DNA of 63,420 nt, filler included, from Folioceros fuciformis (taxonomy: Eukaryota), in NCBI GenBank assembly GCA_049999805.1. It is 6 parts of 6 records of this genome, joined end to end, with 100 filler letters (N's around TTAATTAATTAA, not from the genome) between each part and the next. Parts side by side here need not be neighbours in the genome. Positions count along the whole stretch, not along the records: positions 21,726 to 45,994 come from JBNGIO010001227.1; 5 more parts are not named here. One strand, given 5' to 3'. Numbering within the stretch: the stretch's first letter is position 1; each line of letters opens with the position of its first letter. The notes below the pieces were generated by a model, which searched no databases, was not told where the DNA came from, and was given only the letters and a program-made list of their open reading frames with translations. Positions 1 to 63,420 of this stretch are shown here, one piece after another. The translations under genes and the position numbers were made by a program.

Positions 1-548
1 AAGGTGGGCATAACATACATACAACAGAGTTCGGTAAACATCAATTGATTTTAGAACATTGGTAGATGGAGCGAACATTGCATGCCGCAACTAATTTCAC
101 GTAAGTCGGTTCTTATTGGTTCGCACATTGAGACACAGTTGTTTCTTAGTCTTCTGGTGTACAGTATCACATACCTGTCAACCGCTGGGGGGAACAGGAA
201 ATTGAAAAGCAAAGGCGACATAAAGTTGGTGTTTCCTGGATAATAGGTGAAGCGGCGTGCTGAGCACAAGTGTCTTGACAAATGGGCGTTCGAAGCGTAC
301 AAGACGGGCGTACAAAGTCCGAAGGGTGCTGGTGATTTGCTGGAAAATCCCGTACTGTCCAGGTCCCGCCCCCCTTACCAGTACACCGGGGGGTCGTGGA
401 ATTCCCGATTCCTGCTGTCTATGGGAGCAGGAGCGGGAGCACTGCCATCCGGGCCTTGGTCGTTGTGCGCATTCTGGAGCTGGTGCGGCAAGTCCTCAGG
501 TGTTGGTGTGAAAGAACAGTAGAAGGGGGAGCTGCGGCAGGGATCGGG

Positions 549-1880
549 ATGGAGGGGCGCGGAACGGAGCATCGGGATCGGGAGCCGCTGCTGGCTGGGA
601 CTGGGAGGGATGGGGATGTGGAGGAGGAGCAGGATCAGTGCGGGGGCCTGGAGGGCGCCGTGTTCAATCTCTCCACCACGATTGTGGGCGCAGGGATCAT
701 GGCCCTGCCGGCCGCGGTGCGCGTGCTGGGCCTCCCGCTCGGGGTGATGGTCATGCTCTCCGTGGGCTTCCTGTCCGGGAGCGCGGTGGAGATGGTGGTG
801 CGCTTCTGCAGCAAGGTGAACGCGGAGTCGTACGAGGATGTGGTGGGGGCGATCTGCGGGCGGGCTTGGCGGATCGTGACGCAGGTTTCCGTGGCGGTGT
901 TCACCTTGGGGATCCTGGTGTGCTACCTTATCATCATCGCGGACGTGCTGGCGGGATCGAAGGAGCATGCGGGGCTGTTTGAGCAGTGGGCGGGGGGGGA
1001 AGGGTGGTGGTGTTCGCGCCCGCTGGCGATTGTGCTCACCGTGCTGCTGGTGCTGCTGCCGCTGGCCGCGCTCCCGAGGCTGGAGTCGTTGAAGTACTCG
1101 TCGGCCGTGTCGATCGCCCTGGCGCTGCTGTTCGTGGTGCTGGCTGTGGCTGTGACGCTGGTGAAGCTGGCGTGGGGCGAGACGAAGGCGCCCAGGATGC
1201 TGCCTGACTTATCGTCGGCTGCGGCCTGGTACGACCTCTGTGCCGTGGTGCCTATCATGAGCAATGCGTTCATCTGCCACTTCAACGTGCCCCCGATCTA
1301 CCACGAGCAGCGGCACAAGAGCCGGCGGAGCATGGTGAAGGTGGCCAGGCTGTCCCTCGCCTTCTGCACCGTCTTGTATGTCGTCACGGCTGTTTCCTGC
1401 TACCTGCTGTTCGGGGAGGGAACTGCTGCGGACGTCCTCTCCAACTTCGATGCCGACCTCGACGTGCCGTACAGCAGGGCGGTGAACTATGTCATCCGGG
1501 TGGGCTACGTGGTGCACGTCATGCTCGTCTTTCCTGTCATCTTTTTCTCGCTCAGGCTCACCATCGACTCTGCGCTCTTCCCCGAGGCCCGGCCTCTGGC
1601 TGACAGCAGATCTAGGAAGGCTGCGCTCACGCTCCTGCTGCTTGGAATCAGCGTCGCCGGCTCCACGGTCTTCCCGGACATCTGGGTTGCATTCAATTTC
1701 ACAGGGGCCACCACGGGGATGGTCGTGGGCTTCATCCTCCCCGCCATGCTTGCCATCAAGGGTAGGTCCAGTTCGGACCCCGGGGACAGGTTCCAGAGGA
1801 ATTTGGCTTGGATCATGCTGCCCTTGGCCGTCTTCTCGGGCACTATTTCTGTGGTGACAGAGATCCTCAGCCTGATCTGA
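549..1880 (+). CDS. Amino acid transporter, Aa_trans / AVT6 (SNAT-like) family, intronless
   Basis: First ATG of the 396..1880 frame is at 549 (MEGRGTEHRDREPLL). Contains GAVFNLSTTIVGAGIMALP, AFICHFNVPPIY and FTGATTG, with ~11 hydrophobic segments. Confidence 0.92.
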   Translation: MEGRGTEHRDREPLLAGTGRDGDVEEEQDQCGGLEGAVFNLSTTIVGAGIMALPAAVRVLGLPLGVMVMLSVGFLSGSAVEMVVRFCSKVNAESYEDVVGAICGRAWRIVTQVSVAVFTLGILVCYLIIIADVLAGSKEHAGLFEQWAGGEGWWCSRPLAIVLTVLLVLLPLAALPRLESLKYSSAVSIALALLFVVLAVAVTLVKLAWGETKAPRMLPDLSSAAAWYDLCAVVPIMSNAFICHFNVPPIYHEQRHKSRRSMVKVARLSLAFCTVLYVVTAVSCYLLFGEGTAADVLSNFDADLDVPYSRAVNYVIRVGYVVHVMLVFPVIFFSLRLTIDSALFPEARPLADSRSRKAALTLLLLGISVAGSTVFPDIWVAFNFTGATTGMVVGFILPAMLAIKGRSSSDPGDRFQRNLAWIMLPLAVFSGTISVVTEILSLI

Positions 1881-4800
1881 TCTGATGTGATGATGATCAA
1901 GCAGGGTGTTAAATTGTAATTGTAAGGGTATGGGCAATGGTAGAGCCCCACATTTTGCAGGGCAGGGCAGGGCAGGGCAGGGCAGGGCGGAGGTCACCAG
2001 ACCAGGAGCTCATATACAAAAATGCTCCCGCTTGTAGCAGGGGTCCTCGTGATGATCGGAGGACACTATTTCGGTGCTGAGGAGCAGTATTGAGAAGGCT
2101 TGGTCAGCGGAGGTGTCCATCAGCTGTCCATGTACAACATCTTAACAGTCTGTCGAGTCGTGTCACGAATCTACAAGACAAACTATAACATCACGTACTC
2201 GGTTGAAGGATGCACTAAGAGGCGGGTGTAAGGGCGACAGAATCGCTATGGAACCCGAGGCTGCACAGAAAGGTATACGGCTGCTCCCATAGTTCCTACT
2301 CCAAGTACCATGGCCTGAATTCATCAGCCACACGAAGCAGTGAAGCGAGATGGAGGGGGAAGTAACGTCCTCCATGTTGTCCGGGAGGTGTTTTGTCGCT
2401 GCGTTAAAAACACATTACACCATATGCTTGCTGTCTGAAAGTATGGTAGGTAAGTATTACAGTCGAGAACGAATCAGGCCGCGGGCCTGCCTTGGATTTG
2501 TGAAACCAATCATGGATCCAACGTTTTTCTTGACCAGCAACCAGCCTCTCACTCCCATGATCTGATCACCTGGTCTGCTTTGCATCCTTCCACGCGTCTG
2601 CCCTCCAGGAGCTCTTCACTCGCTACAATCGAAAGCTCTCAGAATCAGCCAAGAGTAACAGCCCACGTTGCCATCCACAGGTACAGGGTAGAGGCCAAGG
2701 CAACATCACAGGCCCCAGCCCTGGCCTCGGCGTCCAGCGGCGGCCTCACTCCGACTCGCGACATTCATGTGCACCCCACCAAACCCTCCTCACCTGACAC
2801 TGACTGGCCATCCGCTTCCCTCCTCCTCCACCCATCTCTCAAACTAAACCCCGTTCCTCACACGCTGCCGTTACACACACGACGGCACACTCAGCAGCTA
2901 CTTCCCACCTCCACGTGCGAGCGAGCACCATTCCAACAGTCTCCATCCTGTAGCTGCACGATGTGAGGCCATGCGTGCATTGGGCCTCGAGTCACTGCCC
3001 CTCTCGTGACTTATACGTCGAATGCGGAAGCCATAGATTCCAAGACAAACACAGCTAGAGGGCTGGGAAAGAAGAACCGAAGCCCTTCCTTTTGCCTCCA
3101 CCCAGATGCGGACTGGGATTCCATTCCTCAACCGTCTATACAGCCTATTCCCAGTACGTGCCACTGGAACAACAAGGATGCATCGGATTTGTTGTCGCCA
3201 ATTCTATCCAGCCTTCTTTCCCCTACTGTCTCTCAGCCTCACTGTTCAAGCAACGATCAGGAGCAGCAACAACAGCATCAGCAGCAGGTCACGTGCGGAA
3301 CCCCACCTGGGTAAAAGGCCGGTACTCCACCCCAGACTCCATGGCCCAAGCAATGGACAAAACCCTGAGGTGCCGAGGCATACGTACGTATGTTCCTTCG
3401 GAACAGTCTCCTAAGAGAGTACGGCCCCAACGGACCAGTGTTCGTTGTGGAGTCATGCACACAAAGCCAGCAAACGTACTATACTGTATACACCCAGCCA
3501 AACACCAGGAATATTTTGTTACATATATTCAGTAAAATCCAAATAATGCTACAATAAAATTTATATTTTATTAATATATACCCTTGAGTGGATGTAAGAG
3601 AATATTATGTTAAATAAAATCATTTATTTATTTTTAGGTACATATTAACAAATTGGTGTCATGTCTAGATGTAGCTCTTGGAAGCAAATAATATTTTATT
3701 AGTTCCTTCTTGTGGAAAAGAGCAGGTTCGATCTCCCACCTAATCATACTCACAAATTTTTAAATGTCATATTTTTTTCTTTCTTCTTTTTATTGAAGAA
3801 TGAAATATAAATAGAGGAGTCTCAAACATAGAGACATCATTGACAAGAGGTTTTAAACTCTTCCAAAAAGTCCTCAATTCTTATGAGATGAGATAAATTT
3901 AAATACAATATCATAAAATTCTAACTACTTGATTGCTGTATAATGACATAACAACCTTGTATGGAGAGATAGATGTTGGAAGGGGTAATAATATTTTTAT
4001 TATTTTAGTAGGTATAATATATATAAATCTATAAGAACCGCCTATAACAAGTGTAGTAGAGAGAGCAATAAATAAAGTAGTTCCCCCTTACAGAACTTGA
4101 CCAGGGTTCGATTCCCTTCTATTTATCCCGACACTCTGTCTAGTTTATTATGAATATAGTTATCATCCTTTTTAAGATGGAATGAAATAAAACATTGAGT
4201 TCCAAATATATGCAGATGAGGGATGTGAGCTCCTGACATCCTTCAAATGTGCTCTCCAGACGCGGAGAGGCTGTGTACGTGCACAGCTCCGTTGTCAGAC
4301 AACAAAAAAAAAGTTCCGGGTTTTTACGATACGGATATTTGTGATTCGTCCGACTTGGCCTGTGTGATGACGTGGCTGCTCCTCCCGCACAATGGGCCCT
4401 GGAAGCATCCTCCGTCGTGGTAGGTACAGCGTTTGGCAATAATGTGCGTTCCAAATACATATACCTACGCTACGAATTATTGGGATGCGTCGATGTAGAT
4501 GCATTTGTATGCGTGTAGGCGGTTAACAACTTGGGTACGGTCCTGGTTGTGCGTACTACGTGCGACGTTGTCGGTGAGAGACGACTGGTGGCCGTGGCCC
4601 GGGGCTTCAACGGTCCTGTCCGGATAGGAGCGTCCCAGTTCCCGTTGGCTGAAGAAGATGCTACTACCATCCATGCATCACTGAATGAGAGGTGAAAGGA
4701 GGAAGGAAAGGAGAAGGAGATGGAGAAGGAGGCAGAGAAGGGGTGAGGTGTTGTTCCTGTTCCTGTTCCTGATCGTGATCATGTTACGTTGTTCCCCTGC

Positions 4801-5402
4801 TCCGGCTTCCCCTGGTCATTACCAAAGCTTGGTATCAGTCTACAGTTGAATGCATCAATTTCAGACAAGCTGGAGATGGGAGTGACAGGCGGGCAACAGT
4901 GGAGGCTGGATCGTTGACATTGATGAGCAGCCAAGCGAGTGATCCAAGCTCGACTCCATGGAGTCTCGGCAGAGGCCAGATATGGGCAGGGCAGGGCAGG
5001 GCAGGCACGAAACCCTAGGTTGTGGAGGTAAGTCAGATATGTCTCCCTGGATGAACAGTTGCGAGCTTGTCGGTCTCCTCCCACTCGCCCAGTGTTGTGC
5101 TGTGACTGAACCAGGAATGCAGCTTGCTGCGAGGATGCACATATGTACAGGAGTACATACATTGTTGCCATGTTCGGCGCGGGCAAAGCAGGTACGCGTC
5201 ATTTCATGCTAGGTTCAAACGAGTGGAACATCCACCCGCACCATGAATGCGAGCCCACTGTCCGGTGTCCAGCTTTTGGAAGAGCTTCTGGCCCTGCCAC
5301 TGCCACTGCCACTGCCGCTGCCTCTGCCTGCTCCTGCTTCTGCCCGCTCCTGCTCCCGCTGCTGGTCCATAAATTCTGCTCCTTCCCTCCCGGACGCGGA
5401 GG

Positions 5403-5404
5403 CC

Positions 5405-5458
<54 letters not shown>
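5403..5458 (+). repeat. (CCCGAG)n hexanucleotide microsatellite
   Basis: About nine consecutive CCCGAG units; source of the PEPEPE / ARARAR ORF artefacts. Confidence 0.9.
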
Positions 5459-7598
5459 CTGGAAGTTGTGAGTTCCCCCCTCTCCAGGCTTCAACAATCA
5501 AAACGCCTTGAGAGAGCGGCAACCGTACAAGTCCTGCGCCTGCACGACGCCTGCGCGAGCTCGTCCCGGCCTCGCCTCCTCCATCTGCGTGTGGACAAGT
5601 GCGAGTATCGAGGCGGGGAAAGCGCCTGCTTCTCTGCCACTCCGGCCTGCTCTGGCTCTGGCTCTGCCACTGCCCCTGCCTCTGCCATTGCCGGCCGGGC
5701 AGCCGGGGCCCGCCCGATTAGGGCTAGGTCAAGCGCTGGCACTCTCCTACACCACACCACCCGTAGGCTCTATGCATGTTCCATTCCTCTGCCTGATAAG
5801 ATGGTGGCCTGGCCTGGCCTGACCAAGGCTGGGCTGGATGCACCATGCAAGAGCGGAAAGGCGGAGGAAGAAAGACAGACGAACGAAAAAGGCAGGCAGG
5901 CCCACTGCCACCAGCATGCATGGACATGCTGATGCCCATGGCACAGCTTCCCGCGTCCTTTTGCAATTTTCCATAAATGCGGCGGTTGCCTCAGAATAAT
6001 CGCCCGCGAATCTCTCTCTCCTCCCGTCGTGTCCCGATTCCCGGGGAGTGCGCCCCGACCGGGACCGGGGCCGGTCTCCGGTCACCAGGGTTGTCCGGAC
6101 CAGGTCTCACATTCCGGGCCGGAGCGTGGTTCAGCACGACACGCGATTCTTGCTGATGGCCAAGACGACACCCACTGGACAGCCCGCGTGCCTCGGCCTC
6201 TCTTTCCTCCATTTCCTGAGCCGTGCGTTGCATTTTTAGTGCATTGCATGCATACACGCTCTTGGTTGCCTGGTCATTCTATGGCCACATCCCACCTACG
6301 CCGTAAATACACCCACGATATGCGATGCAAATCCGATCTTCCCTCCCCTGCACGGCGTGGTCCGCTGCCCTAGGTTGCCGTCTCTACACTGGACGCGTCG
6401 TCCTCTTCTGCACCATCGCCACTCCCCGCCTGCCCGGTTGATGATAAGCAACCCTCCTTGTCCATATTGTGTTGTGTTGGAGCAGTGTGTGTGACTGTGT
6501 GACGACCATGGCTGCCTCGCGGAAAGCGCTCTGACAAGGTCTTTCCCACCCAGTGGGACCACAACGGACGCGCTGCAGCCTGCACCTTGCTCCACCGCTC
6601 TCTCTGCTTCCACCGTCCCGGACGGCTCCCCCTGCATACAGTACCTTGTTTCGCTAACCTGCACTCGTGTACCTAGCTGGATTGCATTTTGCTGTTACTG
6701 CTGCTGGCGGGCCCTTGTTGTTGTTGTTGAGTTCAAGCGGCCCGCTTCGGGCCTCGGATGCCTGTGCATCTCCGCCGACACGGCTATGCTGCGCTGTTCT
6801 CTTCTGTGCTGTGCTGAGCTCTTCTTGTTGCTGTTGAGGCTGCCGTTGTCTTTGCCGTTGCTCTTCGCTGTTGCGGGTGCTCAAGTAGAGACATTCCGAG
6901 AGAGAGATTACAGTGTCCAATAATATACTGCAGGAGGTACACTGGTCGGCGGCCTCGCCAGCCTGCTCGTCTCTGCCTCTTCCCTCTTGTCGCTTGTTGG
7001 GCCTTCCCCTTCCCTTCCCCATCGCCATCGCCACTGGCTGCCCTTCTCTCTCTCCTCCCGTTTCCGAATCCTGGGCAGCTGCAGGCGCGTGTGCCAGCCA
7101 ACGGCGGGGGTGGTGCCCGGGTTTCGCCACCTGTTAGGTTTTGCACACGCTAATCCATTGCACCGCGGCCTCGCCTCCTCCTTTTCGTCCTCCTCCATCT
7201 CCTCCTCCTTTGTTGTTGCTGTTGCTGTTATCCCGTAGCAAGCTTCTTGGAGAACGGGAATGTGAAGAATCGTGTGCACGCACACTTTCCTCTGGGAATT
7301 GTTTCCCGAATCTTCTTGCAACCGGCTGCTTCTGCCGGCCAGCCATCCAGCCACCGTGTGTGTGTGTGTGTGTGTGTGTGTGCACTGCGCCACCGCTCTC
7401 GCTTTCGGTTGCCCTGCTTTGCTTGTCTTTGCTTGCACTGCTTTGGCGCTTCCCCACGCATTCTGTCGTTGGCGGAGTCGGAGTCGGAGTCGGGCCAGGC
7501 CTTCCACGGGAGCGGGGTGGAGGGGAGAGGAGAGGGTACCGGAAGGGAAGTGAAGTGAAGGAAAGGAAAGGTGGAGAGGGAGACAGGGCTCTGGTTCG

Positions 7599-8121
7599 AT
7601 GCGGAAAATTTTCCCTCTCAAGCCAGCTTCTTCGCGGTCCAATGGAGGTGGCCCGCAATCGGCGTCTGGGGATGCTGCTTCCTCCAGGAAAGAACGGGAG
7701 ACTATCACCAAGCAGAGGCGCTTCAGCTTTCAGGACAAGGTAGAGGCTGTTCCCGCCAACGCCAATTCTGATTCTGCGCTCTCGCACTCGCACGAAGACG
7801 GTGCCGCTGCTCGCCTGAAGCGGGAGCATTGGTGCCCGGTGTGCCCCGCCCCCGGCGCTGATGTGACCTGCGCCACGCCTCCCAGCGGCGATGAAAATTT
7901 TGCCGCGCTCGAAGAAATTAAGACCTTGGTGGTGGCAAAGAATGAGGCGGCAGAGTTGTCGTTTCTTCACTCGCACGGGCTCAGCCACAGGACTTTCTCC
8001 GACTCCTCCTCCACCTCCTCCTCGGAGGTGATCAAAGGCGTCCTCAAGCCTCTGTCTTGGAAGGGGAATGAGGGCCAGGGGCTCGGGCCTGGGCCTGCGC
8101 AGCCCCGCTTCAACCACCACC

Positions 8122-8170
<49 letters not shown>

Positions 8171-9330
8171 CGTTGCTCCACTTCCCGCTCCCTCTTCCAG
8201 GTTTGGAACGCGACGCTCCTAACACTGGTTATTTACCTTGCGTGTGCTGTGCACGGGAACAGAACATGACTGTCCTGCTGTTTTGCTGTCTGCCATGGAG
8301 TGCATGCAGTTGCTTTTTAGTTAGTACAGCATTCGGCACCTTGCGCACCGCAATTGCCTGATGACGCTGGGCTACGGATTTCTTGCTCCTCTTGGTATGT
8401 GCTCACCATCGCTGGTCTTGCCATGGACTGTGTGAGCAGGCTGCACGCCCCTCCTTTGAGTACGCAGGAGGGAGGGGACAGGCGGAGCAGCAGCAGAGGC
8501 AAAATGCTGCCGGCTCCTCTTAGGTCCAGCAGCGCCCCAAGGGTGCGGCACCAACCGAGCCACCACGCAGACCAGCAGCAGCAGCAGCTCTCTTCCTTGC
8601 GCCACAGTTCCATGCGCCTGGCCAAGGTGCCCGATAGGGTTTTTCAGGCCTCTTCGTTGGAGGAGGACAGGGCGGAGGAGGCGCAGCTTGGTAGCCACGA
8701 GGTCGTGCTGCTGCAGCGCCCGCCCGGGAGGCGAGAGAAAGAGCAGAAGCCCGCCACCGACACCAGCACCGCGAACTCGTTGAGGACCAGATTGCAGCAC
8801 CGGCAAGCGGACGGGGATGGCTGCCGCTCGGACCCCCATTCGGCGGAGCGCTCCTCCTCCGGGTCCATGCACGCCCGCTCCAGGAGCGAGAGCGAGTGGC
8901 TGCCGTCCCCGGCGGTTTCGCCCAGGGCGGTCTCCTCCAAGCATTCCGAAAAGCCGCACTCGCGGTATCTCAGTGCGCGGACCGTGGCTGAGAGGCTGGC
9001 AAAGGCCATCAGGGGGAGCACCAGATCTTGGTCTAAGGACGTGAAGGCATTGGTGCCAGCGTCGGACAATGCGGAGCTGAATCGCAAGGTGGGAGATGAG
9101 GAAATTTCGTCTCGGAGTAAGGATGGCGAGCCGGAGCAGGAACAGGAGCCGGATCAGAGCTGTTCTACGGGCACCACGGATTCCACCACGCGGATGCCGC
9201 CTTCTGCTGGAGGCTCGGCTTCTGCGGAGGAGGAGTGTGAGGAGCAGACCCTGCTTGTGGACTCCAAGACGTCTCAAGATTGGCTGGATTCCAGCTCCGA
9301 CAGCCGGGGTGGTCGGTCGCAGACTCCCGA
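7599..9330 (+). CDS. Possible low-complexity hypothetical protein, probably spliced (7599..~8200 plus ~8330..gap), 3'-truncated by assembly spacer
   Basis: Two long adjacent plus-strand open frames (7599..8222 with poly-Asn from (AAC)n; 8354..9330) with S/E/R-rich composition, separated by a T-rich intron-like stretch. No recognisable domain; I could not resolve an in-frame splice. Confidence 0.4.
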
Positions 9331-9430
9331 NNNNNNNNNNNNNNNNNNNNNNNNNNNNNNNNNNNNNNNNNNNNTTAATTAATTAANNNNNNNNNNNNNN
9401 NNNNNNNNNNNNNNNNNNNNNNNNNNNNNN
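9331..9430. other. Assembly spacer (N44-TTAATTAATTAA-N44)
   Basis: 100-nt N run with a six-frame stop linker; artificial. Confidence 0.98.
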
Positions 9431-10487
9431 AAGCGGTGGCTAGTACTCTGGCTGACCCACGCGGCGTTTCCAACGCCGCGTTCTGTTGCACAAAGCCGGA
9501 GCGTGATGACCGGAGGCGGGATGAAGGGGCCGACGCGAGCGCAGCCTCCATCTCATCTGCCTCTTGAATCGTGGGCTCCCAAGACTTGCCGTCGCTTCAC
9601 CTGTTTCGTCGGTTTATCCTCAATCCAAGGACCACATTCGTTCGTTCCCTCTGTTCGTCCCTTTCTTGCTTCTGTTGGAACGACGAATTTATGGCTGGTA
9701 ACTCGCGTCGGGAAAACTCACAACGGTGTGGTTTGTGGAAGGTGACGATGGGTGTGATCTCACACGCTGTCAACAACACCTAGAATGGCGTAGTTTTCTG
9801 AGCACTCTGAAGGAAGCATATTCACTTCCATCACCTAGCAAATTGGTAGTAAGAGCTAAACATAGAGAGACAGCCCACTACAACAACACACTCACAAGAC
9901 GTAAAACCAAGTATGCCAAGAAGAAGGGAAGGGAAGAGGAGGCACGAGCGAGGGGAGCTTTAGGACCTGATACAGGGAACGAGGATGGGAGGAAATTGGC
10001 ATGGGGCAGAGCATGACACTCCACCAGCTGGTTGTTGGAGGACCAGAAGGAAGCAATGTGACAGTCGCAGATGGTGCAGGAGGGCTAAAAGGGCAGCTAC
10101 TGCCGATGGGCCCGACCTGGAGGCCGACGGTGTAAGACTTAAAGTTGCTGATACCGTAGTTGGGAGGTGGGTCGATGAGCTGGAATTCCACCAGATTGGC
10201 CGGATTCCTGTCGGGGTTGCCTACGTGCACCAGGCACTGCCTTCTCAACGACGCCCACACTGCTGCCGCTGCCAACTGCAAGCCCGCCCGAAGGCGAGGA
10301 ACTGCAATTGCCTGGATTCCAACTGGTACTGATACATGGGGTGGGGGTAAGATGTTCCGCACATTCACGTACATCGCAACCTCCGGCAGATGACAACGTA
10401 CAATAGAGATGGTCTGGGCCAAATCCAAGTTCCAGCGAGATGAGTAAGCCAAATCAATGGTGCAGTGACAGAAATTCGTTGTTTACC

Positions 10488-10750
10488 GGTTTGAATAGTC
10501 TGAATTCACAATAGTCATTGTAATGCACAATCATCAGCCACGGCTTTCTAAACAACGAGTTTGAATGGTCTGAATTCACAAAAGTGATTGTGCATTCAAC
10601 GAGTTCAACGAGTTTGAATGGTCTGAATTGTACAGTGATTGTGCCTTCAACGAGTTTGAATGGTCTGAATTGTACAGTGATTGTGCCTTCAACGAGTTTG
10701 AATAGTCTGAATTCACAATAGTCATTGTAATGCACAATCATCAGCCACAG
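10488..10750. repeat. 42-bp minisatellite bracketed by a ~55-bp direct duplication
   Basis: Unit AACGAGTTTGAATGGTCTGAATTGTACAGTGATTGTGCCTTC in ~3 copies; GTTTGAATAGTCTGAATTCACAATAGTCATTGTAATGCACAATCATCAGCCAC occurs at both ends. Confidence 0.85.
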
Positions 10751-10935
10751 CTTTCAAGAGGCGCATGCATACACATTGCATATGCATTGCTCCTCTCATG
10801 ACCGTGCCACGCCTAGGGTCCCGACCAAAAATCAAAAAGGCGCATGCATACACACATTGCTTCTCTCATGAGAGTGCCTCGCCTTGTGTCCCGACCAAAA
10901 ATCAAATATTCATGTGCCATAAAATATTGAATCAT

Positions 10936-11006
10936 TGCACCGGCCGGGAATCGAACCCGGGTCTGTACCGTGGCAGGGTACTACTCTACCACTAGACCAC
11001 CGGTGC
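10936..11006 (-). tRNA. trnG-GCC: tRNA-Gly (anticodon GCC)
   Basis: Reverse complement GCACCGGTGGTCTAGTGGTAGAGTAGTACCCTGCCACGGTACAGACCCGGGTTCGATTCCCGGCCGGTGCA: 7-bp acceptor stem, box A, GCC anticodon loop, box B GGTTCGATTCC, downstream T-runs. Confidence 0.97.
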
Positions 11007-11147
11007 ACATGCTGACAGCATGAGTACATTTTTATTATAATAAATACTTCTGCAACTTTCATACTCGACAATGCGCCGGATTTGACAGTCCAATCTTTAT
11101 GCGCAGGTATCCAATGTGTATGTAATTCTAACGCCTCTCAAACCATG

Positions 11148-13680
11148 CTACACTTTTAACTGCCAGCCACGAAAGTCGAGCACGGTGATGGGAGTGCTGC
11201 CATTGTTGAAGAGATAGACGCGAGCCTTGTCTTCCAGAGCAAGCGTAGGATACACGCGGGAGGTGATGCTCACTTTTCCTCTTTGGGCAAACGTCTCCAC
11301 GATGGAATGGTCCACCTGCAATAGCCATGGTCATCAACACGAAACCAGTAGAGCCACTCTTGCAGGACCAGATCACCAGAACCAGCAAACTAAGAGACGG
11401 TACCAATATTCTCAAAGACAGCTGCGTTTCCGATGCTTCGATTGGCAGGAAGCTTCCATATGCAGTCGTGTCTACATCCGCCGCAAGAGAGGATCTGCGA
11501 AGACGCACAGTAAACTCAGTTGAAGTGATGACAAGGTGATGAGATGGCAGGGCTTGGGCAAGAAGGGTCTCCACCTGCTCTGATCGCTGCAGACCAGGAC
11601 TTTCAAATCCGCTGTCTGCACCAAGCGGAAGGACACGGCAGTGTATTCCTGCAACGCGTGGGCTGCCAGAACCAGTACCCCAAAAGGCCCCAGGACTGAT
11701 CCGGAGGCCCGGCTGCACAATTGTTGGGCCTCAAGTGCTACAACATCCGTGGGCACGAAGAGGCCATTGGCTTTTGCCAGTTCTGGTATGTCGAACACTA
11801 CCTCGATGTCCAGCTGCACATACCAGCAGCTCGATGGTCAACCTCAGAGGAAGACGGCAACAGACTCCGAGGCTTCGCATGCATTGCAGAGCTGATAGCC
11901 TAAAGGCATAACAAACGCACCTGAGGCCCGCGAAGCTTTCCAATTTTCTTCAGTCCACCAGCTTTCAAGGTGAACTCGTTCTTGGTCACGAGGTTTTGCC
12001 GCAAGGATTCGACTTCTTCAACCGGCCACTGGATGAGATGGGTGCCTGTGCTCTGGTCCAGCCAAACCGTCCTTGGAATTGCCTGAAAGCCGGGCACCGA
12101 ATCGGATCAATACCTCCGGCTCACCATGTGAGTGGGCCATTTGGCGTCTTTGGGATGGTCACCCAGGATAGGCAAGGCTCACCTGGACAGATGACCATCC
12201 CTTGCTGTAATCGTGTGCCACGCTATCCGAATCGTTGGCCCAGCCCCAGAGAATTCGTCTCCGCTTGTTCTGGTCGTAGAAGGTCTTGGAAGCATAAAAT
12301 TTGCCGTAGTCGTACCGCAGCCCAAGTCCAGCGTCGATGGCGTCAACTACAGGAACAAAACTATCATTCCCTCCGTCGTACGTGCCCACAGTGTAGTAGT
12401 CATGCTTGGTTATGTCCAAGCTCACTTTCAAGACGTGCTTCACAGAATGCCCATTCACTGAAGTATCCAAACCTCCGTCTCCTGTGACTGGAACGGGATA
12501 AAAGTCAGGGCACTCCCACATGCCTGTGAGTTTCACGGAGTGTAGGGGATGCCCGGCTTGAGTCCAAGCGAGGAAGTCGGAGCTGGTGTAGAGGATCGCC
12601 AACCCAGTTTTGTTCTTCGGCTCTGGGGGCTCGAAGCTGGCTGAGCCAACCAGTATCCTCCACTTTCCATCGTCTCCAATCCATCCAGTCGTCGGGTCCC
12701 TGAAGTAGGTGGCATTGATACCAGGCGGAGTGCGAATCAAGGGGTTTTCCGCCACCTTCTCCCACTTGAGCAACAGCGGATCTGTGGGGTCCACTGGAAC
12801 AGCTTTGCTCTGCAGCTGTGCACCATCAGAAGCGTCACCAGTGTACAGCAGCACTGGTGTGCCATCCTCGAGGAAAGTGGCTGACCCCGACCATACTCCC
12901 TTGATGTCATACCACTGGTCAGGCACCAGGGCAGGATCCAGAATCCGCCAGTGTACGAGATCAGTGGACACAGCATGACCCCAGACGATGTTGCCCCAGA
13001 CAACATCATAAGGATTGTACTGGTAGAACAGGTGGTAATATCCCTTATAGTACAAAGGCCCTGCCACGAACCGCACACTTCCCACCAGTCATCACCCAAG
13101 CCTTGCATGAAGCCTTCGAATCCAAGCAGTCAAGGCAGGAAGGGAAAGCAAGTGATGACAGGCTAGGCACTGACCATTTGGATCTGCGTCCGTCCAGCCC
13201 CCCAACACCACAGTTCCAACACGAAGAGTTAGTCCTCATCACCCCATCGTTTCAGCGACACCCACCTCACACATCATCACAATCACGAAGGGACCACCAA
13301 TTACCGTTCATCCAATTCTTCGCGGGCTGGAAATGGAAAGCAGTCCTGTAGTAATCCTCCTTAGCGGAGAAAGTGTTGACAGGTTCAGCACTGTTTCCCA
13401 ATGCCCACACAGTTCCAGACCGAGACGATTCTTCATCCTTGAGGTCAGAAGAATTCGAGGAGGAAACATGCCTCACAAGCTCTACAGTTCCAATAATCCC
13501 CCCAGCTCCCAGGACGCACAACAGGAGCACCATCCCCGCCCATGTGCGCAAAGATGCACCTCTCTCGCCATTCCACACTGGGCCAGACCTTCTTCCCGTT
13601 GCAGCCGCATGAGTTCCTCCGACGGAAAAAGGGGGCACGGAGATCACAAGGGGAGCAGACTCGCTGCTCAGACCCTGCAT
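11148..13680 (-). CDS. Acid invertase / beta-fructofuranosidase (GH32), 7 exons
   Basis: Exons 13680-13305, 13183-13175 (9 nt), 13060-12183, 12082-11921, 11813-11575, 11494-11404, 11315-11148, all GT-AG. Motifs [49 protein letters not shown]-terminal hydrophobic anchor. Confidence 0.95.
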
Positions 13681-15037
13681 GGTGGCGCCCGCTGGGGGCC
13701 GGGACTCTCTTCTCACACCATACGGACTCCAAACGAGCTGATGTACAGTCCGCAAATAACAATCAAAGACGCTTTCAGGTATTATCCGCAGCGGATAATC
13801 CGTCTCCTTCTATAATTGAAGCCGTCCCCACTGGCCTCTCCTGCAGCCTGCAACAATGCTTTAAACATTTCCTCAGACAATGCGAAGGACTGCAGAAACA
13901 GACAGGAGGCGATCTTTCTAAACAAGTCTGACGCAACCGACGTCAGGCAGGCCCATGCCACGAGGATGGATTTTACAGGGCCAACCCATCTTAGGCTGGT
14001 GAGCAGGTTGGACGTTGGGCGACGCCCCTTCCCTGAGACGACTCGAAGCTACAGTACATACTTTCCAGTCCGAGTCCGCGTTTCATCCAAGCGCAGAGGT
14101 GGAGGGGTGTTATTGGTCAGTGGCTGCTGCCCTTTTCACCTACCATGACAGAGCAAGCACACATCTTGGCGCGATCGATGAGGACACCAATGGCCTAGCA
14201 GTGCATGAGGGTCCCTTCTATCCTCCGTGCATGTGGGTCCTTCCTATCCTCTGCGACGCAGAAGATAGAAATGACGCAGGCTCTGCGTCATTTCTATTCT
14301 CTACGAATGGTAACGTGTGATAATCGAGTTGGGCCATTCTTCACAGGAGGATAAGTCCTAGGATGTAAAAAAGCTTCTACAGTACCGTATTCTGCGATGC
14401 CAAAGAAAATGGTTTCAAATGGGTTCCAAGACCGTAAATTGTTTCACAAGACCTGTGATATGTAGACAACTGGTTTCATAACAGTTCCTAGGGAGGCACA
14501 TGGTTTCGCACGAGTCCTTCCCTAGCACGTTTTGCAAAGGATTTGAAAATATTTACAGACTTTGGTGTTTTAATTTGTACATCTCGTGAGGTAATCATTA
14601 GGTCCTCTTTATTTGTCCTTCGCTCATTTGTCCTCGAACAGGTTATTATTTGTTCTAACAACCTGGGCTAGCCGTGAAAATCAGGTGGCCAGGTTTGGCT
14701 CCATCGATCCACTAGTGCATTTGCGGCCATGCTTTATGTATTACATATCATGGCATGTGCACATATATACGGGCACCAGGTATGTATCGTTGTGCGGGGC
14801 ACGGACAGCCGGAGAAAAAGAGCAAGCACGGACAAATCCTACTTTTCCACCGCAAAATAGTGGGCTTAGGATGCAGATCAAGAACGAACTCCCACACTTA
14901 ATTTCAAGGTTTATAGCTTAAGCCACTAGACTACATTACGTACATCTAAAATAAAACAATCAACCTAATTTAGGAACTTTAAACTATAGAAATGGGATGT
15001 GCAATTGGAAAATCCAGCGAAAAGAAATCTAGAATAT

Positions 15038-15108
15038 GGTAACCCATCCCAACACTGATCTGAACTAGGGCTGCTTAATAGCGGAGTTCAAATGGAGAAC
15101 GGTTCATT
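15038..15108 (-). other. 5S rRNA-derived fragment (internal Pol III promoter region), not a full 5S gene
   Basis: Reverse complement AATGAACCGTTCTCCATTTGAACTCCGCTATTAAGCAGCCCTAGTTCAGATCAGTGTTGGGATGGGTTACC aligns without gaps to the middle of plant 5S rRNA (GAACTCCGC, TTAAGC, GGATGGGTgACC), about two-thirds identical by eye against a recalled consensus. Confidence 0.75.
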
Positions 15109-15939
15109 GGCCTCTACAAGCCTCTAGAAGGAATGAGGGACACATTTAAATTATATACAGTGTTGTATAGAAGAAGAAGGAGGATCTATGTGCACTTTGG
15201 TCAGAGGTGCCGATGCCCCGTTCACAGCGATTTCGAGCCAAGGCTGGTCGTGCCTACAGGGCGCCCTTCCTCTGCTAAGATCTAGGCGCCTCAACTCACA
15301 AGAAATTGCTAATTGGAGCCTAATTGGGGAAGATGGGGAGGGGGATTGGAGCTCGGTTGATCTTAGTATCTCTAAATTGGCTCAATTTCCCCCAATCTGC
15401 AAGCGTGTAGGGGGAGAAGGTATTCCCATAGAGGATCTACCCCCTATTACTCAACTTATGCCAAATGATGCCAGAATCGAGCAAACTCCGTCGAGAATTG
15501 AGGTGGATCCAAGGGGTGTGGAAGATTGCAGGATGAGAAGCAATTCTCGGCTAATCTTGACTTGAAATCCACCAAATTCACACATAGGGCTCAGCAGGAG
15601 GAGGCACCCCGGCTCGCTGATCCAGTGCTCGCAGCCGATCACACCTGCTGCAAGTGCTAGAGGTGCAGTGCCGTGACGCAGCAGTGCCCCATAAGCAAGT
15701 GGATCCCAGCGCTCCCGCGAAGTGGTAACCATGCCGAAACGACAAGTTGTCGTTTCGAAGGCAAAACGTTGCCCCGCTTGCAAACTTAAATTGTCTATCC
15801 TGCGTTGAACCGGTTAAGGCCGCCCCAAACGGTGTGAACGATTTGTGCTACCCTTAAAGACGTATTTTTCTCTAACGAGTGATCTAGTCGAAGTATCATA
15901 ATATTTTGACTGCTCGCTCTTCCGTGAAAGTCCTTAAGG

Positions 15940-18081
15940 ATGGCTGCTCAACCACCACCAACACCAACAATCTTCAACATAATGAACGTCAACACTGACT
16001 TCAAGGAGAAGGATCGCTTCAATGGCACAAAATTCGAAGTATGGTCTCGTCGAATGAAGACTGCTTTGAATACTTGGGATTTGCTCCCGATTGTCGAAGG
16101 TACCTTCCCCAAGCCGTCTGGTCCCCAGTCCGCTATTGACGCCTGGGTACGGCAGGACAGACAGGCTATGCATATGCCAATCTCTGGATTAGACGAGGTT
16201 ATCTTATGCCATACTGATGGTGCCATAACCTCTGCTGAAGCTTGGAAGCAACTCATAGATATCTATCAATCTACTAATGTGATGACTCTTGTTACAGTAC
16301 GTTTGGAGTTCTACTCATTACATATGCAACATAACGACAGTGTTGCTCAACACATAAGCAAGTTTAGGTATCTACGCGCTCAACTTGTAGCACTTGGAAC
16401 GGCAATCTCCGAATTTGATGTTGCGGTCCAACTCTTAGCTAGCCTCCCAGCTAGTTATCAAACCTTTGTCTCGTCCCAGAATCAGATGGTGAGAAATGCT
16501 CACCAAGCTATTAGGTCGGGCCAGTCCCGAATATAAATGTGTCAGAGATTGCTGGAGCTCTCCTGCAAGAGGAGGCTGCTAGGTTCAATGCTGGCACATC
16601 TCAATATGGGGGAAAAAGGGTCATGTTTGTGACCAACAGTAGGTCACAACAGAATATAAACAGGAGCTCCCAGGGATCTTTGGGTTCTTCCAAGTCTCCT
16701 AAGGGGACATGTCATTGGTGCCAGATACTTGGCCATTGGGAGAGAGAGTGTCGGAAGAGACAGGCTAGTAAGTCCCACCAGAAGCCAAGGATGGAGAATG
16801 CTGCCGTCGTCTCCAAGGCCAAGACCCACTACCTAGATCAGCCCGACCTCATGCTCTAACCGTGTGTTTGGTGGTTTCTATCTACAGGATCTATGGCTAA
16901 TTGCTTTTGTGGCGTTAGTGCACGATTGTAGCCACAGACACATGTTCACATCATGGCGAAAGATATCGTCTTCGTACGACAAGTCTTGCAAGACAACACG
17001 TTCCGCTTAATTTCGGCTAGGGAGATTGTCTTCTCTACCCGACCTTGCATGCGGTTGTCCGCATCATGTCTTGTACATTTCGTGGGCAAATCTGTTCTTA
17101 CATTTGTTGCCTCACTAATCTAGTGGCATCGATCTTGATAGATGGTCCATTTAGAGGGAGATCGTACCGTGGCGATGCACTTCTCACACTTCCATGTTCT
17201 TGATGCTAGTTGCACTCCTCTTTATAATTGGCTTTTTCACCTCAAGTGTTTCCAATGTTCATAGTTTACGCTCGAGAGGGGCAAGATGAACAAGCCATGA
17301 CGAGGAGTACCGGTGATCTTGCTATCAGGATCATGGTGCCCCGTTACGTTGGTGCGGTACATGGCGTTCCCAAGGCACCTATGGAATAGAAAAAAAAGGA
17401 GTTCAACAAGCCGACTTCGCTACCTCTGAAGACATGCAGATTATCTCTGCTGTAGAGGGAGTTCTATTTACGCTTCCAAAGGGTTACAAACCTGAAGCAG
17501 CTGAGTGGAGTTGTTGGTAATCGGTGATGAATATGATTATTTGGCTTTCTCAGAAAAGTGGTCATTGGAATGGTGGACTATAGATATTGTACGATTTAGG
17601 TGGCTCATTTGGTGGGGCTATCCATTTTTGTTCTGTCACTAGGAGTTGTAAGATGTTGTAGAAAGCTTACTCTTTTCTGGTCACAAAAGTGGTGTTCTTC
17701 TCCACGAGTTGCTGTACACTACAGGCTCACCGCGAGGCAGTTTGACTGACTCTAGGTGATAGCCGAATTGAGCAAGGCTGGAAGCTTGACTACAACAAGA
17801 GTGATCTCCTTTTGTTTAATGGAGCTCTTAGATAACAGCAACCTGCAACGTGTCTGAGAGGGAGAGTTAGAAGAAAAACCACGCTGGTTTTGTACCTTGT
17901 TGGTTAGTCTAACTAGGCCTTAGCTTTAAATGTAGTTAGTTAATTAGCAAGCTAGCGAAAGGACACAACCCTTCGTAACCCTTTAAAAGCCCACCTATGA
18001 ACCTAAACCTTAGTTGATCGTTTATCATTCTTAAAAAAGCATCTGCTTGATGCAAGACGCTTCTGCATGGCATTTCTAACT
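15940..18081 (+). mobile_element. Ty1/Copia LTR retrotransposon copy A, internally deleted: gag plus decayed pol, PPT and 3' LTR (17865..18081)
   Basis: Gag RFNGTKFEVWSRRMKT...LLASLPASY, zinc knuckle CHWCQILGHWEREC. Segment near 17270 matches 23455 of copy C. PPT GAGAGGGAG precedes the LTR. No 5' LTR found. Confidence 0.85.
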
Positions 18082-18222
18082 GTACCAATGTCCTAAAAAA
18101 AGAGCATGTAATTGTCTACCACTGTCCTCTACGTATTTTCTTTGCCACCTCCTACATTTCTCTCTTTTTCTTCTTGGGAGGGAAAAAGAAAGGTCTCAAC
18201 GTAGCTGCATTACTTGGTCCTT

Positions 18223-20590
18223 AGTTAGAACTACATGCGAAAGCATCTTTTGCAAAGATGCTATATTAACAATGATTTAAGTGTGTTTATAGATGAACTT
18301 TTATTGATGGTTATGTACAGGTATGTCCTTTTGCTATCATAGCCAACTACCTATACTAAGTGTAAGGTCTATCTGACTAACCAAATTGGTATAGAACCAA
18401 TGTGGTATGCTATTATTTCTAACTCTCCCTCACATACACATTATCGTTCAGCTCCAAACTAAGAAAAGAAGATCACTAGTAAAAGAAACTGCCACTAAAG
18501 TCTACCATCTTTAGCTTAGCTGTCACATCTTTTGGTCGCACCTCCTAACGTGGAGGCTGTCGTCAATAGCAACTCACGAAGTAGAGCACTAATCATGACC
18601 ATAGCAGAACCAAGTCCTCAACTTAAGCTATCTTTCTAGATGATGGAACAAACATGGAAAGCCTCACCAAGTGAGTGATTTGTCTAGCATCACATAGCTA
18701 CTACAATCTACAAGTCCAAGCCCCTTCACTGTGGAAACAATGGTTAAACTTGGACAAAGACTTTGTCAGAAAATCGGCCATGTCATCATATGTTGATACA
18801 TTCCGTATCTTCACTAAGTTTCTCTCAGATGCATCTCTAACATAATGATGTTGAATCTTAATGCGTTTAGTGCGGGCGTGAAACATAGGGCTAGAAACTA
18901 GGGTGATGGCTGACATATTATCACAATTTATAAGCGTAGGTCATGCTTGTTGCATACCCAAGTCTTTGCACAACTCCCTTTCTTGCATAGCCTCCTTGTA
19001 GCTTTTGTGAGTGCTTTGTACTCCAACTCTATAGAAGATAAAGATATAGAGGCTTGTTTCCTACAAGACTAATTTACAACAGTAGAGCTAGCAAGGAAGC
19101 AATAAGCCAATAGACTCTTTTGGGTGTCTACATCGACATAGTAAGTCAATTGTAGACTCCTTTTGCCACTAGGCTTGTAGCATAGACCATAGTTAGGAGT
19201 ACCTTGGGACCGCATGAAAATGGCGCCCGAGGCCAAGATCATCCACAAACCCAATGGCAATTTTCATGACGTGAACCCCGTAACAACAGATGGAAATGTG
19301 AGGATGCTCACCAAACAAAGAAAGGCGTTTTACCCCTGTACTACATCGAAAGCTTTGGTGATGATGACGTTCAAAGAGAAGAAGGTACATGTCTATGTGT
19401 ACGTTGTCTATTGGAGAAAACGAGGAGATGCCTCCCGCCTCATCGATAGTGTACATAGCAAACGATGGCGTCTATGTAGTGACCGGGTAGTACTAAGTAT
19501 ACGTGCATAGAGGGCTTAACTCAAGTGGGTAAAGGTGAACTAGAAGTACAGGAATTTGCAGCGAACGGGCAAACCTAGTTTCATTCGGTACCACATCATA
19601 TGAAATGACATGAGAATGACAACAAGGTCAATCGTCATACCTCGTTCATCATAAAGAAGTCCACATTCTTGTAGTGATTCTTGGAATTCATGTACACAAA
19701 GATAGATCCACTAGAGCAATCTAGCTTCCTCAAGGTTGATATGTAGCCAGGATTCTCAAGAGGTTCAACTTGGAGAATGCACGAGCAGCTACCACTCCAG
19801 GTGCTGTTGGTGTTAAGCTCTCTTCATTTTCTTGTCCATAGTATGACGAAGCGGAAAAGAAAATGGAGAGGGTATCTTATCGTAGGGCGGTTAGCAGCCT
19901 CATGTTTCTAAGCAACTGGACAAGACCAGACATATCTAATATTGTTAATGTAGTTGCCCAATTCTTTGAGAACCCAGGAAGGGATCATTGGGTTGCACTT
20001 AAAGGAATTATGTGCTAATTAATGTATTTAAATTGATCCAGATCTTTCATTTCAAACTCCTTACTGAGATCAACCTTGATTTAGTTAATCAAATCCACAT
20101 TATTACTGGCGATAACTAAGTCATCCACGTATAACGCTATCAAAACAAGCAAGCTATCCTTTTGTAGCACATGCACATTAGTATTTGCTTCGCTTTACAC
20201 GAACCCAATCTTCTTAACATAAGAGTCAATTCTCTTGTACCATAGTCGAGGACTTTGTTTGAGCTCATAAATAGAACGAAGGAGTTTACACACCTTTTGT
20301 AGGAATCTCTTATCCTCATAATCCTTAGGCGGATCGATGTATAGCTCTTCTTCCAAGTGACCATAGAAAAAAGCTGTACAAACATCCAGCTGATAGATGT
20401 CCAAGTTAAGTTTAGCACATAAAGCAAGGAGTACTCTTATTGAAGCTATTTTGACAACAGTTGAGTAGACCTGATCGCCTTGAAAGTCGACTCCCTCTTT
20501 TTTACTATAGCCCTTGACCACTAGCCTCGCTTTACAACGTATGTGAGGCTCAACCTCTTGAAACTTTGTTTTGAGTACCCACTTGCACTA
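18223..20590 (-). mobile_element. Ty1/Copia copy B (same family), RT/RNase H remnant with 3' LTR 18223..18424 and an internal inversion
   Basis: Minus-strand RT (VKGYSKKEGVDF, YQLDVCTAFFYGHLEEE, ALYVDDL) and RNase H (MSAITLVSSPMFHARTKRIKIQHHYVRD). PPT GAGGGAG followed by AGTTAGAA. Confidence 0.88.
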
Positions 20591-21625
20591 GTGCATGCAT
20601 CACTATGAAAATTGGGACGAATTCTTAACTCTATGACCTCAGGCCACTTGAGCAATATGGTGGCATAAAATTGGAATTAGCACCCCCTCTTGATGGTGGC
20701 TTTCACACTTCTTGAGCTAGGACATGTCTTTGGCCTCATTGACAGATCCACAAAGTTGGAGGGTTCAGCACATTGACCTCGAAAGTTAGTTGGTCCACAT
20801 TGACAATGGTACACCACACATTCAAATACATGTGTGGGCCTTATAACGTTCTTGGGAGCTTCCTTCAAAATCCAAAGATAGTGACCCAAACGAGAACACT
20901 AGCTTATGTCGTCGCCATAAGCTCGGCGACGACATAAGCTAGTGTTCTCGTATGTTGAGCCCTTGGACATGCCCTTTATTATTCTTAGGACATTGCGTAT
21001 GACATAGGGTGTGTGGGAAAGGAGTGGTGTTGACCTTTGACACTTTGGGTACTTGTTCAGAGAATGGGTAGTAATGGAGGGAGAGAGTAGAGAATTACAA
21101 AGGGAGAGAGTGGAGTTAACTCTTGAGGTACCAAGCGTCTCAATCTCCAAAGCGATAAATGCATCGGAGATGATCCATTATCCGTGGCATGTGCTACTCA
21201 TGCCTTCGTTCTCTATATGTCCCTCACCATATCTTTCAACCTCACTTCTATTTTGCCATGTGCAAAACACATGACCTTCCACCTCCAGCACTACCCGCTT
21301 CAAATGTTGTTCGTGTTGTTCATATTTCTCAAATGCCGCCTTCCACTTCAATTTGAACACTAAAACGCGCTATCTACACAGGCTGGCCATTGTCTCCAAC
21401 AACCACGAGGATGCACGACCTGGAATTGACAATCGGCAGAGTGTTACTCACAGGGTGGTTTGGGAGGGCTATTATGGGCAGCATGCCCCTACACGGTGGT
21501 TTGGGGGGTGCTACGGGCAGCACACGCTCACACGATGCTTTGGATGCACAACCTAGAATTTAGGATTAGTAGAGCGTGTTCACACCATGGTTTGGAGGGG
21601 TGCTGTGGGCAACGCACCTTCACAC

Positions 21626-21725
21626 NNNNNNNNNNNNNNNNNNNNNNNNNNNNNNNNNNNNNNNNNNNNTTAATTAATTAANNNNNNNNNNNNNNNNNNN
21701 NNNNNNNNNNNNNNNNNNNNNNNNN
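21626..21725. other. Assembly spacer
   Basis: N run with TTAATTAATTAA. Confidence 0.98.
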
Positions 21726-24700
21726 ATTCAACAAGCGCAGGAACCCAAATGCCAATCGTCGGCCTTCTACTCTTGGTACCACCTCCTCTGGGCCTTCTAC
21801 ATCAAATTCTTCCTCAACTCCTAGACGTAAAGGGACATGTAATTGGTGCAAAGCCCAAGGACACTTGGAGCAGGAATGCCGTAAGAAGAAGGCTGGTGAG
21901 CCCAAGCTGGACACCAAAACCGCTAACACAGTGGTTGTTACTAAAGCAAGGCATAATTCCAAGACCGACATTGCTTTAATAGTTTGTTTGGTTGCATCTG
22001 AGTATAAATCTTCTTGGCTGCTCGACTCTGCAGCTTCTACTCACATATGCAGCCACAAATACATGTTTACGACATATTCGGCGGCTGATGCTCTTCATTG
22101 CTTTGTTCTCCTTGGCAATGACTCTGGCCTCTCCATAGCGTGCATTGGCTCAGTGACTTTCGAATTGGAAGATGGTTCTTCCCTTCTACTCACTGATGCG
22201 TTGCATGTACCTCAGATGGCCAAGAATTTAATTTCCATTCGTCACTCACTCGGTCTATTCATCCGGGCCGTGTTATTGCACGAGGCCATCCTCGCCATGA
22301 TTTATATGTCTTCACCGGTAAGCCCATGTTGGCAGTGTTGGCTCCACCGGCGGCTGTTGCTTTGGCTACCATCGATAGGGGGAGCTCACGTCATGGTGAT
22401 GCTTTTCTCTAGCACTCTACGCTTGGCCACATCAATTATTCCAAGCTTTTAGAGATGTCTAAGCAAGATTTGTTTAGGGATTGGCTACCTACTTTTACAA
22501 AGACGCCACCGTTGTGTGAATCTTGTATTTATGCTAAGCAACGCAGCTCTCCGTATCCTGATCTTCCTGCACGTCGGGCTACTCAACCCTTGGAGCTTTT
22601 CCACATTAATCTTTGTGGGCCACTCCCCGTCCCTTCACTTGGCGGGGCTAATCACTTTATGATTGTTGTGGATGACTTCAGTCGTTATACTTTTGCTTAC
22701 CCGCTTTATTTGAAGAGTGACTCCTTTGGTGTATTTTCTCCCTTTGTTACTATGGCCAAGCTGCAAATTGGTTGTAAGTTGCGGTGCATTAGATCTAACA
22801 ATGTTGGGGAACCTAACAATCACCAATTTAAGGACTTTTGTCAAGAGAGGGGATCCTTCGTCAATTTACGGTTCCCTATACCTCCCAGCAGAATGGAGTT
22901 GCGGAAAAAGCAATGGTGATCTCTTGGCCATGGCGCGAGCCATGCTCGCCAAGTCTGGAAGACTTGGCGATGCTCGGCTTGCCAAGTCTTTCCAAGTCCG
23001 TTACTAGCCAGACTCCTTATGAGTGCTGGCATGGGAGTAAACCCCTTATCTCTCATCTTTGTATCTTTGGATGCCCTGCCTATGCCCATATCCCTTCTCA
23101 GCTTCGAGACAAGCTCTCTGCTCATGCTCATAGGTTGGTATTTGTGGGCTATGGCAAGGATCGCAAGGCATACAAGCTAGTGGACTTGAATACACACACT
23201 CCGACGTATGCACACATTGTCACCTTTGATGAGTCCCGGCTAGCACATCTTGGACCTACTTCTTCGGCTCCTGGTCCTACCCTAGATGGTGCTTCTATCT
23301 CTGGCTCTAGTAGCCCTCGATGGCCTGGTGACATTCACTTTGAGTTTCATACTCAACCCTTCACTTTTCCTGACTCAGGTGTTCCTGTTTATGGTTCTGT
23401 TCCTACTTCGCCTTTGGCTTCTTCACCTCAAGCCGGTCCTATTCCCATAGTTTGTGCTCGAGAGGGGGAAGATGAACAAGCCATAGGGTTGCCCATGGAT
23501 GAACCATTGGAAAATGAGGATGACTCCTTTGGTGTTCTTGAGAATCAAGCATCAGAGACACCGGTATCTCCACATTCCCAACCAAGCCCTGACCCTATTT
23601 CTAAGCGTAGGTATCCCTTGCGTCAGCGACAACCACGTCACCTATGGAATGAAATATCCTCTGACTTGGAGTTCAATCAAGCCGGCTATACTACCACTTC
23701 TGAAGGTCACTTTGATGCTTTTAGTACTGCTCTTTCAAAGGGAGATCCTCTCACTCTGCAGGAGGCATACTCACGACTTGATGCAGCTAAGTGGAAGTTT
23801 GCCGTTGATGATGAATATAATTCCCTTATTAAAAACAACACGTGGACTCTGGTCAATCTACCCAGGGGCAGGACAACTGTTAAATACAAGTGGGTTCTCA
23901 AAACTAAGTCCCAGGAGGTTGAGCCTCGTATCCGCCACAAGGCAAGATTGGTGGCTAAGGGGTATAGTCAGAAAGAGGGAGTAGATTACCAAGGCGACAA
24001 AGTTTACTCACTCGTCGTCAAAGCTGCTTCCGTAAGAATGCTTCTAGCGTTATGTGTTGAGCTTAACTTGGAAATTTATCAGCTTGACGTTTGTACGGCC
24101 TCTCTTTATGGTCACCTTAAAGAGGAGATCTACATGGATCAACCAAAGGATTATGAAGATAAGAACTTCCCTCACAAGGTGTGTAAACTACTCCGCTAAA
24201 TATGTGGACTTAAGCAAAGCCCGCGCTCATGGTACGAGAGAATGAATTCTTATCTCAAGAAGTTGGGGTTCATCCAAAGTGAAGCAGATACTAACATCTG
24301 TGTACTTTGTCAGGATAGCTCACTTGTACTTATTGCCCTATATGTCGATGACTTAGTCATTTCAAGCAATAATGTTGATTTGGTCAACAAGATAAAAGCA
24401 GATTTGAGTAAAGAATTCGAGATGAAGAATCTCAGCAAAGTTAAGTATATTCTTGGAATGCATGTACATAGAGATAGCACTGGAGCTATTTATCTTCATC
24501 AAGGATGATATGTAGGTGGTATGCTAAAACACTTCAACTTGGAGAACGCACGAGCGATAGCCACACCAGGTGCCGTTGGTGTTAAGCTCTCATCTGCTTC
24601 CTGCCCTCAGTTAGAAGAGGACAAGAAGGAGATGGAGACTGTGCCCTACCGCACGAGAGTGGAACTCTCATGTTCTTGAGTAATCAAACAAGACCAGACA

Positions 24701-25816
24701 TCTCAAACACCGTAAATGCTATTGCTCAGTTCTCAGACAATCTAGGGAGGGATCACTAGGTTGCTCTCAAACGCATCATGCGGTATCTCAAGGGTACTCA
24801 AAATTATGGCCTATGCTACAAACCTAGCGGAAAGAAGCACCTCCTGCTTACATGTTATGTGGATGCAGATTGGGCTTCAAACGCTGACACTCGGAAAAGT
24901 ATCTCAGCATATTGCTTTCTTGCTGGCTCCACTATTGTTAATCGGTCTTGTAGAAAACAAGCTGCCATATCACTTTCATCAACAGATTCGGAGTACAAGG
25001 CTCTCATTGAAGCCACTAAAGAGGCTGAATGGGAAAGGAAGCTACGTGAGGATCTAGGTATGACACAAGAAGGGCCAACAATACTTGATTATGATAATAT
25101 GTCAGCAATTTCTTTAGTTGCTAACCCCGTGTTCCATGCACACACGAAACACATAAAGATTCAACATCACTATATCCATAATGCTGTAGAAAGGGGCATA
25201 GTAAAGGTACAGTATGTACCACCAGACGACAACACAACAAATGTGCTGACTAAATCCTTGCCCAAGTTTAAACATTGCTTCCACAAAGAAGGGCTTGGAT
25301 TAGTAGACTGTAGTAGCTTAATGACGCTAGACAAGTCACTCATATGGTGAGGCTTATCATCTTCTGTTCCATCACTTGAAGTTGACAGTTGTTGCAAATA
25401 GCTTGCTTCTGCCCTGGCCATAACCGGTGTCCTACTTTGTGAGCCGCTGGTGAGCTAGCCTTAGCACGAGGGAGTTTGACCGCGAGTTGAGATAGGCTAG
25501 TGGAAGACTATAGCACATTGCAAGACTCCGACAACGTAGTCTCCTTTTGTTTTACGGAGATCTCAGATAACTCAACGTGTCTGAGAGGGAGAGTTGGAAA
25601 TAGAGCAGACGGCGTTGGTTAAGGTCAACTAGACCAGACCCAATGTGGATTAGTCAAACTAGACTCAGCTAGTTGGCAGTTAGTTAACTATCAGGCTAGT
25701 GAAAGGACACACCCCCTCGTGACCATCCTTTATAAGCCCACCTATGAACTGAACATATTATTAGTTAATAAAACATCTGCTCGATGCAAGACGCTTCCGC
25801 ATGTGCATCTCTAACT
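21726..25816 (+). mobile_element. Ty1/Copia copy C, near-complete but frameshifted gag-pol with 3' LTR 25592..25816
   Basis: Order is zinc knuckle (CNWCKAQGHLEQEC), protease (WLLDSAASTH), integrase (CESCIYAKQ, VDDFSRY, QQNGVAE), RT (KARLVAKGYSQKEGVDY, LYVDDL), RNase H (YVDADWA, DNMSAI), PPT, LTR. The 5' end is lost in the spacer. Confidence 0.95.
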
Positions 25817-25861
25817 CACATTTGCTCACAAATGGCTGCTTTCCCTAAGCTCCCAAGCACC

Positions 25862-26170
25862 TGAGGACTTAAAGTGGTTGCATGTCGCATGGTAACTAAG
25901 AGTACTTGCATGCACCTTGGTGCCTTAGAGTGCCTACATGCCACTTGGAGACTAAGAGTGCTTGCATGCAATCTGGTGACTTGGAGTTCTTGCATGCAGC
26001 TTGGTTTAGCAGGTCCCCTGCCCCGGACCTCCTACCAAACCTGATGGTTCAGTACCAAACCACCTCTATCCCTTGATAGATCCATCCCACTTCTATTCCT
26101 TGGATGGATCCTCACCACTTCTATCTCCTGAATAGACCCATAAGACTTCTATCCCTCGGACAGATGCTTC
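25862..26170. repeat. Two degenerate ~28-bp tandem arrays
   Basis: About five units like GGTAACTAAGAGTACTTGCATGCACCTT (25862..26005), then about four units like CACTTCTATCCCTTGGATAGATCC (26060..26170). Confidence 0.7.
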
Positions 26171-26443
26171 TCCTTACCATGCGTGAACACCCCACTCACA
26201 TATATGGCCGCTGAAAAATAGAAATAGAAAATAGAAACAAAAAGGAACCAACCTTCCCTTTACTAGCCGCATTTGTACAAATTGTACCCAAATTAGAACA
26301 TTGGCCCGAAATTCTATGTTCCATAGAGATTTCTGTCAATCAATGCCATAAAGATAAAGAAGTTGGCGAACTTGAAAAGGAAACCTGATGAGACTACGCT
26401 TATGTTTTATAACCGGACTAGTTAGTGGATAATAGATACAGGA

Positions 26444-29400
26444 ATGCATAATGAGATGGAAGTATGCTTTAAACACATTTGTAATTTGGATGAAGACATA
26501 AGGAAGGATGTTTTTAAAGAGCTAACATCATTGCATGGAAAAACAAATACGCTGGATCAAGTTTTTCCAATTGTAGAAAAGCATGAGCAGGCTAGGGCAT
26601 TGTTGAACGCTATGGGTAGAAAAGTTGGGGTAGATAAAAAGGAGGTTTCTTTTCTACAATGACACCCCGACATAATTATTTGCCTAGATGGAGACCAGGT
26701 TAGCAACAACAAATAAATTCCTCAAGAATGGATAACAGATATACGAAGCCTATCATGAATGTGGAATCGGTCAAGGGGATAAAGTGTTTGAGACTTGGAA
26801 GTAGCACACATGTGATGATGGAGTGCATGGTTAAGAAAGATGTAAGTTGTAACCACTGTGGGAAGAAAAGACATTGACGAGGCTAAGGCTTACAAGGAAT
26901 TCCAATTGGATGCATTTGTGTGTGAAGTGGACTTCGAGAGGATAGTGAATGTGGAGGCAGTACAGAAGAGAGTCAAAACAAGATTTTGGAGACGAAGGCA
27001 AGGATCATGGGAGGACATGTGCATCGGGATGAAAGTATCCAGAGTCATTTGAAGTTATGGGCATGGATGACTTTACTATGAAGATAAAGGATAGAGCAAC
27101 AAAGGTGGTGGATCAACAAGGAAGTAGAAAGGCACAAGCCCTGCAAGTGGACATGGTGTTTTGTGTTAGGAATATGTTGGAGTTATGTATTAAAGCAAGA
27201 ATAATTGGAGTGAAAATTTGAGAACTTTTACAGGAAAAAGTTGCTTTTCAATATAAGGATAGAGATGGACTAAGCAAAACTGTGGCATTCTGTGTAGACA
27301 ATGATCAAAGAAGTTATGAACAGAGAGCGAAAGTTAAGCCATAAATTGCATTTTTGGATAATAGCAAGTATGACTTTTTTATAGGTGGTTTTGCATTAGG
27401 GAAAGTATTGATTGATTCAGGAGCCTAGCCTACTCTGATACATTTTGGCACAACATATGCTATGAGGTTGAGAGGATGGAATATACAGAGGCTAAATGGA
27501 AAATTAGAATGGCCAATAGAGGGTTGGAGGCAGTAATGGGGGAGACAAAGGAAAAGTTGCAATTGTGTTTTAAACCTGGAACAAAAGAAGCGATAACAAC
27601 GAAGATGAAGTGCTTAATTGTTAAGTCTAGGAACTTTGATGTTATTATAGGGACGAAGACTCAATTCATACCAAGAGGAGGCGTGGATTTGTGGATAAAG
27701 GAATATTACTATCGCCATGGTTGGCAACAAGGAGATGGAGTGAACCTGGCAACAATCCCACTTATGTTGCATATATAGGAGGATGGAAAAAATATGTGTG
27801 TGGTGAACATGACAACTTCTTTAGAAGGACAAGATGAAGCAGATGAAGAAGACAAGCTGTGGGTTAGGCATCATATGTGTAAATTGTATTCTAAAAGAGT
27901 GTAGTAACGACAAGTTGGAAGAGGATTCGATGAGAGCGGGTGTTAGTAGAGCATGAGCTGAAATTTTTAGAGAGCTTGAAAAACGACAAATTGAGTTTCA
28001 TGTATATGATAAGATTCAACCTTGTACAAAGGAGATAGTCTATAAGTTGGAACCTATTTGTAATAAACTTGTGTCTTTGAGTTCATCCATGTATTCATGG
28101 TTGAGCTATTTGCTGGAATTGCATATGGTTTGGAGGTTGTGTTGGCTGTTGGCTATGTGGTTAAGCGCTACATTTATTGTGATCTGAATGAAGTTTGTCA
28201 GACAATTGCAAAGGCTAGGTTGTTTAAGCTATGCAAGAAGTATCCAAAGTAGTTGAAAGTTGAGGATGTAAACAATCGTTTCCTACTTGGCCACAAGATG
28301 TTAGGCTCATTGGGTTGACATAATTTATATGGTATAGGAAATTGATCTTACAGTTGCAAGTTGGGAGTGTCAAGGGCTCTCAATGGCAGGAAAAGCAAAG
28401 AGGTGATCGGATTTATAGATCCGCATTATTTTATGAGCTAATAAGAATTTTTAATTTTTATACAAGAACTTTGAAAGAAAGAATGTGAGTATTTGATTGA
28501 GAATGTGGACTCACAGATGGACAAAAGGCTAACAATGAGACATGATTTGAAGATTATTTGGGAGAACTTATAGAGTTGGATGGGGTGCAAGTTGGATCAA
28601 CATCTGGATTTTCAGTGGGATGTTTCTAAGGAAATGAATGTTAATAACAAGGATGACTTCGCAAAGATTCTAGATGATACAAGGCAAGTGTTTGCTTTCT
28701 CCAATAAAGAATTGGGTACACATAAGACGTTTACGTTTAAAATTTGATTTAAAACTTCAGGGCTAGTTTTTAGGAGGCCATACTGCCTGAGTAAGATAGA
28801 GAATGAGATTATAAACAAAAATGTTAGGAGTTTTTGGAGGCGGGATTGATCAAGTTCTCGAAGTCAGAGTACGTAGCATCTTCAATACTTCCACCCAAAA
28901 ACGATGTATATAGTAATTGGACAAAGAAGAGGATGTGTGGGGATTATAAGCCGTTTAATGAGCTAACATCTATGGATAGATTCCCAATACCAACTCTAAA
29001 GGAAGTTTTTGAAACAATTGGGGATTGTAAGATATTTCAACATTGGACTTGAGGGGTGGTTTTAATCAAATAGAGATAGAGGAGGAGGATAAGAAGAAGA
29101 TTGCTTTTTGTGGCAATAGATGCTTATGGGAGTGGATTGTTATTCCGTTTGGATTAAAGAATGCTCATAGTGCTTTTCAGAGGGTGATGAATCATGTCTT
29201 GAGAGGGCTATCTTTTGCTAGATGTTACATAGATCATTTCATAATTTTCAGCAACAATATTGAGGAGCATAAAGAACATGTTAGATTGGTGTTAGACAGG
29301 TTAATGAAGGTGGGTGTGACGTGTCACCCACAGAAGTGCAAATTTGGATCCTCCATGATAACATATTTAGGCCATTTAATAATCCTTAGGGATACAACGC

Positions 29401-29530
29401 CTTGTGATGGTAAGGTGGAAGCAGTGCAAAGATGACTCCACCTTTAGATGTTAAGACCTTGCGTTCATTCTTGGGATTGCTAAATTATTATTGCAATTTT
29501 GTAGCAAACCATAGTGTGGTGGTGAACCTA
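26444..29530 (+). mobile_element. Degenerate Ty3/Gypsy retrotransposon: gag zinc knuckle, aspartic protease, DNA methyltransferase, reverse transcriptase
   Basis: CNHCGKKRH at ~26847; GKVLIDSGA*PTLI at ~27399; RT from ~28770 (FRRPY, KKRMCGDYKPFN, DLRGGFNQIEI, IPFGLKNA, YIDHFIIFS, KCKFG, FLGLLNYY). Many stops and frameshifts; left boundary approximate; no integrase or LTR identified. Confidence 0.88.
28079..28602 (+). pseudogene. C5 DNA cytosine methyltransferase domain (retrotransposon-borne), frameshifted and C-terminally deleted
   Basis: Manual translation: motif I VELFAGIAYG (28100), motif II RYIYCDLNE, motif III-like WPQDVR, motif IV IDLTVASWECQGLSMAGK (28341), motif V RSALFYELIRI, motif VI YLIENV (28499), start of VIII ELDGVQVGS (~28573). 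Order and spacing are correct. Confidence 0.88.
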
Positions 29531-31326
29531 TGACAATGCAAGATTATACACCTATATTAATATAGGGGCTGACCATCCCATGTACACATGAATTCATGCT
29601 AAGTATAATATATAAAAAGTATATATGCTAAGTTTAGACAATCTTAGGGTTAAGGAAATTTACATGTTGAAAGACAAGATCTCTTGGAGCAAGCATAGCC
29701 CTCAGTGTCCCAATTGCCTTTGGTGATTTGTTTCCCTCTTTAAGAGTATATAGATTTTCCCATCTTATTTTTCTAAAATAAATAGGAGATTCTTCGACTT
29801 ATCATAAACTCACAAGAGAAGTTTATCATGAGTAGTAAAGAACGGAATGAAATGACGACGAATAAATTTAATTATTTTACTAAATAAAAATAGCTATAAA
29901 AATTCTATTTTATCATATATGATAGCTGCATTGGACCAACCGTCTATGCTTTGTGGCAACAATAATGGTCATAATGTAAACCCACCTCATATGGCAACCA
30001 TGTTGAGAGGGATCCCTGACCCGGGGGATGGCTGCGGGTGGCATAGAAGACTGTAGAAGTTGAGTGGTAGGGCGGGACTCCCGCCTGTCTCGTGTGCAAG
30101 GCATGGACGAAAAGCATCGTAGGTCGTTGTACAACAGAACGCCTTAGAGTTCAGAGAAGAGAGTTACTTTTAATAAATTGTACTTATGACCGATGGGGGG
30201 AGGGTTCAAGGATTCCGATTTGAGCGGCTTGTGACAACCCTTTGAGCGTTAAAGCCTAGAATTTAAATGATAACAAACGAGGACAACCAAAACTTTTGAT
30301 AGAAAAGGTATCGATTTGGAAGCAAAATTTCAGAATTTCGACCAAGAGGCCCGAAAGCCGGTCAGTGTCGGCTTGAGGTTCTTCCGAGTAAACTTGGATG
30401 AAAGATGTGACAATTGTCAGGGCCTGAGTGGGTCCCGGGAAAACCCTACGTACACTCTTGGGCACGGACGTGAAATGCACGGGGTTTAGGTATGAAGTGC
30501 CCTATAAGGCTAAGTTCTACGGAACCTGCACCGATAACAGAGTACTGCTCTTCCCCGCGCCGCACTTCTTAGCAGAACACTCGTTCTTGCACGCCTGATC
30601 GCTTCTTAACCTCTGCCCTCGGGCCTTCCCGCACGCCGGATTCTGTCCTGCTATGGCACTGTTAGGATGGATTAGCTGTCCAAGAGTCTCAAAATTTTAG
30701 ATTCGGTAGGGAATTTCTGTACCCATCGCCCTGGTTTGATTTGAGTTCCTGTGGAATCGACCTTCCACTCAGGTGCCTGGGCAGCGCGGCTAGGCTGGAA
30801 CGTGCGGGGAAGCTACGGAATGCGGGATTTGAACGATGATTTTGACGGACTCCTATGTGGCTGGGATGCTGGTACGTTGATGTGATGGAGCCCTGAACTC
30901 GTTCTACCGGAAATGAGTGGAATGTCGTTTTTCTGCCGGTGCTAGTAAAGTCTGTCTCTTTGGTCTGTCTCTTGATTGGATCAATGACGCTGCTTTCCGC
31001 CATGGACGGTTTACTAGATCCCTCTTTAGCGAGCTTTGTATTATTAAGTCTGCATGTGCCTCGATGCAGCAGGTAGAAGGGCTGCTAGTTGGTTAGCTCG
31101 GGCTGTTCATCTTCGGTATTAGCTTTTTGTTCTGGGTACACCTTCCTAATTGAGGGGAGACAGTACAGGATTCGAAGTTCACGAACGCTTAGCGTTGATT
31201 GTGGTGCGTCCAGGTTACATTGTAGCTCATCGGCAGCTTATCCATTCCACGGAAACAAACATGAAGTCTGTGTAGGGCAGGTCTCTTACCTTGCTTGTGG
31301 AGGTGGGGTTTGAAGGATCAGTTACC

Positions 31327-34300
31327 ATGTCTTCTTTGAGCAGGGAGCTCGTTTTTCTTATCCTTCAGTTCTTGGATGAAGAGAAGTTCAAGGAAACTGT
31401 GCACAAGTAAGTGTCGAACTGTTCTGAGCGGACTGGAAATGTCTTATACCTTAGTGTCTCTGCGATGGGTCACGCAGGTCCTGTGTAGAGTGTTCGCTGT
31501 GCCCGTAATATGTTTTCTTTATTGCTGGTAGGCTTGAACAAGAGTCAGGCTTCTTCTTCAATATGAAGTACTTTGAGGACCAAGTGCAGGCAGGAGAGTG
31601 GGACGAGGTTGAACGTTATCTTTCAGGCTTTACAAAAGTTGATGACAATCGTTATTCCATGAAAATCTTTTTTGAGATACGGAAGCAGAAGTACCTGGAA
31701 GCGTTGGACAAGTATGTCTTAAGCATATACAATTCCAAGTCGTTTCAATGACTGCTATCATTTTTTCGAGATTTCCGTTCACTTGAGTGTCATTATGTCG
31801 ATTCCAGGCAAGATCGTGCCAAGGCTGTTGACATTCTGGTTAAGGATCTAAAGGTTTTTTCCTCATTCAATGAGGAGCTCTACAAGGAGATCACTCAGCT
31901 GCTAACGCTTGAAAATTTCAGGTTTATGTCTACTTTTGTCTACGTGATTTTTTTCTGCTCTGGATCATTCTTTCTTTGTATTCCCTTTTAACTTAAGTGG
32001 CTCACAGAGAAAATGAGCAGCTTTCGAAGTATGGAGACACAAAATCTGCCAGGAACATAATGCTGCTGGAGTTGAAAAAGCTAATAGAAGCGAATCCGCT
32101 GTTTCGGGACAAACTGGCGTTCCCTCCACTGAAAGCCTCCCGACTTCGGACTCTGATCAACCAAAGGTAGCTTTTGCCGACCAACCCTTATGCTGAAAGG
32201 TTTTGAGTTTCGCTGGTTTTATTAACTTTTGCAAGTTTGGTGTACGGTTATTCTGGTATGCTCGATTTTTGTCATGCTTTGGTGATGCCCTTGTTCATGC
32301 GATATTTTCCTTGTCTCGTTTCGCTCGTAACCGAACTGCATTGGTGACTTCTGAATGTTGCATTGTCAGCTTGAATTGGCAGCATCAGCTGTGCAAGAAC
32401 CCACGCACAAATCCTGACATCAAGACTTTGTTTGTGGATCATACTTGTGGCCCCCCAAATGGTGCGCGACCGGCTGCAACTGTCAACAATCCCCTTGTTG
32501 GGATTCAAGGGAAGGGAGGAGGCTTTCCACCGTTAGGAGGTCATAGTGTGCGTGTCCATCAGACTAAGTTGCCATTGAATTTCACGCTGTTTCAGAGTTA
32601 TTGCAGGGTGTCCCTCGCCTTGGCTTCTAGTAGGTCTAGGTTCAACAGTCTTACCCTCCCTGTTCTGAACAGCCGTTCCAGCCGACTGCAGCTCCAGCTG
32701 CCAGTGCTTTAGCGGGTTGGATGGCAAATTCGAATTCGAATCCAGCCGCTCCCCATGTAGCTCCTGGTCCAGCTCCACTCTCAGCTCCACCCAATCCAGG
32801 TTTGACTTGTTGCTTGGATCTCTAGCCTGCCCTCAGCTTTGCTTGCGTAGGTCTTGGATCGTTAGGTTGCTCCGTCATTCATTTGTTGCCATGTTGCATA
32901 AAATCGTTTTACTTCTTAAGTGTCGTTCTTAACAGCTGCTTTGCTCAAGCGTCCAAGAACACCTCCTCCGAATATGCCGACTGTGGATTATCAGTCTGCT
33001 GATTCTGAGCACCTGATGAAGCGGCCCAGACAGCAGGGAGGAGACGAGGTGAGCGAAGTCGAATTCCGTGAAGTGGGAGTTCATGGCCCTTGGAACAATT
33101 GTGCACAATTGAGTGTTGTTTTTTTTTGGTTGGTTCACAGGTCAACTACACTGGGTCAACTCATGCACAAAATTCATACTCACCTGATGACCTTCCTAAA
33201 ACAGTGGCCCGGACTTTGAACCAAGGCTCTTGTGTCATGAGCATGGATTTTCATCCACTGCAGCAGACGATATTGTTGGGTGAAGCTCTTTCGCGCATGA
33301 GGGAGCTACCAAAAGTTCATGGGTTCTTCTTTCTGAATTTTGAATTAAGTGTGGAATATTGTTGGCAGTTGGTACAAATGTTGGGGACATCGGCGTCTGG
33401 GAAGTAGGCTCCCGAGAGCGTCTTGCTCAAAGGACTTTCAAGGTTTGGGACATTTCTGCCTGCACGATGCCCATGCAGGTGAGTTGCCTCGTCTTTGTGG
33501 GTTCATTTGCAGGGGTGGCTTTTTTGGAGTGAATTGGGCCCATTTAATTATGAGCTGGTTATTTATACAGGCTGCATTAGTGAAGGATCCACAAGTCTCA
33601 GTGAACAGGACTGTGTGGAGCCCAGATGGGCAGCTATTGGGTATATACCTTTTCTGTGCAGATCTTTCCTGGCATCTGTGTTATGTCCTCCGTTTTTTGT
33701 GACGGTTTAGGGTTGAGACATATTGACAATCTCTTAGTTCTGGAGGGATTGTGAGTCTAAAACATTGGCACCATTGGTACAGGTGTTGCCTTTTCCAAAC
33801 ACATCGTTCATATTTATTCTTACCATGGTGGTAGTGATGTTCGTCAACATCTGGAGGTATCCTGTTCTTTCGGGGTGGATTATCATTTGTGTTCATTGCT
33901 ATGCTCAGACGAGCCTGCCAGGGACTGAGTATTCATACGTTGACCATGAGTGACGTGTTTCGCTTGATCACCAGATTGATGCACATGTTGGTGGTGTGAA
34001 TGACCTTGCATTTTCTCATCCAAACAAGCAGCTGTGTGTCATAACATGTGGAGATGACAAGACGATCAAGGTTTGCCCTTGAGTGTAGATAGTTGAAGGT
34101 GGTTGACTGCTGTAGAATGTCAGCAGAGGCAGTAGTTGATGGCCTATTTCGTGAAATATGTTTTAGGTCTGGGATGCTGCAAGTGGACGCAGACAGTACA
34201 CTTTTGAGGGGCATGAAGCGCCAGTGTATTCTGTCTGTCCTCATCAAAAGGAGAGCATTCAGGTGTGCCCCCTGAACTGTGGCTACTGTTCAGCCGGCTT

Positions 34301-37300
34301 TAAAGTGTATTGGGCGGCCGGGCTGCTCAGCTGAACATCCGCAAATGTGGGTTACTTGGCTCGCAAGACTGAGCTTGACTTGTCTACTTTAAATCTTTGC
34401 AGTTCATCTTCTCCACAGCTATTGATGGCAAAATTAAGGCCTGGCTTTATGATTCTTTGGGCTCAAGGGTTGATTATGATGCCCCAGGTCATTGGTGTAC
34501 TACCATGGCCTACAGTGCGGACGGAACTCGGTAAAAATTATAGAATTTTAGCACCCCTTCAACTCCTTTGTACTTAAGCCTGCTGTAAGGATTCGCCTTG
34601 TACTCTTGTCTCTGATCTGTGCTTGCTGCCAGGCTTTTCTCCTGTGGAACGAGTAAAGAAGGAGAGTCTTATTTGGTTGAATGGAATGAAAGTGAAGGGG
34701 CAATAAAACGGACATACTCGGGGTTCCGGAAACGCTCTTTAGGAGTTGTCCAGTTTGACACTACAAGAAATCGTTTCCTTGCTGCTGGAGATGAGTTTGC
34801 AATCAAGTTTTGGGACATGGATATAACAAGCATTCTGACGACTATTGATGCTGAGGGGGGGCTTCCAGTAAGATGGACTCGAGATTCGTTTAAAATTCGT
34901 GCCTTGTTATCAGTACTCCAGGGTTGTGCTACCTGTTTACACTTATGAAGAGTGTTATTACCTCGTGTGATTTCCTTTTCTGCCTTCTGCAGGCTAGTCC
35001 CCGACTACGGTTCAATAAGGAAGGATCTTTGTTGGCTGTTACAGCTGCTGACAATGGGATTAAAATCCTGGCTAATGCGGATGGGTTGCGACTCCTTCGT
35101 GCGTTTGAAAGTCGTGCTTTTGAAAGAGGGCCTCCTGAGCCTGTGGTATCCAAGGTGAGAGTGGTCCAAGTTAGATACACGTGGTACAGAGGCAAGCCTT
35201 GTGAAATCTCCCGAAATTTTGGCTGGCTGGGGGTTTGTTTCTCAGCAGGAGTTTGACTTTAAGGTACCATTCTTTGTCGTTGAAACACTGGTTTAGGCAC
35301 CAGGAGTTGGGATGAACCCTCTGACAGCTGTTGGATTACCCGCTGCTCCTTCTGGTGTGGGTGTGGAACGCCCGGATAGAACATCGACGGGAGTTACAAT
35401 GGCTGGACCGGTATTAATAATGCTACGTCAATGTAGAACTGTGGAGCTTTTATGCTTTTATAAGGTAGTACGTGATTAATCTTAGCTAGTTTGAGTGTGT
35501 AGAACGGTGTTGAAAGTGTTCGGACGTCAGATACTAAAGCGAGGGGGCCAGAAGAAAGCACAGATAGGACCAAAAGCTGGAAGCTTACTGAGATTTCAGA
35601 TCCTCTGCAATGTCGTTCGACTAAACTTCCTGACACTCTACCAGCCAGCAAGGTATGCATTTTGACACCGTGCTGTGAGGATAACCTCTTGTTGTCTATA
35701 GCTTACGATTTCAATACTGCAACAGGTTTCAAGACTTATATACACCAACTCTGGCGTAGCCCTTCTGGCCCTTGCATCTAATGCTGTGCACAAGCTATGG
35801 AAGTGGCAGCGCAGTGACCGAAACCCATCAGGACTGGTAGGAAAACGCGTTGCATTTCTGTGTTGTTGCAACTGCTGCTGTATCGATGGTAGGTTATGAT
35901 GCCCATAATCCATGAGTCTCCGATGCACAGGCAACTGCAAGCTCTCAACCTCAACTATGGCAGCCAAATAGTGGCATCCTTATGACTAATGACATCAGTG
36001 AGACAAATCCCGAGGAGGCAGTGCCATGCATTGCCCTCTCAAAAAATGACTCATATGTGATGTCTGCTTCTGGGGGAAAGGTGTCTCTGTTCAATATGAT
36101 GACTTTCAAGGTTCTTAAACGTTACACCGTGCCTTCTAATTGAAAGTACACTGGAAAATGTCCCTCTAGTTGATGGGTGCACCTTTGCAGGTAATGACCA
36201 CCTTTATGCCGCCACCCCCAGCAGCGACTTTCCTTGCGTTCCACCCACAGGACAACAACATAATTGCAGTTGGCATGGAGGATTCAACAATTCAGATCTA
36301 CAATGTCCGCATTGATGAGGTATGGTGCATATTTACCAGATTTCTGTCTTGGCTTAGAAATGCTGTGAAGCTAACAAGTTATTACCTGAAGGTCAAAAGC
36401 AAGTTGAAAGGCCACCAGAAAAGAATTACAGGGCTTGCGTTTTCAAATGCTCTCAATGTGCTCGTCTCCTCCGGTGCTGATGCCCAGGTGAGGAGCATTT
36501 GCAGTGGCATTCTGCTTACACGCTTGTGTACATTCACAGTATTGATCCTTTTCGCATTTGGTTTATACTTTTACTTGCTTTGAGACATCTCTAATTATCG
36601 GTTGGCATGGCAGCTATGTGTATGGGGAACAGATGGTTGGGAAAAGAGGAAGTCAAAATACTTGCCAACTCAGACAGGGAGAGTCCCACCTCCGATTGGA
36701 GGCGACACAAGAGTTCAATTTCACAACGATCAAATACGTCTCCTTGTGGTGCATGAAAGTCAGCTAGCTGTCTTTGATGCAGGAAAGCTGGAAAGAGTGC
36801 GCTACGTAAGATGTGACTCGTGCTCGATTTTGTTAGCAGGTGCAAGATGTTCCTTCTCTCTTTTTTCTGAGTTTGTTTTTTGTTTGCAGTGGGCACCAAG
36901 AGATTCTCTGAGCTCGAGCATCACAAATGCAACTTATTCATGTGATAGTTTGCTTGTGTACGCGGGCTTTATGGATGGCTCTATCGGAGTCTTTGATGCT
37001 GACAGCTTGAGGCCTCGTTGTCGACTTGCACCGTCAGTGCATATGCCTCCTGGTGTTGGCGGGTAAGTGGCAACTGCTAGTGTTGCGTATTCGCATTGCG
37101 TTGGGGGTTTTGCACTCACTTTTGTCAACTCTGGTGCAGAGCACCAGCGTATCCTCTTGTCATTGCCGCCCATCCTCTGGAACCTAGTCAGTTTGCTCTT
37201 GGACTGAGTGATGGTGTGGTGCAAGTGTTGGAGCCTCTCGAGGCTGAAGGGAAATGGGGAACTGGACCTCCCCTGGATAATGGGTCATCTGGTGGTCCAT

Positions 37301-37347
37301 CTGCTCCTGCACCTTGCACCCAGGTTCCTGAACAGGCTCAGCGATGA
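31327..37347 (+). CDS. TPL: TOPLESS / TOPLESS-RELATED co-repressor (LisH-CTLH-CRA plus WD40), multi-exon
   Basis: Starts MSSLSRELVFLILQFLDEEKFKETVHK; contains KVDDNRYSMKIFFEIRKQKYLEALD, LNWQHQLCKNPR, SCVMSMDFHP, TTFMPPPPAATFLAFHPQDNNIIA; ends EGKWGTGPP...QAQR*. About 25 short GT-AG-flanked exons. Confidence 0.97.
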
Positions 37348-38312
37348 TAAACTTGATGCATGCATTCATAGAACGTGTTTTTGTCGGTGAGATGCTTTTT
37401 TGAAGCCATACATGAATTCTAGCACATGCTAAGTTGTACCCATCATTTTTGTGAGCCATTGTGTAAACCTGATTATGCAATGGATCATGATTGTAGAATA
37501 GCAAACATCTGGAATTGATCCTCCAGTTCAAACGTCTGGAACTGGATGTGAAGGTACTCGATGAAGTGACTTGTACAGCGTCTGAAAACTTTTGTACGGG
37601 AACAGTGGTAACAGGGGCGTGGGCTTATTTATGCGCCATTTGTCAGAGTCGCCAATTTGCTCCATGGACTGCTTTCGGGTGCTGCGACGGGTGGAAGCTT
37701 TCCGTGGACGAGATCTGTGAGGCCGCTTTTCTACTCGCCTCGTCGTCGCTGGATGGAACCTCACCTCCCCGTTCCTTCTCCCCCTTCCTTCTCTCAGTCG
37801 TGCTATTCCATCCCCCTCGCTTTCTCCTGTCTCCTCTGCGTACGCGTTGTCTCGTGTTCTGTAGTCTTTTCTCCCGTATTCAACGTGTATGTGTACGGTG
37901 GGCTTTTTTCATGGAATCTCCATCGTAACGGACTGTGTGTTCACCCTTTTTCCGTATATGATACCAAACGTTCTCCAGCATATCTTAAATGTTACTATTG
38001 TAGATATCAGAAATCATCCACTTTCATGGTGAACATGTAGCACAGTAAAAACATTTTCATACACATAAATGGAAACACATGTAGAATACATGACTAACAC
38101 GAAAGAACGAGCAACAGGGGAGTGGATGTATGTCGAGCCCTTGCCAGGAGTGTATGGAAGGCAACCCTTAAAAGAAGATGTGCACACTAATTGCCATGCA
38201 CTTGGCATGGTATCAATGCCAAAATTCAATTTGTGTAGTAGAGCTACAAATGGATGGCTCAAGGAGACAAGTCTTAAAGGCACTATATTTGATGTAACTT
38301 AACAACATGGCA

Positions 38313-39990
38313 TGTTGGTAAACAATTTGCATCCTTTGAAGAAGCCCATGGAGAAGGTGTTTACACTAAACATGACTAAATGCTAGATAGCGGAAGACAC
38401 TGAAAAAACATTGTGTATATGAACAAGGAAAAAAACGATTATATGAAGTACAAAGTAAAGTATCTTATATTGTATTGTATGTAGAAGTTACCCTAGGTTA
38501 ATTTAACCATGCAATTGTGAGGTAATCTAACAAGAGTTAAATACTAACCCTAACATATCCTCTTAACCAAAAAGGTTATTAAGCAGAGTGAACGTGCAGA
38601 CACAAGAAGTCTGAGGCTACCGCTTAAGCTTCAAGAGCATGACACACGAGGAGATTGTCAAAAGATGGAGATATCAAGCTCACTTTTGCTGGTTACCTCC
38701 GTCATAGCCATTGCCATTGGAGCAGCTCCATGGAACGCCATGGAGCGAACACACAATGGAGCCCTTAGCAGCTAGAAGAGACCAAGAGACAAGTTGGAAG
38801 AAGAGAGTACCATCAGCGAGGAGGAGAGTTCGAAGAAAAATTGTTGGTCGATGTAGGCAGACAAGGCCCTGATCAGCCACCTCCTGCTGAGAGTGAAGGA
38901 GTGTGACAAGCTCGTCGAGCTTCTCAAGTCAGTAAAGGCTAAAATGCTGGAGTTACAAAACTTCATGGCTAAGACTCCAACCAGAGACCCACACATGCTA
39001 CCACTAACAAATACTGAAATCAAGGCACTTGTAGACAAGTTGGTGAAGCTGGGCTACATTGGTCAAGTTGATGGAGGAAGACCATATAGTTCACATTGAA
39101 ACGTAATTGATGAAGACAGCTCACACTTGAATTTCTATCCATACACTTCATCCACTGAACTGCCTTCGAAAAATCTACTATATAGTGCAGACCTAGATAC
39201 GACACAAGGACCACCACAGCTACAGCACGGAAATAATAAGCATGTGTCGTGCTTTAGCTTACAATAGACAGACCTTTAGGAACAACTTGGAGTAGGAAGA
39301 ACAAACTCACGGAACGCCAAGGCTGCCACATGCTTGAAATGTATTTGCTAGGGCAGACCTTTAGTGAACAAGTGTGTTGTGTTTTCATCAGTAGTGTCAT
39401 ATTGTACCTTGACTAACCCATATTCTTCAACATCTTTAATGTAATGGTTTTATAACTCAATGTGTTTTGTACAAGCATGGAATCGGGGATTAGAGACTAA
39501 AGCGATGGCAGACATATTGTCACAAAACAAATATGTGGGTTCAGGTTGAGGTAAGTAGAGAGACTCAAGAAACTAATGTTGCCACTCTATCTCCTTGTAG
39601 GCCTCTGTCAAAGCGTTGTACTCAACCTCTTTTGGCGACAAAGCTAACGATGTTTGCGTTTCGCAAGGCCAATTCATAGAGCCAAACGACAACAAACAAG
39701 CATAAGCTGATACTCTCTTACCCAAGCAGTATAGTAGGGGGCCTTGATCCGTCATTTTGAATTCTGACATAAGGACAGCCTTGATCTTGGTGAGCTGAAG
39801 AGGCTATAGCTAAGGAGAATGGCATCATCAACGTAAAGAGCAAGTACTACAAACAAACCAACTTCAATAAAAAAGAAAACATTCGAATAAGCCAGGGGCT
39901 GAATAAATCTAGACATGCATACAAACTCTGTCATGCATTTGTACCAAGCATGAGGTTATTGCTTCAGTCCATAAATTGTTTTGAGAACCT
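38313..39990 (-). mobile_element. Ty1/Copia remnant (RT/RNase H) with a probable canonical TG...CA 3' LTR at 38313..38555
   Basis: Minus-strand LALYVDDAIL, SEFKMTDQG, FCDNMSAIALVSNPRFHACTKHIE; purine tract GAGGATA then TGTTAGGG...TACCAACA. A plus-strand GAG-pre-integrase scrap (LLWHSWLIHINH) lies at ~40200. Confidence 0.75.
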
Positions 39991-41668
39991 ATGTCCACCA
40001 CTTGCTGAAGGAGTGTACTTTCTGGCTAGAGTTCGGTAGAGGTGATTGCCTCCTTGAAAGGTCTGTTGCTCCTAGTCATGTGGTTGCTAGAGGTTGTTCG
40101 CAACATGACCTCTATGTCTTCTCTGTCGCACCGGTGATCACAGCTTCCTGATCCTAGGTCCCGCATTGGCATCTGCAGTTGACATAGGGAGTTCTTGCAA
40201 AGGTGACTCTCTATTATGGCATTCTTGGCTTATACATATTAACCATGATAAGAGTTTAGAGATGTTTAGGCAGGATTTATTTAGGGATATAACAAGGCCT
40301 ACGCCTAATGGTTGGATTCCGCCGAATCGAGCTTCAGAAGAATTTCTTTGGTTATTTTCGTGGTGCATATCCTCGATTCATTCTGTTTCATGTGGAACAT
40401 GCCGAAATAAACTGAACAATGTTCAAGACGCACTTCGTATTCATCATGTTCACAAAGAAAGCAGGCAAAAGTGCAAGTTGGTAACATGAAACTTCCTTGA
40501 TACTATTCAGTTACATGGTTGGAATGTCGTTCCCGGTTGCAGCCACATGCTATGATAAATTCCAAAATCAGCATTATTGGTAGATGGTAAATGTTAGGGA
40601 CATTTTGAGTTTCAAACATTTCTGGTTGATTGCATCGGTATGCCGTCGCATGGCCATAGTGTGTGCACTAGTCTACCGCTGCACACATCCATTCAATGCG
40701 CTGGTCTACCGCCGCACTCCTTGCGGAAGTGTGCCGGTCAGCTAGCGCACACGTTCGTGGGGTGCGCCAACTGACCGGAGCGCTACTAGAAGGGGCATTC
40801 ATATACGGCACTGGCAAACCAAGGGATGCATTTACAGATTACCAACCACAACTATCTGCAAACATTGTTTGGACATGCACATTTGACAAGGGTGTGAGGT
40901 ATACATCAAAGTACTTTCCTAGTACAGTTTAAGTATTTGCCAGTTGGTCATCGATTCCATCTAGAGGATTATCCTGATCTCATTTAAGCACATACAAGTT
41001 CTTTCTAATAGGGTTTCGAGTGCAATCATGAAGTTTTTTTTAAAGCTGTCACCATAATGATTAATCAAAGTATGATTAGTATTTCCAGGAGGATCCATCC
41101 TGGGTGTGTTTGGTGACGCTGAGACTTCTTCTTTGACGTTAAATACTCCAGCCATAGAAGTCGATCTAGAGGACTAAGCCTCGGTGGTACAGCTTTTCAT
41201 TTTCTCTATTGCATGCTCAAAACTCCTCCCTTGCGTAATAACGTGCATTAGGAGATGACAATGTTCTATGTTTTGGCCTTGCAGACTATAGGAATTAGGA
41301 GTGTTAGTACTAGCTCTCAAATTTGGGATATGTTGGATTGCTAGCTCTAATGCTTTGACATGCATTAGGCTAAGAACTTCTAGCAAATCACGTCTAGCTA
41401 GCTTACTCAACTTCCCTTAATCTGGTTTAGAAATTAGAATAGATGCAATGAAGTTAGTTATGCAGGACGAGGTTTCATCAATCTCTCCTGCTATAATCTG
41501 TGAACTTCTATTGCTTCTAATGTTCTTGCTCCTAACTTGTTCTTGTTGTCTTGCAGGGCAATCTCTTTTCCTAATTCTAGGCCTCCTCCTTCTAAAGGAA
41601 AACCCTTCCATAGAGAGGGGACAAGGAATTAGTGCATAAAAGCATTACTAGAAAAGATATATTTCCAT

Positions 41669-44600
41669 GAGAAGAAAACATAAAAGAGCAGCAATTCTAG
41701 AATGAACACAATCCATCTAGCAAGGTGCTAGATTGAAAAGTGCCTCCTAGATAAGCTCTTTATATGCTTGAAGCTACACATGCATAGTGGAGAGCAAAAT
41801 GCTCAGATACCATGATGAAAAGCACTCCTTGCTCTTAGATGCAAAGTAGTATAATGCAATGAATTGATTAAAAGAGTAAAGTACAAGCCTTTATATAGGC
41901 TGATTGGTTATGGTGGTTAGGTGGTTATAACAATATGTTGTTGTAACTAATATAACAACTAACTACCTAGAGCAACTAAATAGGTAACTACCTAATGCCC
42001 TAGATGATAAAATAATGTTTAAGTGATGTGGCCCTGATGAGTAGTGCCCTAAACTAGATATATTTCATCACATCCATGGTTGCTCCTTCTACCCCCACCG
42101 TGGTGCAGTCCAGGGTGAGTCCAAAACATTCCACCCGATTCAAGGAATAGGAATGTCCCTTTAGTAGTCCCCCTCCTCTTCTGACCATGAAAAGTGTGCA
42201 AAGGGAAACTTGTCTTCCTCTTCCCCCTCCTCCAAATCAGATTTGTCCCCTATGGACGTATACCCCTCCGTGTCCGTGGGGGTCTCATTAGAATAAGTGT
42301 CCCGACTCCAACTCAAGCAAATCCTGCCCTCCTTTTGTCTTGGGGTCCCATTTTGGTGGCTTGAAGGCTACTTCCTTCCTTCCCCATGACAGCCTACACC
42401 TTGAGCCATACAATCAAGTTTTGCCTACCAAAATGTCATACCCCAGTGCCTTGTGCTAAATAACCACAAAATCTAGGAGGTAGGGAATGGTCCCTATGAT
42501 TGTGGTCACTCCTCTTAGCTCCCCCACCAATTGCATCCTAGACATGTCAGCCAGCCTCAAGACCTTGGTTGTATGCTCTACCTTCAACCCAAGCTTCCTG
42601 GCGGTGTCCTTTGTCATGATATTCACTCTTGAACCTATGTCCCGGGTAACCCTCTTAATCACGCAGCCAGCAATCTCCACTTGCAACTCAGCTGGCCCTT
42701 GATCTACCATGGACACCATGCTGACCATAGGAGCCGAAACCCTTGGACCCGGCTTAGGAAGCCGCTTCTTCTTCTTGGGTTGGGCTTCTTGCAAGGCCTT
42801 CCGGACTTGCTGCCGGTACTTGGGGTTGTCCTTCAAGAGCTGGCCAAATGTGACAGCGAACTGCTGATCCATAATGGTCCCAGCCAAGTTGAATGGCTTC
42901 TAGATAGTCCCGGATGGGGTTTTAATCACTGCTGCTGCCTCCCTAGGTGACTCAATTGCAGCCATAGGAACTGCCACTCTGCTGCCTTAGCCAGCTCTTC
43001 TTGGATCATGTCCATGACCTCCCCCCGTACATCTAGTGGAAATTCGAGGTTCCTCTCCTTTCCATCCTTTGCTGGAGCTGCTTCTTCTCCAGTCCGTGGT
43101 GTTTCCCTCTCGAAGGTCTGCCTACCCTTGTCTCCATCCTCATGGCCTAACTCTTCCACGTTTGGAGTGCTCCCCTCTTCCCCCTTCGATCCTGCAGTAG
43201 ATTCAGCTCCCTTCCTCCTCTTCTCGGCACTGCATTGGTTTCCTCTCCTCCTTCCACTATGGGTGCACACCGCCATGGTTGCAGCCTCCCTATAGTAACC
43301 ACCTCTTGTGGTGTCCAGGTCTTCCAATCCCCTAAGCACTTTAGCCTCAGCCTCCTCCCAAATAGCCATGAGAGCATCCTCCACATGCACAGCTGTTGCA
43401 ACTCCTTGGGTTGCTACTTGCTACACCTCCGTCACAGGTGGTTGGGCAATCCGCACACTCTTCCTAGGGTTTTGGCAATGCACGATGCCTGCCACATGAC
43501 CTTGTTGTTTGCAGTCTTGACACAACCTATCATTATCTCCATTGCCCTGCCTAGTTGCTGATGGGCATCTATGGGCATAATGTCCAAAGCCATGGCAATT
43601 GTAGCATTGGACAACCCTCGCTGTTTGGTTAGCAACCCTACCCACCTGGTTGCTGCAACCACCCATGCCCATGGAATTTTGCAGAATGGGAGGGTGAGTT
43701 GTCTTGGGATATTGCTTACCTTGGGGAACCTCCTGGATCTGGTAGGAGTCCTCCACAAGCCACTCCTCTTCCTCCCCCTCATAGGTCAGCAAGTGCACCT
43801 TGGCCACTTGACAATGGGACTTAGTATGCCCTTGCTCACCACATGTGGAGCAAAACAAATTGGCACGGCCACTAGTTGCAACCCTCCTCCTCTCATGTTC
43901 CTTGACAGCATGGAGATGAAATTTCTCAAACTTACTCATCATCTCCTTCATCTTGGACTCTTGCTACCCAATCTTCTTAGCTGCAACCTCAGCCTCCTTC
44001 TTGACTTGCTCCACCTCTTTCTTGGCACTAGCCACCTCTTGCTTGGCCTTGGCCAGATCCTTGGCCCCTTTTGTCTCCTTCTTCCTCTTAGCAACCTTCG
44101 CCCCCTTCTTTGTCCTCCTCTTCTTGGAAGCCTCGTCCTCCGAGGACTCTTCTTCCATGTTGTCCTCCGCTGAAGATGAAGAATTCCCCGATGTTGATCC
44201 TTTTGAAAAATCACTCTCCTCGGAGAAGTCTTTATCCGAGGTGGATGACTCCTTCTTCTTCCCTTTCCTATACTTCTTCCTATCCTTCTCTTTCACCCTC
44301 TCCCTCTCCTTCTTGGATTTCCTCTTGCCCCAAGGGTGAGATTCTTCATAGTTGAGGGCTGCCTTGATGGCTGGGCATTCCCTTTGATAGGTGTTGTTTT
44401 CCGGACCGCTAGTCTGAAAGGAGATTGTATGCGCAGCGGGCTTGTTGAAGTATGGATGTTGTCCAAAAGACTAAGGCGTATAGGCAGTGATCGGTAGTCC
44501 ATGTCGTCCCCTTTTGAGTCATCCTCTTCAAATAATCACCACGAGTATAGTAAACTAATACCAGGTTTTCCAGATAGAACAAGCAAATGCCTTGCACGAA
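41669..44600 (-). mobile_element. Gypsy-like LTR element remnant: gag with three CCHC-type knuckles and aspartic protease
   Basis: CSTCGEQGHTKSHC, CYNCHGFGHYAHRC, CQDCKQQGH; VTFGQLLKDNPKYR and protease-like DIGSRVNIM. A putative LTR begins TGTGATG at 42072 (minus). No RT seen; boundaries approximate. Confidence 0.7.
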
Positions 44601-45059
44601 GTGAATTCCTCACCTACCTTCAGAGTCATACTCCGCTGTTGTCCTTGTCACCATATGCCGCAAGAAAGAAGCCTACTCATCCACGCCAACGTCTCAGGGA
44701 TCTCACAAATGGCCTTCCTTACAAAATGCAAGCTAGCCTTACCCAGAGTTTGATTGAAGATATCACAACTCTAACATAATTAAGTTGCCACTTGAATATG
44801 AACGTTTGATCAAGATTAGAAATAGTTGTTGTTGTGTATGAACAACGTTTGCAATTGTTGTTGGAGTCTAAATGCTGGAGACGTAGTTCAAACTCCTATA
44901 CTATTTCCATTAATGGATTTAAAATTTGAATCTAAAACCCTAAATATCATCAAGTGGCTGAGACATCATTGTCTTGTTGCAGATCGAAACACTAGTCTTC
45001 CCTATTTATCATTCATAGGCTCTGGAGGTCAATCATAAATGGCAGCTGGTCGTCGGAGC

Positions 45060-45350
45060 TATAAGGTTATTAAAGCCCAATGTGCTTAGACTAATGTGTT
45101 TAGTCAAAGATTAGTGTCTAGTTAAGTATCATTTGTTTAGATTAGCTTAAGCTAATCTGTAGGAAGCTTCTTGCATAGCTTCTTGTGCGCTTCTTGTGAA
45201 GCTTCCTTGGGATCTCTTCTAGAGGGTATAAATACCCCCTTGAGCTCTCTTGCAATTGAGATTGTGTGAGAGTGTCAGACCTCTCTTTCTCCTCCCCTCC
45301 TTGCTTCCTCCTCTCCTCCTTCACCATGTGGCTCCCCTAGCGATTCTTCA
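45060..45350 (+). mobile_element. Solo LTR (~291 bp)
   Basis: Highly similar to the reverse complement of 58918..59210. Ends TA(for TG)...TCA; flanks GGAGC / GGGGC form a 5-bp target-site duplication with one mismatch; internal TATAAATA. Confidence 0.88.
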
Positions 45351-45994
45351 GGGGCAACAAGCAATTAAATGTGGTAATGGACGCGTAGGCAATGGAGGCA
45401 CAACCGCGGTTGAAGAAACAACGCCAGGCTATGAAAGCTTCAGCTCACGTTGCATTAGGCCCATTCTTGGAAAGAGACAGCCAACGACAACCCGTGGTTA
45501 CAACTGGGGATGTTACACCTCATCCACCAGTTGTTCCAATCAAGAAGAACAATTCAGCTGGGAGTGTCCGTGCATTGAACAGCAAAGTTGGCGAAGTCCA
45601 TATTAACCATGTTCTTGTGAATGTGACCCAGGGTGGTAGTACTGAAGGTAGCTAGAAGCACAGCATTCTGAATGTGTATAACTTTGTAGAGTGTTTGGAG
45701 CTTGAAGACACGCTCGCCAAAAGATTCAACACAAACAAAGAGTGGTTTTTGGTTATAGAGGAAGAGCCAGAAGATTGAGCTTTGCTGTGGGTGCCACTGG
45801 TGGCTCTATGGGTTAACGGTTTCCAAGGTCTGCAAGACGATGAGGTAGGGAGGCCTAGTTGGATTCTATGTGCATCTATTTGATGGTGTGGATAACAAAA
45901 CCTAGCGTGAACGGGATCGATAGGGTAGGAAAGATGAGTAATGAATGAATTCTTAAAAATGTGTGAGTGTGTGAGGCCTTTATGGCCGTGTCCC

Positions 45995-46094
45995 NNNNNN
46001 NNNNNNNNNNNNNNNNNNNNNNNNNNNNNNNNNNNNNNTTAATTAATTAANNNNNNNNNNNNNNNNNNNNNNNNNNNNNNNNNNNNNNNNNNNN
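45995..46094. other. Assembly spacer
   Basis: N run with TTAATTAATTAA. Confidence 0.98.
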
Positions 46095-48201
46095 CGGAGA
46101 GCCTGGAACCGGCAAAACGCTGCTTGCGAAGGCGGTGGCTGGAGAAGCAGGAGTCAACTTCTTCTCTATATCAGCTTCCCAGTTTGTAGAAATATATGTT
46201 GGAGTTGGAGCATCTCGTGTTAGAGCCCTTTACAATGAAGCTAGAGAGAATGTAAGGAGCCAAACACCCATGGATGCAGAGTCCTTTGTTGAGGTGTTTT
46301 CAATTGTTAACTCCATTTATTGCATGAAGTTCCAAATTCTTGTCAAATGGAGGAAAGGAGGTAACTGTTCTCATCGTGTGCAGGCACCAGCAGTTGTTTT
46401 CATTGATGAGTTAGATGCAGTAGGGAGACAGCGAGGTTTGATTGGTGGCTCTGGTGGTCAGGAGCGAGATGCTACTTTGAACCAGGTAACTCTATGAGCT
46501 CTAGAGGTAGCTTGCCTACTTTTCTGTATTTTGGTCACTCTTAAGATGTCAACGGCGGTTACCTGCAGCTCCTTACGTGCCTGGATGGGTTTGAAGGGAG
46601 GGGAGACGTGATCACAATAGCGGCCACAAACAGACCTGATATACTGGACAAAGCTCTTGTCAGACCTGGTCGATTTGACAGGAAAATATACATCCCAAAA
46701 CCGGGCACCAAAGGTCGAGAAGAAATCTTGAGGGTCCATGCTCGGAACAAGCCTATGAGTGAAGATGTAGACTTCACTGCTGTTGCTGAAATGACTGAGG
46801 GTATGGTTGGAGCTCAGCTTGCAAACGTACTGGATGTTGCTGCTCTGGCAGTTCTGCGCGATGGTCGAACGGAGGTAACCACGTGGGCAGCTGACGCTGC
46901 CCTCCTTTGTTGTGATGTCCGCTTGTCCTCTTCATATATCTCCTCAAAAAGAAGCAGTTGACGAAGTTGATGTTGTGTATTGCAGATCACGACAGATGAC
47001 TTGCTGGAAGCTGCTCAACTAGAGGAAGGTGGGCATCCAGACCCGCGGCCCCGCAGTGAAACTTTGTTGCGGAAGCTGGCCTTGAATGAAGCAGCCATGG
47101 CTGCAGTGGCTATGAATTTCCCCGACTTCAAGAACATCAAGCTGGTGAGGAACACAAGTACTCACTAGGTGATAGACTGGCTTCTTAAACCTCACTTAGA
47201 CCGCGTGAACTGACTTTTTTTTTGCTTATGATGATGGTCAGCTGACCATCATACCGAGGATGGGTGAGGAGAAAGGAGCAATACGGTACCGTCCAGATCG
47301 CTCAAAGTTTGAGTTACAGTCCGTCAGGTATAGTTGGAACACCGTTTTTTCCTACATGGTGGTTTTATGACTGCTAATACTTGTCGTTTCTAATTTGAGT
47401 TTCTTGATCTGCCAGTCGGCAGAACATGCTGGAGTATATCACGGTGCAGCTGGCCCCACGTGCAGCTGATGAATTGTGGAATGGTGCCGACCAGGTATGA
47501 CTCCAACCAGTAGTGATAAACAACTGGATGATTCCTGGGACACCTTTCGGTTCCCAGAATATATAATTGTCTTGGCTTACTACAGATGAGCACTATTTGG
47601 GCCGACACGGTGGATCAAGCAAGAAAAACAGCTAGAGAGATGGTGTTTGCTGGGCTTTCGGACCGTGAAGACCTGTATGGGCTTTACGATTGCTGGGTTG
47701 AAATGGATCAAGTCCGGGTAAGTTGTGCGTATGTGGTTTCTATCCAGCAACCACCATGGTTTGAGTGCTCGTTCTGACGTTTTTGTGAACATGGCACAGG
47801 CAATCGACATTGAAGCCCTGAAGATCGTAAACAGTTGCTATGCAAGGGCCTTGCAGGTAACTTAGAAGCCACAAGCTGACAAGTCTTGATTCTTATGAGT
47901 TCAGCCCGCATCAGGCATTAATCTGCGTGCGTGTGGGTGTTATTAGCAGATTTTGGAACGGAACCGCATTTTTGTAGATAAGCTGATTGAGTGTCTGGTT
48001 GAAGAGAAGACCATCAGACAAGCTCAGTTCATGAAAGTTGTGGACGAGTATGCTGTGCTTGAGGAAGCGGGTCCTCAGCCAATTGAGATACGGGAAAGGA
48101 GTGTGGCTGAGTTCCAAGAAGAGATGATCCAGCAAAAACGGTCTTCCCACGAGAGATGGACTCCCCAGGAGGAAGTCCAGCCTGCCGCCGGCAGAATCTG
48201 A
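46095..48201 (+). CDS. FtsHi2: Proteolytically inactive chloroplast FtsH-like AAA+ ATPase (FtsHi2-like), 5'-partial, multi-exon
   Basis: Walker A GEPGTGKT, Walker [44 protein letters not shown]. The zinc-binding HEXXH is replaced by NEAAM in [30 protein letters not shown] follows. Confidence 0.88.
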
Positions 48202-49302
48202 CCTGTAGGTACTCGCAGCCCCGTCACATTCTTCCTTCACCATTCCTTGCGCGTGCAGACTTGGCACGTCAATCCACGCACCACAGAATATACTTCTGGG
48301 GTGGGGGTATGATTGGGAAAGTGGCACTGGGTGTGTTGGGATCCACGTCCGCACACACGCTGCTTAGACCAAGCTGATGCGCAACAACGGCTCCGGGAGT
48401 CTTTTAAGGAAGTTGTGGGTACAAGGGCTTGCGGCCCGTACTGGTGTATAGTAGGCCTGCGGCATGCCTCATGCGCTCATTTTGTACATGTTGCATGGGC
48501 ACTCGCCCCCAAAGCGGGTTTCCCGTAAGAGTTATCCGATGCAAAAAAAATGGTGGCCGATGTCAGGTCGGCTGCCTGCAGAGGGAGAGTGAGGGAGAGA
48601 TAAGGTTTTATCACAGCTGGAAGCCACTGTCAAATTGCACTTTTACGTACCAAGAGTGTGTGAGTGATGAGAAACGGCTGTGTGGCACAGAGCAACTGGC
48701 GTCGAAGGCCTGCCTTGTGAAGAGCGCTCCCACTACTGAGTCCTGCTTTCTTGCGCAGGTGTCTGTCTGTCTGCACTGGTGCGACGATGGGCTCTGAGCG
48801 AAGTGACCCCTTCGATTGGCTGTGCAGATGGTACTCTTCCTACAGCACAGAGCCACCCAGGAATGAAGCACTGAAGTGATGTTAGGTGGATGAGGCCTGT
48901 ATGGCCGAACGCGGGTGACAGCAAGGGTAGTCAGAGACGCAAGGGTCGTCGGGGATGACAGAAGCAGCTTTAGCTTTTTCTGAACGACGGCAACTTTTTA
49001 GGAACAATGGTAATGTATTAATGAATAATGGCAAGGAAACAAGGGGCTACAGTTCGCCCACAGGAGCAAGATCGTCGGTGAAACAGTTGAACAACTTCGT
49101 GCAACCAACCAACCAACCAACCAAACTTACAAAAAAGGAGAGCTTACGAGGTAACATAGCAAGTTCCTTCAAAGTTAGGTAGTAGTACAACAACCGAGAA
49201 TTCTTAGGCAAATCTATGGGCACTTCTGCCTTAGGCTACTCTAGGGCTGAGTTGAGGATACAGGCCGGCCGGACCTGGAGAGTGGCTGAACTGAATAGCT
49301 GA

Positions 49303-51555
49303 TCACTGGGAACACTGCCAAGCTGAGGCTGCCATGAGGGGCCGGTCATGCCATTTGAGCAAGAGGAAACCACTTGTTTCTTCTACACTGTACCCTTCAG
49401 CAGAAAAGAGGGAGAGCAGCATGCTTGCCTGCCTGTAGGCATTTGCGCCCAGGTGCCGGGGTTGGAAGCCCGCATTGCACATACGGAGTTGCCACTGCGA
49501 CAGATTCTCGTGCCTCTCCACCCTGTCTGCTCCATCACAGGCCACTATGTTACAGATCTCCCTACCCAAGTACATCTCCGCAAGAACCTGGGTTCTACTG
49601 TCGGGGGTATGGTTGCATGCCTCCAGTGAGTCAAACATGGTCGAATAGTAGTGAAGTGCCTCCATGAATCTGTCGAAAAAGACGGGAGAGTTGTGATTCG
49701 CCTCGTGCTCCACAAGAGTGACAATCTTGGGGTTCAGGCTGCGAACCGACTGAAGCACTTCAGCGATAGCTGGGACTGGACCCTTCACTGTAGACATGTC
49801 GCAAGGATCGCCTATTTGCCACACTTCCTCAGGATGAGGCCCCAACAAACGGTGCAGCTGTAGAATAGAATTCACTGCCACAGCCTCGCCCTGCCGCACC
49901 TCAAGAATGTATGGCTTGACGTCGTCAAGTTTGGTAGCAACCACACCCCGGAAGTTAAATTTCACGTTCACAGATCCTGCCAGTTGGGCTAACTTCGTGC
50001 CAATCTCTTGAAGAACGTCAGTTCCTCCGGGCTGAGGAAGACCGATGCCAGTCAGCCTCAGAAATGGAGGGCCCCCAGGCCGCAATGCAAGAGCTTGGAT
50101 CAGGGCTGGCCACTGCAACCCATGCATGAGATTGAAGTCGATGATGTGCACGTTCTGCTCACCCTCAAAGGCCTCCAGGATTGCCTGGTTGGCGGTAAAA
50201 TGCGCAAACTTCAGATACGGACATATCTCATAGAACTGAAAGTGGAGGAGTTCAGAGAGACAGTCAGCCCTCATACCCACCACAGAGTCGTTGTCGCTGA
50301 AGCCATAAATTCGGCGCAACAGCGCATCCGCAAAGTGGACAGCCACCTTCTCCATGGGGCCAGTGCTGCCTCGAGTCAAGAATGCCAGGTCTTGGATTTG
50401 TTTCACAGTCTCATAAGCCCTCACATTGTCATTTGCCTGCACAGCTTGGGCACATGTCACGAGCAGGTGTACCAGCCTGACTCCTGACTCCTCCTGATGC
50501 TGTGGGGCTGCATCCACTTGTTGACTGTCTGCTGGAGAGGGGCCTAAGTCCTGCTGCTCATGTTGAGACAATCTGTTTACCATAGGATTGGCAGCCTCGT
50601 CCATCATCATGCTCATGTGATTGTTCAACGAAGGGTCGGAGAGAACCTGGTTGTCAGCAGAGTGAACACCCGCAGTCTTCAAGGATCTGGGCATTGTAGC
50701 ATCGGAATGGTGGGGTCGGTGGAGAATTTGTTGCTGCGACGGGTCAGGAGCGCCCATCATCTGTTGCGGTAGCCCTGAGGGTACAGCGATAGGGCCTCCC
50801 ACAACCCCATAAGGCGAGACTGGGTGAGAGTTTGCGTGATAATAATTGTGACTAAGCTGGTTGGCAGAGGCCTGCCATTGCTGGTCGACAGTCTCACCGA
50901 CAGAGGCATCGTGAGGTCCATGAAGGCCCGTCGATCCTACCATGCCTGTGGATCCATCGTACTTATCCATATAGATATTAGGCTGCCCTTGAAAGCCTTG
51001 TTGCAATTTGGGTGCATAGGGGAGGCAGTTCTGGGATTCGGCCATGGAAACCACTGGATCCAAAGTCATATTCATGGGGGAGCTTGCACTGATGTTGCGC
51101 ATGGAGGAGGAGGGGCTGTTGGTGTCTGCCATCATGTTGCTACCAGCAACAGACGCCAAGTCAGGTGTAGCCACACCTGCAGCATACACACCAGGAGCCC
51201 CCGACACGTTTGACGAACCAGAGAGTTGCTCCTTGATCATCGCCTCTATCCAGACCGCCATCTCAGAAGGATTATTGTGCATGGCCTCATTCAGCAGCTG
51301 CAAAATGTTCCCTTCCGAAGCCGAGCCAACAACATTCTCCAGCATCTCTAACTTATGGGCCACATCATCCAGGTCTGCTGAGCCTTTGACACTGTAACTC
51401 ACATTGGCCAGAAACTCGTCAATTCCGGCTGCCCCAAGGGTGGAGCCTTCCAGCATCGCCCCATCCCTGTGCCTATCTACCATTCCTTGCGCCTCGTGCC
51501 CGGCATGGTAGAGAGCTGCTCTGGAGGAATCCTTCAATTGTGCCGACGTACTCAT
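49303..51555 (-). CDS. DELLA: DELLA-subfamily GRAS transcriptional regulator, intronless, ~750 aa
   Basis: First ATG at 51555 (MSTSAQ). DELLA-like IDEFLANVSYSV, LExLE-like KLEMLE, VHYNP-like MHNNPSEMAVW; GRAS motifs GVRLVHLLVTCA, CPYLKFAHFTANQAILEAF, VHIID, QWPALIQALALRPGGPP, RVERHE, ASAW. Confidence 0.95.
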   Translation of the reverse strand: MSTSAQLKDSSRAALYHAGHEAQGMVDRHRDGAMLEGSTLGAAGIDEFLANVSYSVKGSADLDDVAHKLEMLENVVGSASEGNILQLLNEAMHNNPSEMAVWIEAMIKEQLSGSSNVSGAPGVYAAGVATPDLASVAGSNMMADTNSPSSSMRNISASSPMNMTLDPVVSMAESQNCLPYAPKLQQGFQGQPNIYMDKYDGSTGMVGSTGLHGPHDASVGETVDQQWQASANQLSHNYYHANSHPVSPYGVVGGPIAVPSGLPQQMMGAPDPSQQQILHRPHHSDATMPRSLKTAGVHSADNQVLSDPSLNNHMSMMMDEAANPMVNRLSQHEQQDLGPSPADSQQVDAAPQHQEESGVRLVHLLVTCAQAVQANDNVRAYETVKQIQDLAFLTRGSTGPMEKVAVHFADALLRRIYGFSDNDSVVGMRADCLSELLHFQFYEICPYLKFAHFTANQAILEAFEGEQNVHIIDFNLMHGLQWPALIQALALRPGGPPFLRLTGIGLPQPGGTDVLQEIGTKLAQLAGSVNVKFNFRGVVATKLDDVKPYILEVRQGEAVAVNSILQLHRLLGPHPEEVWQIGDPCDMSTVKGPVPAIAEVLQSVRSLNPKIVTLVEHEANHNSPVFFDRFMEALHYYSTMFDSLEACNHTPDSRTQVLAEMYLGREICNIVACDGADRVERHENLSQWQLRMCNAGFQPRHLGANAYRQASMLLSLFSAEGYSVEETSGFLLLKWHDRPLMAASAWQCSQ

Positions 51556-53007
51556 GGTGGGCACCCGTGACAGAGGATCAACTCCTCTGTGCCTGGGACA
51601 GGTATGGGGAGTGTCTTCCTCAGGAAGGGCACCATAAGAGCACCAGTACCTGAGGACCTTCACCCGCGCACATGCAGGGGAAGGAAGAAGGACAAAAAGA
51701 AGGAGACGAAAGCGGGAGAAGGAAGGGAAGGCGAAAGCGGAGCAAAGAAGGAGAGCTGTCCCGGAGGCGCCGTTCCCTGGTGCCGGGGAGGAAACCAGTC
51801 TACATACGAGGTAGGCTGTGAAGACACAGAAGATATCCCGCCACCCTCCTCCCACACCTTTCTGCCCTCCCTACCTACAGATCCTTGTACCGCATTTTCT
51901 CACAGGTACACAGTCCTGCAAAGCAAGGCAGCCGCGAGATGTGAAAAAGCTATGCGGAAACCCGTCCCAAGAAGTGCGCAAGCGTGAGGAGAAGCGCAGT
52001 CATGGCAATTCCCCTGACCGCGACCAGGACCACCACACGCACCCTCTCTCTCACACTGTCAAGCACCCACAACGCTCGCAAGGACCCAAACGCCAAAAGC
52101 CCACCCCATTGACACAATGCAGACAAGCCGTAATGAGGAGCGGGAAGCAAGAGCCGGCGCCAGGCCGCTCACCAATTGCCACGAACAGGCACGCAGGCCG
52201 GAGCCCGGGTCGGGCCCGGGCGGTGGCGGTGGCGCGGGCAGGGTAGCGCGATCAGGGGCAGATCCGGGAGCCGGAATTCGGCGGCAGCAGAGGCGGGAGG
52301 GCAGGGCGGAGGGGGCAATTGAGGAGCGAGCAGGGAGGAGGCGGGCAGTGGCAGGCGCGCATACAGGCAGCGGCAGACGCAGTGGCATTGAATGGCGGGG
52401 AGCAAGAGACGGGGTCTTTATGACCTCACACACTGTCACACACCTGCTGCTTGTGCTGGTGTCCGTCCTTGCGCAGCGGCCTTCCCTAGGGCGCTGCGAG
52501 CTCCTGCTCCTCCAGCCGCAGCTGCAGCACTGTCTTCTGCGGAGCCCAGCCGAGCCCAGCGCAGTCCAGGAGAGCGCCAGCCTCTACGGCCCTCTGCCTC
52601 GGCCTCGGCCTCTGCCTCTGCGGCCCTCTGCCTCTGCCTTCACCTCGACTTCGGCTTCGGCCTTGCTCGCTCACTCGCTCCCAGGCCAGGCGTCAGCAAT
52701 GAATGCTCACCTCATGCTCTTCAACAGGCGCTAGCGGGGGCCAGACGCCCCCCGCCCTCTCCACGGCAGCCGAGGAACGCCAAGCCCGGGCGCTCCCGCC
52801 CTCGCTCCTGCTGCTGTGCTCGCGACTCCCAAGTCGTCTCAACTCGATACGGCTCGACTCGTCTCGTCTCGTCTCACCCCCTGCCCGGTGCTCACTTTAC
52901 TTCACTGCTTCACGCTACGCTGTGATCACATCACGTCACATCACCGGCTCGCCTTTCCCGGATGACCGGCTGCACCGGATAGGCCGAGCACTGCGCAGCT
53001 GTCACCA

Positions 53008-53107
53008 NNNNNNNNNNNNNNNNNNNNNNNNNNNNNNNNNNNNNNNNNNNNTTAATTAATTAANNNNNNNNNNNNNNNNNNNNNNNNNNNNNNNNNNNNN
53101 NNNNNNN
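53008..53107. other. Assembly spacer
   Basis: N run with TTAATTAATTAA. Confidence 0.98.
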
Positions 53108-54788
53108 TTTCAATTCTTGTCATGCACAACACACAACCATACACAAACAGTACCCAGTTCAGTGACAAGACACTGATGAATGAATGCTACACTGCCACTG
53201 CAACTCCTCTGTCACTGGCCCACTGTCGCCTGCCACAGTCCTTTCACACTTTTCCCCCAGTTGCCAACTCCCTCCCTCGATCGATTGCATGTATGACCAG
53301 CCCACCAGCAAATATCGGCTTCAACCAGGGCCGTTGCTGCCGCTCCACGTGGTCGACTGCCCTCGCTCGCTATCCATGGACATATTTCATCCAAACACGC
53401 CCTACCCTCCGACCTCCTCCTCCTCCTCCTCCTCCTCCTCTTCCATCGAAACACGCCGCCATGGCCAATGCCTTCCCTGCATTCCCAGCTGGACTGGTAC
53501 TAGGAGTAGGAGTATAGGAGTATAGGAGTCGGAGTCGGAGTCGGGGCAGGAATTGACGTAGAAGCAACAACAGCAGCAGAAGCAGAATCAGGAGGAAGTA
53601 GGAGAAGAACAGGTCTGGAAATCACGCACGCCACCTTGCACCTTCCCCTGCACCACGCCTTTCACCCTTCGGCTCCCCATGTCCTACCCATATCCATACC
53701 CATACCCATACCCATATGGTAACAAGATTAAAAAGAACGGCAACGTTACCGGCCTCCTCGCCGTACGTACATGTACCATGTACAGTGCACACAACACTTG
53801 GTAACTAAAAATCTTGGAGAACCATGACGAAAAAAAAAAGTGTGAGGGATAGAGTGGCAGTCAGCAGTGTGCATTACGCTGCCCTTCTCTGCACTGCTCT
53901 ATTATTTGCTGGTCGTGTGCACACCATCCGTTTCCATTCCTCTCTTTCTACACCATCTTTGCTTTGCGTCTCTCTCCTGTCCTTTATCTTCCCCTGCCGC
54001 TCCCGATTTCATTTTCGTCACCCATTTCTTGCGACACCGTTGGCGGCTTGGCTCGGCTCAGCCCGGCACGACTAGACCCAGCAGCGGCTTCCTCCTCCCT
54101 TGCCTTGCCCAATTTCCTCTCCGTCACCTTCCGGCCGCCGTCCCGCCAATTGGCTGCCCCTCTGCTCTGCTCTGCCCTGCCCTCCCCTCCCCCTGCTCTG
54201 CGCTGTTGCTCCCTGTCGTTCCCCTTCACTGTGCGCCCGCGCCCGCCATTCTTCTACCGGCCTTACTTCTTGCTCTCTTGATTCTCAATTCTCAGCAAGG
54301 CTCAGGGGCTCGATTCATGTGTCTCCGCTAGGGTTGATTGCGCCCCGGATTTGCATTCGACGCCACCTCCTCCTCCGCCCCTCCCATCACTGGAATCTCA
54401 TGTTGGAGCCAGCCCTTGGGTTATTTCAGATCGTCCCTGCGCTTGCCGCTACTGCTCTGCCTCTGCTCTTGCTGCCGCTGTCTCGTGTGGACCCTTGAGT
54501 GTGTCTCCGCCGTCGCCCGCACCTTTGCCTTCTCTTTTGTCTCCCCCCTCAAGGCCCGGCTGTGTGCTTCGTGCTTGGTGCCTGCTGCCCTTCTTTGCTG
54601 CTCTTTTGCCTGCCCGAATTTGGAGCAGTCTTGAGGGAACGCCTTCCCGCCTTCTTGCGGGAGGGAGATTGGCCACTGCCCGCTCAGCTCAAGCTGCTAC
54701 CTGCCATCACTGAGACTCCTTCGGGAGTCTTCACTCGTCACCAACGGCACCTCGGGGGATCAAAAATCTGGAAGAGCTGGATAGGGAT

Positions 54789-56232
54789 ATGACCCGCCGC
54801 TGCTCGCACTGCGGCCACAATGGACACAATTCGCGGACTTGTCCGGATCGCGGTGTGCGTCTCTTCGGGGTCAGGTTGACGGACGGCATGAGGAAGAGCG
54901 CCAGCATGGGCAATCTTTGCCACTATGTGACTGCCAGCAATCCTCCTTCCACTCCGGAGCACTCCGAGTCTGGAGCCGCCAACGATGGATACGTGTCGGA
55001 CGGGCTTATGCAGACCTCGAGTAATGCTCGTGAGCGCAAGAAAGGTACTCACTTCACTCGAGGAATTTCGCTACGTCCAGCACTTTTTCTTATGCCCCAT
55101 ACGCATTGCTTGCGGATGTAGATTGCACACCCATGTGCCTCTGTTTGTCATGGATGTTTTTATCACAGAGTCCTTCCTTTCCATAACCACCAAGCCCGTT
55201 GCTCCGATGAGGCCCGGCGTACATCCGCACTTACTTGTTTCCATGGTCATCGTACCTTTCAGGTGTTCCCTGGACTGAGGAGGAACATCGAATGTTTCTT
55301 TTGGGGCTGCAGAAGCTGGGCAAAGGGGACTGGAGAGGGATCTCAAGGAATTTTGTTCAATCTAGAACTCCTACTCAAGTAGCAAGCCATGCTCAGAAGT
55401 TCTTTATACGACAGACCAACCTGAACAAGAGGAAACGTCGCTCCAGCTTGTTCGACATAGTCTCTGAAGCGGTGTGTCTCATTCTTTCTTCTCAATTTAT
55501 GCTGGCAACTAGCTCCCTTTTCCGTGTGCCACCTCTCTCTGCTTTTGGGTTTCCAGGTGCTCATGTATAGCATTGATGGTGCAGGGCCCCAGTCCAACTG
55601 CTGAGGAAGTGGTCTCCAAGGCCGCAGACATCGTTCCGCCCCTGCATCAACTCAGTCTTGGCCAGGGCACCGTGTTTAACACTGGACACTTCTTTGAAGC
55701 CGCAGGCCAGCAAGGCTTTATGAGACCATTCTCCGTGCCTCCCCTGAACCCCGTCACCTCCATTGCACCAGTTCCCGTCCCGGTCATCTCCTTGTCCAGC
55801 TCAGAGCAGGCTGGGGAGTCCACTAGTTTTGGCTTCAGCTTAGAACCTGTGATACCTGTGGTGCAGAGGCCTGTCGCTGTTCCAGCTCCCAATCCTCCAC
55901 TGGCTGCTGCTGCAGGACTTGCTGTACCGTACTCCTACGCCCTGTGGCCTGGGCTCGCACCTCCGGGTTATGGAAGGCCAGTAGTCAGTTCCAGTTCCAA
56001 AGTTGTCAGGCCTACGGCATCCATCCCCCCTGTGCCCAGTAAGCCAGACGAATCCCCGGAGATTGCCAGGCTCACTCTGGGCCTGTCTCAACCATCTTCT
56101 GAGCCATCACCACTCACTCTCAAGCTGCTGGAGCAACCGTCAAGACACTCGGCGTTCCATGCGAACTCAAGTCTTAGCGCCAATAGTCTGAACTCTGGTG
56201 GAGGTCTGACCAGTGCCATAAGTGTTGTCTAG
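54789..56232 (+). CDS. MYB-related (SHAQKY-class) transcription factor with CCHC knuckle, KUA1/MYBH/MYBS3-like, 3 exons
   Basis: Exons 54789-55044, 55263-55471, 55585-56232. [38 protein letters not shown]...[19 protein letters not shown]-terminal LTLKL, SRHSAFH and AISVV*. Confidence 0.94.
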
Positions 56233-57611
56233 ATGTGTGTTTGGTGTCAATTCTCTTCCTTTATTTTGCAGATTTAAATTGCTCTGTACATAGATAAATT
56301 CTTTGGATGAGCCTGGTCTGCAGTCCCAGGTTGTAAAGTAGAGACTTACTACATGTGGAGAGTTGAGTCAGAAGAGTAGATGAGTTGGGTAGAGGCAACG
56401 TAGACAGTAGTCCGTGCGTCAGAAAGGTTTTGCTTAGAACATTTTTGGTCCTTCGTTGGCAGCAGTGTGTGGTTATGCACAGGTCATTTGTTGCATACTA
56501 ATATTTCAATGTGCAATTGAACTCGGGCCATTTGCGCCCAGAAATTGATCAGGTCATGACTGGATCTTGTATTTTCTAACCACATAGACTGGTGTCGGAA
56601 ATGTTCCAAAACTTGTGCATTTTTAGCGAGTGAAGAGTCTTAGTCGCCATTTTTTCTGTCAGTACGTGGAGCAATGTGTGACTGAAGCTTTGCAAGTTCG
56701 GCAGAGAGCTGATGAACAGAAAATGATCGGCTGGGAGGACGTGGAATTACGCGAGGTCATATACATCTGCCCCAGGTGGCCCTCATAGGCAAGCTTTTCG
56801 TTTTCTCAAATTCATCCTTTAGTGGGTTTTCGATTGGTTAGATGCGAGCTCAAAAGTGGCGTGTTGGCAGGGTGGCGTCCGGTGGTACGACGGCCGATCT
56901 AGTTTCTGGCTTTGATCGTAAGCGTCCCAGAAGGGAGGTTTAGTCCCCGACTTTTTGCCGGATGTGGGGCATCCTCGCACACCGTTGGCGGCGAGTTTCT
57001 TCGAGGGACACGTCCCCGAAATTTCGGACGTGGCCACACGCCGGGTATCTGATTGCTGCCTGAAGAGACGAACTTTTCTGAGCCTCCTCTATTACTGCTG
57101 TCCGTGCTTGGTATGCCAGCCGGCAAGCATCTAAAGGGGTCGCCTGCAACCTTGTAGCTGCAGCACAATTGCCTCATCCCCATGGATGCCACGGTTCTGC
57201 CGGAGGAGTAGGAAAAGGAACAGCTGGAACCTAGTGTACGATATTTCGGCGACAAAAGCCGAAGAGTGGCAGGGCATGCCTTGTCGATTTCACAGAGTTT
57301 GAGGCCATTCCAGGACAAAATTATTCATCATGTAAATGATGGGAACGCACCCCGAAGGATACGCGCACAAGGTAATTCAGCGTTTTTTTGGAGTCCGAGC
57401 AAAGGCGATCCTATTAAAAGTAAAAATCAACTCTTAGGATTTGAGCATTATATATATTATTATAAGTTTTATAAATATTTATGTCTTTCTCTGACTTTCA
57501 TAGGTCATTGCCAACAGCTATTGTAGGTTCTTTTTGGAGTGAAACTGGTTATAGAAGATGTCTATTTTATCTTATCAAGAGAAGAAATGAGTTCCATCGA
57601 ACCAAATGGGC

Positions 57612-57755
57612 GTGTTGTCTCCATGGACTCTAGAAGTAGTCCACACAATACTTGGAGAGGTGTTGTCTTCATGGACTCTAGAAGTAGTCCACACAATACT
57701 TGGAGAGGTGTTGTCTCCATGAACTCTAGAAGTAGTCCACACAATACTTGGAGAG
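57612..57755. repeat. 48-bp tandem repeat x3
   Basis: GTGTTGTCTCCATGGACTCTAGAAGTAGTCCACACAATACTTGGAGAG at 57612, 57660 and 57708. A ~23-bp TGTGAACTTACACAC array follows at ~58030..58120. Confidence 0.92.
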
Positions 57756-58343
57756 GCTCACGATCAGATAGTGAAGGTGATGTTGGGTAGGATGAAATTT
57801 CCACCCATCCACATGGTGTGGCTCATCTTATAAAGGATTTGGAGTTATACGAGAGTCCCATTAGACAAGAAGGACTCTCCAATTTTTCATATGGCAACCA
57901 TTGTGAGAGGACGAGAGAATGGTATCATGTTGTGAGAGCCACAACTACTCTTGATGCTAGACAATTGACTACTACCCTCATCATGGTCCACTCACTTGGT
58001 GAGATTAGGTTGGACATAGGCAAGATCCATATGTGAACTTACACACACAAAGCATGTGTGAACTTACACACACAAAGCACGTGTGAACTTACAAGCACAA
58101 ATCACATATGTGAACTTACATCCATTGTTGTTTTCGGGAAAATCTCCAAGTAACCTCATCCTAGATCGTACATTATGTCTAAAAAGTCATTGGGTTTCTG
58201 TCTACACACATATTAAATTGAATGGTAGTTTTCAAGTGTTAAATTGCATGGCAGCTTTCAAGTGAAGATGGATACCCATACTCTAGACTAGTTGAAGAGC
58301 TCATTTCTAAAGGTCTTGGATTCAAGGAGAACTGCCTAGTTGC

Positions 58344-58443
58344 NNNNNNNNNNNNNNNNNNNNNNNNNNNNNNNNNNNNNNNNNNNNTTAATTAATTAAN
58401 NNNNNNNNNNNNNNNNNNNNNNNNNNNNNNNNNNNNNNNNNNN
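58344..58443. other. Assembly spacer
   Basis: N run with TTAATTAATTAA. Confidence 0.98.
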
Positions 58444-58635
58444 TGGCGCCTCGTTGGCACCTGGGTGGCGTCCCGTTGGTGCCCAAGTGGTGCCTTGCCG
58501 GCGCCCGGGTGGTGCCCAAGTGGTGCCTTGCTGGCACCTGGGTGGCGCCCAAGTGGCGCCTCGCTTGCGCCCGGGTAGCGCCCTAGTGGCGCCTCGCTGG
58601 CGCCTGGATAGCGCCCCAATGGCACCTTGCTAGCG
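58444..58635. repeat. GC-rich 30-bp tandem repeat, internal to the LTR element beginning at 59210
   Basis: About six units like TGGCGCCTCGCTGGCGCCCGGGTGGCGCCCAAG; gives the 10-aa periodic PLGRYPGASEA ORF. Confidence 0.85.
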
Positions 58636-58788
58636 CCCCGCTGGCACGCCCTAGCCCTAGCTAGCGCGCGACCTCCTAGCCGACGGTGGCGCCCTTGTTG
58701 CCGCCGCCTGGCGCCCCGGCCCGTGCTCCTCCTAAATGTCCATCCTTATGAACTTGCGCCTTTGTCCGTAGCACCTACAACAGACAAC

Positions 58789-58916
58789 CATCTTGCTCCA
58801 CACCGTAGCTCTGATACCACCATCTTGCTCCACACCCTAGCTCTAATACCACCATCTTGCTCTACACCCTAGCTCTGAAACCACCATCTTGCTCCACACC
58901 CTAGCTTTGATACCAC
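58789..58916 (-). repeat. Four tandem 32-bp units, each containing a tRNA-iMet primer-binding site
   Basis: Minus-strand unit GTGGTATCAGAGCTAGGGTGTGGAGCAAGATG x4, immediately after the LTR end. Confidence 0.92.
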
Positions 58917-58917
58917 T

Positions 58918-59210
58918 TGAAAGATCGATAGAGGAGCATGGTGAAGGAGAGGAGAGGAGGAAGCAAGGAGGAGAGGAGAAAGAGAGGTCACACTCTCACA
59001 ATGAGTCTCTCAATATGCAAAGGAGCTCAAGGGGGTATTTATACCCTCTAGAAGAGCTCCCCAGGAAGCTTTACAAGAAGCCCACACGAAGCTGTACAAG
59101 AAGCTTCCTACAGATTAGCTTAAGCTAATCTAAACTAATGATACTTAACCAGACACTAATCTTAGACTAAACACATTAGTCTAAGCACATTGGGCTTTAA
59201 TAACCCTACA
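58918..59210 (-). mobile_element. 5' LTR (293 bp, TG...CA) of an LTR element nested in a Copia gag
   Basis: TGTAGGG...CTTTCA followed by AG-TGGTATCAAAGC (PBS); homologous to the solo LTR at 45060. Confidence 0.9.
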
Positions 59211-59720
59211 AAGGAATACCTTGTTCACGAGACTGCCCGTCTCATAACGCTCCCTGAATTGGTCCTAAACGTCCTTTGAGGTTTCTGTTGTGCGCACCAT
59301 TTAAAGTTGAGTGTCTCGGAGGTTCAGGCTGATCGTAACAAATGCTTTGCGATCCCCCTTTTTCCATTTCGATGCTCCAGCTGTATCCTAGCGTTTGGCG
59401 AATTCTCCTTCCCGTTTACCACATCCTAGACTTCCTTCTCTTCCAACAAGATTTGCATCTTTAACTTCCACATATAGTAGTTTGTTCCATGGAACTTCTC
59501 AACGATGTGCAGGGTTTCGATTGTCACTGCTGCTTAATCTTGTGGACCCATAACCTATAGAAAACAAAGCTCACAGCACACGCGTAGTGAGGGATGCTGT
59601 AAGAGCACAACATAAAAAAGGAGCAGTGATGAAAGAGTGCTCAATAGTCAGAATGAGACTAAGATGGAGTAACAATGGGAAAGGCACAGCACAATGAGGT
59701 GTGCCTTTGCACCCCTTAAA
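59211..59720 (-). mobile_element. Ty1/Copia 5' remnant: LTR end, half-tRNA-type PBS and start of gag
   Basis: Minus strand GGTTATGGGTCCA at 59555..59543, then IVEKFHGTNYYMWKLKMQILLEEKEV*DVV (Copia gag N-terminus), interrupted at 59210. Right boundary approximate. Confidence 0.75.
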
Positions 59721-60322
59721 TACGAGGGAGCACGGTGTGCACTACCTTGCAAATTTTAGGAGCACATCTATGTGTGGTATCTTCACTAAACTTCAATTGG
59801 TGAACTTTGTCATGATTGAGGGCGTCATCTATAGTTGTAAAATCTCCTCCAACAGGGAAATCATGTTTGTGTGCAAACTACTCGGTTTGTGGTATGAAAT
59901 CATCTAGAGGCTGAAAGTGCCTTGAATACTGGGTTTTGTTGAAGCCCTACATGAAGACAAAAGCTTTGCATCATTTGCAAAGGTTTTACTAAATTGGTGT
60001 GAAGGTGCCATAGGTTGCTAGCTCATATGCCTCTAAAATTTGTGAGGTCAATTATCGTGTGATGGTAGTGAACATGTGTTCCCTAGTTGTGAGGGACAAT
60101 CACCTATCAACATTTTCATTCAGTCTGAATAGCTGCAAACATCACAAACACAAAGTGCTAAAAAGTCCTAATGGTCGTGGGCACAAACTCTACAGCCCAT
60201 TTCATGCAAGACATGGAGATGAAGTGAGCTCTTGAGCTTGCACACCTTCAAGCTCTGCGAGCTGGAGGGAAGGAGGCGAAGGGTGGTAGGCTAGTCAGGC
60301 GTGCATGGCTCCTCCTCCTTCT

Positions 60323-60400
60323 TGATGTCCCTGCGATGCATGTAAACCTGATGTCCCTGCGATGCATGTAAACATGATGTCCCTGCGATGCATGTAAACC
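60323..60400. repeat. 26-bp tandem repeat x3
   Basis: TGATGTCCCTGCGATGCATGTAAAC(C/A) at 60323, 60349 and 60375. Confidence 0.92.
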
Positions 60401-61914
60401 CTTGGCGACGCAAGGACGACTGTGGTTTTTTCCTATGTGTGTCTAAGGCGTACTTAAAAACATGCATATGTCGTACAAGAAGCCTTAAAAAAAAAGTTAC
60501 ATGTCCCCATCAGTCCACAAGTCGTATATGGTGAGGAAAGTCTACTATACTGAGGTGGGCCCCATGAGAATGTACAATACGAGCATCTATACTAGATTCT
60601 CAAGTATATTCCCATATGAAGTATGTATTTGGAAAAAAGGGTGTCCAACCACTATCCCTATCCATATTCCATACATATACCCCTACATGCCAGTTTCATA
60701 GTTGTTCTAGCCCCAAACCTTGAAAAAAAGACCCCACCTGAACCCAGAAAAGCACGCTACATTAACTCTTGTACTTAAAAGAAAGGAAAGCAGGTGGGCA
60801 GTGAAGTTTTGAGTTAGGAGCAATGTTTTCCTTATAACATGAAAGATAGATGGGCAAAGTTATGAGGTGGGAGCCATATTTTCCTCTTGAGGTGGAGGAT
60901 GGCTGTTGTGGGCTTTTACAAAATGTTAATGTTACGCACTAGGCGTATTATGCACAAAAATAATTATGACACTCCTCTCTCTCCTCTTTGATATGCCATA
61001 ATAAAGACCTTATCTAACATATCATAATAAAAACCTCTATTAAAAACTCTACATGGTATATCATAATGATTTTTTATTATTGTAAACCCTATCTAGTTTA
61101 TCATAGTAAAAATCTTTATTTAAATATTGAAATGCCATAATAAAAACCCTATTTAGTATATTATAGTAAAAACCCCTATTTTTGTGAAGTATTGGCATCC
61201 AACATTGAAAGGTCAGAAAATTACGAAAGCTAGAATTGATGTCTTATCTTTATTAAAATGCCAAAAATATTTTTGCTTTTAATTTTTACTAGAGAAAAAT
61301 AACATTTTGAATTTAGTTTTACTCCAAGAAATTTATTTTACTTTGTAAATGATTTTTTAATCCATCTCCAAAAAGCCCATTCTTTATGAAAGGGTCTACA
61401 CTTTACCACAAAGCTATGCTTATATATATATTTTTCTTAGCTTTTAGAAATAAAGAAAATAACTTTAATATACAAGTGCTACAAGTTTTCATTGAATAGG
61501 ATATAAAAAAACTCTCAAAACTATATCAGAAATCTTCATTAAGACTAAAGATGTGAAAAAGATCTTAAATTTTTATTCAAGTCTACTTAACATGAATTTT
61601 TTGGAACTTGTGGTTAACAACAACGATATAATCAACTACTAAGTCCCATAGTCCAAAGGCCAGGATGTTAAATTGCATGATATTACTTGCTCCAAAGTGC
61701 TGGGTGCTTATTCCCAGGATTAAGTTCTTAAAAATTTGTGTGCATTGACCCAAGCCATTAATACGCTGCATCTGAAGGCTCAACAGTTTACTGCGAGCCA
61801 ATCCTGAAGATCGCCATGTAGGTCCCTTCAAACGTCTTCCTCGAGACGTTGGCAAGCCCAGTAGGAAACGCCTTCTAAAGCGCCCAATGTTGAGAGCTAT
61901 TGCTGCTGCTGTTC

Positions 61915-62524
61915 TCATTCGCTCCACGTTACGTCGATGTTTCGAATTTCAGGCTTCTTCTCCTGCACCTTTGGCACGATGACAGTGAGCAAGCCGTTCT
62001 CCACACTGGCTGCCACTTCATCGAGCTTCACATTCTTGGGAAGCCGAAACTTGCGCAGGAATTGACCATGTGATCGCTCCACATGATGCCACTTGTCTGT
62101 CTTTTGCACCTCCTCTTCGCTGCGCTCTCCACTGATCTTCAGCACATTGCCTTCCTCAACCTCCACCTTCACCTCTTCCTTCCTCAAACCTGGGTGAGAT
62201 GGCAAACTTCAGAACTCTCGCTGCACCATCTACAGAGCCGCCTCTACATCTGAGCTCGAAATCACAAATCTGGCAGGAAACGAATGCAATTTAATGGAGT
62301 GAGGGCTACCTACCGGGGAGTTCGGCCTTGAAGACGTGAGCCGTGGGAGTTTCCTTCCAATCAACCTTAGTGCTCGCTACGGCAGACACATCCCTAGCGA
62401 AAGATCGAGCGGGTGTCCTTTCCGCCAGTCCGAAGCTTTCAAAGGGGTCCCAAAGCCGATCGAAGGCGCGAGGATTCCACACATAGTCGTTCCCCGAACG
62501 AGAGAAGAATGGAGCCAATGCCAT
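61915..62524 (-). CDS. Cytosolic class I-like small heat shock protein (HSP17/18), 161 aa, one intron
   Basis: Exons 62524-62314 and 62189-61915 (GT-AG, phase 1). [60 protein letters not shown]-terminal IDV. Confidence 0.95.
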
Positions 62525-62719
62525 CTATCCGACACCTCGTCACCGGACGACAAGATTGCGCACAATGCGAGTTTTCGGTACTCCACTAAATCTGCAGCCC
62601 CGAAGTTTCTTGACGCTTATTCCTTGGCTTGGAGCTCAGGTACAATGCCATGCTCGTCGCGAAGCGCAGCTTAAAACGACCGGGTGGCGAGTTCGAGAGC
62701 CCTCTCGGAGTGAGTGTCT

Positions 62720-62739
62720 CGAACGTTCTCGACATTTCC
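62720..62739. promoter_or_regulatory. Heat shock element upstream of the sHSP
   Basis: cGAAcgTTCtcGAcatTTCc: alternating nGAAn/nTTCn units ~200 bp upstream of the ATG. Confidence 0.75.
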
Positions 62740-63420
62740 CTACTTGCTTCTGGACTCCTGGAGTAACCAACCGTTCGGTACGGCTCGGGGACCTCCAGTC
62801 CATCGCTTTCGGGAATCGCTTTGCTTTTTAAAAATATTAACGAAAAGAGCTCACAACTTTTCGACCAAGCTTGAGACAACCAAACCAGATCGTGAAACTC
62901 CTGAAACAAGATGGATCAAGCGAAGTAGTGAAGCTGTGAATTTCCAGATCGCTGCGCACTTCCTGGGTGGGTTTCAACGAGGACCCTTAACTCGATACAG
63001 ACACCTCAGTTCCTTCAAACTTCTGATACAGCAAAAAATGGCGAACAGATTGCACAGGAGCTCAGAAGCATGTTACGGACCCTTCTTGGTCAATCCTTCT
63101 CGACCTCGTCCTCGGAGAATGTTTGGGAACATTCGCACTTTCTCGACCTCCTACGAACATGTTAAAGAGCCTTCCGACACAATATTGACCTCTTTCTACC
63201 TGGTAGAGGAGCGCATGTAGGGCAGAAGCTACCTTTCTTACAGCACAACTTGTGGCATGAAGTGGTACAGGAATTGGGGATCTGTTATTGCGGGTTCTTG
63301 AAAAAGGAGACGTAGATTACAACAACGACTGATACCAAAAGAGCGAAGAGATCGAAGACTAAGGCTGTCTGAGCCTGGTCGCTGAGAGGTAGGTTATCGC
63401 CTGAGAGAGCATCCACGGGC

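Follow-up and report, generated by a model that had tools for sequence, protein, structure and literature searches.

The DNA analysed here, referred to below as the window, is a stretch of 63,420 nucleotides (filler included) from Folioceros fuciformis, made up of parts of six records joined end to end. Positions 26324-29540 very probably represent a dead, truncated Ty3/Gypsy-type copy in a land-plant genome, from a lineage that encodes a Dnmt3-type cytosine methyltransferase (DNMT) in Pol between protease (PR) and reverse transcriptase (RT). The features recognised in and next to this copy are:

26426-27049 (+): gag-like open pieces (open frames), with a weak CCHC-like stretch at 26704-26874
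27345-27775 (+): retropepsin (aspartic protease) in two frames, LIDSGA at 27408-27425
27776-28090 (+): protease-DNMT linker of about 105 codons, no family match
28091-28626 (+): decayed N-terminal half of a predicted Dnmt3-type C5 cytosine methyltransferase domain, motifs I-VI and the start of VIII
28067-28249 (+): DNMT piece with motif I (FAGIAYG) and motif II (YCD)
28264-28320 (+): DNMT piece with WPQDVR
28338-28403 (+): DNMT piece with WECQGLSMAG, including the catalytic Cys
28402-28485 (+): DNMT piece with RSALFYELIRI
28475-28570 (+): DNMT piece with YLIENV
28546-28626 (+): DNMT piece with ELDGVQVGS
28602-28616 (+): approximate junction, about 0.7 kb missing relative to lineage-B relatives
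28616-29539 (+): Gypsy-type RT in three frames, breaking off sharply and followed by neither RNase H nor integrase
29540-29800 (no strand): AT-rich repeated stretch behind the broken-off RT, origin unassigned; unique sequence from about 29801

The first-pass annotation had proposed the order gag CCHC knuckle, retropepsin, DNMT and Gypsy RT. The last three are indeed co-oriented on the plus strand, but the zinc knuckle is only a weak match (zf-CCHC_5, E 0.061). The fragment probably starts just after position 26323, since many look-alike contigs cease matching there. The protease at 27488-27772 is 33-35% identical to that of four metagenome loci (L002, L004, L005 and L007), and 27557-27772 aligns with residues 4-73 of protein P0030. 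Pfam found no match in the window protease piece alone; the L004 stretch aligned to it overlaps a Pfam gag-asp_proteas match (4.5e-7). Between the end of the protease and motif I lie 319 nt in the window, 307 nt in L002 and about 124 residues in P0030. The RT is recognised by Pfam (RVT_1, 5.3e-23 on 29031-29432), and residues 38-346 of protein P0001 cover 28616-29539 by tblastn. Homology ends at 29539, and RNase H and integrase are absent downstream of the RT in the window.

Terminal repeats and a target-site duplication were not found: 14000-32000 contains no direct repeat on the two sides of the fragment, and blastn detected none; the window holds no further copy of the element or of the DNMT. 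CpG observed/expected in the copy is 0.38, and its GC content is 0.38 versus 0.45-0.54 in neighbouring elements and genes. The copy at 26324-29540 is dead, as had been claimed, and more thoroughly so: the C-terminal half of the DNMT (about 0.7 kb), RNase H, integrase, PHD finger and terminal repeats are missing, and no enzyme can be produced.

Host genome and repeated look-alikes

The window carries a gene with DELLA and GRAS domains at 49306-51600 (minus strand; 3.5e-17 and 1.2e-126, respectively). The best named relatives of its product are lycophyte and Marchantia DELLA proteins (68%), and its Protein Atlas label is only 'Streptophyta'. This DELLA domain is not known outside land plants. 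A TOPLESS-type CTLH domain (5.6e-27) and further plant genes, including a GH32 invertase, are also encoded. Moreover, a 3254-nt contig from sequencing run X1 spans 29497-31400 without differences and links the end of the RT with the unique sequence lying upstream of TOPLESS; run X1 is possibly the assembly's own source and is not independent of it. The presence of DELLA and TOPLESS in the same window supports the placement of the element in a land-plant genome and agrees with the earlier view that contamination is unlikely.

Element-like sequences are repeated elsewhere in the same sequencing runs. In run X1, 392 contigs match 25401-31400 at a likeness of at least 80%, 355 of them being less than 99% alike, and the look-alikes in these runs range from below 90% to above 99%. 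Summed contig depth, which is not a copy number, is 69-172 over 27801-28600 versus 9.05 in the unique flank. It is 55.6 at 29601-29800 versus 9.05 from 29801 on, and dips (to 18 and 38) at the two edges of the DNMT block, 27601-27800 and 28601-28800. Run X4, which by guess is RNA and which holds the spliced TOPLESS 5' UTR, contains only a 70-nt and a 35-nt element match, of 84-86% likeness.

The methyltransferase segment

All the peptide strings quoted in the first-pass annotation were found on the plus strand, co-linear and spread over three frames. The reading path that joins them requires five frame changes and crosses one in-frame stop. It includes motifs I, II, III, IV (with its Cys), V, VI and the start of VIII, names which we take from an alignment with DNMT3A. 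FAGIAYG (I, cofactor), WECQG (IV, catalytic Cys) and IENV (VI, Glu) follow one another in this order within 28097-28510.

Pfam PF00145 recognised none of the five single pieces tested (19-61 residues each) and none of three whole frames with X at stops. The annotation had named such silence as an outcome that would count against its reading. However, relatives of the 61-aa motif I piece do pass PF00145, which points to fragmentation as the cause. An exhaustive search of 1.84 billion proteins with this piece returned 33 relatives at E <= 1e-3 (best 4e-8); the PF00145 cut-off was passed by 7 of the 21 scanned, three of the seven forming one 90% cluster. A profile of the 33 relatives scored 134 bits against the read-through with X at each break, and 45.2 bits when the seeding 61-aa piece was left out. 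The raw three frames of 28250-28640 gave a summed family-profile score of 41.3 bits, and none of 2000 shuffled sequences came near it (best 5.2 bits in 1000 mononucleotide shuffles and 8.1 in 1000 neighbour-preserving ones). In 10 of the 33 relatives a motif IV stretch aligned to 28311-28412, in a frame differing from that of motif I, with 46-72% identity.

The 61-aa piece matched only DNMT3A in PDB (8/8 matches, at the start of the catalytic domain, each only at E about 0.9), the motif I piece aligning to DNMT3A residues 9-45. No DNMT match in PDB came from the motif IV piece or from the two whole frames that contain the remaining motifs, and a word-index search of longer proteins with the 61-aa piece yielded 32 candidates, none at E <= 1. 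Taken with the shuffle control, the E-values of the exhaustive search confirm the predicted DNMT homology of the segment.

The segment covers positions 12-191 of the 340 in the family profile, and nothing beyond position 191 was found in six frames of the whole window. The sequence lost at the junction corresponds to the remainder of motif VIII, to the target-recognition region and motifs IX and X, and to the linker that leads to the RT. From motif I, the RT anchor is reached after 737 nt in the window, compared with 1473 nt in L002. In the relatives the domain is complete where the window copy stops: 11 long relatives and loci L001-L004 keep the motif VIII RxR, the target-recognition region, IX and X.

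Profile comparison supports assignment of the domain to the Dnmt3 type, closer to DNMT3A than to DRM or bacterial enzymes. A profile of 12 relatives matched DNMT3A at 4e-17 in PDB, aligning from motif I to VIII, DNMT3B at 4e-14 and 3C at 2.8e-13. The values for other classes were 4e-7 for M.HhaI, 7e-7 for tobacco DRM (NtDRM), 3.8e-3 for DNMT2 and 7e-3 for DRM2. The C5 methyltransferase motifs read from the sequence alone in the first-pass annotation are borne out by the family profile and database relatives. The catalytic Cys is invariant (12/12 aligned relatives), and the 11 long relatives keep ENx in motif VI, AHRxRN in motif VIII and stretches matching IX and X. The dN/dS ratio of the domain is 0.21-0.42 in all ten pairs among L002-L005 and L007. 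In most C5 methyltransferases the catalytic Cys is preceded by Pro. In contrast to host de novo methyltransferases, most members of the element family have Glu at this position, the full range being E, P, S, D or N. Other differences from host DNMT3A/B and DRM2 are the lack of PWWP or ADD domains, the lack of introns and the embedding in Pol; unlike that of plant DRM2, the motif order is not rearranged.

Relatives and their two domain orders

The DNMT relatives come from metagenomes and from assemblies without organism label, the loci being tagged 'metagenome_contigs'. Of 80 metagenome loci, L001-L007 were examined; L008-L080 (E >= 5e-11), resembling ordinary short methyltransferase matches, were left out. 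The protease precedes the DNMT in P0030, L002, L004, L005 and L007. Homology searches show the full order in relatives, as predicted from their sequences, to be gag-PR-DNMT-RT-RNase H-INT-PHD. The part from PR to PHD was traced by tblastn in L002, L004 and L007, and for L004 the order was confirmed by Pfam (protease 4.5e-7, PF00145 1.3e-10, RVT_1 5.9e-28, integrase). Pfam found no family in nine flanking and internal ORFs of L004. The window DNMT piece is only 30-36% identical to the complete PR-DNMT-RT loci.

A sister lineage has the order RT-RNase H-DNMT-integrase-PHD (P0061, of 3105 aa, P0037, P0041, L001 and L006). It carries the same Dnmt3-type domain, 35-54% identical over the first 50 residues, and shares with the PR-DNMT relatives both an RT clade and a C-terminal PHD finger; the DNMT follows RNase H instead of preceding the RT. 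Well-supported branches separate the two lineages in the DNMT tree as well as in the RT tree. The DNMT tree comprises 33 rows, 8 of 33 domain segments having been dropped (<95 residues). Its main split (99/98) separates 7 PR-DNMT and 5 order-undefined rows, among which the window lies on a long branch (1.54), from 13 RH-DNMT-INT and 8 order-undefined rows. In the RT tree (33 rows), all ten DNMT-bearing rows together with P0001 and P0002 form one clade (100/99), which divides into RH-DNMT-INT rows (99/98) and PR-DNMT rows including the window (95/89). Both phylogenies resolve two domain-order lineages and place the window in the PR-DNMT one.

The closest RT among 5.8 billion proteins is 48% identical to that of the window, and the proteins with the nearest RTs also contain RT_RNaseH, Integrase_H2C2 and rve domains. 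Among the 24 matches of the RT-based protein search none is listed with PF00145, and a DNMT-domain profile search of the same 24 was negative.

The shared order in relatives and the concordant placement of the window in both trees support PR-DNMT-RT as the native order of the lineage rather than an accident of the window copy, in line with the initial placement of the DNMT between protease and RT. The arrangement could in principle be private to this copy, which would then be an RT-RH-DNMT-INT element that underwent rearrangement, or an ordinary Gypsy element that received a piece of a host DNMT3. The long relatives found first were mostly RT-RH-DNMT-INT-PHD, summed contig depth is lowered at either end of the DNMT block, and the domain is truncated exactly at the RT start. 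Against this, five relatives share the order from PR to DNMT with nearly equal spacing, and not one of the 13 RH-DNMT-INT rows lies on the window's side of the DNMT tree, so that we consider a private arrangement very improbable. The chance that the contig or part of it is algal contamination, or that the motifs arose fortuitously, appears negligible. Such elements are published from an alga and Pfam is silent on the raw pieces, but the plant genes of the window and the contig linking the RT end to DNA upstream of TOPLESS speak against contamination, and the shuffle control and database E-values exclude a chance origin of the motifs.

Published counterparts and possible function

The nearest published counterpart is KnitGypsy-Dnmt3 of the charophyte alga Klebsormidium nitens, a Gypsy-type LTR retrotransposon whose Pol ORF is described as containing a Dnmt3-type domain free of introns (de Mendoza et al. 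2018, PMC5890265). The likeness, which rests on the published description and not on sequence, includes the non-rearranged motif order of a Dnmt3-type domain in a Gypsy Pol and purifying selection (Ka/Ks < 0.2 in the algal element, compared with the dN/dS values given above for L002-L005 and L007). In the relatives of the window copy it may extend to the terminal repeats, which in KnitGypsy-Dnmt3 are arranged as in DIRS elements. At the 3' end of L002, L003 and L007 a repeat A lies between two copies of a repeat B; a 5' A without a preceding B is also found in L002 and L007 (A-coding-B-A-B), and L004 has a 5' A and one 3' B. The window copy differs in its land-plant host and in being broken, without half the domain.

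SymbioDIRS-Dnmt3 and SymbioLINE-Dnmt of Symbiodinium dinoflagellates likewise combine a retrotransposon Pol with a cytosine methyltransferase, of Dnmt3 type in the former. However, these are a DIRS element with a tyrosine recombinase and a LINE, from another host kingdom (PMC5890265). Two domain orders coexist in SymbioDIRS-Dnmt3 too. The authors judge the acquisition of the methyltransferase to be an independent one, and the SymbioDIRS-Dnmt3 domains methylated CG in yeast (PMC5890265). In a full-text literature search, with subscription journals mostly outside its coverage, Gypsy-Dnmt3 appeared only in de Mendoza et al. 2018 and in a 2026 preprint citing it as 'streptophytes (Gypsy-DNMT3)'. 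Within that coverage the hosts of DNMT-bearing retrotransposons are those named in the first-pass annotation, Symbiodinium and Klebsormidium, with no embryophyte case. Gypsy-Dnmt3 having so far appeared in print for this one streptophyte alga only, the window copy would be a known kind of element in a new host group.

In living members of the lineage, Pol would be translated as one polyprotein, from which the methyltransferase may be released or may remain joined to the RT. It could then methylate newly made element cDNA, or DNA near the integration site, a step that we regard as possible, if doubtful. New copies would in that case arrive already bearing a host-like mark, as de Mendoza et al. 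(2018, PMC5890265) proposed for retrotransposon DNMTs. The first-pass annotation also suggested that such an element could have seeded host methylation, which is likewise conjectural. A broader and more speculative reading, unlikely to hold in all its parts, is that a Gypsy lineage still active, or active until recently, exists in land plants, with its own Dnmt3-type DNMT directly before the RT, a PHD finger linked to the integrase and split repeats resembling those of DIRS elements, and that it methylates its own cDNA or landing site. In early-diverging land plants, part of the methylation found on these elements would in that case be transposon-written, and the two domain orders would reflect one ancient capture and a move within Pol.

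It is also conceivable, though rather unlikely, that the domain in living elements is a true Dnmt3 relative that does not work as a DNA methyltransferase, and perhaps serves to bind DNA, chromatin or S-adenosylmethionine, or to methylate RNA. The Klebsormidium domain, the sole Gypsy-Dnmt3 domain with a published test, produced no methylation in yeast, and the position in front of the catalytic Cys, usually Pro in C5 methyltransferases, is variable in the relatives. The authors of the yeast assay call its outcome inconclusive, since human DNMT3B failed there too, whereas the SymbioDIRS-Dnmt3 domains were active (PMC5890265). The invariant catalytic Cys, the motifs kept in the long relatives and the low dN/dS likewise favour a working enzyme. 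Separately, the lineage may not be an old land-plant resident and may have entered this plant horizontally, with an alga or some other eukaryote as donor. No close match comes from a named land plant, the best RT match being distant, and the DNMT relatives carry no organism label, the only published host being a streptophyte alga. The decayed state of the copy, with its low CpG ratio and GC content, and the wide spread of likeness among its look-alikes fit long residence, although they do not date the arrival; we consider such a transfer unlikely.

Returning to the preferred reading, a DNMT-encoding Gypsy lineage represented by a relic in a land plant, the relic indicates that the lineage extends to embryophytes. 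Plants silence transposons chiefly through cytosine methylation, and a transposon with its own de novo methyltransferase would thus invert the usual roles. Three points were not found stated in the portions of the published text at hand: the existence of two sister lineages with the DNMT at different sites in Pol, the congruence of the DNMT and RT trees, and the PHD finger in both lineages. Intact copies, if present in this or related plants, would offer a land-plant test system for self-written retrotransposon methylation.

At the locus itself, the dead fragment lies about 1 kb upstream of the TOPLESS 5' UTR and is of small consequence. In run X3, which looks C-to-T converted, the seven listed conversions seen only in that run are all in CHH context, and CHH accounts for 78% of the cytosines of the element.

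Protease, methyltransferase and reverse transcriptase in the Gypsy fragment

The window contains a dead, truncated member of the Gypsy-Dnmt3 lineage, with the DNA methyltransferase (DNMT) domain located between protease (PR) and reverse transcriptase (RT), in a land-plant genome. The first-pass annotation, a Gypsy element with its own C5 DNMT between protease and RT in a land plant, holds and the finding is real, as judged from a profile of relatives, domain order, trees and host genes. The finding adds a new host group for an already described type of element, and two sister architectures emerge from it. All the peptide strings originally read from this region were found on the + strand within 28067-28626, co-linear across three frames:

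28067-28249, + strand, open piece with motif I (FAGIAYG) and motif II (YCD)
28264-28320, + strand, open piece with WPQDVR
28338-28403, + strand, open piece with WECQGLSMAG, including the catalytic Cys
28402-28485, + strand, open piece with RSALFYELIRI
28475-28570, + strand, open piece with YLIENV
28546-28626, + strand, open piece with ELDGVQVGS

The stops and frameshifts said to break this path are five frame changes and one in-frame stop. The pieces do lie between the retropepsin (LIDSGA, 27408-27425) and RT (homology at 28616-29539; Pfam RVT_1 at 29031-29432, 5.3e-23). The gag CCHC zinc knuckle, also proposed, was recovered on the + strand only as a weak match (E 0.061).

Direct tests of the proposed methyltransferase homology were negative: in Pfam, PF00145 matched none of the five DNMT pieces of the window and none of three whole frames with X at stops, PDB matches of the motif IV piece and of the whole frames included no DNMT, and a word-index protein search found no relative. 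The 61-aa piece carrying motifs I and II had eight PDB matches, all to the start of the DNMT3A catalytic domain, but with E about 0.9. Despite these results, the question of chance was settled by an exhaustive phmmer search with this piece against 1.84 billion representatives, which returned 33 proteins at E <= 1e-3 (best 4e-8), 35-54% identical to it across residues 9-60. The PF00145 cut-off was passed by 7 of the 21 relatives scanned with Pfam (P0026, at 6.3e-11, P0034, P0031, P0044, and P0028, P0059 and P0061, these three forming one cluster), with a match below cut-off in 5 more. Moreover, the motif IV stretch of 10 of the 33 aligns to 28311-28412 with 46-72% identity, in a frame other than that of the motif I stretch. 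Against a family profile of 340 positions, made from the domain segments of the 33 relatives, the window read-through with X at each break scored 134.1 bits (profile positions 12-191), and 45.2 bits once the piece that seeded the search was removed. The raw frames of 28250-28640 scored 19.3, 14.6 and 7.4 bits (sum 41.3); the best shuffle controls reached 5.2 bits in 1000 mononucleotide and 8.1 bits in 1000 neighbour-preserving shuffles.

To identify the methyltransferase type, alignment A1 of 12 relatives was made into a profile and searched against PDB.

PDB targets of the 12-relative profile, with E-values
DNMT3A, 4e-17
DNMT3B, 4e-14
DNMT3C, 2.8e-13
M.HhaI, 4e-7
Tobacco DRM, 7e-7
DNMT2, 3.8e-3
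DRM2, 7e-3

The motifs follow the ordinary order, the DRM rearrangement being absent, and the catalytic Cys is invariant in all 12 aligned relatives. Besides this Cys, the long relatives retain motif I, ENx, AHRxRN and sequence corresponding to motifs IX and X; the residue preceding the Cys is Glu in most of them and Pro in two.

Two architectures among the relatives

Order A (RT-RNase H-DNMT-integrase-PHD) is that of the database proteins P0061 (3105 aa), P0037, P0041, P0053 and others, and of metagenome loci L001 and L006. Order B (PR-DNMT-RT-RNase H-integrase-PHD) is found in loci L002, L004 and L007, and its PR-DNMT part in L005, L003 and the protein P0030. The loci come from one metagenome scan, in which 203 of 596 pattern matches encode relatives; 80 were kept and L001-L007 (E <= 9e-35) analysed. 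In L004, Pfam finds, in order, protease (4.5e-7), PF00145 (1.3e-10), RVT_1 (5.9e-28) and integrase. Between protease and motif I there are 319 nt in the window and 307 nt in L002; in P0030 the interval is about 124 residues. Two order-A elements have a G-patch domain between DNMT and integrase (P0039, residues 600-635, 2.7e-8; P0041, residues 1534-1569, 1.6e-8).

The DNMT tree (33 rows; 8 segments shorter than 95 residues omitted) is split with support 99/98, all seven order-B rows and 5 rows without assigned order being on one side and all 13 order-A rows and 8 without assigned order on the other. The window groups with P0030 and P0044 (85/75); its branch is long (1.54). In the RT tree (33 rows), a clade with support 100/99 unites the 10 DNMT-bearing rows with P0001 and P0002 and excludes the 21 other Gypsy RTs. 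Within it, order A is monophyletic (99/98), and a second clade (95/89) comprises order B together with the window and P0001/P0002. P0002 is RT-RH-INT-PHD, with no DNMT between RNase H (RH) and integrase (INT), which is what order B predicts. Neither the DNMT nor the RT tree is rooted on host DNMTs, but their congruence suggests that the domain was acquired once, long ago, and later changed place within Pol.

A sign of function in the relatives is the dN/dS of 0.21-0.42 between the DNMT domains of L002-L005 and L007 in all ten pairs, although each domain now carries 0-6 stops. At the 3' end, L002, L003 and L007 have repeats ordered B-A-B; at the 5' end of L002 and L007 stands a single A that no B precedes, and L004 has a 5' A and one 3' B.

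Split repeats
L002, 159-439 and 8092-8728, A-coding-B-A-B
L007, 733-1022 and 11180-11824, A-coding-B-A-B
L003, 7022-7664, 3' B-A-B

The A-coding-B-A-B arrangement of these PR-DNMT-RT elements is that of DIRS elements and differs from ordinary LTRs, even though their integrase is of the DDE type. De Mendoza et al. (2018, PMC5890265) give this layout for DIRS and also for KnitGypsy-Dnmt3. The same paper describes the Gypsy-borne Dnmt3 domain of Klebsormidium as giving no methylation in yeast, a result its authors call inconclusive because DNMT3B also failed, and SymbioDIRS-Dnmt3 domains as giving CG methylation in yeast (PMC5890265). In the parts of the full-text literature covered, element-borne Dnmt3 in Gypsy appears only in de Mendoza et al. 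(2018) and in a 2026 preprint, which refers to "streptophytes (Gypsy-DNMT3)" as previously described.

Decay of the window copy and its look-alikes

The copy had been called dead, and this is borne out by the frame changes and stop, the missing half of the DNMT and the lack of RNase H, integrase and flanking repeats. In six frames of the whole window, nothing matches the profile past position 191 of its 340, and motif I lies 737 nt from the first RT anchor, versus 1473 nt in L002; the copy therefore lacks about 0.7 kb, comprising the remainder of motif VIII together with the target-recognition region, motifs IX and X and the linker. Neither RNase H nor integrase was found behind RT, whose homology ends at 29539, and no direct repeats were found flanking the fragment. 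Since many look-alike contigs cease matching at 26323, the fragment spans roughly 26324-29540. Positions 26001-30000 have the lowest GC of the window (0.36-0.40), a strong G-over-C skew (+0.25) on the + strand and a CpG observed/expected ratio of 0.38. These values fit an A/G-rich coding strand that has long been decaying through methylation.

Contigs of sequencing runs containing the locus were compared with the window at 80% likeness. On 25401-31400, run X1 has 392 such contigs: 37 at >=99%, 45 at 95-99%, 103 at 90-95% and 207 below 90%.

Summed contig depth in run X1 (not equivalent to copy number)
26401-27600, gag-PR, 56-119
27601-27800, 18
27801-28600, 69-172
28601-28800, 38
28801-29600, RT, 86-114
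29801 onwards, 9.05

Look-alikes of the DNMT segment thus exist elsewhere in the same runs, and depth shows nothing beyond this. Other copies differ from the window by single-base lengths at three places in 28269-28448, so not all breaks are shared with them. Run X3, which shares its sample with X1 and X2, contains only 5% of the words of 25401-31400, and its differences from this interval are mainly C>T (304 places, versus 29 for T>C) and G>A (105). The pattern resembles that of a library after bisulfite or enzymatic conversion, from which the methylation state of the element could be read directly; among the conversions listed, the X3-only ones are all CHH (7/7), which does not inform.

Host and neighbouring genes

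The fragment ends about 1 kb upstream of the 5' UTR exon (30522-30870) of a TOPLESS-like gene, and a 342-nt GT..AG intron follows that exon; a TOPLESS-type CTLH domain lies at 31509-31748 (5.6e-27). An RNA-type contig from run X4, with 30870 spliced to 31213 (GT..AG), marks this 5' UTR, and a 3254-nt X1 contig spans 29497-31400 with zero differences. In another record of the assembly, a single-exon ORF (49306-51600, - strand) encodes a protein with DELLA N-terminal (3.5e-17) and GRAS (1.2e-126) domains. The DELLA domain is not known outside land plants. The best named relatives of this protein are from Diphasiastrum (68%), Marchantia (DELLA, 68%), Ginkgo (67%) and Physcomitrium (DELLA, 60%); the match with the highest score, labelled Tanacetum, has 56% identity, and no protein in the database exceeds 68% identity over its best local alignment.

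Copia-type elements lie upstream of the Gypsy fragment at 21682-25350 (+ strand; integrase, RVT_2 at 2.2e-30 and RNase H-like pieces) and at 15928-20587, the second being partly 70-83% alike. Paired 44-base N runs, 12 bases apart, at 9331-9430, 21626-21725, 45995-46094, 53008-53107 and 58344-58443 are filler at the record joins. A gag-like region at 42456-44470 (- strand), with CCHC knuckles (zf-CCHC 1.9e-5) and a protease-like ORF, is unrelated to the Gypsy-Dnmt3 fragment.
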